A stretch of DNA of 44,551 nucleotides, taken from positions 1 through 44,551 of the forward strand of contig JASJYA010000003.1 in assembly GCA_030125685.1 (NCBI GenBank). Direction: 5' to 3'. The position numbers were made by a program, and so were the translations under genes. The stretch comes from Actinomycetota bacterium (GTDB taxonomy: Bacteria > Actinomycetota > Acidimicrobiia > Spongiisociales > UBA5794). Numbering within the stretch: position 1 is the stretch's first letter; every line of letters starts with the position of its first letter. Below are positions 1-44,551 of this stretch, piece by piece. Under the pieces are notes generated by a model that did no database searches, was not told where the DNA came from, and saw only the letters and a list, made by a program, of their open reading frames with translations.

Positions 1-9
1 TTCGTCTTG

Positions 10-81
10 TGGGCGATACTGGATTTGAACCAGTGACCCCTGCCGTGTCGAGGCAGTGCTCTGCCGCTGAGCTAATCGCCC
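10..81 (-). tRNA. tRNA-Val(GAC)
   Basis: Reverse complement GGGCGATTAGCTCAGCGGCAGAGC...CTGCC-TCGACAC-GGCAG...GGTTCAAATCC...TCGCCCA folds as a cloverleaf with anticodon GAC; CCA not encoded. Confidence 0.96.
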
Positions 82-102
82 GTAAGGTGCATGTTAACGC
101 CG

Positions 103-173
103 AGGCGACGCCGGGAATCGAACCCGGGTTCAGGGTTTTGCAGACCCTTGCCTAGCCACTCGGCCACGTCGCC
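103..173 (-). tRNA. tRNA-Cys(GCA)
   Basis: Reverse complement GGCGACGTGGCCGAGTGGCTAGGC-AAGGGT-CTGCAAA-ACCCT...GGTTCGATTCC...CGTCGCCT; anticodon GCA. Confidence 0.96.
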
Positions 174-181
174 GATACTGA

Positions 182-203
182 AGGGCGGCCGAGTGACCGC
201 CCT
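182..203. other. GC-rich hairpin in the tRNA-Gly/tRNA-Cys spacer
   Basis: AGGGCGG-N8-CCGCCCT inverted repeat; function (processing or pausing) not determinable. Confidence 0.4.
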
Positions 204-210
204 CGCTTCG

Positions 211-283
211 AGCGGACGACCGGGTTCGAACCGGCGACCTCAACCTTGGCAAGGTTGCGCTCTACCAGCTGAGCTACGTCCGC
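211..283 (-). tRNA. tRNA-Gly(GCC)
   Basis: Reverse complement GCGGACGTAGCTCAGCTGGTAGAGCG-CAACC-TTGCCAA-GGTTG...GGTTCGAACCC...GTCCGCT; anticodon GCC; Gly-Cys-Val order is typical of actinobacteria. Confidence 0.96.
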
Positions 284-314
284 GACAGCGTGATGGTACC
301 ACGACGCGCATCGT

Positions 315-752
315 TCAAGCACCTCTGACACCGGTCGATCCGAACCCGCCAGGGCCTCTCGCCGTCTCCTCCAAGGCGTCAGATTCGAGGTATTGAGGCG
401 CCTGAACGGCCATTACGACGAGTTGAGCGATGCGGTCGCCCTCCTCGATGACGAACGGCTCCGACCCGTGATTGATCAACGCAACCTTGAGCTCTCCTCG
501 GTATCCCGAGTCGATGAGCCCAGGGGCGTTGAGGACCGTCACGCCGCTGCGAACCGCAAGGCCGCTACGCGGGAGCACAAAGCCTCCGTACCCCTCTGGG
601 ATCGACATTGACAGACCTGTGGCGACGAGCGCCCTCTCGCCGGGATCGATCGTCACAGATTCTGCTGCGACGAGGTCAGCACCCGCATCGCCGGGATGCG
701 CGAACTGAGGAAGTTGATTCGACGGGTCTCGGCGAACAACGGGTATCTTCAT
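315..752 (-). CDS. dut: dUTP diphosphatase
   Basis: Motifs AGADL, PRSGLA, GLIDSGYRGE, RIAQL, RGPGGFGSTG; start trimmed to MKIPVV at 752. Confidence 0.95.
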   Translation of the reverse strand: MKIPVVRRDPSNQLPQFAHPGDAGADLVAAESVTIDPGERALVATGLSMSIPEGYGGFVLPRSGLAVRSGVTVLNAPGLIDSGYRGELKVALINHGSEPFVIEEGDRIAQLVVMAVQAPQYLESDALEETARGPGGFGSTGVRGA

Positions 753-781
753 GTGACGATTCTCCCATGGAAGCGATATCG

Positions 782-1927
782 ATGGCAGGCAGCGGCGGCC
801 CGAAAGGGCCAGGCAACGACGGTAGCTGGTTCCTCGAAGCTGTTGGCGCGATTCCCGCGGCTCCGACACCGAGCGAAACCGTCGCCGCGCTGGAACTTGA
901 GAACACCCTCGCCGAGATTGACGCCGTAGGTGCGCGCCCGGACGTCGTAACCACCTTCGACGGGAGTACCGGAACCTCGACGTCGACGTACGCTCCGACG
1001 CAGCAAACGACTCAGGCCCAACCCGATTCTGCCCCGCATCTGGCTCTGCCGGCCTCACCCCCTGCGCCCCCCCACGCCGAGGACATACGTCTCGCTCCTG
1101 TCCTTCGTACGAGACGATGGTTCCGATGGCCCACGGTTGCCTTGGGAGTCTCCATCATCGCTGCTATTGCAATTGCAGCCGTATGGGTTCCTGCCGCACT
1201 TCGTCAGGAGGCACTTGCGACTCGCCACGCCTACGCCGAGGCTTCCCTCTCGGTTCGAGAGTATCTCCCGATCAGTCAGGGGGCACTCGCTGCAATTACC
1301 GATCCAGATTCAGATTCGGAGGAATTGTCCTCTGCAATACCGGCCATCTCTGAACTCGACAGTCACGCCCACAACCTTGAGAGTGCGGCTGACGAGCCAC
1401 TCCCCCGGCGCCTCCCCCTGGTCTCGATCGAGTCTGTCGAGGTGCTGGATTCCCTGCGCGACACAGCGCAGATTCACGCTTTCCAGGCATCAGATATTGC
1501 GCGGCGCCTCGGATACGCCTACGTGTACCGCTCAACGATCCCACAGCTTCTCTCGACGGGGGATTTGCCGACCGTGGCCGACGTGCGCACAATCAACACT
1601 TTGAGCGTCGACCTTGCTTCCTCTCTCGTAGAAGCCTCGATGGCTCTCAGCGATCTCCCCGACACCGAGTCATTGGCAAATCTCAACGAGGCCGCGCGCG
1701 GCGCTGTCGAACGGTATGCGTCGTGGCAGGACGATTATCTCACGGCCCTCTCCGAAGGGAGTGAGACGGCTGCTGAGTCACTCGTCTCTGAAATGCAGGA
1801 ACTCAGGTCCAACCTTGCATCAGAACTCAGGGACGCCATGGCGCTGGTGCGATTCGAGATCGACCGCCAGATCGTCGGACTGGCGACCGAACTTGATGCA
1901 TTCCTCGCGGAGCTCACCCAGTGGTAG
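782..1927 (+). CDS. Hypothetical single-pass membrane protein with Pro/Thr-rich N-terminus and helical C-terminal region
   Basis: Long ORF with one hydrophobic segment (VALGVSIIAAIAIAAVWVP); start 767 or 782 avoids overlap with dut. Confidence 0.7.
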   Translation: MAGSGGPKGPGNDGSWFLEAVGAIPAAPTPSETVAALELENTLAEIDAVGARPDVVTTFDGSTGTSTSTYAPTQQTTQAQPDSAPHLALPASPPAPPHAEDIRLAPVLRTRRWFRWPTVALGVSIIAAIAIAAVWVPAALRQEALATRHAYAEASLSVREYLPISQGALAAITDPDSDSEELSSAIPAISELDSHAHNLESAADEPLPRRLPLVSIESVEVLDSLRDTAQIHAFQASDIARRLGYAYVYRSTIPQLLSTGDLPTVADVRTINTLSVDLASSLVEASMALSDLPDTESLANLNEAARGAVERYASWQDDYLTALSEGSETAAESLVSEMQELRSNLASELRDAMALVRFEIDRQIVGLATELDAFLAELTQW

Positions 1928-2372
1928 AAGAATCACTGTCGAGCGCCGCGGCTTCCTTCTCGAAGTCACTCGCCTTCTGGAAGTCCTTGTACACAGATGC
2001 GAATCTCAGATAGCCGACTTCGTCGATATCCCTCAATCCGTCAAGAACGATCCTCCCGATCTCCTCTGCGTCGATGGACCCCTGAGAGATGTACGCAGCG
2101 CGCTCAACAGTGGCGACAAGATCATCGATGGCGTCCCTGGGAATGGGCCGATCAGCCATCGTGATCTCGACCCCCGTGCGCACCTTCGAAGCATCGAATG
2201 CCTGGCGCCTGCCATCTCGCTTGATCACAATCACCGCTGATGGCCGTTCGAATGTTGTGAAGCGATGTCCGCAGTGCGGACACGCTCTGCGGCGCCGGAT
2301 CGTGCGTCCCTCGTCGGCGGGTCTGGAATCAACGACCCTCGTGTCATCCGACGTGCAGAGTGGACAGCGCAT
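1914..2372 (-). CDS. nrdR: Transcriptional repressor NrdR
   Basis: MRCPxC...DSR...IRRRRxCxxCGHRFTTFE zinc ribbon, ATP cone, YLRFASVY. Confidence 0.97.
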   Translation of the reverse strand: MRCPLCTSDDTRVVDSRPADEGRTIRRRRACPHCGHRFTTFERPSAVIVIKRDGRRQAFDASKVRTGVEITMADRPIPRDAIDDLVATVERAAYISQGSIDAEEIGRIVLDGLRDIDEVGYLRFASVYKDFQKASDFEKEAAALDSDSSTTG

Positions 2373-2378
2373 TCTTAC

Positions 2379-2422
2379 AGGTTACAGGTCTCAGGTCACA
2401 GGAGCCAAGAGACCAAGAGAAC
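2379..2422. repeat. Short 7-nt tandem repeats (AGGTNAC-like, then CCAAGAG-like)
   Basis: AGGTTAC AGGTCTC AGGTCAC AGGAGCC followed by CCAAGAG-like units. Confidence 0.6.
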
Positions 2423-2437
2423 GGGGCTCCGCCTGAG

Positions 2438-2725
2438 TCAGGAAGACGTCACGGGGATCTCGATGACCTGCCCGGCTTGGAGCAGGCCGCCGTCGATACC
2501 GTTCAACTTCTCGATGACTGCTATCACGCGCCGGGGATCCGAGTCTGCCGGACCGTGCTCCTTGGCGATCTCCCACAACGTGTCGCCGGGCTGGACGCGG
2601 TAGTCAGTCGTATGTGTGACATCGCCCGTCGCCTGAACAGCAGAGGACAGGAAGAGCAGAACCGCAACAACCGTGATGGAGATGATGGAGAGCGCCCGGA
2701 ATCGTGCGCTTGCAATCACTGTCAT
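2438..2725 (-). CDS. Membrane-anchored LysM protein, probable SOS-induced division inhibitor (YneA/ChiZ/DivS-like)
   Basis: N-terminal hydrophobic helix plus LysM motif YRVQPGDTLWEIA...LNG...LQAGQVIEIP; divergent from lexA behind SOS boxes. Confidence 0.85.
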   Translation of the reverse strand: MTVIASARFRALSIISITVVAVLLFLSSAVQATGDVTHTTDYRVQPGDTLWEIAKEHGPADSDPRRVIAVIEKLNGIDGGLLQAGQVIEIPVTSS

Positions 2726-2932
2726 TTGTTCGTCTCCCTGTTCCTCTGCTACCCAGTTGTCGGTCCTCCCGTCTCCGGTCGGCCCGTCTCGGATGCTGCA
2801 ATTCCCGGGCATCCCCGGGAGATCTTCAGCTCCTGCAACCGACAGTACCGACCGGGTGTGACACGTTCCGATGCCTTTGGGCGCTGCACCGTTGGTTGGG
2901 GACTTCTTGGGGAGATGACCCTCACACCCGAC

Positions 2933-2946
2933 CGAACACTTGTTCG
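2933..2946. promoter_or_regulatory. LexA (SOS) box 1
   Basis: CGAAC-ACTT-GTTCG, perfect Gram-positive/actinobacterial consensus. Confidence 0.9.
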
Positions 2947-2964
2947 GTCGTGAACATAAGGTAT

Positions 2965-2978
2965 CGAACATATGTTCG
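2965..2978. promoter_or_regulatory. LexA (SOS) box 2
   Basis: CGAAC-ATAT-GTTCG. Confidence 0.9.
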
Positions 2979-3004
2979 TTTGTCAAGTCTAACACCTGCC
3001 CTAT

Positions 3005-3018
3005 CGAACATATGTTTG
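3005..3018. promoter_or_regulatory. LexA (SOS) box 3
   Basis: CGAAC-ATAT-GTTTG, one mismatch, upstream of the putative lexA -10 TACACT. Confidence 0.8.
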
Positions 3019-3066
3019 GTCGTGGTGGAAAATCCGCTACACTCGTCGTAACGAAGAGGAGGAATC

Positions 3067-3699
3067 GTGCCGGATCGCTCAAGCCTTACGACGAGACAGC
3101 GAGAGATTCTCGAACTCATCAGTTCAACGGTAGCGAGGCGGGGCTACCCGCCTTCGGTGCGCGAGATCGGCGAAATCGTCGGACTCAGTTCTCCTTCAAC
3201 CGTCCACTCGCACCTTTCGACCCTCGCCGCCGAAGGCTTCATTCGCAGGGATCCTTCCAAGCCGCGTGCCATAGAGGTCATCGTGGACGACGGCGCGACT
3301 CACATCAGCAGAGCCGCTGTGCGCGATGTGCCGCTCGTCGGCGCGATTGCAGCCGGCTCTCCAATTATCGCCGAAGAGGACATCGAAGAGATCTATCCCC
3401 TCCCGACGGAACTCGTAGGCAGGGAGCCGGTCTTCATGCTGAGAATCAGGGGAGATTCGATGCGCGACGCCGGCATCCTCGATCGTGACTACGTCGTCGT
3501 CCAGCGCCAGCAGACCGCGCGGAACGGCCAGATCATTGCTGCGCTCGTCGATGGAGAAGAAGCAACGGTCAAGACCTTCGAGCAGACCGCCGTTGGAGTC
3601 ACGCTCCATCCGGCCAACGATTCGTACGAACCTCTCGTGCTGACAGGAGGCGTCGAGATCCTCGGCGTCGTCGTAGCCGTGTTGCGCCGAATCGACTGA
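3067..3699 (+). CDS. lexA: SOS repressor LexA
   Basis: LTTRQREIL, GYPPSVREI, Ala-Gly cleavage site IAAG, catalytic GDSM Ser and ATVK Lys; SD GAGGAGG before GTG. Confidence 0.97.
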   Translation: MPDRSSLTTRQREILELISSTVARRGYPPSVREIGEIVGLSSPSTVHSHLSTLAAEGFIRRDPSKPRAIEVIVDDGATHISRAAVRDVPLVGAIAAGSPIIAEEDIEEIYPLPTELVGREPVFMLRIRGDSMRDAGILDRDYVVVQRQQTARNGQIIAALVDGEEATVKTFEQTAVGVTLHPANDSYEPLVLTGGVEILGVVVAVLRRID

Positions 3700-4455
3700 T
3701 CAGTCGACGGACCCAGCGAACGCGTATTCGGCGCCGCCCTCCATCCAGGCGCCCTCCTCGTCGAACCACACCCTGAGTACGCCGCCTGGAAGGTGCACAT
3801 CCATCGGAGAAGCAACATCGCGAATCGTGTGAGCGATGTACGCGGAAGCTGTAGCTCCCGTACCGGAGGCTCGGGTCTCCCCCACTCCCCGCTCCCAGAC
3901 GCGCACTCGGATTCCACCCCCTTCGAGCAATTCGACGAATTCGACATTTGTGCGGTTCGGAAACAACGGGTCATTCTCGATCGTAGGGCCGAGTTCGAGC
4001 ACTGGAGCCGTCTCGACATCATCCACGAAAAGCACAGCGTGCGGATTCCCGATCGCGAACGGGTGAACCTCGTGTCCGGCAATGGTCAATGTACCGGTTC
4101 TGAAGGGCGCCGGACGCCCGACGTACGCCACTACATCCTCCCCTGTCATCCTCACCGGATGATCTCCGACGGCGGTCTCAACGATAAATTCGGCGCTGTC
4201 GACCCAGTCCCTGTCGTAGGCGTACCTGGCGACACACCGCAGACCGTTGCCACAGATCTCAGCTTCGGTGCCATCGGCGTTCCAGTGGCGCATAGAGACG
4301 CGTTTCGACGACAACAGCGTCGCAACGAGAACTCCATCCGCGCCGATACCCGTACGACGTCGACACCAGTCGACTACACCGTCAGGGTCCGGTGCGTAGG
4401 GACCCTCAACGACGATGAAGTCGTTCCCGAGTCCGTGCATCTTCACAAAGTCCAT
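3700..4455 (-). CDS. dapF: Diaminopimelate epimerase (second catalytic Cys replaced by Ser)
   Basis: KMHGLGNDF, GIGADG, CGNGLRC, GNPH, TNVEF, ERGVGETRASGTG; start at MDFVK. Confidence 0.92.
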   Translation of the reverse strand: MDFVKMHGLGNDFIVVEGPYAPDPDGVVDWCRRRTGIGADGVLVATLLSSKRVSMRHWNADGTEAEICGNGLRCVARYAYDRDWVDSAEFIVETAVGDHPVRMTGEDVVAYVGRPAPFRTGTLTIAGHEVHPFAIGNPHAVLFVDDVETAPVLELGPTIENDPLFPNRTNVEFVELLEGGGIRVRVWERGVGETRASGTGATASAYIAHTIRDVASPMDVHLPGGVLRVWFDEEGAWMEGGAEYAFAGSVD

Positions 4456-5363
4456 CCGGCAGCCTCCCCGATGCGGTTCACGACCGCTTCGATTCTCGCG
4501 TCCTCCCCATCCTGCCACGCCATCCACTGGATGCGCGGATCTCGCCTGAAAAATGTTCGTTGGCGTTTGACGAGTCCGCGAGTCGCGCGAACGGCGGCTT
4601 CGGTGGCTTCTTTCAGCGTTGACGTTCCTCTGATGAAGCCGAGCAGCTCCCTGTAACCAACAGCCTGGGCCGCGGTCCGTCCGAACCTCGGGGCGAGAGC
4701 CTCTACCTCAGCTACTAGACCGTCGTCGAGCATCCTCGCAAATCGAGCTTCGATGCGCTCACCAGAGCGATCTCCCGGATCGAACCCGAGCGAGACATGG
4801 GGAACTGTCGGTCGATACTCACGCAGCGCATCTGATTCCGGGGTATTCGCGCGTTCACTCGGCGTTAGGCCCGTGATCCTCCACACCTCAATGGCTCTGA
4901 TCACGCGGCGAGGATTCTGAAAGTCGAGAACGTCCGGGGCGGCGTGATCAACTGCGATCAAGATCTCTTGCAACTCTTCGAAGGTCGCCTCCTCAAGCTC
5001 TCGCCGGATCGCCACGTCTGTCGGAGGGAACGTCATCGGGTCGACGAGCGCCCGAAAGTGCAACCCTGACCCTCCTGCTACGACGATTCGGTCCCCTGCG
5101 GCCCCCGCCTTCTCGAGAACGGCGCGCCCCTGTCTCTGGAACTCGGCTACCGAGAAGTGCTCGCTCACATCGGCGACATCGATCAAGTGATGCGGGATGC
5201 TCTGTCTTGTTTCGAGAGACGGCTTTGCGGTGCCGATATCCATACCTCGGTAGACCTGCATCGAGTCGACCGACAGAATGGATGCATCGAAATGCGACGC
5301 TACGGCTTCAGCTGTGGTCGACTTGCCAGATGCGGTAGGGCCGAGGATGGCGACGACGTTCAG
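4443..5363 (-). CDS. miaA: tRNA dimethylallyltransferase, probable CTG start
   Basis: P-loop GPTASGKS and DS lie in frame upstream of the track's ATG (5261); then MQVYRGMDIGTAKP, GGSGLH, NPRRVIRAIE, KRQRTFF. Confidence 0.92.
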   Translation of the reverse strand: MNVVAILGPTASGKSTTAEAVASHFDASILSVDSMQVYRGMDIGTAKPSLETRQSIPHHLIDVADVSEHFSVAEFQRQGRAVLEKAGAAGDRIVVAGGSGLHFRALVDPMTFPPTDVAIRRELEEATFEELQEILIAVDHAAPDVLDFQNPRRVIRAIEVWRITGLTPSERANTPESDALREYRPTVPHVSLGFDPGDRSGERIEARFARMLDDGLVAEVEALAPRFGRTAAQAVGYRELLGFIRGTSTLKEATEAAVRATRGLVKRQRTFFRRDPRIQWMAWQDGEDARIEAVVNRIGEAAGWTL

Positions 5364-6748
5364 GAGACCGGGCTCCCGACGAGGTAGTGCGGTGCGGCCC
5401 GGGTGATTACGACCGGGAACGAGATCCCGGGTTCCCAGACGCCCGCGACATGAACGATGCGGGCGCCGCGCGTGCGGGTCGTGGCCGTCTCGGGGTCGCG
5501 CTTCGATGGACCCTCGACCATAACCTCGAAGGTGCCTCCGACCTGTTCAAGGTTCCGTTCGTAGGTGATGCCGTTCTGGAGTTGGACGAGCCGATCGAAG
5601 CGCTCCTGCACTACCTCGCCTGGCACTCTGTCACTCATCGTGGCGGCAGGTGTGCCTGGTCTCGGGGAGAACTGGAACATGAAGGCGTTGTCGAATCGTG
5701 CCTGTTCCATCACCTCAAGGGTGCGTTCGAAGTCCTCGTCGGATTCACCAGGGAAGCCCACGATGACGTCGGTCGAGGCTGCTAGCCCCGGCACGATGGA
5801 GCGCATCATCTCGAGCTTTTCAAGGAATCGGCGTGCTGTATATCCGCGGTGCATTGCAGCGAGAACGCGGTCGGAGCCCGATTGAAGGGGGAAGTGAATC
5901 TGCTCGCACACCGCATCCGTCTCGGCCATGGCGAGAGCCACATCCTCACGAAAGTCTTTCGGGTGGGGACTCGTGTATCGGATACGTTCAACGCCCGCGA
6001 CCTGGCCCACCCTCCGAAGGAGATCTGCGAAGAGCGGCTTCCGGCCATTCAGATCTAGGTCGCGGCCGTACGAGTTGACGTTCTGCCCTAGGAGCGTGAC
6101 CTCCTTCACCCCCTCCGATACGAGCAATTCGACCTCGCGAATAACGTCACCCGGCCTGCGAGAGATCTCGGGACCACGCACGATGGGTACGATGCAGAAC
6201 GTACAAGAATTGTTGCAGCCGACCGTGATCGTCACCCAGGCGGAGTGCTCAGACTCGCGCTGGACGGGGAGGCCGCTTGGGAGGATTGTCTCGGGTTTCG
6301 TCTCATCCCATATCTCGGTGACCGGTCCCCACTCGTCAACGTGGTCGAGCAGGTCCACGATTCTGTGGGTATTGTGCGTTCCGAATACAATGTCGACCCA
6401 CTCCGCGCGCTCGTGGATGAGCTCTCGCTGTTTCTGGGCGGAGCATCCTCCGACAGCGATCCTGAGGCTCGGGTTCGCGAGCTTGTGACGCTTGAGCGAA
6501 CCGAGGTAGCCAAAGAGCTTTGTGTCGGCGTTCTCTCGAATGGTGCAGGTGTTGAGCACGATGAGATCAGCGTCTTCCACGGTCTCCGTCGGCGTCATGC
6601 CGTCACGCTCCAGGAGGCCTGCGATGCGCTCGGAGTCGTGTGCGTTCATCTGACATCCGAACGTCCGGATGTAGTACCGCTGTCCCTCACGTGTACGCTG
6701 TCGAACTTCTCTGACGCCCGGCATATCGAGCGAGGTGGTCTGCAACAT
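5360..6748 (-). CDS. miaB: tRNA-2-methylthio-N6-dimethylallyladenosine synthase
   Basis: TFGCQMN, NTC, GC N-terminal cysteines, CNNSCTFC radical-SAM motif, GFPGE, FSPRPGTPA, C-terminal TRAM; adjacent to miaA. Confidence 0.96.
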   Translation of the reverse strand: MLQTTSLDMPGVREVRQRTREGQRYYIRTFGCQMNAHDSERIAGLLERDGMTPTETVEDADLIVLNTCTIRENADTKLFGYLGSLKRHKLANPSLRIAVGGCSAQKQRELIHERAEWVDIVFGTHNTHRIVDLLDHVDEWGPVTEIWDETKPETILPSGLPVQRESEHSAWVTITVGCNNSCTFCIVPIVRGPEISRRPGDVIREVELLVSEGVKEVTLLGQNVNSYGRDLDLNGRKPLFADLLRRVGQVAGVERIRYTSPHPKDFREDVALAMAETDAVCEQIHFPLQSGSDRVLAAMHRGYTARRFLEKLEMMRSIVPGLAASTDVIVGFPGESDEDFERTLEVMEQARFDNAFMFQFSPRPGTPAATMSDRVPGEVVQERFDRLVQLQNGITYERNLEQVGGTFEVMVEGPSKRDPETATTRTRGARIVHVAGVWEPGISFPVVITRAAPHYLVGSPVS

Positions 6749-6775
6749 GACGCCCCAATGTGTCCGGCGAGCAGT

Positions 6776-8302
6776 CTACCGAGCGTAGTCTTTCGCACGG
6801 AATTCACGGATTACGGTTACTTCGATCTGACCGGGATACTGTAGGTCGTGCTCGAGTCTTCTTGCTATAGACCTCGCGAGCGACTTGGAAGCCATATCGT
6901 CCAGCGTACCCGGGTCGACTACGACTCTTACTTCTCGGCCCGCCTGGAGCGCGAACGCTCTCTCCACACCGTCGAAATCCATAGCGATCTCTTCGAGTTG
7001 CTCGAGACGTCGAACATAGGAGTCGAGCGCTTCCCGCCTTGCGCCGGGCCTCGCGGCCGACACGGCATCAGCAGCCTGGACGAGAACCGCGGTAAGGGTG
7101 CGGGGCTCAACTTCATTGTGGTGCGCTTCGATGGCGTGAACGATGGCGGGACCCTCACCAAACCGTCGGGCGATTTCGGCGCCTATCAGGGCGTGGGAAC
7201 CCCCGACTTCGTGGCTCACGGCTTTCCCGATATCGTGGAGGAAAGCAGCTCTCTTGACTTCGGCCTCATCCACGCCGAGCTCAGCAGCAAGCATGCCCGC
7301 AATGTGAGCTGATTCGATGAGATGATTGAGCACATTCTGTCCGTAGCTCGTTCGGTACTTCAATCGCCCAATGAGAGTGACAAGCTCAGGGTGGATCCTT
7401 GTCAATCCGACATCAAGCATTGCCCACTCACCTGCATCTCTGATCGACTGCTCAACTTCGTCTTTGGCCTTCTCATGCGCCTCCTCAATGGAGGACGGAT
7501 GAATCCTGCCGTCCTCAACGAGGCGGGTGAGGGCGAGCCGCGCAACCTCCCGACGCACCGGATCAAACGTGGACACCGAGACGGACTCAGGCGTGTCATC
7601 AACGATCAAATCTACGCCTGCAATGGCCTCGAACGACCTGATGTTGCGACCGTCCTTTCCAATGATTCGTCCCTTCATGTCGTCAGAGGGGAGAGGAACC
7701 GTCGATGTCGTAGTTTCAGCGACCACTTCGGATGCAACGCGCTGGATCACTCCTGCGAGGATGCGTCGTGAACGCCGCAACGCTTCCTCGCGTGCTCTGG
7801 TCTCGATATCTCGAACGAGAACCATCGCATCTCTTCTCGCTTCATCTTCTACCTTCTGGAGGAGCTCCTCCTTCGCAGCCCGCGAATCAAAACCGGCGAG
7901 GGCTTCGAGTTCGAGTCGGGCCTCTTCCTGAGACCGCGCTGCTTCAGCGGCCACCTCTTTCGCGGCACGCTCCATGTCGATGACGAGTTCCTCCCGTTGG
8001 GCGAGGTTCGCGCCACGCTGTTCGAGCGTCTCCGCACGGTGCTCGAGCGTCGAGCTCTTGGCATCGATCTCGACGCGCCGGTGTTCGAGCGTCGCGTCCT
8101 CCCTATCGCGATAGGTGTCAGCGAGGGCGCGGGCGTCCTCCTCCGCGCGCGCGAGGATTCGTTGAGCGTCCACTCGTGCGTCTGAGATGATCTCGTCAGG
8201 CGCGGGCGGTATCTTGATAAGTCTGCGACCGACCAGGAGCCCTCCGAGGAAGACGCCTGACACGACCAATCCGGGGATGAGCAGACTGAGCGTCTGTTCC
8301 AT
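6776..8302 (-). CDS. rny: Ribonuclease Y
   Basis: N-terminal TM helix, coiled coil, KH motif MKGRIIGKDGRNIR, RTSYGQNVLNH, HD motif LHDIGK, SAARPGAR, YPGQI. Confidence 0.96.
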   Translation of the reverse strand: MEQTLSLLIPGLVVSGVFLGGLLVGRRLIKIPPAPDEIISDARVDAQRILARAEEDARALADTYRDREDATLEHRRVEIDAKSSTLEHRAETLEQRGANLAQREELVIDMERAAKEVAAEAARSQEEARLELEALAGFDSRAAKEELLQKVEDEARRDAMVLVRDIETRAREEALRRSRRILAGVIQRVASEVVAETTTSTVPLPSDDMKGRIIGKDGRNIRSFEAIAGVDLIVDDTPESVSVSTFDPVRREVARLALTRLVEDGRIHPSSIEEAHEKAKDEVEQSIRDAGEWAMLDVGLTRIHPELVTLIGRLKYRTSYGQNVLNHLIESAHIAGMLAAELGVDEAEVKRAAFLHDIGKAVSHEVGGSHALIGAEIARRFGEGPAIVHAIEAHHNEVEPRTLTAVLVQAADAVSAARPGARREALDSYVRRLEQLEEIAMDFDGVERAFALQAGREVRVVVDPGTLDDMASKSLARSIARRLEHDLQYPGQIEVTVIREFRAKDYAR

Positions 8303-8552
8303 TGCTGTCCTCGCTCCCCCGTTACGCAAACGCGGCGCGCCGAGCCGGATCGGCTCGGCACACGCAGGACATACTTGGCTTAAGGCGGCGGGTTGGGGCT
8401 GAGTGACCCTAGGTTACCGGGTACCTCGGTCGCCGTATATGTCGTGTTGAATCGTTCACGTTTCGGATTCTCAGGTTTCAGTTGATTTCATGTGCCTTGT
8501 ACTGCGATGCTACAACATCAACGCTGATTCTGGAACGCGAAAACCAGATTTC

Positions 8553-9638
8553 CTACATTTCTTCCCCAATCGCACCGACAACAGCTTCGGCTTCTGCATT
8601 CTCACCTGCATCTTCCGCCTCGTCTTCTATCACACCCACGGCGCGCAACACCTGATCCTGGAGCTGCATCGAGAGTTCCGGGTTCTGCTTGAGGTGGTCC
8701 TTCGCCTTCTCACGGCCCTGACCGAGCTGCTCGCCGTCGTAGGTGTACCACGCTCCTGCCTTCTGCACGATACCCTGCTCCACAGCAACATCGAGCAAAC
8801 TGCCCTCGCGTGAGATGCCTTCACCGAACATGATGTCGAACTCGGCAAGCCGGAACGGCGGTGCGACCTTGTTCTTGACGATCTTTGCACGCACCCGGTT
8901 ACCGATGTTCTCGGTTCCGACCTTGATCGCCTCGATGCGGCGGATGTCGATCCTCACACTCGAATAGAACTTGAGAGCGCGCCCGCCAGGCGTCGTTTCA
9001 GGATTTCCAAAAACGATGCCTATCTTCTCGCGGAGCTGGTTGATGAAGATCACAGTCGTTTGGGAACGGTTGATGGAGCCTGCGAGCTTGCGCAGGGCCT
9101 GGGACATCAGGCGAGCCTGGAGCCCCATGTGGACGTCACCCATATCTCCTTCGAGTTCGGCGCGCGGCACAAGAGCTGCAACCGAGTCGATGACGATAAC
9201 GACCAAGGCTCCGGAGCGGATTAACACATCGGTGATCTCAAGGGCTTGTTCACCGGTATCGGGCTGGGAGATCAGCAACTTGTCAATATCGACACCGATC
9301 GCCCTGGCGTACATCGGGTCAAGGGCGTGCTCGACGTCAATGAACGCCGCAGTGCCGCCGTTACGCTGAGCCTCAGCGAGTATGTGAAGAGCAAGCGTCG
9401 TCTTGCCGGAAGACTCCGGCCCGAAGATCTCGACAATTCTCCCCCGCGGCACTCCCCCGATCCCGAGGGCGAGATCCAGGGAGAGCGCACTGGTCGAAAT
9501 CGAATCGATCTTGCGTATGTCGTTCGCGCCGAGGCGCATGATGGCGCCCTTACCGAACTGACGGTCGATCTGGGCCATCGCGATCTCAAGGCTCTTCTCA
9601 CGGTCGGTCTGGTCACGGTTGCTCTTTTCTACAGCCAT
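8553..9638 (-). CDS. recA: Recombinase RecA
   Basis: [51 protein letters not shown]; SD AGGGAG before ATG 9638. Confidence 0.99.
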
Positions 9639-9743
9639 TTTCGGCTCCCTTTCATCGATTACCGTCACGGTACCGAGCGCCTACGACAGATTACGTCGCG
9701 AATCACACGAATGACATTCATGTGTGTAAGACATGACACTAAC

Positions 9744-9757
9744 CGAACGTTTGTTCG
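9744..9757. promoter_or_regulatory. LexA (SOS) box upstream of recA
   Basis: CGAAC-GTTT-GTTCG. Confidence 0.9.
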
Positions 9758-9881
9758 ATGTCGAGGACTCCAACGCGCCAAGCGAAAGCCCCAGTTCTCT
9801 GGGCCACACTCCACGAATACGGACCAGAACCCTGGGTTCCAGCGCCCGCTGTTCTCTGTGCTACCTGCGGCACATACCGGA

Positions 9882-10454
9882 CTATGAACCCTGGGTTTGG
9901 GTTTGCTCAAGGGGGAGGGAGTCGATCGGCTCATAGGTGAGGCCGGTGGGGGTTCGGCGAGTGCGCAGAAAGGTGATGTCTCGGACGGTGATCGGAACGC
10001 GGAATTCGCTAAATGAATCGAAGAGCTTTCTGAGATCCCGCGCCGGCCTGAGGCGAGAGATCGTCAGGTGCGGCGTGAAGGGACGCTCTTCGGGTGCAAA
10101 GCCGACATCGACCACCGCTTCTTCGCACACCGCAGCGAGATACTCCAACAATCCGCTCGGATCATCCACCGCTGCAAACACGACGCCTGCGTGTGACGCT
10201 CTCGGAAACGCACCGAGCCCGGAACACCAGACCTTTCCGGGCGTGGTGTCCACCGTCTCAGACAAACGATGCATGATACGTTCGGCTTCGCTGTCAGAGC
10301 ACTCCCCCAAGAACCGAAGAGTGACATGCCAGTTCTTCGGCGGAGGCCTCCTGCCAGGGATCGGTGAACCAATGCCCGCCTCGGCGAGAGCCGCCGACAG
10401 AGCGTGCCGTTCATCGTTGCTGAGGTCGATTGCCAGAAATGCGTGGTCGATCAC
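9882..10454 (-). CDS. thpR: RNA 2',3'-cyclic phosphodiesterase (2H phosphoesterase)
   Basis: Two HxT motifs (WHVTLRFLG, FTPHLTISR); cinA-thpR-recA context. Confidence 0.9.
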   Translation of the reverse strand: MIDHAFLAIDLSNDERHALSAALAEAGIGSPIPGRRPPPKNWHVTLRFLGECSDSEAERIMHRLSETVDTTPGKVWCSGLGAFPRASHAGVVFAAVDDPSGLLEYLAAVCEEAVVDVGFAPEERPFTPHLTISRLRPARDLRKLFDSFSEFRVPITVRDITFLRTRRTPTGLTYEPIDSLPLEQTQTQGS

Positions 10455-11692
10455 GACTCAAGAATCGCTCGCCGCACGAGATGCAGCGCGGCAGTTGCGG
10501 TGTGCGCCCGCACCTGCTCTCTGTCCCCCGGCATGTGGAGCGTCCTCACCGTGGCAACCGAAGGTGTGGCGACCGCAACGATCATCGTCCCAACTGGCTG
10601 TTCGAGTGGTTCGGGGCCTGCAGAACCCGTGACCGCGACGGCGACATCCACACCCAGGACCGAGCGCGCACCACGGGCCATTGCCTCGGCTGTCTCCTCT
10701 GAGACGACACCGTGACTTGCAATGGTCTCAGGCGGCACGCCGAGAATCCCGAGCTTGAGGTCGGAGGCATACGCCACGATCGAACCCCGGAATGTCGCGC
10801 TCGCTCCCGGCAGGCTGGTAAGCCTCCGACCGACGAGTCCGCCGGTCGCGGACTCCGCGGTTCCGATCATCCAGCCCCGCTTCTCCAGTTCGGTGCGGAT
10901 GACCCGTTCGATCGTGTCGTCATCGGCCCCGAAAATCACGTTTCCGATCCGGCTCCGTACCTCGCTCTCAACAGGTGCAATGAGCGCACGGGCCTCCTCC
11001 TGTGTGTCAGCGAGGGCGGTAAGGCGAATCTTGATCTCACCCGAAGACGCGAGAAACGCCACGGTCGGATTCTTCCCGACGTCAAAGAGATCCTGAAGCT
11101 CCTCCCCGACCTTCGCCTCGGACATTCCCCAACTCCGAAGCACCCGGCTCACCACCGCGCGGCCACCGCCGGCCTGCTCCCGCAAGAACGGAAGGACGAG
11201 CTCGTCAACCATCGCAAGCATCTCCCCAGGCACTCCGGGAAGGGAGAACACCCAACACCCTTCAATGAGGATTCGGAATCCGGGAGCTGAGCCTTTCGCG
11301 TTTACGACGACATGCGATTCTTCTGGCCGATACGCCTGCCGCAGATTCGATTCCGGGAACGGCTTATCAGGCCTCATCCAGTTCCACCGCTTCCTCAGCA
11401 CATGCTCATGTGTCTCGTCGTAGATAAGGGGGACGCCCGCGACGCCCGCGACGGCGCTCCGAGTGATGTCATCAGCCGTTGGGCCAATGCCACCGGTGAT
11501 GATGAGCGCATCGGCCCGGCTTACGGCGAGCCTGATCGCCGCACCCATGCGATCCGCATTGTCACCGACGACGGCCTGGTTGATGTGGGTGAATCCGCTC
11601 TCAGCCAACCGGATCGCGATGTCTTTCGCATTCGTGTTGGCGATCTGCCCCAGAAGCAGCTCCGTACCGACCGCGAGCGTCTCGACGATCAC
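10451..11692 (-). CDS. cinA: CinA (MocF domain + NMN deamidase PncC domain)
   Basis: VGTELLLG, TGGIGPTADDIT, GSAPG, LPGVP, AESATGG, HGVVS; GTG overlaps rimO stop. Confidence 0.93.
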   Translation of the reverse strand: MIVETLAVGTELLLGQIANTNAKDIAIRLAESGFTHINQAVVGDNADRMGAAIRLAVSRADALIITGGIGPTADDITRSAVAGVAGVPLIYDETHEHVLRKRWNWMRPDKPFPESNLRQAYRPEESHVVVNAKGSAPGFRILIEGCWVFSLPGVPGEMLAMVDELVLPFLREQAGGGRAVVSRVLRSWGMSEAKVGEELQDLFDVGKNPTVAFLASSGEIKIRLTALADTQEEARALIAPVESEVRSRIGNVIFGADDDTIERVIRTELEKRGWMIGTAESATGGLVGRRLTSLPGASATFRGSIVAYASDLKLGILGVPPETIASHGVVSEETAEAMARGARSVLGVDVAVAVTGSAGPEPLEQPVGTMIVAVATPSVATVRTLHMPGDREQVRAHTATAALHLVRRAILES

Positions 11693-13005
11693 GGCGCCAC
11701 CACCGTCGCTGCTAGGTCGATGCCGTACGCGCCGTCGATCGTCGCGGTAACCCACTCCCCCTCGGCGCCCGAGTCGAGAAGGATCACGCCGTCGATCTCC
11801 GGCGCCTCCCGGTAAGAACGCCCAACCGCTTGGCCGTCCTCGACCTGGTCGATAAGAATGTCGAGTGTGCGACCGACCGTCCGGGCGTTCGCGGCCGCCG
11901 ATATGTCATCCTGGAGTCCCTGCAGATGACGCATCCGCTCGGTGATCTCGTCGTGCGGAATCTGGTCCGGCATCGTTGCGGCGTCGGTTCCGTCTTCGGC
12001 CGAGTATGGGAAGAACCCTGCCCAATCGAGCCGCGCCTCCTCGAGAAACGCAGCAAGGCCTTCGACATCCTCATCTGTCTCCCCCGGATACCCGACAATG
12101 AAGCTCGACCGGGTCGCTGCCCCGGGAGCTGCGTCGCGGATGCGTTCGATGAGCGCGAGATGCTTCTCGCCACTCCCGGATCTCCGCATAGACCGAAGCA
12201 GAGACGGCGAAGAATGCTGGAGCGAGAGATCGAAGTATTCGGCGATCACCCGGTGACCCGCCATCACGTCGATCAGTCCCTGGCGGATCTCCCGCGGAAA
12301 GAGATAGTAGAGGCGGAGCCTTCCGAGGCCGCCGACAGACGCTGCCCGCTCGACCAGATCCTCGATCGACCCCGCGTCGTTGTCTCTGCCGTACGCGGCG
12401 AGATCCTGGGCAACGAGCACGATTTCCTGAATCCCGTCCGCGATGAGTCCTTCGATCTCGGCGATGACGCTATCGCCGGGGCGCGATCGCTGCCTGCCTC
12501 GGATGAGGGGTATTGCACAGAAGGCACACGTCTTGTTGCACCCCTCAGCGACCTTCACGTAGGCGAACGGCGTTGAAGGCGTCGGGCGTTTCACCACATC
12601 GAGGATGTCCATGCGCGAACGCCGAAATCCGGGGAACTCGATTGGGCGCCATCCGGTGAGGGCATCGAGCTCGTCGATGATATCGGGATAGCGATCGAGT
12701 CCGATGACGGCGTCAGCCTCAGGAAGCGCTTCGATGAGTTCCCGTTCGTACCGCTGCGCCATGCATCCGATCACCACGAGTTTGGCGTCTCGCCGTTTCG
12801 CCTCCGCGAGTTCGAGAATCGTGTCGATCGACTCTCGTCGGGCGTCCTCAATGAACGCGCACGTGTTCACCATCACGACATCCGCTGATTGTAGATCAAC
12901 AGCATCCCGATATCCCGAATCGCCGAGAATCGCGGTGATCTTGTCGGAATCAACCTGATTCTTCGAGCAGCCGAGCGTCGTGAGCCAAAGAGTGGGGGCA
13001 GACAT
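11689..13005 (-). CDS. rimO: Ribosomal protein S12 methylthiotransferase
   Basis: LGCSKNQVDS, NTCAFI, EGCNKTCAFCAIP, GYPGET, APEIDG. Confidence 0.95.
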   Translation of the reverse strand: MSAPTLWLTTLGCSKNQVDSDKITAILGDSGYRDAVDLQSADVVMVNTCAFIEDARRESIDTILELAEAKRRDAKLVVIGCMAQRYERELIEALPEADAVIGLDRYPDIIDELDALTGWRPIEFPGFRRSRMDILDVVKRPTPSTPFAYVKVAEGCNKTCAFCAIPLIRGRQRSRPGDSVIAEIEGLIADGIQEIVLVAQDLAAYGRDNDAGSIEDLVERAASVGGLGRLRLYYLFPREIRQGLIDVMAGHRVIAEYFDLSLQHSSPSLLRSMRRSGSGEKHLALIERIRDAAPGAATRSSFIVGYPGETDEDVEGLAAFLEEARLDWAGFFPYSAEDGTDAATMPDQIPHDEITERMRHLQGLQDDISAAANARTVGRTLDILIDQVEDGQAVGRSYREAPEIDGVILLDSGAEGEWVTATIDGAYGIDLAATVVAP

Positions 13006-13149
13006 CGTGTGAGTGTACGACGGCGTCGCTACACACTTGAAGGGACTCTTCGAATGTAAGCGGGGTCACCTGGGTGGGAGTCGGGGTATTCGTCCATGGG
13101 ACACATGAAGTTCAGCCGGTCTCTCTGAAACGAGGGCGTTGCCCAGCGG

Positions 13150-13273
13150 CCCCCTCTGGCCTCGCGAGCTCGGCCTTCTCCCCCGTCCTTCGGCTGAGGG
13201 AGAGGAAGCACCGTTCTTCTCTCTCCCGCGCAGCGGGGAGATGCCGAGGAGCGTAGCGACGAGGTAGAGGGGG
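13150..13273. repeat. REP-like palindromic element, two inverted units
   Basis: Units of form CCCTCT...CTCCCC(GC)-loop-(GC)GGGAGAG(A)GAA; related copies at 28571-28718 and 35105-35162. Confidence 0.7.
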
Positions 13274-13312
13274 CGAAAAAACACGGCGAGTCCACCGAGA
13301 CCCGCAGACCGC

Positions 13313-14194
13313 TTAGTCGAGGGGCACCATCTCTCCCACTCGTTTGCGGAAACGGATGCGTTCGGTGTACCCGACGGTCTCTGCCATCGCGATCGCCTTG
13401 TCGCGGTCACGCCCGGCGTCACCTGGAACGTGAGCATCAGAAGCGAGAGTTATCGGAACGCGGTGATTGTAAAACCGTTCGAGGAGCGGCTTGCTCGGGT
13501 ACATCTCTCGGGCCGGCTGGTACAGACCGGCTGTTGACACCTCCACCGCGGTGCCGCCTCGTGCTGCTGCAACCGCCAACTCCTCGTACAGGTCTTCGGG
13601 CGGTTGAGGGAGGAACACGCCCTGTTTCTTTATAACGTCAGCATGGGCGAGGACGTCGAAGAGGCCAGACGCCGCTAACTCGGTCTCGGTACGGAAGTAT
13701 TCCTCATACGCCTCCACCGGCCCTCGACGGTTGAACTCGAACACCTGGTCAGGGAGATCAAGACCCCAGGCGCCGAGCCAGTGAGTAGCGGCAACGAGAA
13801 AGTCGAAAGGATACGGTTCGAGGAATTCGGCGACCGCCTCAGCAGTCTCAGGGAAGAAATCGACCTCAAGCCCGAGCAGCACGGGGAGGCCGCGGTCCTT
13901 GGCGTCGACGACGGCCTGGACGTACCGCTCAAGGGACAGGACTCGCTCAGAGGCCACGTACGACTTGGTGTACTCCCGGAGATCCTTTCGCGGATCTTCC
14001 TTCCACCACGTGCCGAGCACCGGGGCAGATTCGACGCACCTGTAGAGATGCTCGGTGAAGCCAATCTCGTCTGCACCCCGAGAGAGCGCTGTCTCGACGA
14101 ACGCCTCGATGTGATCTATCGGGTACTGACCCGGCGGGGGACCCTCACCGTCGTACGGCCCATGTTTGTGGAGATGGACGTGGTAGTCACCCAT
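13313..14194 (-). CDS. PHP-family phosphoesterase, HisJ-like histidinol-phosphatase
   Basis: DYHVH, GFTEH, LGLEVD, LAHAD, ASDAH metal-binding motifs. Confidence 0.85.
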   Translation of the reverse strand: MGDYHVHLHKHGPYDGEGPPPGQYPIDHIEAFVETALSRGADEIGFTEHLYRCVESAPVLGTWWKEDPRKDLREYTKSYVASERVLSLERYVQAVVDAKDRGLPVLLGLEVDFFPETAEAVAEFLEPYPFDFLVAATHWLGAWGLDLPDQVFEFNRRGPVEAYEEYFRTETELAASGLFDVLAHADVIKKQGVFLPQPPEDLYEELAVAAARGGTAVEVSTAGLYQPAREMYPSKPLLERFYNHRVPITLASDAHVPGDAGRDRDKAIAMAETVGYTERIRFRKRVGEMVPLD

Positions 14195-14197
14195 TGC

Positions 14198-14286
14198 GGG
14201 TGACAGGTTACAGGTGACAGGTGACAGCAGTCAGGTGACAGGTAACAGCTAACAGGCGACAGCTGGCACGTGCTCACCTGTGACCT
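14198..14286. repeat. Heptamer tandem array (about 10 AGGTGAC-like units plus 2 inverted units)
   Basis: GGGTGAC AGGTTAC AGGTGAC AGGTGAC AGCAGTC AGGTGAC AGGTAAC AGCTAAC AGGCGAC AGCTGGC ... CTCACCT GTGACCT. Confidence 0.85.
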
Positions 14287-14289
14287 GCC

Positions 14290-14703
14290 TTACCTGGCTT
14301 CGGGTATCTCTATGCCGCGGTCGATAAGGTGGCCCTTGATCACGCCGATGCGCGCCCTGATCTTGGGCAGTCCCATTGCGTCCTCGATGCCCTTGTTGAT
14401 CTTCACACCACCGAGATTGCCCATCTCGCCCGTGGAAGCCCCGACGCTGCCTGCCTGCACGACGAGGTCGATTCGTTGGGCCTCGATCATCTTCGCCTGA
14501 CCTCGCAACGCCGCAAGCTCACGCAACAGATCCTCATCCGCACGACCCGAGTCCAGCTCGTCAGCGAACCCGGTGGCCTCTTCGCGCAGCCGGTCCCGCT
14601 CTTGGAGAAGCTCGTGCTTCTGGGTGAACGCATCGTCCGGGAGGTCAAGTATCCGTCTCTGAACGTCGGCGAGCCTCTTGGTGATATCGGTTGTATCTGG
14701 CAT
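14290..14703 (-). CDS. Hypothetical coiled-coil protein
   Basis: 137-aa ORF filling the gap; TAGAGT -10-like hexamer 6 nt before ATG. Confidence 0.7.
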   Translation of the reverse strand: MPDTTDITKRLADVQRRILDLPDDAFTQKHELLQERDRLREEATGFADELDSGRADEDLLRELAALRGQAKMIEAQRIDLVVQAGSVGASTGEMGNLGGVKINKGIEDAMGLPKIRARIGVIKGHLIDRGIEIPEAR

Positions 14704-14712
14704 GAACTCACT

Positions 14713-16050
14713 CTACAGCGACAGGGCCGGTCGCGCGAGCCTGTTGAAACCCTCCTCCATGGCAGCGACGAGTTGATCGATCTCTTCGTCTCCCATCACT
14801 GTGGAGACAGCCGCCGTACAGGTGTTGATCATCAGGAAGCCGGCGTCAAGAAGATGGTCGAGCAGCATCTTGAGGCGACGCGACTCCTCCGGTGTGGCGA
14901 AGGTTTCGCGGTAATTCCTCGGAGCGCTCTCCTTGAGGTGCACGCGGAACATCGATCCTCCCCCGGTGACACACGCTGCGACGCCCGTCTCCAAGATCGC
15001 ACCCTCGATGCCCTCCACAGCTCGTTTCGCGAGACGATTGACTCGCTCCACAGCCTCGCGGTCGTACATCTGCATCGTCACGAGACCCGCCGTCATCGTC
15101 ACCGGGTTGGCCGAGAACGTTCCTGAATGGGGGAACAGCACCTTGTCAGCGAGCGGATTCATCACGTCCATGACGTCTGTACGCCCTGCAATAGCGCCGA
15201 CAGGGAATCCGCCGCCGATGAGCTTCCCCATCGCGGTCAGATCAGGACGAGCGTCGTACCACTCCTGAGCGCCGCCGTATTCGGAGCGGAAAGTTATGAC
15301 CTCGTCGAATACGAGAAGTGAGCCGTCCGAATCAGTCCAGTCGCTCAACGCGGAGACGAACTCCTGGGACGCGGGCATCAGCCCAACTCGATGAGGCATC
15401 GGGTCGAGCAGAACACACGCAAGCTCTCCTCTGTGCTCATCAAGGATTGCGAGAGCAAGGCCGGGGTTGTTGAAAGGGATAACGACAACGTTATCGAGCA
15501 CGGAGGAAGGCGTGCCGAATGCGACCGGTACAGACACAGGGCGGTCCGCACTCCCCCAGTCAGTGGGCTTCGACATCTGGCTCACTTCGGCGTAGTCGTA
15601 CAGCCCGTGGTACGCCCCCTCCACCTTGGCGATTTTGGAGCGCCCGGTGAACGCCCTTGCCGCTTTTAGCATCCCCATGACGGCTTCGGTGCCCGAATTC
15701 ACGAACCGCAGTTTCTCGAAGCTATCGCTCCGCCCACAGAGGTGCTCGGCGTAGCGAACCTCGATCTCAGTCGCCATGGTGAAAGCGGTACCGCGGTTGA
15801 GCTGCTCAGTCACCGCCGCGACGACCTCCGGGTTGGCGTGTCCGTGAATCAGAGACGCCATGTTGTTCGCGAAGTCGATACGTTCCACACCCTCGATATC
15901 GGTGACCCGGCATCCAGAAGCCCGATCGGCGTACAAAGGATGAGGGTCTCGCAGCACGGTGTTGCGACTGACACCGCCGGGAAGAACCTTAAGGGCGCGC
16001 TCGTACAGTGACGCGCTCCGAGACGGCGGTCGTGGCGCGTCAGTGATCAC
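14713..16050 (-). CDS. Class III PLP aminotransferase, HemL-like fold, probable beta-amino acid transaminase
   Basis: NSGTEA, YHG, FDEVIT, PDLTAMGKLIGGGFPVGA, SGTFSANP; N-terminal PGGVSR rather than HemL PGGVNSPVR. Confidence 0.85.
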   Translation of the reverse strand: MITDAPRPPSRSASLYERALKVLPGGVSRNTVLRDPHPLYADRASGCRVTDIEGVERIDFANNMASLIHGHANPEVVAAVTEQLNRGTAFTMATEIEVRYAEHLCGRSDSFEKLRFVNSGTEAVMGMLKAARAFTGRSKIAKVEGAYHGLYDYAEVSQMSKPTDWGSADRPVSVPVAFGTPSSVLDNVVVIPFNNPGLALAILDEHRGELACVLLDPMPHRVGLMPASQEFVSALSDWTDSDGSLLVFDEVITFRSEYGGAQEWYDARPDLTAMGKLIGGGFPVGAIAGRTDVMDVMNPLADKVLFPHSGTFSANPVTMTAGLVTMQMYDREAVERVNRLAKRAVEGIEGAILETGVAACVTGGGSMFRVHLKESAPRNYRETFATPEESRRLKMLLDHLLDAGFLMINTCTAAVSTVMGDEEIDQLVAAMEEGFNRLARPALSL

Positions 16051-16745
16051 TCTTCGCCCCCCAGGGATTCTTGGCGGATCGGAATCAGCTCTGCGCCCGT
16101 TCGTTCTGCTACGTACGAGAATTCCACCCCCGGGGCAAGCTCCACGAGCTGGAATCCCTCCGGGATCACATCGATCACCGCAAGATCGGTGTAAATACGA
16201 TCCACCACCGCGGGACCCGTCAGCGGATAGGTGCAGGACTCGACGAGCTTCGGTTCCCCCGCCCTGGTGCAGTGCTGGGTGATGACATAGATCGTCCTGA
16301 CTCCCGCGACAAGATCCATCGCGCCGCCAACGGCGGGGATCGCGTCCGGCGCGCCCGTTGACCAGTTGGCAAGGTCGCCGTGTTTGGAGACCTGGAGGGC
16401 GCCAAGCACGCAGAGGTCGATGTGGCCCCCTCGGATCATGGCGAAGCTGTCGGCGTGGTGGAAGAACGACGCCCCGGCAAGCGCGGTGACCCGGCGCTTC
16501 CCAGCGTTGATCAACTCAGGCTCGCCCTCGCCGAGTCCTGGCGACGGCCCCATGCCGAGCAGCCCATTCTCCGTGTGATAGATCACCTCTCTGCCTTCGG
16601 GCACGTATCCGGCCACCTGCTCGGGAATACCTATGCCAAGGTTGACATAGGCGCCGTCGGGGATGTCGAGTGCGGCTCTGCGGGCCATCTCGTCTCGCGT
16701 CAATCCAATTCGATTCGCTCCGCTCGTTGTCGCTTTCTCTGTCAC
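16047..16745 (-). CDS. pcaJ: 3-oxoacid (3-oxoadipate-type) CoA-transferase subunit B
   Basis: YVNLGIGIP, catalytic TENG, DSFAMIRGGH, GDLANW, PAVGGAMDL, CTYPLTG. Confidence 0.85.
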   Translation of the reverse strand: MTEKATTSGANRIGLTRDEMARRAALDIPDGAYVNLGIGIPEQVAGYVPEGREVIYHTENGLLGMGPSPGLGEGEPELINAGKRRVTALAGASFFHHADSFAMIRGGHIDLCVLGALQVSKHGDLANWSTGAPDAIPAVGGAMDLVAGVRTIYVITQHCTRAGEPKLVESCTYPLTGPAVVDRIYTDLAVIDVIPEGFQLVELAPGVEFSYVAERTGAELIPIRQESLGGEE

Positions 16746-17452
16746 GGATAGGACACTCCTCGGGCAACGAGCTCGGATTCGTGGGCCGGCTCGTCAACTG
16801 CAACGACCAGGCTGACGAAGATCCCCGGCGTCACTACGCACTCAGGATCGATCTCCCCCGGTGCGACCACATCGGCAGCTTGGACGATCGTGGTTTTCGC
16901 CGCCATCGCCATGATCGGGCTGAAATTGCGTGCGGTCTTGTTGTACACCAGGTTGCCGTGATGGTCGGCGGCACGGCACTTGATGAGGGCGAAGTCCGCG
17001 GTGAGACCGTACTCGAGCACGTAGCTACGACCCTCGATCGTGCGCTGTTCCTTCCCGTCTGCGAGGGGCGTCCCGACAGACGTCGGCGTATAGAACGCGG
17101 GGATGCCCGCGCCGCCCGCCCTGATACGCTCCGCGAGGGTGCCCTGGGGCACAAGCTCGAGCGCCGTGCGCCCGCTCCGATACAACTCGGGGAAGACCGT
17201 GGAATTCGCCGTTCTCGGATACGAGCAGATCATCTTCGAGACTCTGCCTGCCTTGATCAACGCCGCCAAGCCCACCTCGCCGCTCCCCGTGTTGTTGTTG
17301 ACTACGGTGAGATCATTGGCTCCGTGGTCGATGAGAGCGTGGATCAGCTCAATAGGGCTCCCCGCCTCGCCAAAGCCGCCCACCATGACGATCGCCCCAT
17401 CAAAAATGTCCGCCACTGCTTCGCCGGTTGTCTCTATACGCTTGTTGATCAT
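16742..17452 (-). CDS. pcaI: 3-oxoacid (3-oxoadipate-type) CoA-transferase subunit A
   Basis: GGFGEAGSPIELIHAL, NNNTG, ICSYPR (PcaI-type), PQGTLAERIRAGGAGIPAFYT, ARNF. Confidence 0.85.
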   Translation of the reverse strand: MINKRIETTGEAVADIFDGAIVMVGGFGEAGSPIELIHALIDHGANDLTVVNNNTGSGEVGLAALIKAGRVSKMICSYPRTANSTVFPELYRSGRTALELVPQGTLAERIRAGGAGIPAFYTPTSVGTPLADGKEQRTIEGRSYVLEYGLTADFALIKCRAADHHGNLVYNKTARNFSPIMAMAAKTTIVQAADVVAPGEIDPECVVTPGIFVSLVVAVDEPAHESELVARGVSYP

Positions 17453-17518
17453 CGGGTGTGCTGCTCCTCCAAGACGTCCGACGCTACCAATCGTAGGCTG
17501 TTCACTCGGTCCACTCGC

Positions 17519-18985
17519 TCACGAGGCGCCTGCGACCGCGATCGTCACCGGAACCTCATCTCGAATGCCCTCCACCCGCTGGTAGTCGTACAACCCCGCC
17601 TCGTCATAGATGACTCGATCCGCGTAATCATCGAACCAAATCGCCTCCGGATTGCGGCCGACGATGCACACCTTGCCACGATCCGGTGCCTCCTCAGCAT
17701 TGCGCAAGATCTTGAAGATGAGCACCCCGTTCTCCGAGAGCGGCACCCCGGGGATCGGCTCGTTCGTGACCGCGACAACCTCTATTTTTCCCTTGTAGTG
17801 GGTGATTGAGAGACGAGCGTGCGTCTCGACGCCGGACAGCCCTTTCTGGGACTCGTTGAGGATGCTCCACGCAGTCTCGATCGGTACGTTGAAGGCCTTA
17901 TACGCGACAATGTCCCTGCCACAGAAGAAGTAGTGGTTTCCGACTCCGATCCAGTTGAGGGCGCGCTGCATGACCCGTATCGCGTCCGGGTCGTCGTTGA
18001 CGCCCTTGATGATGGGCGCCTGGTTCTCGACGTTGATCCAGCCACGGGAGACCACAGCGTCCATTGCGCGCTTCGTGCTCTCGTGCCACATCAGTGCGCC
18101 GTTCGGGTACTCCAGGTACGCACCATCAGGACCCTTGCGGAGGAATTCGTCCGGATGGTTGAAGTGCACCATGAGACGAAAGCCGACATCGGGGTAGGTT
18201 GTATGGAAAGTGTCGAGCATCGACAGGAACGCATCATCGAAACGGCGCGGATAGAACGCAAGCTCCTTGGTTCCCAGGCGAATCGACTCGATGCCTGCCT
18301 CCGCAAGAGCGCTGAGCCAGGCCGCTATCTTGCTGTTGGGTAGCACCATCGGGTCTCCCCCGGATAGCAGAATCTCGCGGAGCTTCTCGCGACCGGTCTC
18401 TGGATGGCGCCCACCATTACGTTCCACGGCGTCGTTATGAATCCGTACATAGTCCGTGATCTCGCGAATCTGCGCCAGTCCTTTCTTGGAGACGGTGCCG
18501 TCCTGGCGTTCGATGTCCTTCCGGCCGATCAGTTCCTCGCGGTAGCAGAAGCGGCAATGCGCCGAGCAGGTAGAGATCACGTAGAGAAGGCCCATCTCGT
18601 ACTTGTGGAGGAGACCCTCGACGGGGCTGTAGTCCATCTGGAACCCGGGATCCTCGGAACCTGCAAGATTGAGTGTTTCATCGGGGCTCGCCTTAACGAG
18701 CCGTTGGAGCGATGCACTATCTCTCGCCAACTCGAAGTAGTGGCGGGTGATTTTGACCGGCATCCGATCTTCGACGTCGCGGTCCGTACCGCGAAGGCTC
18801 AACAGCTCCGATATCTCATCACTCGAGTAGAAGCCCTTCATGTCTGCGGGCGCCCTGTTCTCGAAGAATGGATCGAGTCCGTTGATGATCTGTCGGTCGT
18901 ACTTCGGGTTCTCGACCGTGTCGAGGAAGGCCCGTTCCCTGGTAGTCGGTACGTACTTCTCTGATCTACCCATCGTCATCCTCAT
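17519..18985 (-). CDS. KamA-family radical-SAM/PLP aminomutase (divergent lysine 2,3-aminomutase-like)
   Basis: SPVEGLLHKY, CSAHCRFCYR (CxxxCxxC plus Arg), LLSGGDPM, HFNHP, NQAPIIKGVND, LSG...GKI (candidate PLP lysine). Confidence 0.87.
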   Translation of the reverse strand: MRMTMGRSEKYVPTTRERAFLDTVENPKYDRQIINGLDPFFENRAPADMKGFYSSDEISELLSLRGTDRDVEDRMPVKITRHYFELARDSASLQRLVKASPDETLNLAGSEDPGFQMDYSPVEGLLHKYEMGLLYVISTCSAHCRFCYREELIGRKDIERQDGTVSKKGLAQIREITDYVRIHNDAVERNGGRHPETGREKLREILLSGGDPMVLPNSKIAAWLSALAEAGIESIRLGTKELAFYPRRFDDAFLSMLDTFHTTYPDVGFRLMVHFNHPDEFLRKGPDGAYLEYPNGALMWHESTKRAMDAVVSRGWINVENQAPIIKGVNDDPDAIRVMQRALNWIGVGNHYFFCGRDIVAYKAFNVPIETAWSILNESQKGLSGVETHARLSITHYKGKIEVVAVTNEPIPGVPLSENGVLIFKILRNAEEAPDRGKVCIVGRNPEAIWFDDYADRVIYDEAGLYDYQRVEGIRDEVPVTIAVAGAS

Positions 18986-19002
18986 TCCCTTGCAGCAAGC
19001 AC

Positions 19003-19050
19003 TTACGCACTACTGTAACGCAATGCATATCCGCTAAATGCTATTGTAAC
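19003..19050. promoter_or_regulatory. Candidate RpiR operator/divergent promoter
   Basis: CTACTGTAAC (19010-19019) and CTATTGTAAC (19041-19050) direct repeats 31 bp apart; TTAC-N8-GTAA at 19003-19018. Confidence 0.45.
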
Positions 19051-19053
19051 AAC

Positions 19054-19908
19054 ATGCTCAGAGATGATCCACAGGTTTCGATCTCCGCGCTCGTCGCTGC
19101 GGCGGGTGATCGCCTCACCCCGACCGAGCGCAGAATCGCCGAGGCTGTCCTCCAAGATCCGGCTCTCCTGGCTTTCGGAACCGTCTCGACTCTGGCGGAC
19201 CATGTGGGCACCAGTCGCCCCTCAATCGTACGGTTCGCCCACAAGCTGGGATTCAGCGGCTACACACAGCTCCGGGAGAGCCTGCGCAGCGGCCTCTCGC
19301 AGCAGCTTTTCAGGCCGAGCGACCGCATCAGGCAGGATGACACAACAGGAAGCCCTGCTCGATCCGCGCTCACGGAAGCGCTCTCTGGTGTGTTCGACGC
19401 GATCGACGGTGATCAGTTGTCCAAGCTTGCGGCGCCCATCATCCGAGCCGACACCGTATGGATCATCTCGGGTGAGACGTCCCGAGCAGGCGCCCACGCC
19501 CTGCTCAGTGGACTCTCGATCGTCCGACCGTCCGTGCGCCTCGTTGAGGAACACTCCACCGGCGTAGACCTGGCAGGCGCAGGGCGCCGAGACGCTGCCG
19601 TCGTCATCGACTTCTTCCGGTACAGGCGCCACGCGATCCGGTCGGCTCGCATGCTCGCTGAGCTCGGAGTCGAGATTGTTACGATCACTGACAGCCCTCT
19701 CTCTCCTCTCGCTGCCCTGACCGACACCTGGTGTGAACTCAGGATTCCGGCGGTGGGGCCGCTCGACAGCTCTCTCCCTGCGGTTGCGATGGCGGAACTC
19801 CTTGTAGCACAAGTCGCTCACGAACTCCACGACGAGGCGACGGACCGCATTGACCGCATCGAAGAGTTGTGGGAGCGGACCGAGACATTCCTCCCACAGG
19901 ATCGCTAA
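19054..19908 (+). CDS. RpiR/MurR-family transcriptional regulator
   Basis: LTPTERRIA, TSRPSIVRFAHKLGFSGY HTH; SIS domain ITDSPLSPLA. Confidence 0.93.
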   Translation: MLRDDPQVSISALVAAAGDRLTPTERRIAEAVLQDPALLAFGTVSTLADHVGTSRPSIVRFAHKLGFSGYTQLRESLRSGLSQQLFRPSDRIRQDDTTGSPARSALTEALSGVFDAIDGDQLSKLAAPIIRADTVWIISGETSRAGAHALLSGLSIVRPSVRLVEEHSTGVDLAGAGRRDAAVVIDFFRYRRHAIRSARMLAELGVEIVTITDSPLSPLAALTDTWCELRIPAVGPLDSSLPAVAMAELLVAQVAHELHDEATDRIDRIEELWERTETFLPQDR

Positions 19909-19917
19909 CGACGGCGA

Positions 19918-20988
19918 CTAAAGAATCACGGCCGGGCGCCAGCCACGTACCGAGTTGATGAGAGCAACAGCATCCGCCGCCCGCGCCTCGGCGATGGTCA
20001 CATGCCGTTCCATGATCGTGTGGGACTTGAGCAGCTCACCGCGCAGGATCCCGGGGAGGAGCCCATCCGACACGGGAGGCGTTACCCACTCCCCGTCGAT
20101 GAGAAATACGACGTTGGCAATCGTTGATTCAGTTACACGGCCGCGCTCGTTGACACAGAGCACGTCGTCGGCATCGGGTCTAAGGGTTGCGGAGATCTCC
20201 GAAACCATCTGCCACACCGTTCGGTACTGCTCGACGGTGAACAGCTCATCAACTGTGACCGTTCCGAACTCGGCGATTCGACCCAGGTCGTTGCGGATGA
20301 GATCGACGATCATCAGGTTCTCTGCACGGTTCTTCTCTGATGATCTCAGCTTCTGTCGCTCTGCTTCGTCCTCGCTCGGCGATCTCCCTCTTGGCGCCGT
20401 GCCCTTCATCGGTCTGGTCGCTATTCGCCCTCCCTTGACCGAGAAGAACCGCTCCGGTGAGGCAGACACGATGTGGGTGTCGTCATGCCAGAGGTGCGCC
20501 GCGTACCTACCTTGCTGCGCCGAAATGAGGTCGGCGTACATCGATTCGGCCTGGCCGGAGAACGCTGCGCGAAAGGGGAACGTCAGGTTGACCTGGTAGC
20601 TGTCACCGAGCTCGATGTGCCGAAACACGGCTGTGAAGGCTGACCCGTATTGTGTTCGGTCGTAGGCCGGCACCCATCTCGACACGGAGTAACCCTCGGC
20701 CGTCGTGGGGGTTACGCACGGTGGATCTACGTCGACCGAATCGCCGAACACGCCAAACCAGAAGAGCGGGCCGTTGTACCCGTCCTGGACAACGAGAGCA
20801 TCATCGAACCCGGGAGCGGCGTCAAAGGTCACATATCCCGCTACCCAATTACCGACGGCAGCTTCCTTGGCCGCCGAGCGAATCGCACCGACGACTTCCG
20901 AAGCCTCAGAGGCGACGATCTCGCGGAGGTTGTTCTTCAACATGAACGAGCGCCCGGACCCTGCATCATCGAATCGAGCGCCAAACAT
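19918..20988 (-). pseudogene. pabB: Aminodeoxychorismate synthase I/lyase (PabB-PabC) fusion with large in-frame internal deletion
   Basis: GDSYQVNLT, SASPERF, PMKGT, EKNRAENLMIVDLIRNDLGR run directly into lyase C-terminal motifs (NERGRVTESTIAN, GLLPGILR, NSVRG); GSxTGAPK, AIRT, GGGI and the lyase PLP-Lys region are absent. Confidence 0.75.
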
Positions 20989-21007
20989 CGGAGGAGGATA
21001 CGAGCAT

Positions 21008-21028
21008 GCCAGACGCCAGATGCCAGAT
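21008..21028. repeat. Three GCCAGAY heptamers
   Basis: GCCAGAC GCCAGAT GCCAGAT in the divergent intergenic gap. Confidence 0.5.
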
Positions 21029-21086
21029 TCCGGGCATCCGGCTCTGACTTCTCCTAGTGTGTGAATCACCCAACAGAGGAACACCC

Positions 21087-22709
21087 GTGCATATGCAGGA
21101 CGACTTCCCGCTGCTCATGAGCACCCTGTACGACAACGCCGTCTGGCAGTACCCCCAGCAAGAGATCGTATCGGTTGAAGCTGACCGATCCATTCACCGA
21201 ACGACGTACGCAGACACCGATGTGCGTATACGCAAGCTCGCAACTGCGTTCTCGCAGAAGCTCGGAACCACCCAGGGCGACGCAATCGGGACGTTCGCGT
21301 GGAACAACCACCGTCACCACGAGCTCTACTGGGCGACGGCAAACACAGGCCGCATCTGCCACACGATCAATATCCGGCTCTTCGCAGACCAGATTGAGTA
21401 CATAGTCAACCACGCTGGGGACAAGGTCATGTTCATCGATCCCGACCTTGCGCACCTCATTGCACCGCTGATCCCCAAGTTCGCGACAGTCGAGCACGTC
21501 ATCATCATGGGACCCACCGCCGAAGGTTCGGGCATCGAAGGCGCCATCGCCTATGAGGATTTGATCGCCGACGTTGCACCTCTCGCTGAATGGCCGCGCC
21601 TAGACGAGAGAAGCCCGATGATGTACTGCTACACCTCTGGTACGACGGGGAACCCGAGAGGTGTCGCCTATACCCAGCGTTCGACGTATCTCCACACAAT
21701 CTCAAACCTGGCAGCCAACCCGATCGGCGCGGAGGACAATGTGCTCCCCGTTGTCCCGATGTTCCACGCTGCTGCGTGGGGGTATCCCTTTCAGGCAGTC
21801 ACCGTCGGGGCAAAGCTGACGTATCCCGGGCCTGACCTGTCGGGGGCGGCAGTCGTGAAGTTGTTCGTCGACGAACACGTGACGTTCTCAGCCGGGGTTC
21901 CGACAGTCTGGCTCGGAATCCAGCAGCACCTCGAAGCGAACCCCGATGTCAGCATTGCGCACATGCGGGCACTCTTCTGTGGCGGTTCGGCTGTCCCGAG
22001 AGCGATGATCGACTGGTTCGAGAGGAACGCCGATGTTCGGGTCATCCAGGGATGGGGCATGACAGAGACGAATCCGATCGCGTCGGCCGCGACTCTCAAA
22101 CCGTGGATGGAGGGGTGGCCGTGGGAGGAGCAGCTCGATGTACTCGAGACCGCCGGTCGTCCTATTCCAGGGCTTCAGGTGAAGATCGTCGATGAGAACT
22201 TCAAGACACTGCCGAACGACGGGGAAGCTTTCGGTGAGCTTCTGATCCGAGGCCCGTGGATCGCTGCCGAGTATTACAACGACCCGCGGTCAGACGAATC
22301 CTTCGTCGATGGCTGGTTGCGAACGGGAGACGTCTGCAAGATTACCCCTGACGGCTACATCAAGATCACAGACAGGGCGAAGGACGTCATTAAATCCGGG
22401 GGTGAATGGATCTCTTCCCTTGACGTCGAGAACGAGATCATGGCCCATCCCGACGTGAGGGAAGCCACAGTAGTCGGGCTCAAGCACCCCAAGTGGCAGG
22501 AACGGCCTGTAGCGTTCGTCGTCCCTCGCGAAGGCTTAGCCGTGACTCCTGACGACATCCGGGAGTTCCTCGCCCCACGGATCGCCAAGTGGTGGATACC
22601 GGACGAGTTCATCTTCATCGACGAAATACCAAAGACCGGCACCGGCAAGTTCGACAAGAAAGTTGTACGGGCGGAGTATGAGGATCTTCTGCTGGAGGCT
22701 GAAACCTGA
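21087..22709 (+). CDS. Fatty acid-CoA ligase (AlkK/DmdB-like AMP-binding enzyme)
   Basis: YTSGTTGNPRG, PMFHAAAWG, GWGMTET, GWLRTGD, DRAKDVIKSGGEWISS, PKTGTGKFDK. Confidence 0.93.
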   Translation: MHMQDDFPLLMSTLYDNAVWQYPQQEIVSVEADRSIHRTTYADTDVRIRKLATAFSQKLGTTQGDAIGTFAWNNHRHHELYWATANTGRICHTINIRLFADQIEYIVNHAGDKVMFIDPDLAHLIAPLIPKFATVEHVIIMGPTAEGSGIEGAIAYEDLIADVAPLAEWPRLDERSPMMYCYTSGTTGNPRGVAYTQRSTYLHTISNLAANPIGAEDNVLPVVPMFHAAAWGYPFQAVTVGAKLTYPGPDLSGAAVVKLFVDEHVTFSAGVPTVWLGIQQHLEANPDVSIAHMRALFCGGSAVPRAMIDWFERNADVRVIQGWGMTETNPIASAATLKPWMEGWPWEEQLDVLETAGRPIPGLQVKIVDENFKTLPNDGEAFGELLIRGPWIAAEYYNDPRSDESFVDGWLRTGDVCKITPDGYIKITDRAKDVIKSGGEWISSLDVENEIMAHPDVREATVVGLKHPKWQERPVAFVVPREGLAVTPDDIREFLAPRIAKWWIPDEFIFIDEIPKTGTGKFDKKVVRAEYEDLLLEAET

Positions 22710-22723
22710 GACCTGCCGGTGGC

Positions 22724-24964
22724 CTACCGTAGGACGCTCTCCAGTTCATCCTCGGTGATCAACACGCTGCGGGCCTTGGAGCCCTCAGAGGGGCCGACGA
22801 TGCCTTTGCCTTCAAGGATGTCCATGACTCGGCCCGCCCGTGCGAATCCAATGCGTAGTTTGCGCTGGAGCATCGACGTCGAACCGAGCTGAGATCGCAC
22901 GATGATGTCGATGGCTTGGCGCATGATCTCTGGATCCTCGCCGTCGAAAGCGTCGTCATCGGAAGCCGTCTGCTGCGCCTGTTCGAAGACCTCTGCATCT
23001 CGGTATTGGGCGTCACGCTGTGCCCGCACCCATTCGACGACTGCTTGGATCTCAGGCTCGGACACGAACGACCCTTGGATGCGCTCAGGCTTAGGGTCAC
23101 GCGCGGTGACAACGAGCATGTCCCCCAAGCCGACAAGCTTGTCTGCGCCTCCCTGGTCGATGATGACTCTGCTGTCGGTCTGGGAGGCGACGGAGAATGC
23201 GAGACGCGACGGAATGTTTGCCTTGATGACACCCGTGATGACGTTCACCGAAGGACGCTGTGTCGCGAGGACAAGGTGGATGCCCACGGCGCGAGCCATC
23301 TGGGCGATGCGAACGATCGAGTCCTCCACAATGCGCCCGGAAACCATCATGAGATCGTTCAGCTCGTCGACGACGATCACAATGTGGGGGAAGCGGTCGA
23401 ACATCTCCTCATCGAGGGCGCCTGCATCGTACGCCTCACGGTACGAGTCGATGTCCCGCACACCGGCGTCCGCAAGCAGGTCGTACCTTCGGTCCATCTC
23501 GGCCACGGCCCACTGCAACGCATCGGCTGCTTTCTTCGGACTGGTGATCACTCTCGTGAGCAGATGTGGCACATCGTTGTACTGACCGAGCTCGACTCTC
23601 TTGGGGTCAACCAGGATGAGCCTTACCTCGTCCGGGGTTGCTCGCATGAGGATCGAGGTGAGCAGGGAATTGATGCATGAAGACTTCCCCGCTCCGGTAG
23701 CGCCTGCAATCAGCAGGTGAGGCAGTTCGGTGAGGCGGAGCATGCGGGGGGCGCCAGAGACGTCCATGCCGAGACTCACGAGCATCGGATCGTGGTCTGA
23801 GCTTGCAACGTCGGACGTGAGCACGTCACCGATCGTGACAAGGTATCGCCTGCGGTTCGGAACCTCAACCCCGATGGCGGACTTCCCTGGTATCGGCGCG
23901 AGGATGCGAACATCGGCCGCGGCAAGGGAGTACGCAATGTCGTGGGTGAGACTCGTGACCTTGTTCACCTTCACGCCCGGCGCTAGCTCGATCTCATACC
24001 TTGTCACGGTAGGGCCCGGAACGATGCGCACGAGCTGCGCGTCGACGCCGTGCTGGCGGAGCGTCTCCTCGAGCGTTTCACCCGTCTCTGTGAGTCCCTG
24101 CCCGTCGTGGCCCTCGTGGTTCGATAGCTTGAGGATTTCAAGCGGCGGGAGCTCGTACCCCTCGGTTCTTACAGGCTCGGGCACCTTCGGCTTCATCGGC
24201 GCCGGCGCCACCGATTGGGGATCGGCAGCCTTCTTCGCCTTCTGCTTCTGTGGTGAAGACTTGACGCTCGCAGGCACGCTCGGCTGGGACACGGGTGCCA
24301 CCGCGACGGCCTCTGCCCGCTGCGCGCGCGCGATGCCGACCCAGTTCCAAAAGCGCGAGAAATATGCGCCGATTGACCGGAGAACGTCTCCAAGTGACGC
24401 ACGAGTAATCAACAGCGCACCGACACCGACGAGAGCGACGAGCACGACGAACGTCCCCCAGTAGCCAACCACTCGCTCAAGCGGGTACGCGATGAGGGAT
24501 CCGACGACACCGCCTGCATTCTCGACCGAGTGCTCCGTGCCGGCGATCGGGAGGTTCCCCGTCAGCAGGTGAAACAGCGACAACGATCCAACGAACAGAA
24601 CAGAGACGCCCACGATGGCCTTGGGGTGATCATCTCGCGCCACGACGCCGATGAGGGAGAGCCCGGCAATCATCAGAGCCAGCGGGACCACGAACGCCCA
24701 GACCCCGAACAACAAGCGGGTTACGGTGGACGCGGTCGTCCCGAAGGGCCCTGCGAGTTCGAAAAATGAGAGAAGCACGAGAACGCCGACGGCGATGAGA
24801 GTGATGCCCCACACGTCTGCTTTGTGGTCACCGAGCTGGTCGCCGATCTTTCGCGGGATCGCCCCCAGCGCGGAGGCTCCCCTCGAAACGAACGACTGCT
24901 TCTTCTGTTTTCTTCTGGCGGTGCTCCGCCCCGTGGCCCGACCCGTCGTAGTGCGTGTCGCCAT
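22724..24964 (-). CDS. ftsK: DNA translocase FtsK
   Basis: N-terminal TM segments, GPTVTRYE, PHLLIAGATGAGKS, DPKRVEL, ATQRPS, gamma domain STSMLQRKLRIGFARAGR. Confidence 0.97.
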   Translation of the reverse strand: MATRTTTGRATGRSTARRKQKKQSFVSRGASALGAIPRKIGDQLGDHKADVWGITLIAVGVLVLLSFFELAGPFGTTASTVTRLLFGVWAFVVPLALMIAGLSLIGVVARDDHPKAIVGVSVLFVGSLSLFHLLTGNLPIAGTEHSVENAGGVVGSLIAYPLERVVGYWGTFVVLVALVGVGALLITRASLGDVLRSIGAYFSRFWNWVGIARAQRAEAVAVAPVSQPSVPASVKSSPQKQKAKKAADPQSVAPAPMKPKVPEPVRTEGYELPPLEILKLSNHEGHDGQGLTETGETLEETLRQHGVDAQLVRIVPGPTVTRYEIELAPGVKVNKVTSLTHDIAYSLAAADVRILAPIPGKSAIGVEVPNRRRYLVTIGDVLTSDVASSDHDPMLVSLGMDVSGAPRMLRLTELPHLLIAGATGAGKSSCINSLLTSILMRATPDEVRLILVDPKRVELGQYNDVPHLLTRVITSPKKAADALQWAVAEMDRRYDLLADAGVRDIDSYREAYDAGALDEEMFDRFPHIVIVVDELNDLMMVSGRIVEDSIVRIAQMARAVGIHLVLATQRPSVNVITGVIKANIPSRLAFSVASQTDSRVIIDQGGADKLVGLGDMLVVTARDPKPERIQGSFVSEPEIQAVVEWVRAQRDAQYRDAEVFEQAQQTASDDDAFDGEDPEIMRQAIDIIVRSQLGSTSMLQRKLRIGFARAGRVMDILEGKGIVGPSEGSKARSVLITEDELESVLR

Positions 24965-25055
24965 GGGAGACGAACTGTACCCCAGGTTTCGCTCAGAACA
25001 AACCACCATCCGCGCGATTTCTCGCGCGGAGAGTTACAACCGTGTAATTCCCAAC

Positions 25056-25105
25056 CAGTCTGGCGTAGATTCCGGCCATATATGGCCGGAATCTACGCCA
25101 GACTG
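25056..25105. repeat. Perfect 50-bp palindrome between rnj and ftsK
   Basis: CAGTCTGGCGTAGATTCCGGCCATA|TATGGCCGGAATCTACGCCAGACTG, no spacer. Confidence 0.9.
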
Positions 25106-25119
25106 AGAGGCGGTCCGGA

Positions 25120-26748
25120 TTAGACCTCGATGACGACGGGGAGCACGACGGGACGCCGTTTGACCGACTTCTTGACCGCTCGAGTCGCAGAGTTTCGGAC
25201 ACGAGTTCGCAGATGATCGGGGTCGATGGGGCGTTCCAAGGACGCTACCGACTGTTCCACGCGCTCCCTGATGAGCGCGTGAAGGTCGCCATCATCGGTG
25301 GTGACGCCGTGAGAGTAGACATCGGGCCCAAACAGGATCTCCCCCGTCGAGAAATTGACGCCGATGGACACGACCAGAACACCATCATCCGCCAGATGCC
25401 GTCGGTCTCGAATGATGCTGTCCGCTCCCCCGACCTCCGTGCCGTCGACATAGACGTAGCCCCCTGGGATAGCGCCCCGCTCGACGCGCAAGTTTCCATC
25501 CTCAAGCACGACAACGTCGCCGTTCTCGCAAATCTCGATCTCAGGGATGTTCATGGCCTTGCCGAGCGCCGCGTTCGCGACGAGGTGGCGGTACTCACCG
25601 TGAACCGGCACGAGAGCATCGGGGCGAACGGTGTTGTAGAACGTCTTCAGCTCCTCGGCCGCGGCGTGTCCGGATACATGCACGTGGGTGTTCTGTCCGT
25701 GGAACACGGTCACACCGGATCGGTACAGATTGTTGATGACCCGAGACACGCGGGTCTCGTTTCCTGGGATCGGAGTCGCAGAGATGATGACCGTGTCGTC
25801 TGCGTCCAGAGTCACGGACCGATGATCACCCGCAGACATCAGTGACAGCGCTGCAAAAGGCTCTCCCTGGCTACCGGTCGAGATGATCGCCGTCTCGGCG
25901 TCAGGCATTTCCATAAGTTCCTTGAGTTCAACGAGAGAACCTTCCGGAATCTCGAGCACCCCGAGATCCACGGCTATCTCCGAGTTGCGGAGCATCGAGC
26001 GCCCGATGAAAGCGAACTTGCGCCCGTCGCGCACGATGGCGTCGATCGCCTGCTGGACGCGATGGACATGGCTCGCGAAACAGGCGACGAGTACACGGCC
26101 TTCCGCCTGCGATACGATCTCAGTGAGACGCGTTCCAACCGTCACCTCGGAGGGCACGTATCCCTCGCGTTCTGCGTTCGTAGAGTCCGCGAGCAGGAGA
26201 CGAACGCCGCGCTGACCGATCGTCGCGAACGACCGAAGATCCGTTGGAACACCGTCGATCGGCGTCGGGTCGAGCTTGAAGTCCCCTGTGTGCAACACAA
26301 TGCCTTCAGGTGTGTCGAATGCGACCCCTGCTGCGTCAGGAATCGAGTGGGACACAGGGATGAACGTGAAGCGGAACGGCCCATGATCGATCCATTCATA
26401 ATGCTCCACCGAACGCAGGTCGGGGGTGATTCCGTGCTCCGTTATGCGGGCTCGAGCGAACTCGACGGTCAGTCGCGTCCCGTAAATAGGCACATTGACA
26501 TCTTTGAGGAGGTAGACGAGGGCGCCGATGTGATCCTCATGGCCGTGCGTGAGAATGATGCATTGCAGGTCGTCTGATCGGTCGAGCACCGAACTGAAGT
26601 CAGGCAGCACGAGGTCGACGCCGAGCATGTCCTCTTCGGGGAACATGAGTCCGCAATCGAGTAGGGCCAGGTCGCCATCGATGTCAATCGACGCGCAGTT
26701 GCGCCCGACCTCGCCCAAACCCCCGAGGAAGCCGATCTTGACAGTCAC
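25120..26748 (-). CDS. rnj: Ribonuclease J
   Basis: LGGLGEVGRN, THGHEDHIG, HTGDFK, DSTNA, TGSQGEP, HVSGH, PVHGE. Confidence 0.97.
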   Translation of the reverse strand: MTVKIGFLGGLGEVGRNCASIDIDGDLALLDCGLMFPEEDMLGVDLVLPDFSSVLDRSDDLQCIILTHGHEDHIGALVYLLKDVNVPIYGTRLTVEFARARITEHGITPDLRSVEHYEWIDHGPFRFTFIPVSHSIPDAAGVAFDTPEGIVLHTGDFKLDPTPIDGVPTDLRSFATIGQRGVRLLLADSTNAEREGYVPSEVTVGTRLTEIVSQAEGRVLVACFASHVHRVQQAIDAIVRDGRKFAFIGRSMLRNSEIAVDLGVLEIPEGSLVELKELMEMPDAETAIISTGSQGEPFAALSLMSAGDHRSVTLDADDTVIISATPIPGNETRVSRVINNLYRSGVTVFHGQNTHVHVSGHAAAEELKTFYNTVRPDALVPVHGEYRHLVANAALGKAMNIPEIEICENGDVVVLEDGNLRVERGAIPGGYVYVDGTEVGGADSIIRDRRHLADDGVLVVSIGVNFSTGEILFGPDVYSHGVTTDDGDLHALIRERVEQSVASLERPIDPDHLRTRVRNSATRAVKKSVKRRPVVLPVVIEV

Positions 26749-27650
26749 GCGGACCGGTATTCGTTGATGGGCGTCAAAGCATCACCTACCGCAGCAACCG
26801 TTTCGGGCTTCGCCGGCATCAGCGGGAGACGCGGTTCTCCAACCGAGTCCCAGTAGGCGGTGAGGGCGCCCTTGAGCGGCATCGGGCTCGGTTCAAGAAA
26901 AAGCGCCTCGTTAAGGGGCGTGAGAAGCCTGTGCATCTCTTCGGCCTTGGCGTCATCGCCGGAGAGGATCGCATCAACCATTGCAGCGATCTCTCTCCCC
27001 GCGAGGTGGGAAGCTACAGACACGACGCCTACCGCGCCGACATTGACGAGATCCTTGGTCAGGGCGTCAGATCCTGAGTACACGGCGATTCCCTCAGGGA
27101 GAGCCTGAATTGCTCGCCGAGACCACTCGATGTCATCGACAGCGTCCTTGACGGCAACGACGTTCGGGTGCTCGCAAATCTCTACGAGCGTGTCGATCTC
27201 AATGAGGGTCGCCGTCCGCCCCGGAATGTTGTAGATCATCACGGGCAGATCCGTCGCATCCGCGATCGCGACCATGTGGGCGACGATTCCGTGCTGGGGC
27301 GGTTTCGAGTAGTACGGGGTGACAACCATCACGCCGTCAACACCGACCTCGGCGGCTGCCACAGCAAAGTCGATCGATTCCGCCGTGTCGCTATTCGTAC
27401 CTCCCGCGACGACCTTCACGCGGTCTCCTGCGGCGTCGACCGCGGCGGCGAAGAGCGCGACTTTCTCAGGTTTCGAGAGCGTGGGGGATTCTCCGGTCGT
27501 GCCCGCCACCACGATCGCCTCTGTTCCGTTCTCCGCCAGGTGCCGAACCAGCCGCCAGAACGCGGCGTAGTCAATTGGACCCTCCGAGGTGAACGGGGTG
27601 ATGATGGCAGTGGCAACCCGACCGAACACTGCTTCTGGTCGATGTTCCAT
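26745..27650 (-). CDS. dapA: 4-hydroxy-tetrahydrodipicolinate synthase
   Basis: TPF, GTTGESPTL, TPYYSKP, YNIPGRT, AVKDA. Confidence 0.95.
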   Translation of the reverse strand: MEHRPEAVFGRVATAIITPFTSEGPIDYAAFWRLVRHLAENGTEAIVVAGTTGESPTLSKPEKVALFAAAVDAAGDRVKVVAGGTNSDTAESIDFAVAAAEVGVDGVMVVTPYYSKPPQHGIVAHMVAIADATDLPVMIYNIPGRTATLIEIDTLVEICEHPNVVAVKDAVDDIEWSRRAIQALPEGIAVYSGSDALTKDLVNVGAVGVVSVASHLAGREIAAMVDAILSGDDAKAEEMHRLLTPLNEALFLEPSPMPLKGALTAYWDSVGEPRLPLMPAKPETVAAVGDALTPINEYRSA

Positions 27651-27692
27651 ACGCGTAAAGTTACCACGAGCGCTCGAATTAACCTCTCACCT

Positions 27693-28553
27693 ATGTCAAA
27701 TCCCGAGAGACCGGACACGAGTCCCCACGTCAAAGATGTCACCACGGCGGAGTTCCAGCAGGAGGTGCTTCTGCGATCCCGCGAGGTCCCCGTGTTGGTC
27801 GACTTCTGGGCTGAGTGGTGCGGACCATGCAAATCGCTCTCCCCTCTGCTCGAGCGAATCACAGACGAGGCTGGGGGCGCGTTCGATCTCGCAAAGGTTG
27901 ATGTCGATGCAAACCAGGAGCTCTCCGCGCAGTTCATGATCCAGTCGATCCCGACGGTTGTCGCTATCAAGAATGGGAAGGAAGTGAGCAGGTTCTCCGG
28001 CGCTCTCCCCGAGGCATCGATCCTCGAATTCCTCCGAGGCGTGCTACCGACCGAACTCGATGTAATGGTCGACGAGGCGCGCACGGCCCTTGTCACAGGC
28101 GACACCGCCGGAGCGGAGCACATCCTCCTTCAGGTACTCGATCAGCAGTCCGACCACCAGGACGCCGGAACGAGCCTCGCCGCTCTCCTCATCGATCGCG
28201 GTGACACCGCAGAAGCGTTGATAGTCCTGGGCAAGCTCATACCAAGCCCCGACGTCGACCGGCTCCAGGCTGCGGCGCGCCTCCGCCAGGCTGCCGGCGA
28301 CGACATCACTGTCCTCGAAGCCGCCGCATCGGCGCCGACTGCCGACGACAACGCTCAGATCGACCTCGCCCGAGCGTTGGCCGCCCGATCTGAGTACGAA
28401 CCTGCGCTCGACAAATTGCTTGCTGTAGTGGCGGCCAGGGGGTCAGGCAGAGAAGACGCGCGTCAGGCGATGATCGACATCTTCGAAGTACTCAGCAACG
28501 AGCACCCTCTCACCGCAACGTACCGCAAGCAGCTCGCATCAGCGCTAAATTGA
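27693..28553 (+). CDS. Thioredoxin-TPR chaperedoxin (YbbN/CnoX-like)
   Basis: VDFWAEWCGPCK, IQSIPTV, C-terminal TPR region ending YRKQLASAL. Confidence 0.92.
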   Translation: MSNPERPDTSPHVKDVTTAEFQQEVLLRSREVPVLVDFWAEWCGPCKSLSPLLERITDEAGGAFDLAKVDVDANQELSAQFMIQSIPTVVAIKNGKEVSRFSGALPEASILEFLRGVLPTELDVMVDEARTALVTGDTAGAEHILLQVLDQQSDHQDAGTSLAALLIDRGDTAEALIVLGKLIPSPDVDRLQAAARLRQAAGDDITVLEAAASAPTADDNAQIDLARALAARSEYEPALDKLLAVVAARGSGREDARQAMIDIFEVLSNEHPLTATYRKQLASALN

Positions 28554-28570
28554 TTGAGAAAGCATGCAGG

Positions 28571-28718
28571 GTTCTTCTCTCTCCCGCTAGCGCGGGAGAG
28601 TTGGCTGAGCGCAGCGAAGTCAGAGAGGGTCTTCGAAGCGCGCCGTGTAAGGCACAGGACCTCTCTCTGACCCTCGTACCGCGGGCCATCTCTCCCCGGC
28701 CTGCGGGGAGAGAAGAAG
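28571..28718. repeat. REP-like palindromic element (two inverted units) between convergent genes; may also terminate transcription
   Basis: TTCTTCTCTCTCCCGC-TAGC-GCGGGAGAG... and ...CATCTCTCCCCG-GCCTG-CGGGGAGAGAAGAAG; same family as 13150 and 35105. Confidence 0.75.
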
Positions 28719-28725
28719 AGCGGAT

Positions 28726-29484
28726 TCAGATCCCGAGCAGGGTGTCTAGGCCGACTGCGAAAGTCTCCTTCTGAGCGGGAACCGACCGCATCGCGAGCAG
28801 GACGCCAGGCATAAACGCCGAACGATCCGATGTGTCGTGGGTGATGGAGAGTCGCTCCCCCTCCGCTCCGAACATCACTGTCTGATGCGCAACCGCGCCA
28901 GGTAGCCGGATGGAGTGCACGGTGATGTTATCGATGATCGCCCCGAGCGCACCGTCGTAGAGCTCTTCCGACTCGACCTTACGATCCTGATGCGGAGCAA
29001 CCGCTGCGATCCGCTGCGCCGTTGCAATCGCGGTTCCCGACGGTGCGTCAGCCTTCTCATCGTGATGCATCTCAATGACCTCAGCCACGGAGAAGTGCGG
29101 AGCAGCCATCTCAGCCATCTTCATCATGAGAACCGCGCCGATGGAGAAGTTAGGCACTACGAGACAGTTCCCCGGCCCATTCGCCCATAGGGTGTCGAGT
29201 TCGGCGAGACGATCGGTGTCGAATCCAGACGTGCCCACGACAACGTTCGCTCCGAAGGATCGCCATACGGCAACGTTGCCCATGACGACGTCCGGCCTGG
29301 AGAATTCGAGGATGATGTCACAGCCGTCAAGTGTTCCCCGGTCACTGCTGATGGTAAGTCCCGCGATGCTGCCCTTTGTGTGAGGGTCATAAAGCGCGAT
29401 GAGATGCAAGTCATCGGCTGCGTCGATGGTCGCGGCGGCAAGGCTCCCCATCCTGCCAGACGCTCCGGCTACGCCTACCTTCAT
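28726..29484 (-). CDS. dapB: 4-hydroxy-tetrahydrodipicolinate reductase
   Basis: GASGRMG, GTSG, PNFSIG, EMHHDEKADAPSGTA, HSIRLPG. Confidence 0.96.
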   Translation of the reverse strand: MKVGVAGASGRMGSLAAATIDAADDLHLIALYDPHTKGSIAGLTISSDRGTLDGCDIILEFSRPDVVMGNVAVWRSFGANVVVGTSGFDTDRLAELDTLWANGPGNCLVVPNFSIGAVLMMKMAEMAAPHFSVAEVIEMHHDEKADAPSGTAIATAQRIAAVAPHQDRKVESEELYDGALGAIIDNITVHSIRLPGAVAHQTVMFGAEGERLSITHDTSDRSAFMPGVLLAMRSVPAQKETFAVGLDTLLGI

Positions 29485-30728
29485 CGAACGTGCTCCTCGA
29501 GGTCTTCAGTGTCGAACGGGCCTACTGCACCGATCACGTAGGGACCATCGTAAGCCGCCTTGGCGACCTCGATTACCTCTTCATGAGTGACAGCGGAGAT
29601 AGCGGCGACAATCTCGTCGACAGTGAGGTGCTCCTGCCCGACAATCTCGGTCCGGCCGATGAGATTCATCCTACTGTTCGCGTCTTCGAGGCCGATTGCG
29701 AGAGAGCCCTTCACATGCCCTTTCGCACGATGTAACTCCTCGCTTGTGACCCCCGAATCGACCACCGAAGCGAGCTGCTCGCGAACGATCTTGAGTACCT
29801 CATCCGCCTGGCTCGGCGTTGTGCCGACATATGTGGCGGAGGCGCCCGCGTCTGCATACGGCAGTCGGAAGGTATACACCGCATAAGCAAGTCCTCTCGT
29901 CTCCCTGATCTCGTGAAACAGTCGAGACGACATGCCGCCACCGAGGATGTGGTCGACAAGTGACAGCGCGTATCGACGCTCATCGTTTCGCGCGATCGAA
30001 GGTGCCCCGATTACGAGATGCGCCTGCTCCGTGTCGCGCCTGGTCACCCTGACGAGGGACACCGGTTCAGGGGTGCGAAGGGAGCGATCAACCGGACGCC
30101 CCTCCCAGTCGCCGAAGTGCGTCGCGACGAGCTCCGTGAGATCGTCAGGAAGATTCCCGGCGATCGCCACGACGACTGAGTAGGGCGTATACCTCCGCGC
30201 CCAGTAGCCGTTGATCGTGTCACGCGTCATATCGGTGATCGATGCCCGCGTGCCGAGCACAGGAGGAGACAATGGATGGTCCCCCCACATTGCATGGATG
30301 AATTCTTCGTGGGCGACGTCTGCCGGGTCATCCTCGTTCATATTGATCTCTTCGAGCACGACGTTACGCTCTGTATCAATCTCTGACGGTCTGAATGCGG
30401 GATGCTGAAGCATCTCGGCGAGGATTTCGACGCCTATCGAAAGGTCCTCGTCACGCATCCTTGTCCAGAAGCAGGTGTACTCCTTTGATGTGAATGCATT
30501 GTGCATCGCGCCGATCCCGTCGAAGGTTTCGGAGATTCGGCGCGTCGGCCACTTCTCCGATCCCTTGAACAACAGATGCTCAAGGAAGTGGGAGGCGCCG
30601 GCTTCTTCAACAGTCTCGTCTCGGCTTCCGGTATCCACCCAGCAGCCGATCGCGACCGAACGCGTCGAGGGCATGTGATGTGTGATGAGCCTGAGACCGT
30701 TGGGGAGGGTTGTGATTTCGTGTTCCAT
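29481..30728 (-). CDS. M16 (pitrilysin) family zinc peptidase
   Basis: LPNGL, GSRDE, inverted zinc motif HFLEH, NAFTSKE, LGGGMSSRLF, GLAY; usual neighbour of dapB. Confidence 0.93.
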   Translation of the reverse strand: MEHEITTLPNGLRLITHHMPSTRSVAIGCWVDTGSRDETVEEAGASHFLEHLLFKGSEKWPTRRISETFDGIGAMHNAFTSKEYTCFWTRMRDEDLSIGVEILAEMLQHPAFRPSEIDTERNVVLEEINMNEDDPADVAHEEFIHAMWGDHPLSPPVLGTRASITDMTRDTINGYWARRYTPYSVVVAIAGNLPDDLTELVATHFGDWEGRPVDRSLRTPEPVSLVRVTRRDTEQAHLVIGAPSIARNDERRYALSLVDHILGGGMSSRLFHEIRETRGLAYAVYTFRLPYADAGASATYVGTTPSQADEVLKIVREQLASVVDSGVTSEELHRAKGHVKGSLAIGLEDANSRMNLIGRTEIVGQEHLTVDEIVAAISAVTHEEVIEVAKAAYDGPYVIGAVGPFDTEDLEEHVR

Positions 30729-30832
30729 CGTCGGCCGATGATAGGAACAGACGCCGCTACCGGAATCCGCGCCACCCGTTCTCCGGGCTACAGACATCGC
30801 TGGGCGGTGTCTGGTACCCAGGGTACGCGACG

Positions 30833-31225
30833 TCACTCGTCGGGGATTGGTTTTCGGCGATGCTGCTTCGTGGCGCCGCGGGCGGCCTTGGCGTCGAGTC
30901 TGCGCATTCGAGCCGCTCTTGACGGCCTCGTCCTCCGCCTCGGGGGTGGATCCGGTTTAGAAGCCTCGGCGAGGATCGCCTGGAGTCTCGCTACGGCGCG
31001 CTTGCGGTTCGTTGCTTGGGACCGCGACCCGTCCTCGGTGATCCGGACCTCGGGACCGATTTTCGCGACAATCCTCTCTCCCACAGCGTCATCGAACGCC
31101 CTCGATTTCTCAACGTCGAATGTCAGCTCGGCGCGTGTAGAGCTGCGGTTCGCGTGCTGCCCGCCCGGACCGCCCGATGGCCCGAATCGCCACCGGAGTT
31201 CACTGGCTGGGATGTTGAAATCCAT
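30833..31225 (-). CDS. arfB: Alternative ribosome rescue factor ArfB
   Basis: SGGPGGQHANR (GGQ), RSQATNR, basic C-terminal tail RRRTRPSRAARMRRL. Confidence 0.92.
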   Translation of the reverse strand: MDFNIPASELRWRFGPSGGPGGQHANRSSTRAELTFDVEKSRAFDDAVGERIVAKIGPEVRITEDGSRSQATNRKRAVARLQAILAEASKPDPPPRRRTRPSRAARMRRLDAKAARGATKQHRRKPIPDE

Positions 31226-31235
31226 GGCGTACCGT

Positions 31236-33353
31236 CTACTCGCTGAGGTGGACAAATGTGCGCTCCGCGCCTACTCCAACCACCAGGATGAGCGTGATCT
31301 CGTTCGGACCGTCAACGAGAGCGTCCGGTGGGATCATCGCGCCAAACCTCGTCACGCCGTCTTCATGAACATCAGATCTCGTGACCGTTGCGATTTCGCC
31401 GTTGACCGCGACGGCAATCACAATATTCCCGTCGAGTGGATCGGATGCCTCTATCTCGCCCCTGATCCAGGTCGGCAGAGCCGGAGCATCCTTGTCGACA
31501 TCTCGGTAACTTGCAAGATTGCCGATCGTCGCATGCACGCCCCTGGTCGGCTCGATCACGAGCGCTTCGAGGCGGCGACCGAGAAGGTCGGCGTGGCCCG
31601 GAGGCGCGAGACCGAACGCTCCGCCGTCGCCGAACAGCTCGACCTTTCGAGACGCTACCGATCGAGCCTCTGATCCGTCGACGCCAAAGACGATCGTTCC
31701 TTCCGTTCCGCTGATTCTGCTCTCGGTGCGATCGGGACGCCCCTCTGCGAAGAGAGATACGCCATCGGTGGCCCACGGTATTTCGATGTCGAGCATGTCG
31801 GCGATCGTCGGAAGAATGTCGACGATCTCAGCGCGATAGTCGTCAATGACCCCGCCAGGGTCGTTCGGGCGCTTGATGAACAGCGGAATGGCGGCGATCT
31901 CGCCGATGGTCGCTTCGTTTACGACACGACGATGCGCAACACCCGGTCGCACCGCAACGCCGTGGTCAGCCAGAATTACGATCAGCGATTCGTCATACAG
32001 ACCTACTTGTTCCAACCGTTCGATCACTTCGCCGACGATTCCATCCACGAACTCCACCTGCATCAGATGTCTCTGATACGCCTGGGAGACGAGCCACTCG
32101 TCATCTCCCCAGCCGGGGCTTCGACTTCCGGGCGCCACGGATGAGGAGAGAGAGACCTGTCCGGAGGGCAGGTACTCCCACGGGACATGCGGCAGAAGGG
32201 CATGGAGAAAATAGAGGCTCGGCTCGCCGGCTGTCATCTCGATCGAATCAATGAACCGGTCGATCGGTACGAGGCGACCTTCGACGTAGGTGACCTCCTG
32301 GAACCGGGCGATCATGTCGAGCTCTGATCCTTCACCGCCGGAGAAGTCCGACCATGACGAATCGATCGGGGGGAGGTTCTCGGTCATGCCTCGTGGGAGA
32401 AACAGGTGGCCTGCAACGACACGAAGGTCATCAATCAGCGTCCTCCAGCGATCGATTGGTGTAAGAACCTGACGTGTGGAGTTTTCGCACGCGTACTCAG
32501 GACAGAGATCGGTCACTGCCTCAAAGACATGGAGGTCGTAGGAGTCCGCGAGGAGCGTGAACAGCGTAAGCGGATAGTCCCCTGCGGTCGGATTCTTGTT
32601 GTCGGGCGAGACCCTCCCCGAGAGGATTGCAGGCAGCGCGTCCTCCGTCTGTTGATGAACGGTGATCGCGTTTCGGAACCAGGCGCCGTCACGCGCAAGG
32701 CGCGCGAAGTTGGGGTAGACGCTCTCCTGGAGATTGCCCTCGCTGTCCATGAGCGAAGCAACCGGAAACTCGTCGAACACGATCATCACAACAGGAGCGG
32801 GGGCGCCGACAGGGACTGAAGCCCCCTGTGCGATGGCAGACGACGAGAAGATGAGTTGGGAGACTGATGTCGTGAACAGGAAGAGGCCGAGAACCACAAG
32901 CGGTGCAACCGCAGCGAACCTCCCTGCGGACCGAATCGATTCGAAGCGGAAGTAACCGCGAGCAAGAATGACGCCTGCAACCAGAGCTGACCCAATCACG
33001 CTCCATGTCGGCAGGTCTCGAAACGGGGTCAGCTCCATGATCTGAAGTGCGAGTACGCCGCCGAGCGCCGCGAGGACAGCCCCGTGCACGATGCGGCCCG
33101 TTTGCTCGTGGATCTTGCGAATACCGAGGACTGCAAATCCGATGGCGAGGGGCAGAACGACGGTGAGAAGCAGGGAGAGAAGGACGATGTCGATGGGGGA
33201 CGCCGAACGCGCTAGGAAGAATTCAGCGTTCCGACCGAGGAGGTCGAGCAGCGGTTGAGCTACAGCGAAGACGAAGAGAACGACGCACGACACGACCACG
33301 TCGAGCGGCCGTATCGGATCGCCCCTGCCTGCGGCGTCGGCGGTCATGTTCAA
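31236..33353 (-). CDS. Multi-pass membrane protein with alkaline-phosphatase/sulfatase-superfamily domain (NoeB/LtaS-like)
   Basis: About 5 N-terminal hydrophobic segments; VMIVFDE, QTEDALPAILSG (Thr at nucleophile position), LLPHVPW, ILADHG, DILPTI. Confidence 0.85.
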   Translation of the reverse strand: MNMTADAAGRGDPIRPLDVVVSCVVLFVFAVAQPLLDLLGRNAEFFLARSASPIDIVLLSLLLTVVLPLAIGFAVLGIRKIHEQTGRIVHGAVLAALGGVLALQIMELTPFRDLPTWSVIGSALVAGVILARGYFRFESIRSAGRFAAVAPLVVLGLFLFTTSVSQLIFSSSAIAQGASVPVGAPAPVVMIVFDEFPVASLMDSEGNLQESVYPNFARLARDGAWFRNAITVHQQTEDALPAILSGRVSPDNKNPTAGDYPLTLFTLLADSYDLHVFEAVTDLCPEYACENSTRQVLTPIDRWRTLIDDLRVVAGHLFLPRGMTENLPPIDSSWSDFSGGEGSELDMIARFQEVTYVEGRLVPIDRFIDSIEMTAGEPSLYFLHALLPHVPWEYLPSGQVSLSSSVAPGSRSPGWGDDEWLVSQAYQRHLMQVEFVDGIVGEVIERLEQVGLYDESLIVILADHGVAVRPGVAHRRVVNEATIGEIAAIPLFIKRPNDPGGVIDDYRAEIVDILPTIADMLDIEIPWATDGVSLFAEGRPDRTESRISGTEGTIVFGVDGSEARSVASRKVELFGDGGAFGLAPPGHADLLGRRLEALVIEPTRGVHATIGNLASYRDVDKDAPALPTWIRGEIEASDPLDGNIVIAVAVNGEIATVTRSDVHEDGVTRFGAMIPPDALVDGPNEITLILVVGVGAERTFVHLSE

Positions 33354-34771
33354 ACGATAGGTCGCAAAGCAAACAAGCGGCGACCGCTGCCCGGGAGCTG
33401 ACTCTCGCTCTCAATAACGAATCGGTCCGCGAGATACGAGCGCAGCGCTGCTTCGTTGTAGTCCCGATGGATCTCGTGCGGCTTCCTATTGGCTGTGAGG
33501 CCGAGCACCATCGGATCGTTCCGCGGAACGAACTCGAGAACAACCCTCGCGTTGAAGGCGGCCAGCCAGTCAATAACGGCGACCAGCGGCACGTTTCGCC
33601 CGATGACGAGATGGTGGATCACAGCCAAGCAGAGAATGAGGTCAGGAGAGGATCGCTCGGAGAGCGGTGGCCGTTCCAACCCCCGCCATCCGATTCCAGG
33701 TGAGGGGTCGGCAACGTCATGGACGAGAGGGAGAACGTTGTCCGGACCAGACGCCCTCAGCGACGTGTACAGCTCGTCGAGAACAGCTTCGTCGCCATCG
33801 AGCGCGAGTACATAGTCAGCCTTCTCTGCTGCCAGCTTCGAGAAGTGGCCGTCGTTGGCGCCGAGATCCCAGACCACCCCCTGGGTGCCCGCACCGAGAA
33901 TGTTCGCGACAAACTCAGTCTTGGCGTCGCGTTGGGACGACACATGGCCACAGTCGGTCGAGTACCGATTCCACCGCGTACGACCTGGTTCCCACGCAAG
34001 CTTCTCAACGATGCGGCGCAGGCCTTTGACGTTGGCTTCGATCATCTCTCTGCTGAACCCTGCTTCCTTCAACTCGGAGCGAACATCCCGACCACCGGGG
34101 CCCTGGTTGCGCTCCGCACGGGCGGGGAGGACGACGTGAAGCAGTGCGCTCCTGCGCATCAGGTCGCGTCTCGACATGACCCTTCGAAGCTGCTCGGCCG
34201 TGAGACCGTCGGATTGGCCTCGTAGCCAAGCCTGAAACGGGAGCCCCACGCGGGCTGTGAGCATCAACGGGTAGAGATACTGTCTGAGGAACTGCCGATA
34301 TCCGACCCAGACATCGCCCTCGGCGAGGATCTCGAACGAACCTATGTCGATGAATACCGGGCGACACCCGCGCCACTGAATATTGAACGGTGTCGAGTCC
34401 TTGAGGATCATGCCTTCTGAGAGCGCCCCAAGAAGGAGGTCCAGTTGCAGAAGAGCAGCGTCTCGTAGCATCGAGAAAGTCCACTCGTAGGGATACGAGA
34501 TCACGGGGATGCGTTCGTGACGAAGAATCGCGGCCCACTCTCCTCCATCATCCGTCGAGGCGCCCGACACGAGCTCTGTTTCGACGATCCGGCCTGCCGC
34601 GACTTCGTGTGCGAAAAACTCGGTTTCGGCTAGTCGTTCCCAGTTCGCAAGGGAACGGGCATCGATGCGACGGAAGACCTCACCATCGCGATGAAAGACA
34701 CTGCTGCCAGGGTCACGAAAGGAGCCTGGATCGGTACGCGACGAACCCGGGGGGTCATGTTGGTCTGTCAC
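33350..34771 (-). CDS. NoeA-like protein: kinase-like N-domain fused to class I SAM methyltransferase
   Basis: SFRDP, SYPYEW, LKDSTPFNI and FIDIGSF (kinase-like catalytic/metal loops), WDLGANDG SAM motif, LAVIHH. Confidence 0.85.
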   Translation of the reverse strand: MTDQHDPPGSSRTDPGSFRDPGSSVFHRDGEVFRRIDARSLANWERLAETEFFAHEVAAGRIVETELVSGASTDDGGEWAAILRHERIPVISYPYEWTFSMLRDAALLQLDLLLGALSEGMILKDSTPFNIQWRGCRPVFIDIGSFEILAEGDVWVGYRQFLRQYLYPLMLTARVGLPFQAWLRGQSDGLTAEQLRRVMSRRDLMRRSALLHVVLPARAERNQGPGGRDVRSELKEAGFSREMIEANVKGLRRIVEKLAWEPGRTRWNRYSTDCGHVSSQRDAKTEFVANILGAGTQGVVWDLGANDGHFSKLAAEKADYVLALDGDEAVLDELYTSLRASGPDNVLPLVHDVADPSPGIGWRGLERPPLSERSSPDLILCLAVIHHLVIGRNVPLVAVIDWLAAFNARVVLEFVPRNDPMVLGLTANRKPHEIHRDYNEAALRSYLADRFVIESESQLPGSGRRLFALRPIV

Positions 34772-34786
34772 GCGTGCGGGTGCGCC

Positions 34787-34987
34787 CTACTCCGTCGAGT
34801 GCGTCGGCACGGTCGAATCTTCGGACACAGCGTCAACAGCATCTTCATCCGGCGTTTCGGACTTGCGCTTCCTCGTGAAGCGACTGCCCATGGTCTTGAA
34901 GAGCACGGCAAGGCCTGCTGCACCGCCAAGCACGGCTTGCACGATGATGGTGCCGGTTCCGGGATCGAGATATGCAAATACGTTCAT
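34787..34987 (-). CDS. Small membrane protein with AYLDPGTG motif
   Basis: Strong SD (GAGGGGGA) before ATG; YLDPGTG, hydrophobic helix, basic RKRK; 15 nt upstream of the methyltransferase. Confidence 0.8.
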   Translation of the reverse strand: MNVFAYLDPGTGTIIVQAVLGGAAGLAVLFKTMGSRFTRKRKSETPDEDAVDAVSEDSTVPTHSTE

Positions 34988-35104
34988 GTTCCGGTCCCCC
35001 TCATGTATCGGGATGGAAGCACCAAGTCTGACACTCGCCCGCCTTTACCGCAAGAGATCTCCTCACGTTCTCCGGGCTGCAGACACCGCTAGTCGCAAAG
35101 GATG

Positions 35105-35162
35105 CCCTCTCTCTCCCTCGTTCCTCGGGACATCTCCCCCGCTTCGCAGGAGAGAGTAGAAC
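35105..35162. repeat. REP-like element, single unit
   Basis: CCCTCTCTCTCCC...CATCTCCCCCGC-TTC-GCAGGAGAGAGTAGAAC. Confidence 0.6.
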
Positions 35163-35180
35163 ATTGTACTATCGAGAGTT

Positions 35181-37397
35181 ATGCGCGACCGTGAGCAATC
35201 TGTTCTCTCAGAGATTCTGCCGCCCGAGGAGCGGGCCATTGAAGCTGTTGTTGCGCGGTACCAGCGGGTGGCGCCTGCTGTGACTCGCTTTGCTCGGTCA
35301 CTTTCGGGGAACGAAGACCTCCAGGTCAGGCTTGGGACCCAGGCAGCGGCAACCGAGAACACGATTATTCTTGACCCTGGCGTGTTCCAAACCGCGTACG
35401 CCCGATCTGCCCCGGTGACACCCTCGGAAGTGGCTCTCACCTCGGCCCTCCACGAGGTAATCCACCTCATCGCTACCGATCTCGACGAAGAGAGACCGAT
35501 ACCGAAGGAGTGGCACGCGTTCCGGCCCGAAGCCGACCACGACGAAGACGACTTCGAGGGTGCAATGGTGCCCGTCGGGCTCTTTCAACTCAGTGAGATG
35601 GAGGAAGACCTCATCCGGCCTGACGTCACCGAAGATGACATCGATTTTGAGGAAGAAGACGAGCCTGACCCGAACGCAGTACCGCTCCTCTCGGCTCTCA
35701 ACGCCATCGGAGGGCCCGCGGCTGAGGCGTTGTTCCTCTCGATTGAAGATGCACGCCAGGAGCGACTCAACTTCGACGTCTACCCAGGGGCCGGGTCCGT
35801 GCTCAAAGACCTGTACCGCGCATCAGTCGGCCACGCGATGGCCCACGCCAGGCCGTTAGGCCAGTTCGCATTGGCGTGCTTCATGGTTATCGGCGGACAC
35901 GAGGAACGGAACTCGGTCCAACGAAAACTTTCGCCTCACGTAGCCGTTGCGATGGACGATGCAATGCCCTTCCTCGACCGCGTCCTCGAGCTCGATGACC
36001 CGTGGTCCGTAGGAACGGTCGCCCTCCAACTGCTCTCGGTCGCCAAGGTGCACAACCTCGTCCAGGAGGGTGCAGCATCCACCACCCAGCAAGGACGCAG
36101 TGCGGAGATGGAGGCGGACCAAGCCGCTATCGCGGACACGGTCGACGCCGTGCGCATGGTCACACCGTCACTCGCCAATCGTGAATCCTACGAGCAGACC
36201 AGGACTGCGGCCCAATCGGTCTCGGCGGAAGAGGGGAGAATGGGCGAGGCGGAGACCGCCGGCGACCCTGCAACCGATCAGATCATGAAGGTCTCGACTG
36301 CGCCAACCGTCTATCTCCCGACAGGGCAGGGTGGGAAGCTGATCGTCACGGACATCCCGAGGCGATTCATCGACTGGGCGCCACAGGGGAGAGAGATGCT
36401 GGCCAAGGCGTCGACGGACTGGGGAGTAGCACAGCATCGCGTCTCGGGCGAACTGTATCCGCTCTTCCTCGCGAACCAGAGACGCGGTCTCCGATCAGGT
36501 TTTGACGCGGGCGACCTCTCTCCGTACACACCACTCCTCCTGGGCGCCGGACTCTACGAACGGATGTTTGAACGCCGCGACCTCCCATCGAAGCGCTCAT
36601 ACGCCTTAAGCCTGCTTGTCGACGGTTCGGCGTCGATGCTCCAGCCGAGAAAAGTAGGTTCACGAAAGTCGCCGTGGGCAATGGCGGCAGCTCTGCTCGG
36701 GGCGTGGACGCTCGCGCGCCTTGCGGACGAACTCCAAATCGACTTCGAACTCGCGATCTTCAACCGGTCCTTCGCAACGGACATCCAAGACTCGGAGGCC
36801 ACATACCGCGAGAAGCGTGCGAAGGCGACAGCCGCGTTGCGCCAGGCTCAGGGCGGACATGCTGAACGGCTCACTCGTACCGTGAATCACTATCTCATCA
36901 AGGGGTTCAGCCAGAGGTGGAGAGGTTCCGAGGATGTGCTTGCAGGGCTGTTCTACGCCGCCGCCGCGCCGCAGGACGCTGCAAGGGAGGCGCGCCGGAA
37001 TCCCGACGAGTCGCCCCCGGTATCGATGTTCGAGAAGGCGGCGAACGTGGACGAGTTCAATCTCGCCCATGCTGCAGAACGTCTCGCGACCCAGAATGCC
37101 AAGCATCGGATCCTCGTCGTGCTCGCAGACGGAATGACGCGCGGGTCCGTGCAGACACTGGCCGAGACCGTGGCGAGTGTCGAGCACTCCGGCGCGACGG
37201 TGCTTGGCATCGGCATTGGTGACGACACCGTGCGATCCGCTTACTCACGAGCCCAAGTCGTCGAACATCCCCGCGAACTTGCTTCAGCAATGGTCGAGGG
37301 CGTTCGTTCGACCCTGTACAGAACGATCGCTGCGGCCGGCGTGGACACCTGGTGGGCCCACGCGGGCGAACGCGAGCTACACGACCAGACCACGTAG
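35181..37397 (+). CDS. vWA-domain protein (CobT/NorD-like architecture) with N-terminal HEXXH motif
   Basis: ALHEVIH, IEDARQE, acidic linker, MIDAS DGSAS, VVLADG, LGIGIG. Confidence 0.8.
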   Translation: MRDREQSVLSEILPPEERAIEAVVARYQRVAPAVTRFARSLSGNEDLQVRLGTQAAATENTIILDPGVFQTAYARSAPVTPSEVALTSALHEVIHLIATDLDEERPIPKEWHAFRPEADHDEDDFEGAMVPVGLFQLSEMEEDLIRPDVTEDDIDFEEEDEPDPNAVPLLSALNAIGGPAAEALFLSIEDARQERLNFDVYPGAGSVLKDLYRASVGHAMAHARPLGQFALACFMVIGGHEERNSVQRKLSPHVAVAMDDAMPFLDRVLELDDPWSVGTVALQLLSVAKVHNLVQEGAASTTQQGRSAEMEADQAAIADTVDAVRMVTPSLANRESYEQTRTAAQSVSAEEGRMGEAETAGDPATDQIMKVSTAPTVYLPTGQGGKLIVTDIPRRFIDWAPQGREMLAKASTDWGVAQHRVSGELYPLFLANQRRGLRSGFDAGDLSPYTPLLLGAGLYERMFERRDLPSKRSYALSLLVDGSASMLQPRKVGSRKSPWAMAAALLGAWTLARLADELQIDFELAIFNRSFATDIQDSEATYREKRAKATAALRQAQGGHAERLTRTVNHYLIKGFSQRWRGSEDVLAGLFYAAAAPQDAAREARRNPDESPPVSMFEKAANVDEFNLAHAAERLATQNAKHRILVVLADGMTRGSVQTLAETVASVEHSGATVLGIGIGDDTVRSAYSRAQVVEHPRELASAMVEGVRSTLYRTIAAAGVDTWWAHAGERELHDQTT

Positions 37398-37405
37398 GAG
37401 AACCT

Positions 37406-38398
37406 ATGACTGAAACCGTCACATTCGTTGACCCTTCGGGCATCGGCCCGGATGTCGATCTCCCTGTCACAACAATTCCGAAGGACGTACCGGACAGGAA
37501 TTATCGGCGCGATCACATCCCGACCGAGGACCCGTACTACGTCGATCTCGGGATGATGTATCGACTTGCTCGACTGGAGCAGGTACGCAGATCGCACTTC
37601 ACCGGAACCCCTCTGCATCTCGCCCTGAGGGGGCACATGGGGACTGGAAAGGACCACGATCTCGAGCAATTCGCCGCGAGGTTACAGACGCCGTACTACC
37701 GAATTCCGTTGACCGGCGAAGTGCGCGACATCACACTCATCGGCTCGATCAAGCTCCACGGCGACGGCAAGGGCGGAACCGACAGCAAGTGGGAGGACGG
37801 TGACATCACTCGGGCGCTGCGCGGTCCCTCCCTCATCAACCTCTCAGAGCTCAACGCCGCAGGCGCCGAGACGTTGTTCGCCCTCCACGGCCTGTTGGAC
37901 CGCCACCAGGCGCTCGAGCTCCCAACCGGGGAGATGGTGCGGTTGCGCAACGACGTCCGCATCTTTGCAACGTTAAATCCAACGGACCTACGCGATTATG
38001 CGGGCACGCAGACGCTCAACAAGGCGTTCGCGGACCGGTGGGTCTTCTGGGAGAAGGTTTTCCCGACTGCGGAGGAACTCCAGTTGATGCTCGTGCGCAG
38101 GCACCCCACGATGGACCCCGAGGTGACAGAGCTTCTCACGAAGCTCGCCGTCGAAATCAACACGTCGTTCACCGCCCTTGATGCACGCACCCGGGTCGAG
38201 ACCCCGATGTCATTGCGAGCGGTCCTCGACCGCTTTCCGGCGGGTCTCCGCATGTATTCGGAATCGGAGGATCCGATGAGGTGGGCGTGGCAGGAGTTCA
38301 TTCTCCCCCACATCGACCCGTACGATCGCGACCACTACGAGACGATATGGTCCGCAGTAATTCGCACTGGTCCGGCTCGCCGACCATTCTCAGACTGA
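37406..38398 (+). CDS. MoxR/CbbQ/CobS-like AAA+ protein with atypical Walker motifs
   Basis: GHMGTGKD, WEDGDIT, LINLSELN, FATLNP, YAGTQTLNKAFADRW, SLR; SD AGGAG. Confidence 0.85.
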   Translation: MTETVTFVDPSGIGPDVDLPVTTIPKDVPDRNYRRDHIPTEDPYYVDLGMMYRLARLEQVRRSHFTGTPLHLALRGHMGTGKDHDLEQFAARLQTPYYRIPLTGEVRDITLIGSIKLHGDGKGGTDSKWEDGDITRALRGPSLINLSELNAAGAETLFALHGLLDRHQALELPTGEMVRLRNDVRIFATLNPTDLRDYAGTQTLNKAFADRWVFWEKVFPTAEELQLMLVRRHPTMDPEVTELLTKLAVEINTSFTALDARTRVETPMSLRAVLDRFPAGLRMYSESEDPMRWAWQEFILPHIDPYDRDHYETIWSAVIRTGPARRPFSD

Positions 38399-38410
38399 TG
38401 AGGTTGCATC

Positions 38411-38509
38411 ATGCCGTCATTTGACATCGTCTTGCAGGTAGACATGCAGGAAGTCCGCAACGCAGTCGACCGGGCTTCAGGTGAACTCGTCAACCGGTAC
38501 GAATTCTAA
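38411..38509 (+). pseudogene. yajQ: Truncated, diverged 5' copy of yajQ (32 codons)
   Basis: Translates [32 protein letters not shown] versus intact [33 protein letters not shown]. Confidence 0.85.
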
Positions 38510-38629
38510 GTCGTGACCGTAGACCCGGAGATGCGTGGGTAGCCCAGTAAGCGGATGGATGCGGCACGCGTGTATCCGTTTATGGGAAGGATGCGAAGGG
38601 GACGAGCTGACCGAACATATTGCCGGAAA

Positions 38630-39667
38630 GGGGTATCCACTTTGGTGCAGCAAAGTCACTGAGCGTGGCAAGTGGACTTATTCGCCCCCGAGTTGGAGTC
38701 GATTACCCAGGAACGTGGGCAGCGTTTGTGGAGTGGTTTCGGGATGACGGGGCTTGTCGGGAGTACTTGGTGCGGCTGCGATGGCCTGACGGCTTCGTGT
38801 GCCCGCACTGCGGATCGGACGTCGGTTGGCCTACCAGCGATGAAAGATTCTCATGCGGCGGGGTGTATCCGGAGGATATCGGTCACGGCCGGAACGATCT
38901 TCCACGGCACCAGGACACCGTTGACGACGTGGTTCGCTGCGGCTTGGTATCTGACCAACCAGAAACACGGTGCGAGTGCTCTCGGGTTGCAACAGGTCCT
39001 CGGTCTTGGCTCGTATCAGACGGCATGGACCATGCTGCACAAGTACCGCACAGCAATGGTGCGACCCGGTCGTGAACTCCTCAGCGGTGACATCGAGGTC
39101 GACGAGACCTACGTCGGCACCGAATCCGGCACAGCGGGTCGCCACGTCGAAACCAAGGACATCGTGGTCATCGCTGTCGAAAAGCATTCCCCCAAAGGGC
39201 TCGGGAGAATCCGACTCCGTCGGGTCGACGACGTCTCAGGTTCCAGCCTGATCGGGTTCATCCGTGACGTCACACAACCCGGATCAGTGATCCTCACCGA
39301 CGGATGGCAGGGATACGCCGAACTCGCCAAGTCCGGATTCGTCCACAAGCGGACCTCGCTACGCGCCGACAACGACCCCGCCCACGTCGTCCAGCCGGGC
39401 GTTCACCGGGTCGCGTCACTCCTCAAGCGGTGGCTGTTAGGCACTCTCCACGGCGGGGTGAGCTCGAAGCATCTCGATGCCTACCTCAACGAGTTCACAT
39501 TCCGTTTCAACCGACGCACATCGCGACAGCGAGGCATGCTCTTCTACCGGCTCATCGAACAGGCCGTCGTCACCGACCCAGCCCCATACAAAGACATCAT
39601 CGGCGGCGGCCTCAGCAGTCGCCTCGGCAACCACGCAGAGTGACAACTGTACCGAAGTGGATACCCC
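38630..39667 (+). mobile_element. IS1595-family insertion sequence
   Basis: Terminal IRs GGGGTATCCACTTTGGTGCAG and reverse complement GGGGTATCCACTTCGGTACAG (19/21); encloses transposase; no clear target duplication. Confidence 0.9.
38665..39643 (+). pseudogene. IS1595 transposase with +1 frameshift near 38860
   Basis: Frame 1 RWPDGFVCPHCG...SCGG; frame 2 CIRRISVTAGTIF...EVDETY...TDGWQGY...YLNEFTFRFNRR; extra G in the GGGG run at 38860-38863. Confidence 0.85.
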
Positions 39668-39742
39668 CTATGTCGGATATGAATGGCGGCGTGCCAGACT
39701 TGGAAGCGGGAACCGTCGGTGTTTGACGTAAGGGATGACCAG

Positions 39743-40351
39743 ATGTCCAGATTGCGTTCTCGTTCGCATCTCGGAGTGATAGCCATAGTACTCATGCTCG
39801 CTCTCATTGGCGCTGCGTGTACTGCGGAGTCGTCTGATTCTGACCGTGTCGTGAACTTCTACGAGTCGCTTGATTTGGAGTCTCCATCTGCGGCGGTCGA
39901 GACGTTCGCTGATGCGTTTGCACGGAATGACTTCATGACGGTATGGCTCACGTTCGACGTGACAACCCAGGTGAGGGTTGGGGTCTCATTCGACCTGTTG
40001 CAGTGGCGCAACGTCATTGACGCTGATGCTGTGCCGGACATGGCGTCCGAGATGGCTTCAGTCTTGTCGTTCGACAACCTTGAGACCACCGACCGGTGGT
40101 ACCTCTTTGCCGAGATCATGATGATTGCCGATCGCAATGATGCGTATCTCATCGATCTGAGCGGTGATGTCACCCTAGGTGAAGAGTCACAAGTGGGCGA
40201 CGATGTCGAGGTTTTCAGTGTCGTTGAAGGGATCGATGGAGAAGTACGGTTCCGTTTGGTGCAATCGCCCAGCGGTAGGTGGCGTGTCTATCAAGTCATC
40301 GTTCCCGGCGGGGACGAAGCCGCCATTCCATGGTCGGTTCCATCCGGCTGA
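39743..40351 (+). CDS. Putative lipoprotein
   Basis: Basic N-terminus, hydrophobic stretch, lipobox-like GAAC. Confidence 0.75.
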   Translation: MSRLRSRSHLGVIAIVLMLALIGAACTAESSDSDRVVNFYESLDLESPSAAVETFADAFARNDFMTVWLTFDVTTQVRVGVSFDLLQWRNVIDADAVPDMASEMASVLSFDNLETTDRWYLFAEIMMIADRNDAYLIDLSGDVTLGEESQVGDDVEVFSVVEGIDGEVRFRLVQSPSGRWRVYQVIVPGGDEAAIPWSVPSG

Positions 40352-40780
40352 GGTCACGCATCGGCGTGAAGCCTGAACATGTAGGAGCGCCCATATCGCA
40401 CATATGGGTGGCCACAGGCTGAAGTTCTAGATCGAACTGGATGAAGTTCGAGTCATAACTTTTGGTCGGACTACGCGGACATCCACTAGCGTGAGCGCAC
40501 GACGTCGAAACCGATCGCGCCGTTGGGAATCGAGCTACGGACACGCCTCAGGCGGTGTCGAGAGATCGGGGGCGAAAGACTGCGTGCCGAAGGAGTCCCT
40601 GCGTCCGGAGTCGACGCTCGTACGGCTGACGGTTTGCGCGTCTTCTACGGCGGTCGATGAATTTCGTACGACACTGTGCCCTAATCATCACCGAAGGTGC
40701 CCGGCTTCCGCGCTGCGCTCAGGTCTGTGTCCATCGACGTCGTTGCGGTGAAGGATGAGAGACCGCAAGGAGGGATGACG

Positions 40781-41050
40781 ATGTCCACCGAGTTCACAAT
40801 TAGGGAATCGGGCAAGAACGAGACAGTCAAAGTATTCAACGATCGCATCGAACGGACTGTCAAGAACCGCATCACGAATAATGACCATCAGATGATTCCT
40901 CTGCGAATCGTGACATCAGTACATCAGGACCGAAAGACGGTACGCACGGACAAGGCCCGCGTCGTGGTAGGTATCGAGACCTATGAGTGGAAGGTCAAGA
41001 ATGCAGAGAAATTCGTCAGAGCGGTGAAGGAGAAGTTTCTGGCTCTGTAA
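40781..41050 (+). CDS. Small hypothetical protein, possibly bacterial PH-like
   Basis: SD AAGGAGG 7 nt before ATG; beta-rich pattern, IPLRIVTSV, C-terminal helix. Confidence 0.6.
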   Translation: MSTEFTIRESGKNETVKVFNDRIERTVKNRITNNDHQMIPLRIVTSVHQDRKTVRTDKARVVVGIETYEWKVKNAEKFVRAVKEKFLAL

Positions 41051-41062
41051 GAACCCTCGGCG

Positions 41063-41548
41063 TCAGTCGCGGAAGTTGATGAATTGGAGGGGTAGTCGGA
41101 AGTCGAGGCTCTTTACCGCTGCGATGACGTCCTGGAGGTCATCCCGTTTCTTGCCAGACACTCGAAGCTGGTCGCCCTGGATTGCGACTTGGACCTTGAG
41201 CTTCATGTCCTTGATGTCCTTCACGAGTTCTTTGGCCGCGTCCTGGGCGATGCCTTCGTTGAGCGTGAACACCGCGCGGTAGCGGCCTCCGCCGATTTGC
41301 TTCGGCTCTCCCCCAGCAATGGATTTGAGCGATACGTTCCGCCGGATGAGCTTTCCCTTGAGAACGTCAACCGCGGCATCCAGTCGACCCTCCGATTCTG
41401 ACTCAACTGCGATTCCGTCGTCGGAGAGCCGGACACTTGTGTCGGTCCCCTTGAAGTCGTAACGAGTTGTGACCTCACGGGCTGATTGGTCCACAGCGTT
41501 GCGAACTTCCTGCATATCTACTTGGGAGACGATGTCGAACGATGGCAT
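41063..41548 (-). CDS. yajQ: YajQ-family nucleotide (c-di-GMP)-binding protein
   Basis: MPSFDIVS, RYDFKG, IQGDQLRVSGKKRDDLQ, PLQFINFRD. Confidence 0.97.
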   Translation of the reverse strand: MPSFDIVSQVDMQEVRNAVDQSAREVTTRYDFKGTDTSVRLSDDGIAVESESEGRLDAAVDVLKGKLIRRNVSLKSIAGGEPKQIGGGRYRAVFTLNEGIAQDAAKELVKDIKDMKLKVQVAIQGDQLRVSGKKRDDLQDVIAAVKSLDFRLPLQFINFRD

Positions 41549-41705
41549 GGGCGTATCTTACTGATGGGCGGAGTGCCTACTCCTGCTCCTCTTCGTTCTC
41601 GGCTGCTCAGTCCTTGACTGGTTCCGGCATGATGCCTTGCGCTTTCATCTCGCGGACCTCGCGGACGAGCCTGCGCCGTAGTCTGAAAGCCGACGCCTGA
41701 AAGCC

Positions 41706-41755
41706 GAAAGCTAGCTGATGTGCAGCCCGAATGGGCTGCACATCAGCTAGCTTTC
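41706..41755. repeat. Perfect 23-bp stem hairpin upstream of LOG gene, preceded by CTGAAAG-like heptamers
   Basis: GAAAGCTAGCTGATGTGCAGCCC-GAAT-GGGCTGCACATCAGCTAGCTTTC. Confidence 0.85.
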
Positions 41756-41760
41756 TTCTC

Positions 41761-42801
41761 ATGCCGTACCGAATGAACGACGAAGAGGTCGACGGGCAGA
41801 TCGATGCTCTCGTGGCGCGCGTTGTCGCCGGAACCGCAGGGCTGACGACCGACGCCGACCTCATCCGAGAAATCATCGTGACGTCCCTCAAGCTCATCAA
41901 GGACAGGACGAACCGCGGCGACGTCAAAATGATGAACACAGCGCTCAAGGAACTTCGGTATTCCTCCCTCGTGTTTCAGTCGCACAGCGATAGGCGAAAG
42001 GTCGCGGTGTATGGATCAGCCCGCACCAATCCAGATAATCCGAACTACTCGATGGCGGAGGAATTCAGCAGACGGATGGTGAAGGACTTCGACTACATGG
42101 TCATCACGGGCGCCGGACCAGGGATCATGGAAGCATCGAACAAAGGGGCCGGCATCGAGCACAGCTTCGGCGTAAACATTCGGCTGCCCTTCGAGAGCGG
42201 AGCGAACGAGTACCTGGCGCCCGGCAAGGTCATCAACTTCAAATATTTCTTTACGCGTAAGGTGCAATTCGTCAAGGAGTCTGACGCGTTCGCTCTCTTC
42301 CCCGGGGGCTTCGGCACGCTCGACGAAGCCTTTGAACTGCTCACACTCATGCAGACTGGCAAGTCAGACATGCACCCCATCGTCATGCTCGAAGCCGAGG
42401 GCACCGGCTACTGGGATGCGTGGGAGACACTCTGTGAGGCACTCACCGACCAAAGCATGATCTCGAAGGAAGACACCAACCTGTACATGATCACGACGAG
42501 CATCGACGAAGCGATCGAGGAGATCGTTCGGTTCTACCGTGTCTATCACTCGCAAAGGTTCGTGGACGGTCTCCTGATACTCAGGCTCAACTCCGAAGTG
42601 TCTGACGCTCTGCTAGACGAACTCACAGAGGAGTTCGCTGACATCATTCGGAGTGGAGTAATCCAGGCGGTTCCTGCAACCCAGGATGAAGTAGACACGG
42701 ACGACTACGTCGATCTTCCGCGAATCGCCTTCGACTTCAATATGCACGGTCATGGGCGCCTTCGGGCCATGATTGATCGGCTGAACGACTCCGTCGCGTA
42801 G
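41761..42801 (+). CDS. LOG-family nucleotide monophosphate nucleosidase (TIGR00730-like)
   Basis: VYGSART, ITGAGPGIMEA, FKYFFTRK, PGGFGTLDE. Confidence 0.92.
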   Translation: MPYRMNDEEVDGQIDALVARVVAGTAGLTTDADLIREIIVTSLKLIKDRTNRGDVKMMNTALKELRYSSLVFQSHSDRRKVAVYGSARTNPDNPNYSMAEEFSRRMVKDFDYMVITGAGPGIMEASNKGAGIEHSFGVNIRLPFESGANEYLAPGKVINFKYFFTRKVQFVKESDAFALFPGGFGTLDEAFELLTLMQTGKSDMHPIVMLEAEGTGYWDAWETLCEALTDQSMISKEDTNLYMITTSIDEAIEEIVRFYRVYHSQRFVDGLLILRLNSEVSDALLDELTEEFADIIRSGVIQAVPATQDEVDTDDYVDLPRIAFDFNMHGHGRLRAMIDRLNDSVA

Positions 42802-42846
42802 CCAGGCGGCATCCGCCAGCACACCCGGGTGCATTAGAATCCCTTT

Positions 42847-43641
42847 ATGCGCAAGATTCTCTCAGATTTGGTAGCGGAGCAGCAGCACCTCGATCAGTAC
42901 CTCCAGACCCTGCGCGATCGACAGTGGGCGGCGCCGACTCCCGCCAAAGGCTGGTCCATCCAGGACACCGTCAGCCACCTCGCCCATGTCGAATCCTTCG
43001 CAGCCGAAGTACTGGCTGAGGGCAGAGGCCGCGTCGAAGCCGAGAAGATCAACGAATTGGACGAATGGACCTCGCGAGGCGTCGCGCTGGGCCGAGGGCG
43101 TCGGCATCAGGAGATCATCGAGTGGTGGCGGTTCGGGAGGGCGGACGTCGTCGATGCTCTCTCCCGAATACCGCCGTCCGATCGAATCCCCTGGCTCTAC
43201 GGAGAGATGAGCGCCCGCTCGTTCGCGACCATGCGGCTCATGGAAACCTGGGCACACGGCCTCGACATCAAAGCGGCGATACTCGAACGCGTCGTCCCTC
43301 TCGACCGACCACCGGAAGGTATTCCCGAGGACGTCGAGTGGATTGATCCGCTTGCGGACACCGTCAGGCTCCGTCACATCGCTCGCCTCGGTCAGCGTTC
43401 TCTCCCTTTCTCGTTCAAAAGGGCCGGCGAAGAGTTCCCAGAATTCGGAATTCGCGTCGAAGTCATGGGCCCGCTGTACGCTACATGGCGATTCGGTCCA
43501 GAAGACACCGACCAGGTGATCAAGGGCATGGCAGGTGACTGGTGCCGCTTGATCGTCCAGCGCCAGGATGCTGAAGACACGGGTCTCAAGGCCGTCGGAG
43601 AGTACGCCGAGATCGCGCTCCGAGTCGCCACGGCGTACTGA
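42847..43641 (+). CDS. Mycothiol-dependent maleylpyruvate isomerase family (DinB-like) protein
   Basis: PTPAKGWSIQDTVSHLA, MRLMETWAHGLD, RLRHIA. Confidence 0.85.
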   Translation: MRKILSDLVAEQQHLDQYLQTLRDRQWAAPTPAKGWSIQDTVSHLAHVESFAAEVLAEGRGRVEAEKINELDEWTSRGVALGRGRRHQEIIEWWRFGRADVVDALSRIPPSDRIPWLYGEMSARSFATMRLMETWAHGLDIKAAILERVVPLDRPPEGIPEDVEWIDPLADTVRLRHIARLGQRSLPFSFKRAGEEFPEFGIRVEVMGPLYATWRFGPEDTDQVIKGMAGDWCRLIVQRQDAEDTGLKAVGEYAEIALRVATAY

Positions 43642-43642
43642 C

Positions 43643-44410
43643 GTGACCATCCCGCGCCTCGTCGGAATGGTCCACCTCGGGCCACTCCCCGGCTCACCCG
43701 GATTCCTCGGTGACTTCGATGCTGTCGTCGCTGATGCCGCTGTGGACGCGACTCTCCTCGCCAAAGCGGGTTTCGATGGAGTCATGGTCGAGAACTTCGG
43801 CGACGCTCCATTCTTCGCATCGGACGCGCCGAAGGTAACGGTTGCCGCGCTGACCACGGCAGTAAACGCGGTCTACGAGGCCTCTCGCCTCCGCGTGGGC
43901 GTCAACGTGCTGCGCAACGACGGTCTCGCCGCTCTGGCTGTTGCTGCTGCGACGCCTGCATCGTTCATCCGTATCAACGTGTTGTCGGGCACGATGTACA
44001 CCGATCAGGGCCCGATCGTGGGTGAGGCAGCCGAAGTTGCGCGCCTCCGAAGCCAGATTTGCCCGGATGTAGCGATCATGGCGGACGTGTTCGTGAAGCA
44101 CGCCACACCGCCTCAGGGGCTGACCCTCGTCGCCGCGACCGATGACCTCGTCGAACGCGCCGGAGCGGACGCCGTTGTTGTCTCAGGCCGGGGAACGGGA
44201 TCCCCCACGGACCTCGATCAACTCAGAGCTGTTACCGAGAGCAGCCGGCTACCCGTGTATCTCGGTTCCGGCGTGACGATGGACAACGTCACATCGATGC
44301 TCGCCTTGGCAGACGGCGCGATCGTCGGCACCTCGATCAAAATCGACGGCGTATCGACCAACCCTGTCGACCTCGACGCTGCGAAGGCGTTCATCAGAGC
44401 CGCAATCTGA
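43643..44410 (+). CDS. BtpA/SgcQ family TIM-barrel protein
   Basis: GMVHLGPLPG, ENFGDAPF, GVNVLRND, DVFVKH, GSGV, DGAIVGT. Confidence 0.92.
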   Translation: MTIPRLVGMVHLGPLPGSPGFLGDFDAVVADAAVDATLLAKAGFDGVMVENFGDAPFFASDAPKVTVAALTTAVNAVYEASRLRVGVNVLRNDGLAALAVAAATPASFIRINVLSGTMYTDQGPIVGEAAEVARLRSQICPDVAIMADVFVKHATPPQGLTLVAATDDLVERAGADAVVVSGRGTGSPTDLDQLRAVTESSRLPVYLGSGVTMDNVTSMLALADGAIVGTSIKIDGVSTNPVDLDAAKAFIRAAI

Positions 44411-44420
44411 GAGCACAGAA

Positions 44421-44516
44421 CTGACACCTGACATTTTCGGGCATCTGGCATCTGGTGTCAGGTCACAGGTCACAGGTCGGAACGGGCTGGCTGTCACCTG
44501 TCACCTGTTATCTGTC
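44421..44516. repeat. Heptamer tandem repeats in inverted blocks
   Basis: CTGACAC CTGACA; GCATCTG x2; AGGTCAC x2; CTGTCAC CTGTCAC CTGTTAT; same AGGT(C/G)AC family as 2379 and 14198. Confidence 0.7.
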
Positions 44517-44551
44517 TTACCCACAAACCACTGTGTAAGTCGATTTTGTCA

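What the first reader, a model, noticed from the sequence alone, without database searches (positions are those of the whole stretch)
14713..19908. Candidate new amino-acid catabolic pathway: radical-SAM 2,3-aminomutase + beta-transaminase + PcaIJ CoA-transferase under a divergent RpiR regulator
Seen: four co-oriented genes (pcaI/pcaJ/aminotransferase overlap by 4 nt; 66-nt gap after the KamA-like gene) diverge from an RpiR gene across 68 bp and sit between rimO and ftsK. Known: KamA-family enzymes convert alpha- to beta-amino acids; class III HemL-fold enzymes include beta-amino acid transaminases; PcaIJ activates 3-oxoadipate. Inference: the chemistry chains as alpha-amino acid -> beta-amino acid -> 3-oxoacid -> 3-oxoacyl-CoA -> thiolysis. 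No aromatic ring-cleavage genes, clostridial lysine-fermentation genes (kamDE, kdd, kce), ablB or efp/epmA are in the window, so it matches none of the KamA contexts I know. With a PcaIJ-type enzyme the neatest substrate is 2-aminoadipate (-> 3-aminoadipate -> 3-oxoadipate -> succinyl-CoA + acetyl-CoA); glutamate or lysine derivatives are alternatives. No thiolase is in the window.
Basis: partly seen in the sequence, partly recalled or inferred. Interest (0 to 1): 0.85.

Follow-up and report, generated by a model that had tools for sequence, protein, structure and literature searches.

The report
Predicted aminoadipate breakdown gene cluster
A five-gene cluster shared by many sediment bacteria probably breaks down the lysine-derived amino acid 2-aminoadipate by first shifting its amino group with a radical enzyme, a route that I could not find described anywhere.

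Summary
Four co-oriented genes diverge from an RpiR gene across 68 bp: a KamA-like radical-SAM enzyme, PcaI, PcaJ and a class-III aminotransferase.

The linkage is strongly conserved. Among 80 loci from other species' genomes, PcaI is present in 73, PcaJ in 72, an aminotransferase in 69 and RpiR in 67. These loci come from at least eight phyla. In 81 genomes of the window's own family, 21 hold both KamA-like and PcaI, 1 holds PcaI only, and 59 hold neither.

Several results fit the chain alpha-amino acid, beta-amino acid, 3-oxoacid, CoA ester, thiolysis:
- Two different beta-transaminase lineages (StoTA-like, MesAT-like) fill the aminotransferase slot.
- A PcaF-type thiolase lies within 8 kb of the KamA-like gene in 23 of 80 loci.
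- Sister KamA clades carry an aminotransferase plus a beta-keto-acid cleavage enzyme instead.

2-Aminoadipate is the best-supported substrate. The CoA-transferase is closest to pcaIJF-operon enzymes, and the lysine-binding Asp293 of lysine 2,3-aminomutase is an invariant Arg here. This is unproven biochemically. Nine literature searches found no description. I rate it a new variant of a known kind, interest 0.8.

The parts
17519..18985 (-). KamA-like radical-SAM/PLP enzyme, 488 aa. Predicted 2,3-aminomutase for an acidic alpha-amino acid, with 2-aminoadipate as best guess.
   Evidence: The CxxxCxxC motif is C140/C144/C147. A family profile hits lysine 2,3-aminomutase 2a5h at E 3.4e-84. The AF2 model has pLDDT 90.6, and its best fold match is 2a5h with TM 0.68. 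In the alignment, LAM R134, D293, D330 and K337 correspond to R149, R357, S393 and K400. All four are invariant in 81 family sequences. The protein scores below every NCBIfam KamA-family cut-off.
16742..17452 (-). 3-oxoacid CoA-transferase subunit A (PcaI type).
   Evidence: TIGR02429 scores 343.6 bits against a cut-off of 128.5. The plasmid homologues at 62-66% identity whose context I inspected lie in IclR-pcaI-pcaJ-pcaF operons. The gene lies next to KamA-like in 73 of 80 loci.
16047..16745 (-). 3-oxoacid CoA-transferase subunit B (PcaJ type).
   Evidence: TIGR02428 scores 291.4 bits against a cut-off of 243.55. It overlaps both neighbours by 4 nt. It is present in 72 of 80 loci.
14713..16050 (-). 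Class-III (HemL-like) aminotransferase, predicted beta-amino-acid transaminase.
   Evidence: The best solved relative is 6k8h at 386 bits. This is the Sphaerobacter thermophilus omega-transaminase, which acts on beta- and gamma-amino acids (PMC10589169, passages read). An aminotransferase is present in 69 of 80 loci: 43 of this type and 26 of the MesAT type.
19054..19908 (+). RpiR-family regulator (HTH_6 + SIS), divergently transcribed.
   Evidence: Domain hits are. It lies adjacent in 67 of 80 loci.
19011..19050 (-). Probable operator: two direct GTTACAnTA boxes (19042-19050 and 19011-19019) 31 bp apart, in the 68-bp divergent spacer.
   Evidence: These are the only two matches to GTTACANTA in the 44.5-kb window. 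Shuffles give a mean of 0.13. The paired motif lies upstream of KamA-like in 45 of 79 loci and nowhere else in 1.22 Mb of those loci. At least two GTTACA boxes occur in 51 of 67 loci with an adjacent RpiR and in 0 of 12 without one. Binding by RpiR is inferred, not shown.
14290..14703 (-). 137-aa ORF, 9 nt downstream of the aminotransferase, same strand. Possible extra operon member of unknown function.
   Evidence: It has no Pfam or NCBIfam hit. It is conserved downstream of the aminotransferase only in close relatives: L001, L003, L006, L007 and L023.

Best explanation
The cluster encodes a catabolic route that carries an acidic alpha-amino acid, most likely L-2-aminoadipate, into the lower beta-ketoadipate pathway. 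The proposed steps are below.

1. The KamA-like radical-SAM/PLP enzyme moves the amino group from C2 to C3. This turns 2-aminoadipate into 3-aminoadipate.
2. The class-III beta-transaminase converts 3-aminoadipate into 3-oxoadipate.
3. PcaIJ uses succinyl-CoA to make 3-oxoadipyl-CoA.
4. A PcaF-type thiolase cleaves this to succinyl-CoA plus acetyl-CoA. The thiolase is unlinked in this genome and linked in many relatives.

The net reaction needs no O2, no redox step, no decarboxylation and no ATP. The divergent RpiR regulator probably controls the operon through two GTTACAnTA boxes in the spacer.

Shown here: the gene content, the conserved linkage and co-occurrence, the family affinities and the conserved residues. 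Inferred: every catalytic activity, the substrate, the direction of flux and the regulator's site.
For: **Linkage.**
- Across 80 loci of other species' genomes, PcaI is present in 73, PcaJ in 72, an aminotransferase in 69, RpiR in 67, and all four in 56.
- The loci come from Actinomycetota, Pseudomonadota, Acidobacteriota, Planctomycetota, Chloroflexota, Gemmatimonadota, Myxococcota and others.
- In 34 main-clade metagenome loci, many on short contigs, PcaI is present in 29.
- In 81 genomes of the window's own family, 21 hold both KamA-like and PcaI, 1 holds PcaI only, 0 hold KamA-like only, and 59 hold neither.

**The aminomutase.**
- A family profile matches LAM 2a5h at E 3.4e-84, and 2a5h is also the best fold match.
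- The cluster cysteines, the PLP lysine (K400) and the counterpart of LAM R134 (R149) are invariant in 81 sequences.

**The intermediate is a beta-amino acid.**
- Architecture A uses a StoTA-like transaminase.
- Architecture B uses a different, MesAT-like beta-transaminase: 458 bits to 2yku and 6iz9, but only about 30% identical to the window's enzyme.
- In sister KamA clades at 35-46% identity, 7 of 46 loci carry a beta-keto-acid cleavage enzyme (PF05853). Two of these show the order KamA, class-III aminotransferase, BKACE.
- A cultured Mesorhizobium plasmid carries the order KamA-like (68% identity), ferredoxin, aminotransferase (61%), then a CoA-transferase with no tblastn match to PcaIJ.

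**The carbon skeleton is C6 dicarboxylate.**
- Three inspected plasmid homologues of PcaI, at 62-66% identity, lie in pcaIJF operons. One of these sits beside pcaDCHG and one beside a catechol-type dioxygenase.
- All 21 complete cluster-linked thiolases, and the window genome's own thiolase, match TIGR02430 pcaF at E <= 1e-180. L032 scores 677 bits against a cut-off of 597. The own-genome copy scores 625.5 bits.
- The own genome is 96% complete. It shows no intradiol dioxygenase, no PcaD above cut-off and no PaaB, so no aromatic route to feed PcaIJ was found.

**The side chain is acidic.**
- LAM D293, which binds the lysine epsilon-ammonium (role recalled, not read here), is an invariant Arg (R357). 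2-Aminoadipate is isosteric with lysine.
- In the MesAT-like transaminases, the hydrophobic pocket residues Met256 and Met414 of MesAT (PMC6698932, passages read) are replaced. Position 256 is Lys in 26 of 26, and position 414 is Asp in 25 of 26.

**Uptake and catabolism.**
- A polar-amino-acid-type ABC transporter lies beside the cluster in 10 loci. Its permease best matches GltK, below cut-off.
- MFS transporters lie beside the cluster in two separate lineages, 4 and 3 loci.
- lysA is present in the own genome, so lysine is made by the DAP route.

**Regulation.** The operator statistics are.
Against: - No enzyme was assayed, so the substrate is inferred.
- No gene that makes 2-aminoadipate lies in the conserved neighbourhood. 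No saccharopine dehydrogenase, lysine 6-aminotransferase or semialdehyde dehydrogenase was among the neighbour-cluster representatives that I scanned.
- In the own genome I found only an unnamed Sacchrp_dh-like protein and no LAT above cut-off.
- Arg at the D293 position is common in many uncharacterised KamA homologues. It argues against lysine but does not single out 2-aminoadipate.
- The PcaF-type thiolase is not specific to the cluster. It exceeds the cut-off in 50 of 81 family genomes. By my reading of the tables it is present in 17 of 21 KamA-positive and 39 of 60 KamA-negative genomes.
- The convergent thiolase of one metagenome locus (L153) scores 560.5 bits, below the 597 cut-off.
- Three Chloroflexota genomes have RpiR, KamA and the aminotransferase but no PcaI at E <= 1e-30.
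- The Arg221 of the type-A transaminase is shared with ForI, and StoTA has an Arg one position earlier. It therefore says nothing about the side chain.
- KamA-like fails all curated NCBIfam cut-offs.
- RpiR/SIS regulators usually sense sugar phosphates (recalled), which is odd for an amino-acid operon.
Confidence: 0.55

Rival explanations
1. The pathway logic is the same, but the substrate is glutamate or beta-glutamate. Beta-glutamate would be transaminated to 3-oxoglutarate, activated by the CoA-transferase and cleaved to malonyl-CoA plus acetyl-CoA. The KamA-like enzyme would act as a glutamate 2,3-aminomutase linking the alpha and beta pools.
For: An invariant Arg replaces LAM D293, which fits any distal carboxylate. 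The carriers and the runs holding this DNA come from marine sediment and marine metagenomes. Beta-glutamate is reported as an abundant free amino acid in such pore waters (recalled, not read here). The ABC permease beside some clusters best matches the Glu/Asp permease GltK, below cut-off.
Against: The protein scores 80.3 bits against the glutamate 2,3-aminomutase equivalog, whose cut-off is 650. An aminomutase alone would already salvage beta-glutamate, so the strict linkage to transaminase, CoA-transferase and thiolase would be redundant. The CoA-transferase and thiolases group with 3-oxoadipate enzymes. I found no report of 3-oxoglutaryl-CoA thiolysis.
Confidence: 0.1
2. The pathway logic is the same, but the substrate is a neutral or hydrophobic amino acid. 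One example is leucine, going through beta-leucine and beta-ketoisocaproate to isobutyryl-CoA plus acetyl-CoA. This is the 'beta-keto pathway' once proposed for leucine, whose aminomutase gene was never identified (recalled).
For: StoTA and MesAT accept beta-leucine and related aliphatic beta-amino acids. Succinyl-CoA:3-ketoacid CoA-transferases accept several aliphatic 3-oxoacids (recalled).
Against: The MesAT-like transaminases replace two hydrophobic pocket residues with Lys and Asp, in 26 of 26 and 25 of 26 sequences. The adjacent transporters are of the polar-amino-acid ABC type or MFS; none of those I scanned was a branched-chain type. The thiolases are PcaF type. The nearest annotated PcaI homologues whose context I inspected lie in pcaIJF operons. 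R357 and R391 are invariant in the aminomutase.
Confidence: 0.08
3. The same enzymes run in the biosynthetic direction. Succinyl-CoA plus acetyl-CoA would give 3-oxoadipate, then 3-aminoadipate, then 2-aminoadipate. The product would serve as a building block, an osmolyte or a lysine precursor.
For: All four steps are reversible in principle. Thiolase-driven 3-oxoadipyl-CoA synthesis is used in engineered adipate pathways (recalled).
Against: The own genome has lysA, the last enzyme of the DAP route to lysine. I did not search the genome for LysW/LysX-type genes. Uptake transporters lie beside the cluster in several lineages. The distribution is patchy and looks horizontally spread: 8 of 301 class genomes, with mixed phyla in one tight clade. 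A dedicated repressor-like regulator is present. These features are typical of catabolic islands.
Confidence: 0.05
4. The KamA-like protein is not a 2,3-aminomutase. It would perform some other radical chemistry on a metabolite that the transaminase and CoA-transferase then process. Examples are a lyase, an epimerase, or an aminomutase acting on a CoA- or carrier-bound substrate.
For: It lies far below all curated KamA-family cut-offs: TIGR00238 scores 84.3 bits against 199.2. It is only 19% identical to LAM over the structural alignment. It has insertions and a different C-terminal part. Single-sequence phmmer aligns only residues 107-291 to LAM.
Against: The PLP lysine, the alpha-carboxylate arginine, the three cluster cysteines and the columns matching LAM D172, R198, E236 and Q258 are all conserved. 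LAM is the only strong fold match. Beta-transaminases are recruited twice beside it.
Confidence: 0.07

Closest known systems
Lysine 2,3-aminomutase (KamA, Clostridium subterminale; PDB 2A5H) and its characterised relatives (glutamate and arginine 2,3-aminomutases, EpmB)
   Same: It has the radical-SAM CxxxCxxC triad, a PLP lysine, an arginine for the alpha-carboxylate and the same fold. The predicted chemistry is a 1,2-amino shift.
   Different: It scores 73-84 bits against each curated subfamily model, whose cut-offs range from 199 to 650. It is 488 aa long, with insertions and a different C-terminal part. LAM Asp293 and Asp330 are Arg and Ser here. Its genomic context is PcaIJ plus a beta-transaminase plus RpiR. 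It is not kamDE/kdd/kce, ablB or efp/epmA.
Beta-ketoadipate pathway, lower branch (PcaIJ + PcaF)
   Same: The CoA-transferase is 62-66% identical to subunits encoded in IclR-pcaIJF operons. The linked thiolases meet the pcaF model.
   Different: Neither the cluster nor the genome has ring-cleavage or lactone genes. The regulator is RpiR rather than IclR/PcaR. 3-Oxoadipate is predicted to come from an amino acid.
Beta-amino-acid transaminases: MesAT (2YKU), VpAT (4AO9), StoTA (6K8H)
   Same: Both aminotransferase types in the cluster have these as their nearest solved relatives, at 386 and 458 bits. The carboxylate-binding Arg54 equivalent is kept.
   Different: Those enzymes were found by screening and no natural pathway was assigned to them in the passages I read. 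Here they sit in a conserved operon. The MesAT-like ones carry Lys and Asp in place of pocket residues Met256 and Met414.
Clostridial lysine fermentation (KamA, KamDE, Kdd, Kce)
   Same: It begins with a KamA-type aminomutase and ends with the cleavage of a beta-keto acid to CoA esters. Sister clades of this KamA-like protein are in fact linked to Kce-family (BKACE) genes.
   Different: There is no B12 5,6-aminomutase or Kdd in the conserved neighbourhood, and no Kce there or in the own genome. The amino group is removed by transamination. Cleavage is by CoA-transferase plus thiolase.
Known 2-aminoadipate catabolism (2-oxoadipate to glutaryl-CoA, or HglS/DUF1338 to 2-hydroxyglutarate)
   Same: It would act on the same presumed substrate, at the end of lysine degradation.
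   Different: Those routes start with alpha-transamination and then an oxidative or O2-dependent decarboxylation (recalled). HglS (PF07063) was not found in the own genome. The route proposed here is redox-neutral and keeps all six carbons.

Membership tests
KamA family (radical-SAM, PLP-dependent 2,3-aminomutases) | CxxxCxxC [4Fe-4S]/SAM motif | tested here: met
   C140/C144/C147 align with LAM C125/C129/C132. They are invariant in 81 sequences.
KamA family (radical-SAM, PLP-dependent 2,3-aminomutases) | PLP-binding lysine (LAM K337) and alpha-carboxylate arginine (LAM R134) | tested here: met
   K400 and R149 fill these positions and are invariant. K400 is invariant across 46 diverse homologues. 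The roles of the LAM residues are recalled; the structure paper was not held.
KamA family (radical-SAM, PLP-dependent 2,3-aminomutases) | Score above the curated family model (TIGR00238) | tested here: not met
   It scores 84.3 bits against a cut-off of 199.2. A profile of its own family nevertheless hits LAM at E 3.4e-84, and the fold match has TM 0.68.
Lysine 2,3-aminomutase proper | Asp293 and Asp330 to bind the epsilon-ammonium group | tested here: not met
   The aligned residues are R357 and S393, invariant in 81 sequences. TIGR03820 scores 78.1 bits against a cut-off of 525.4.
Glutamate 2,3-aminomutase | Equivalog model TIGR04368 | tested here: not met
   It scores 80.3 bits against a cut-off of 650.
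KamA family (radical-SAM, PLP-dependent 2,3-aminomutases) | Aminomutase activity | not testable with these tools
   This needs anaerobic reconstitution.
PcaIJ (3-oxoadipate:succinyl-CoA transferase) | Two-subunit family-I CoA-transferase above the pcaI_scoA and pcaJ_scoB models | tested here: met
   The scores are 343.6 bits (cut-off 128.5) and 291.4 bits (cut-off 243.55).
PcaIJ (3-oxoadipate:succinyl-CoA transferase) | Closer to pca-operon enzymes than to acetoacetate ScoAB | tested here: inconclusive
   tblastn gives 291-297 bits at 62-66% identity to subunits in pcaIJF operons. phmmer gives 221 bits to B. subtilis ScoA 3cdk. The two scores come from different programs and I built no tree. 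Substrate preference was not assayed.
PcaF (3-oxoadipyl-CoA thiolase) | Equivalog model TIGR02430 | tested here: met
   All 22 scanned sequences match at E <= 1e-180 (21 complete linked thiolases plus the own-genome copy). The own-genome copy scores 625.5 bits against 597. One convergent metagenome copy scores 560.5 bits, below the cut-off.
Beta-amino-acid transaminases (class III, HemL-like) | Nearest characterised relatives act on beta-amino acids; carboxylate-binding Arg (MesAT Arg54) is kept | tested here: met
   The window aminotransferase hits 6k8h at 386 bits. The type-B aminotransferase hits 2yku and 6iz9 at 458 bits. The Arg54 equivalent is present in 44 of 44 type-A and 25 of 26 type-B sequences.
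Glutamate-1-semialdehyde aminomutase (HemL) | Equivalog model TIGR00713 | tested here: not met
   It scores 328.4 bits against a cut-off of 527.3.
RpiR/MurR regulators | N-terminal HTH_6 plus C-terminal SIS domain | tested here: met
   PF01418 scores 56.5 bits and PF01380 scores 33.1 bits, both above their cut-offs. No named NCBIfam equivalog is reached.

The most novel reading that the evidence does not exclude
This is a previously unrecognised 'beta-aminoadipate shunt'. Its first enzyme would be the first radical-SAM 2-aminoadipate 2,3-aminomutase. The shunt would join the end of lysine degradation to the lower beta-ketoadipate pathway. It would turn 2-aminoadipate into succinyl-CoA plus acetyl-CoA without O2, redox cofactors, ATP or loss of carbon. 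It spreads as a very conserved cassette among marine-sediment bacteria of many phyla. It would be one member of a wider, undescribed class of catabolic modules. In that class a KamA-type aminomutase and a beta-transaminase are followed either by CoA-transferase plus thiolase or by a BKACE enzyme.
Probability: 0.5. Interest if true: 0.85.

Novelty: new variant of a known kind. Interest (0 to 1): 0.8.

Why it matters
**New enzyme and pathway.** If the reading is right, it adds a new substrate class to the small set of characterised radical-SAM 2,3-aminomutases. From recall, that set covers lysine, glutamate, arginine and EF-P beta-lysylation. It would also define a new end-route for lysine and 2-aminoadipate catabolism that works without oxygen and conserves all six carbons.

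**Natural role for beta-transaminases.** These enzymes have mainly been known as biocatalysts found by screening. The cluster would give them a place in a natural pathway.

**A general design.** The finding points to a modular scheme that recurs in sister gene clusters: aminomutase, then beta-transaminase, then beta-keto-acid cleavage.

**Distribution.** The cassette occurs in at least 385 stretches among the 185,579 species genomes scanned and in many marine and sediment metagenome contigs. The KamA-like protein is 73-87% identical across phyla. The cassette is therefore probably relevant to amino-acid turnover in sediments.

**Engineering interest.** 3-Aminoadipate and 3-oxoadipate are also of interest for engineered routes to adipate (recalled).

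Tried and rejected

**Literature.** I ran nine searches. Terms covered 3-aminoadipate and beta-aminoadipate, aminoadipate with aminomutase, radical SAM or ketoadipate, beta-glutamate with 3-oxoglutarate, and aminomutase with beta-transaminase or BKACE. None returned a description of this cluster or of a natural 3-aminoadipate route. The library holds only open-access papers and bioRxiv. Subscription papers and all supplementary files were not searched.
- The LAM structure paper (PMC1236562) is not held. The roles of LAM R134, D293, D330 and K337, and the Lys/Asn replacements in glutamate 2,3-aminomutase, are therefore recalled.
- Papers seen:
  - PMC10589169: abstract and passages.
  - PMC6698932: passages.
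  - PMC6411801: passages.
  - bioRxiv 10.1101/2025.11.21.689712: passages.
  - All others: search listings only.

**Expression.** No RNA holder was listed for the stretch. Of the runs laid, one labelled metatranscriptomic is probably DNA. A true RNA run gave only five short, diverged pieces. This is no evidence either way.

**Other searches that added nothing.**
- The protein atlas returned only 'hypothetical protein' or 'lysine 2,3-aminomutase' clusters.
- The promoter and terminator scan found nothing useful.

**Finding a true glutamate 2,3-aminomutase for comparison.** I looked among distant homologues for side-by-side pocket comparison. None of the 10 scanned reached any equivalog cut-off.

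**Looking for 2-aminoadipate-forming or alternative-route genes.**
- Own genome: only an unnamed Sacchrp_dh-like protein. There was no LAT above cut-off, no HglS and no BKACE.
- PaaA gave only a 33-residue hit at a contig end, and PaaB was not found.
- The genome is 96% complete, so these are 'not found', not 'absent'.

**Ideas considered and dropped.**
- I took Arg221 of the window transaminase for a cluster-specific basic pocket residue. I dropped this because ForI has the same Arg and StoTA has one a position earlier.
- I considered the own-genome PcaF thiolase as dedicated to the pathway. I rejected this because the thiolase is common in family genomes that lack the cluster.
- I considered the neighbouring DmdB-like acyl-CoA ligase as a hint to methionine. 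I dropped this because it is syntenic only in the closest relatives.

**Rows left out of counts.**
- In one search, two truncated thiolases (L027, L064) of the 23 were left out and the own-genome copy was added.
- In some searches, one locus (L022) with under 150 nt upstream was left out.
- The tree used all 80 loci, the window and three outgroups, with the quick method and no bootstraps.

Full report
**1. What is in the window**

One search lists four co-oriented minus-strand ORFs and a divergent RpiR gene.
- PcaI/PcaJ and PcaJ/aminotransferase each overlap by 4 nt.
- 66 nt separate KamA-like from PcaI.
- 68 bp separate the divergent start codons.

Pfam and NCBIfam give the following.
- Aminotransferase: Aminotran_3, with HemL-like best hits, all below cut-off.
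- CoA-transferase subunits: the pcaI_scoA and pcaJ_scoB family models, both above cut-off.
- RpiR: HTH_6 plus SIS.
- The 488-aa protein: only weak KamA-family hits of 73-84 bits, against cut-offs of 199-650.

rimO (11689-13005) and ftsK (22724-25009) lie at some distance, with unrelated genes between. A contig from another study covers 15660-19946 in one piece.

**2. Is the linkage conserved?**

The KamA-like protein belongs to a very tight family.
- The best 120 database relatives are 77-100% identical.
- A scan of one genome per species found 385 stretches that encode a relative. The best 80, at 73-87% identity, come from MAGs labelled Acidimicrobiia, Gammaproteobacteria (Woeseiaceae, Lysobacterales), Acidobacteriota, Planctomycetota, Chloroflexota, Gemmatimonadota, Myxococcota and others.
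- Across 81 sequences, 247 of 488 columns are at least 95% conserved.
- The nearest other full-length representatives are only 41-49% identical, on a long branch.

In the 80 loci, tblastn finds PcaI in 73, PcaJ in 72, a class-III aminotransferase in 69, RpiR in 67 and all four in 56 (layout). De novo clustering of all ORFs gives the same core and nothing else in more than 23 loci. Several of the misses are contig ends. Two genomes that lacked the partners at the locus carry PcaI, PcaJ and the aminotransferase on another contig.

A second, independent set came from metagenome contigs. All 34 main-clade loci were examined, many on short contigs. PcaI is present in 29, PcaJ in 23, the aminotransferase in 19 and RpiR in 22. 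None of these is present in any of 46 loci of the outgroup clades.

In 81 genomes sampled from the window's own family:
- 21 hold a KamA-like gene and 22 hold any PcaI homologue at E <= 1e-40.
- The 21 are a subset of the 22, and 59 genomes hold neither.
- The positives are spread over 9 of 30 genera. Kin are not independent, so I give no test statistic.
- In a sample of the whole class, 8 of 301 genomes have the gene.

The tree mixes phyla inside one shallow clade. Together with the patchy distribution, this suggests horizontal spread of a constrained cassette.

**3. Two architectures, and what varies**

- Architecture A is the window's. It is found mostly in Actinomycetota, with nested Chloroflexota, Planctomycetota, Gemmatimonadota, Acidobacteriota and Alphaproteobacteria. 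The layout is RpiR divergent from KamA, PcaI, PcaJ and the aminotransferase.
- Architecture B is found in Gammaproteobacteria and some Acidobacteriota. The layout is KamA divergent from RpiR, PcaI, PcaJ, an optional thiolase and the aminotransferase.

The two aminotransferases are only about 30% identical.
- The window's is closest to 6k8h at 386 bits. This is the Sphaerobacter thermophilus omega-transaminase, which accepts aromatic, branched and aliphatic beta-amino acids and a gamma-amino acid (PMC10589169, passages).
- The type-B enzyme is closest to the canonical beta-transaminases: 6iz9 and 2yku (MesAT) at 458 bits and 4ao9 at 414 bits.

Two different beta-transaminase lineages therefore fill the same slot. 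I take this as the strongest single argument that the intermediate is a beta-amino acid.

Further variation supports the same theme.
- A plasmid of the cultured Mesorhizobium sp. 113-3-3 carries KamA-like (68% identity), ferredoxin FdxA, the type-A aminotransferase (61%) and a CoA-transferase that does not match PcaIJ by tblastn.
- Three Chloroflexota genomes have only RpiR, KamA and the aminotransferase, with no PcaI at E <= 1e-30.

**4. The thiolase**

- In 23 of the 80 loci a roughly 400-aa thiolase lies within 8 kb of the KamA-like gene. In about 20 of them it sits between PcaJ and the aminotransferase in architecture B.
- The L032 copy scores 677 bits on TIGR02430 (pcaF), whose cut-off is 597.
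- All 21 complete linked copies, plus the window genome's own unlinked copy, match that model at E <= 1e-180.
- The own-genome copy scores 625.5 bits. Its neighbours are unrelated to aromatic catabolism.
- In 9 of the 34 main-clade metagenome loci a thiolase lies convergently after the aminotransferase. The one I scanned best matches pcaF but scores 560.5 bits, below cut-off.

Against reading too much into this: the pcaF-type thiolase exceeds the cut-off in 50 of 81 family genomes. It is about as common in genomes without the cluster (39 of 60) as with it (17 of 21). It is available, but not dedicated.

**5. The aminomutase**

- A profile of 46 homologues aligns with lysine 2,3-aminomutase 2a5h over positions 8-356 at E 3.4e-84.
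- The AF2 model is confident (pLDDT 90.6, pTM 0.89).
- Its only strong fold match is 2a5h, with Foldseek E 1.6e-17 and TM 0.57/0.68. The next match is at E 2.6e-4.

Reading the printed alignment gives this mapping from LAM to the window protein:

| LAM residue | Window residue |
|---|---|
| C125/C129/C132 | C140/C144/C147 |
| R134 | R149 |
| D172 | D211 |
| R198 | R236 |
| E236 | E280 |
| Q258 | Q322 |
| D293 | R357 |
| D330 | S393 |
| K337 | K400 |

All of these window residues are invariant in the 81 family sequences.

The cofactor and alpha-amino-acid-binding apparatus of an aminomutase is thus present. The two aspartates that hold the lysine epsilon-ammonium group (role recalled) are replaced, one of them by arginine. 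2-Aminoadipate is isosteric with lysine and carries a carboxylate where lysine has its ammonium group.

One caution applies. Arg at this position is common among many uncharacterised KamA homologues. It excludes lysine rather than identifying 2-aminoadipate.

**6. Which 3-oxoacid?**

- The three PcaI plasmid homologues at 62-66% identity whose context I inspected lie in IclR-pcaI-pcaJ-pcaF operons.
  - In Sinorhizobium meliloti pRM41A the operon sits next to pcaD, pcaC, pcaH and pcaG.
  - In Roseivivax it sits next to a catechol-type dioxygenase and benE.
  - In Loktanella it sits next to quinate/shikimate-type genes.
- B. subtilis ScoA scores lower: 221 bits by phmmer. This is a different program, so it is only a rough comparison.
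- The best plasmid hit, at 69%, is on Tistrella mobilis pTM2. It lies beside an HglS/DUF1338 gene, an aldehyde dehydrogenase and an aminotransferase. HglS is the 2-oxoadipate-converting enzyme of lysine catabolism (role recalled; Pfam names the family HGLS). I treat this as a lead only.
- The own genome is 1.88 Mb and 96% complete. It shows no intradiol dioxygenase, no PcaD above cut-off, no PaaB and only a 33-residue PaaA-like fragment at a contig end. I found no aromatic source of 3-oxoadipate.
- In the MesAT-like transaminases, two residues of MesAT's hydrophobic side-chain pocket are changed (residue list from PMC6698932). Met256 is Lys in 26 of 26 and Met414 is Asp in 25 of 26. Arg54, Ala225, Ala312 and Arg412 are kept. 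A charged pocket fits a carboxylate-bearing side chain and argues against leucine- or phenylalanine-like substrates.
- The type-A enzymes give no comparable signal.

**7. Direction and uptake**

Transporters have been recruited beside the cluster several times.
- A polar-amino-acid ABC system lies beside it in 10 loci. The ATPase is GlnQ-like. The fused binding-protein/permease best matches the Glu/Asp permease GltK. Both are below cut-off.
- MFS transporters lie beside it in two separate lineages. Their weak best hits are to organic-anion carriers.

The own genome has lysA, so it does not need 2-aminoadipate to make lysine. These points, the dedicated regulator and the island-like distribution all favour catabolism.

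**8. Regulation**

- The only two matches to GTTACANTA in the 44.5-kb window lie in the 68-bp spacer, 31 bp apart. Shuffles give a mean of 0.13.
- The same pair of boxes recurs upstream of KamA-like in Actinomycetota and Gammaproteobacteria alike.
- It is found in 45 of 79 loci and nowhere else in 1.22 Mb of those loci.
- At least two GTTACA boxes occur in 51 of 67 loci with an adjacent RpiR and in 0 of 12 without.
- This is probably the RpiR operator. Binding is not shown.

**9. Sister clades**

Among 46 loci of outgroup KamA-like clades (35-46% identity), 7 carry a BKACE gene (PF05853) next to the aminomutase. Two show the order KamA, class-III aminotransferase, BKACE on one strand. Six have a class I/II aminotransferase immediately upstream.

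The same logic therefore seems to recur with a different last step: amino shift, beta-transamination, then cleavage of the beta-keto acid.

**10. Verdict**

The cluster is real, strongly conserved and not explained by any KamA context that I know or could find in print. I give the general mechanism about 0.85.

I give 2-aminoadipate as the substrate about 0.55 overall. It is the best fit to the PcaIJ/PcaF identities, the charge reversal in the aminomutase and the charged pocket of the MesAT-like transaminases. Glutamate or beta-glutamate, a neutral amino acid, a biosynthetic direction or a non-aminomutase chemistry remain possible.

The main gaps:
- There is no biochemistry.
- No linked source of 2-aminoadipate was found.
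- The thiolase is not specific to the cluster.
- The regulator family is unusual for an amino-acid operon.

It is built from known enzyme families, so I class it as a new variant of a known kind. The predicted enzyme specificity and the pathway would both be new.

Noticed in passing
L099-L140, L147, L149, L154, L160 (metagenome loci): Outgroup KamA-like clades (35-46% identical) have their own conserved partners. BKACE is present in 7 loci, including the order KamA, class-III aminotransferase, BKACE in L133 and L139. A class I/II aminotransferase lies immediately upstream in 6 loci. An Amidohydro_2 gene lies divergently in 4 loci. In 11 loci a FliI-like ATPase and chemotaxis genes lie nearby, which is probably mere synteny.
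   Followed up: partly
L185 (Mesorhizobium sp. 113-3-3 plasmid MesoLj113b2), 8989-13840: A cultured rhizobium carries KamA-like (68% identity, annotated hypothetical), ferredoxin FdxA, the type-A aminotransferase (61%) and a CoA-transferase unlike PcaIJ, followed by a GlxA-type regulator. It is a possible experimental host. The ferredoxin may be the reductant for the radical-SAM cluster.
   Followed up: partly
L179 (Tistrella mobilis plasmid pTM2), 599-8391: The closest plasmid-borne PcaIJ homologue (69% identity) lies beside a DUF1338/HglS gene, an aldehyde dehydrogenase, a PLP aminotransferase and a GcvA regulator. This looks like a lysine/2-oxoadipate catabolic neighbourhood. No KamA-like gene is annotated there.
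   Followed up: no
L060, L063, L069 (Chloroflexota MAGs): RpiR, KamA-like and the aminotransferase occur without PcaIJ, either at the locus or in the genome at E <= 1e-30. In L063 the neighbours on the other strand are panB, coaBC and coaX. The fate of the 3-oxoacid there is unexplained.
   Followed up: partly
window 19918-21084 (-): A 388-aa ORF combines a partial Chorismate_bind domain (profile positions 2-169 of 257) with a partial Aminotran_4 domain (134-220 of 223). It looks like a PabB/PabC fusion missing parts of both domains. Its start overlaps the start of the divergent acyl-CoA ligase gene. It could be a shortened fusion or a decayed gene. Relatives show 42-65% identity in L001, L002, L007 and L023.
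   Followed up: no
window 14290-14703 (-): A 137-aa ORF with no family hit lies 9 nt downstream of the aminotransferase on the same strand. It is conserved in that place only in the closest relatives.
   Followed up: no
L035, L055, L065, directly downstream of KamA-like (e.g. L055:11460-12971): A third, roughly 500-aa class-III aminotransferase follows KamA-like in three loci. It has weak ArgD/ornithine-aminotransferase-like hits and no PDB relative at E <= 1e-30.
   Followed up: partly
window 21057-22709 (+): This acyl-CoA ligase best matches the 3-(methylthio)propionyl-CoA ligase model at 595 bits, below the 822 cut-off. It passes a generic fatty-acid-CoA ligase subfamily model. It is syntenic with the cluster only in the closest relatives.
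   Followed up: no
G000 and the family sample: A thiolase passing the pcaF equivalog cut-off is present in 50 of 81 genomes of this actinobacterial family, most of which lack PcaIJ. Its usual role there is unexplained.
   Followed up: no
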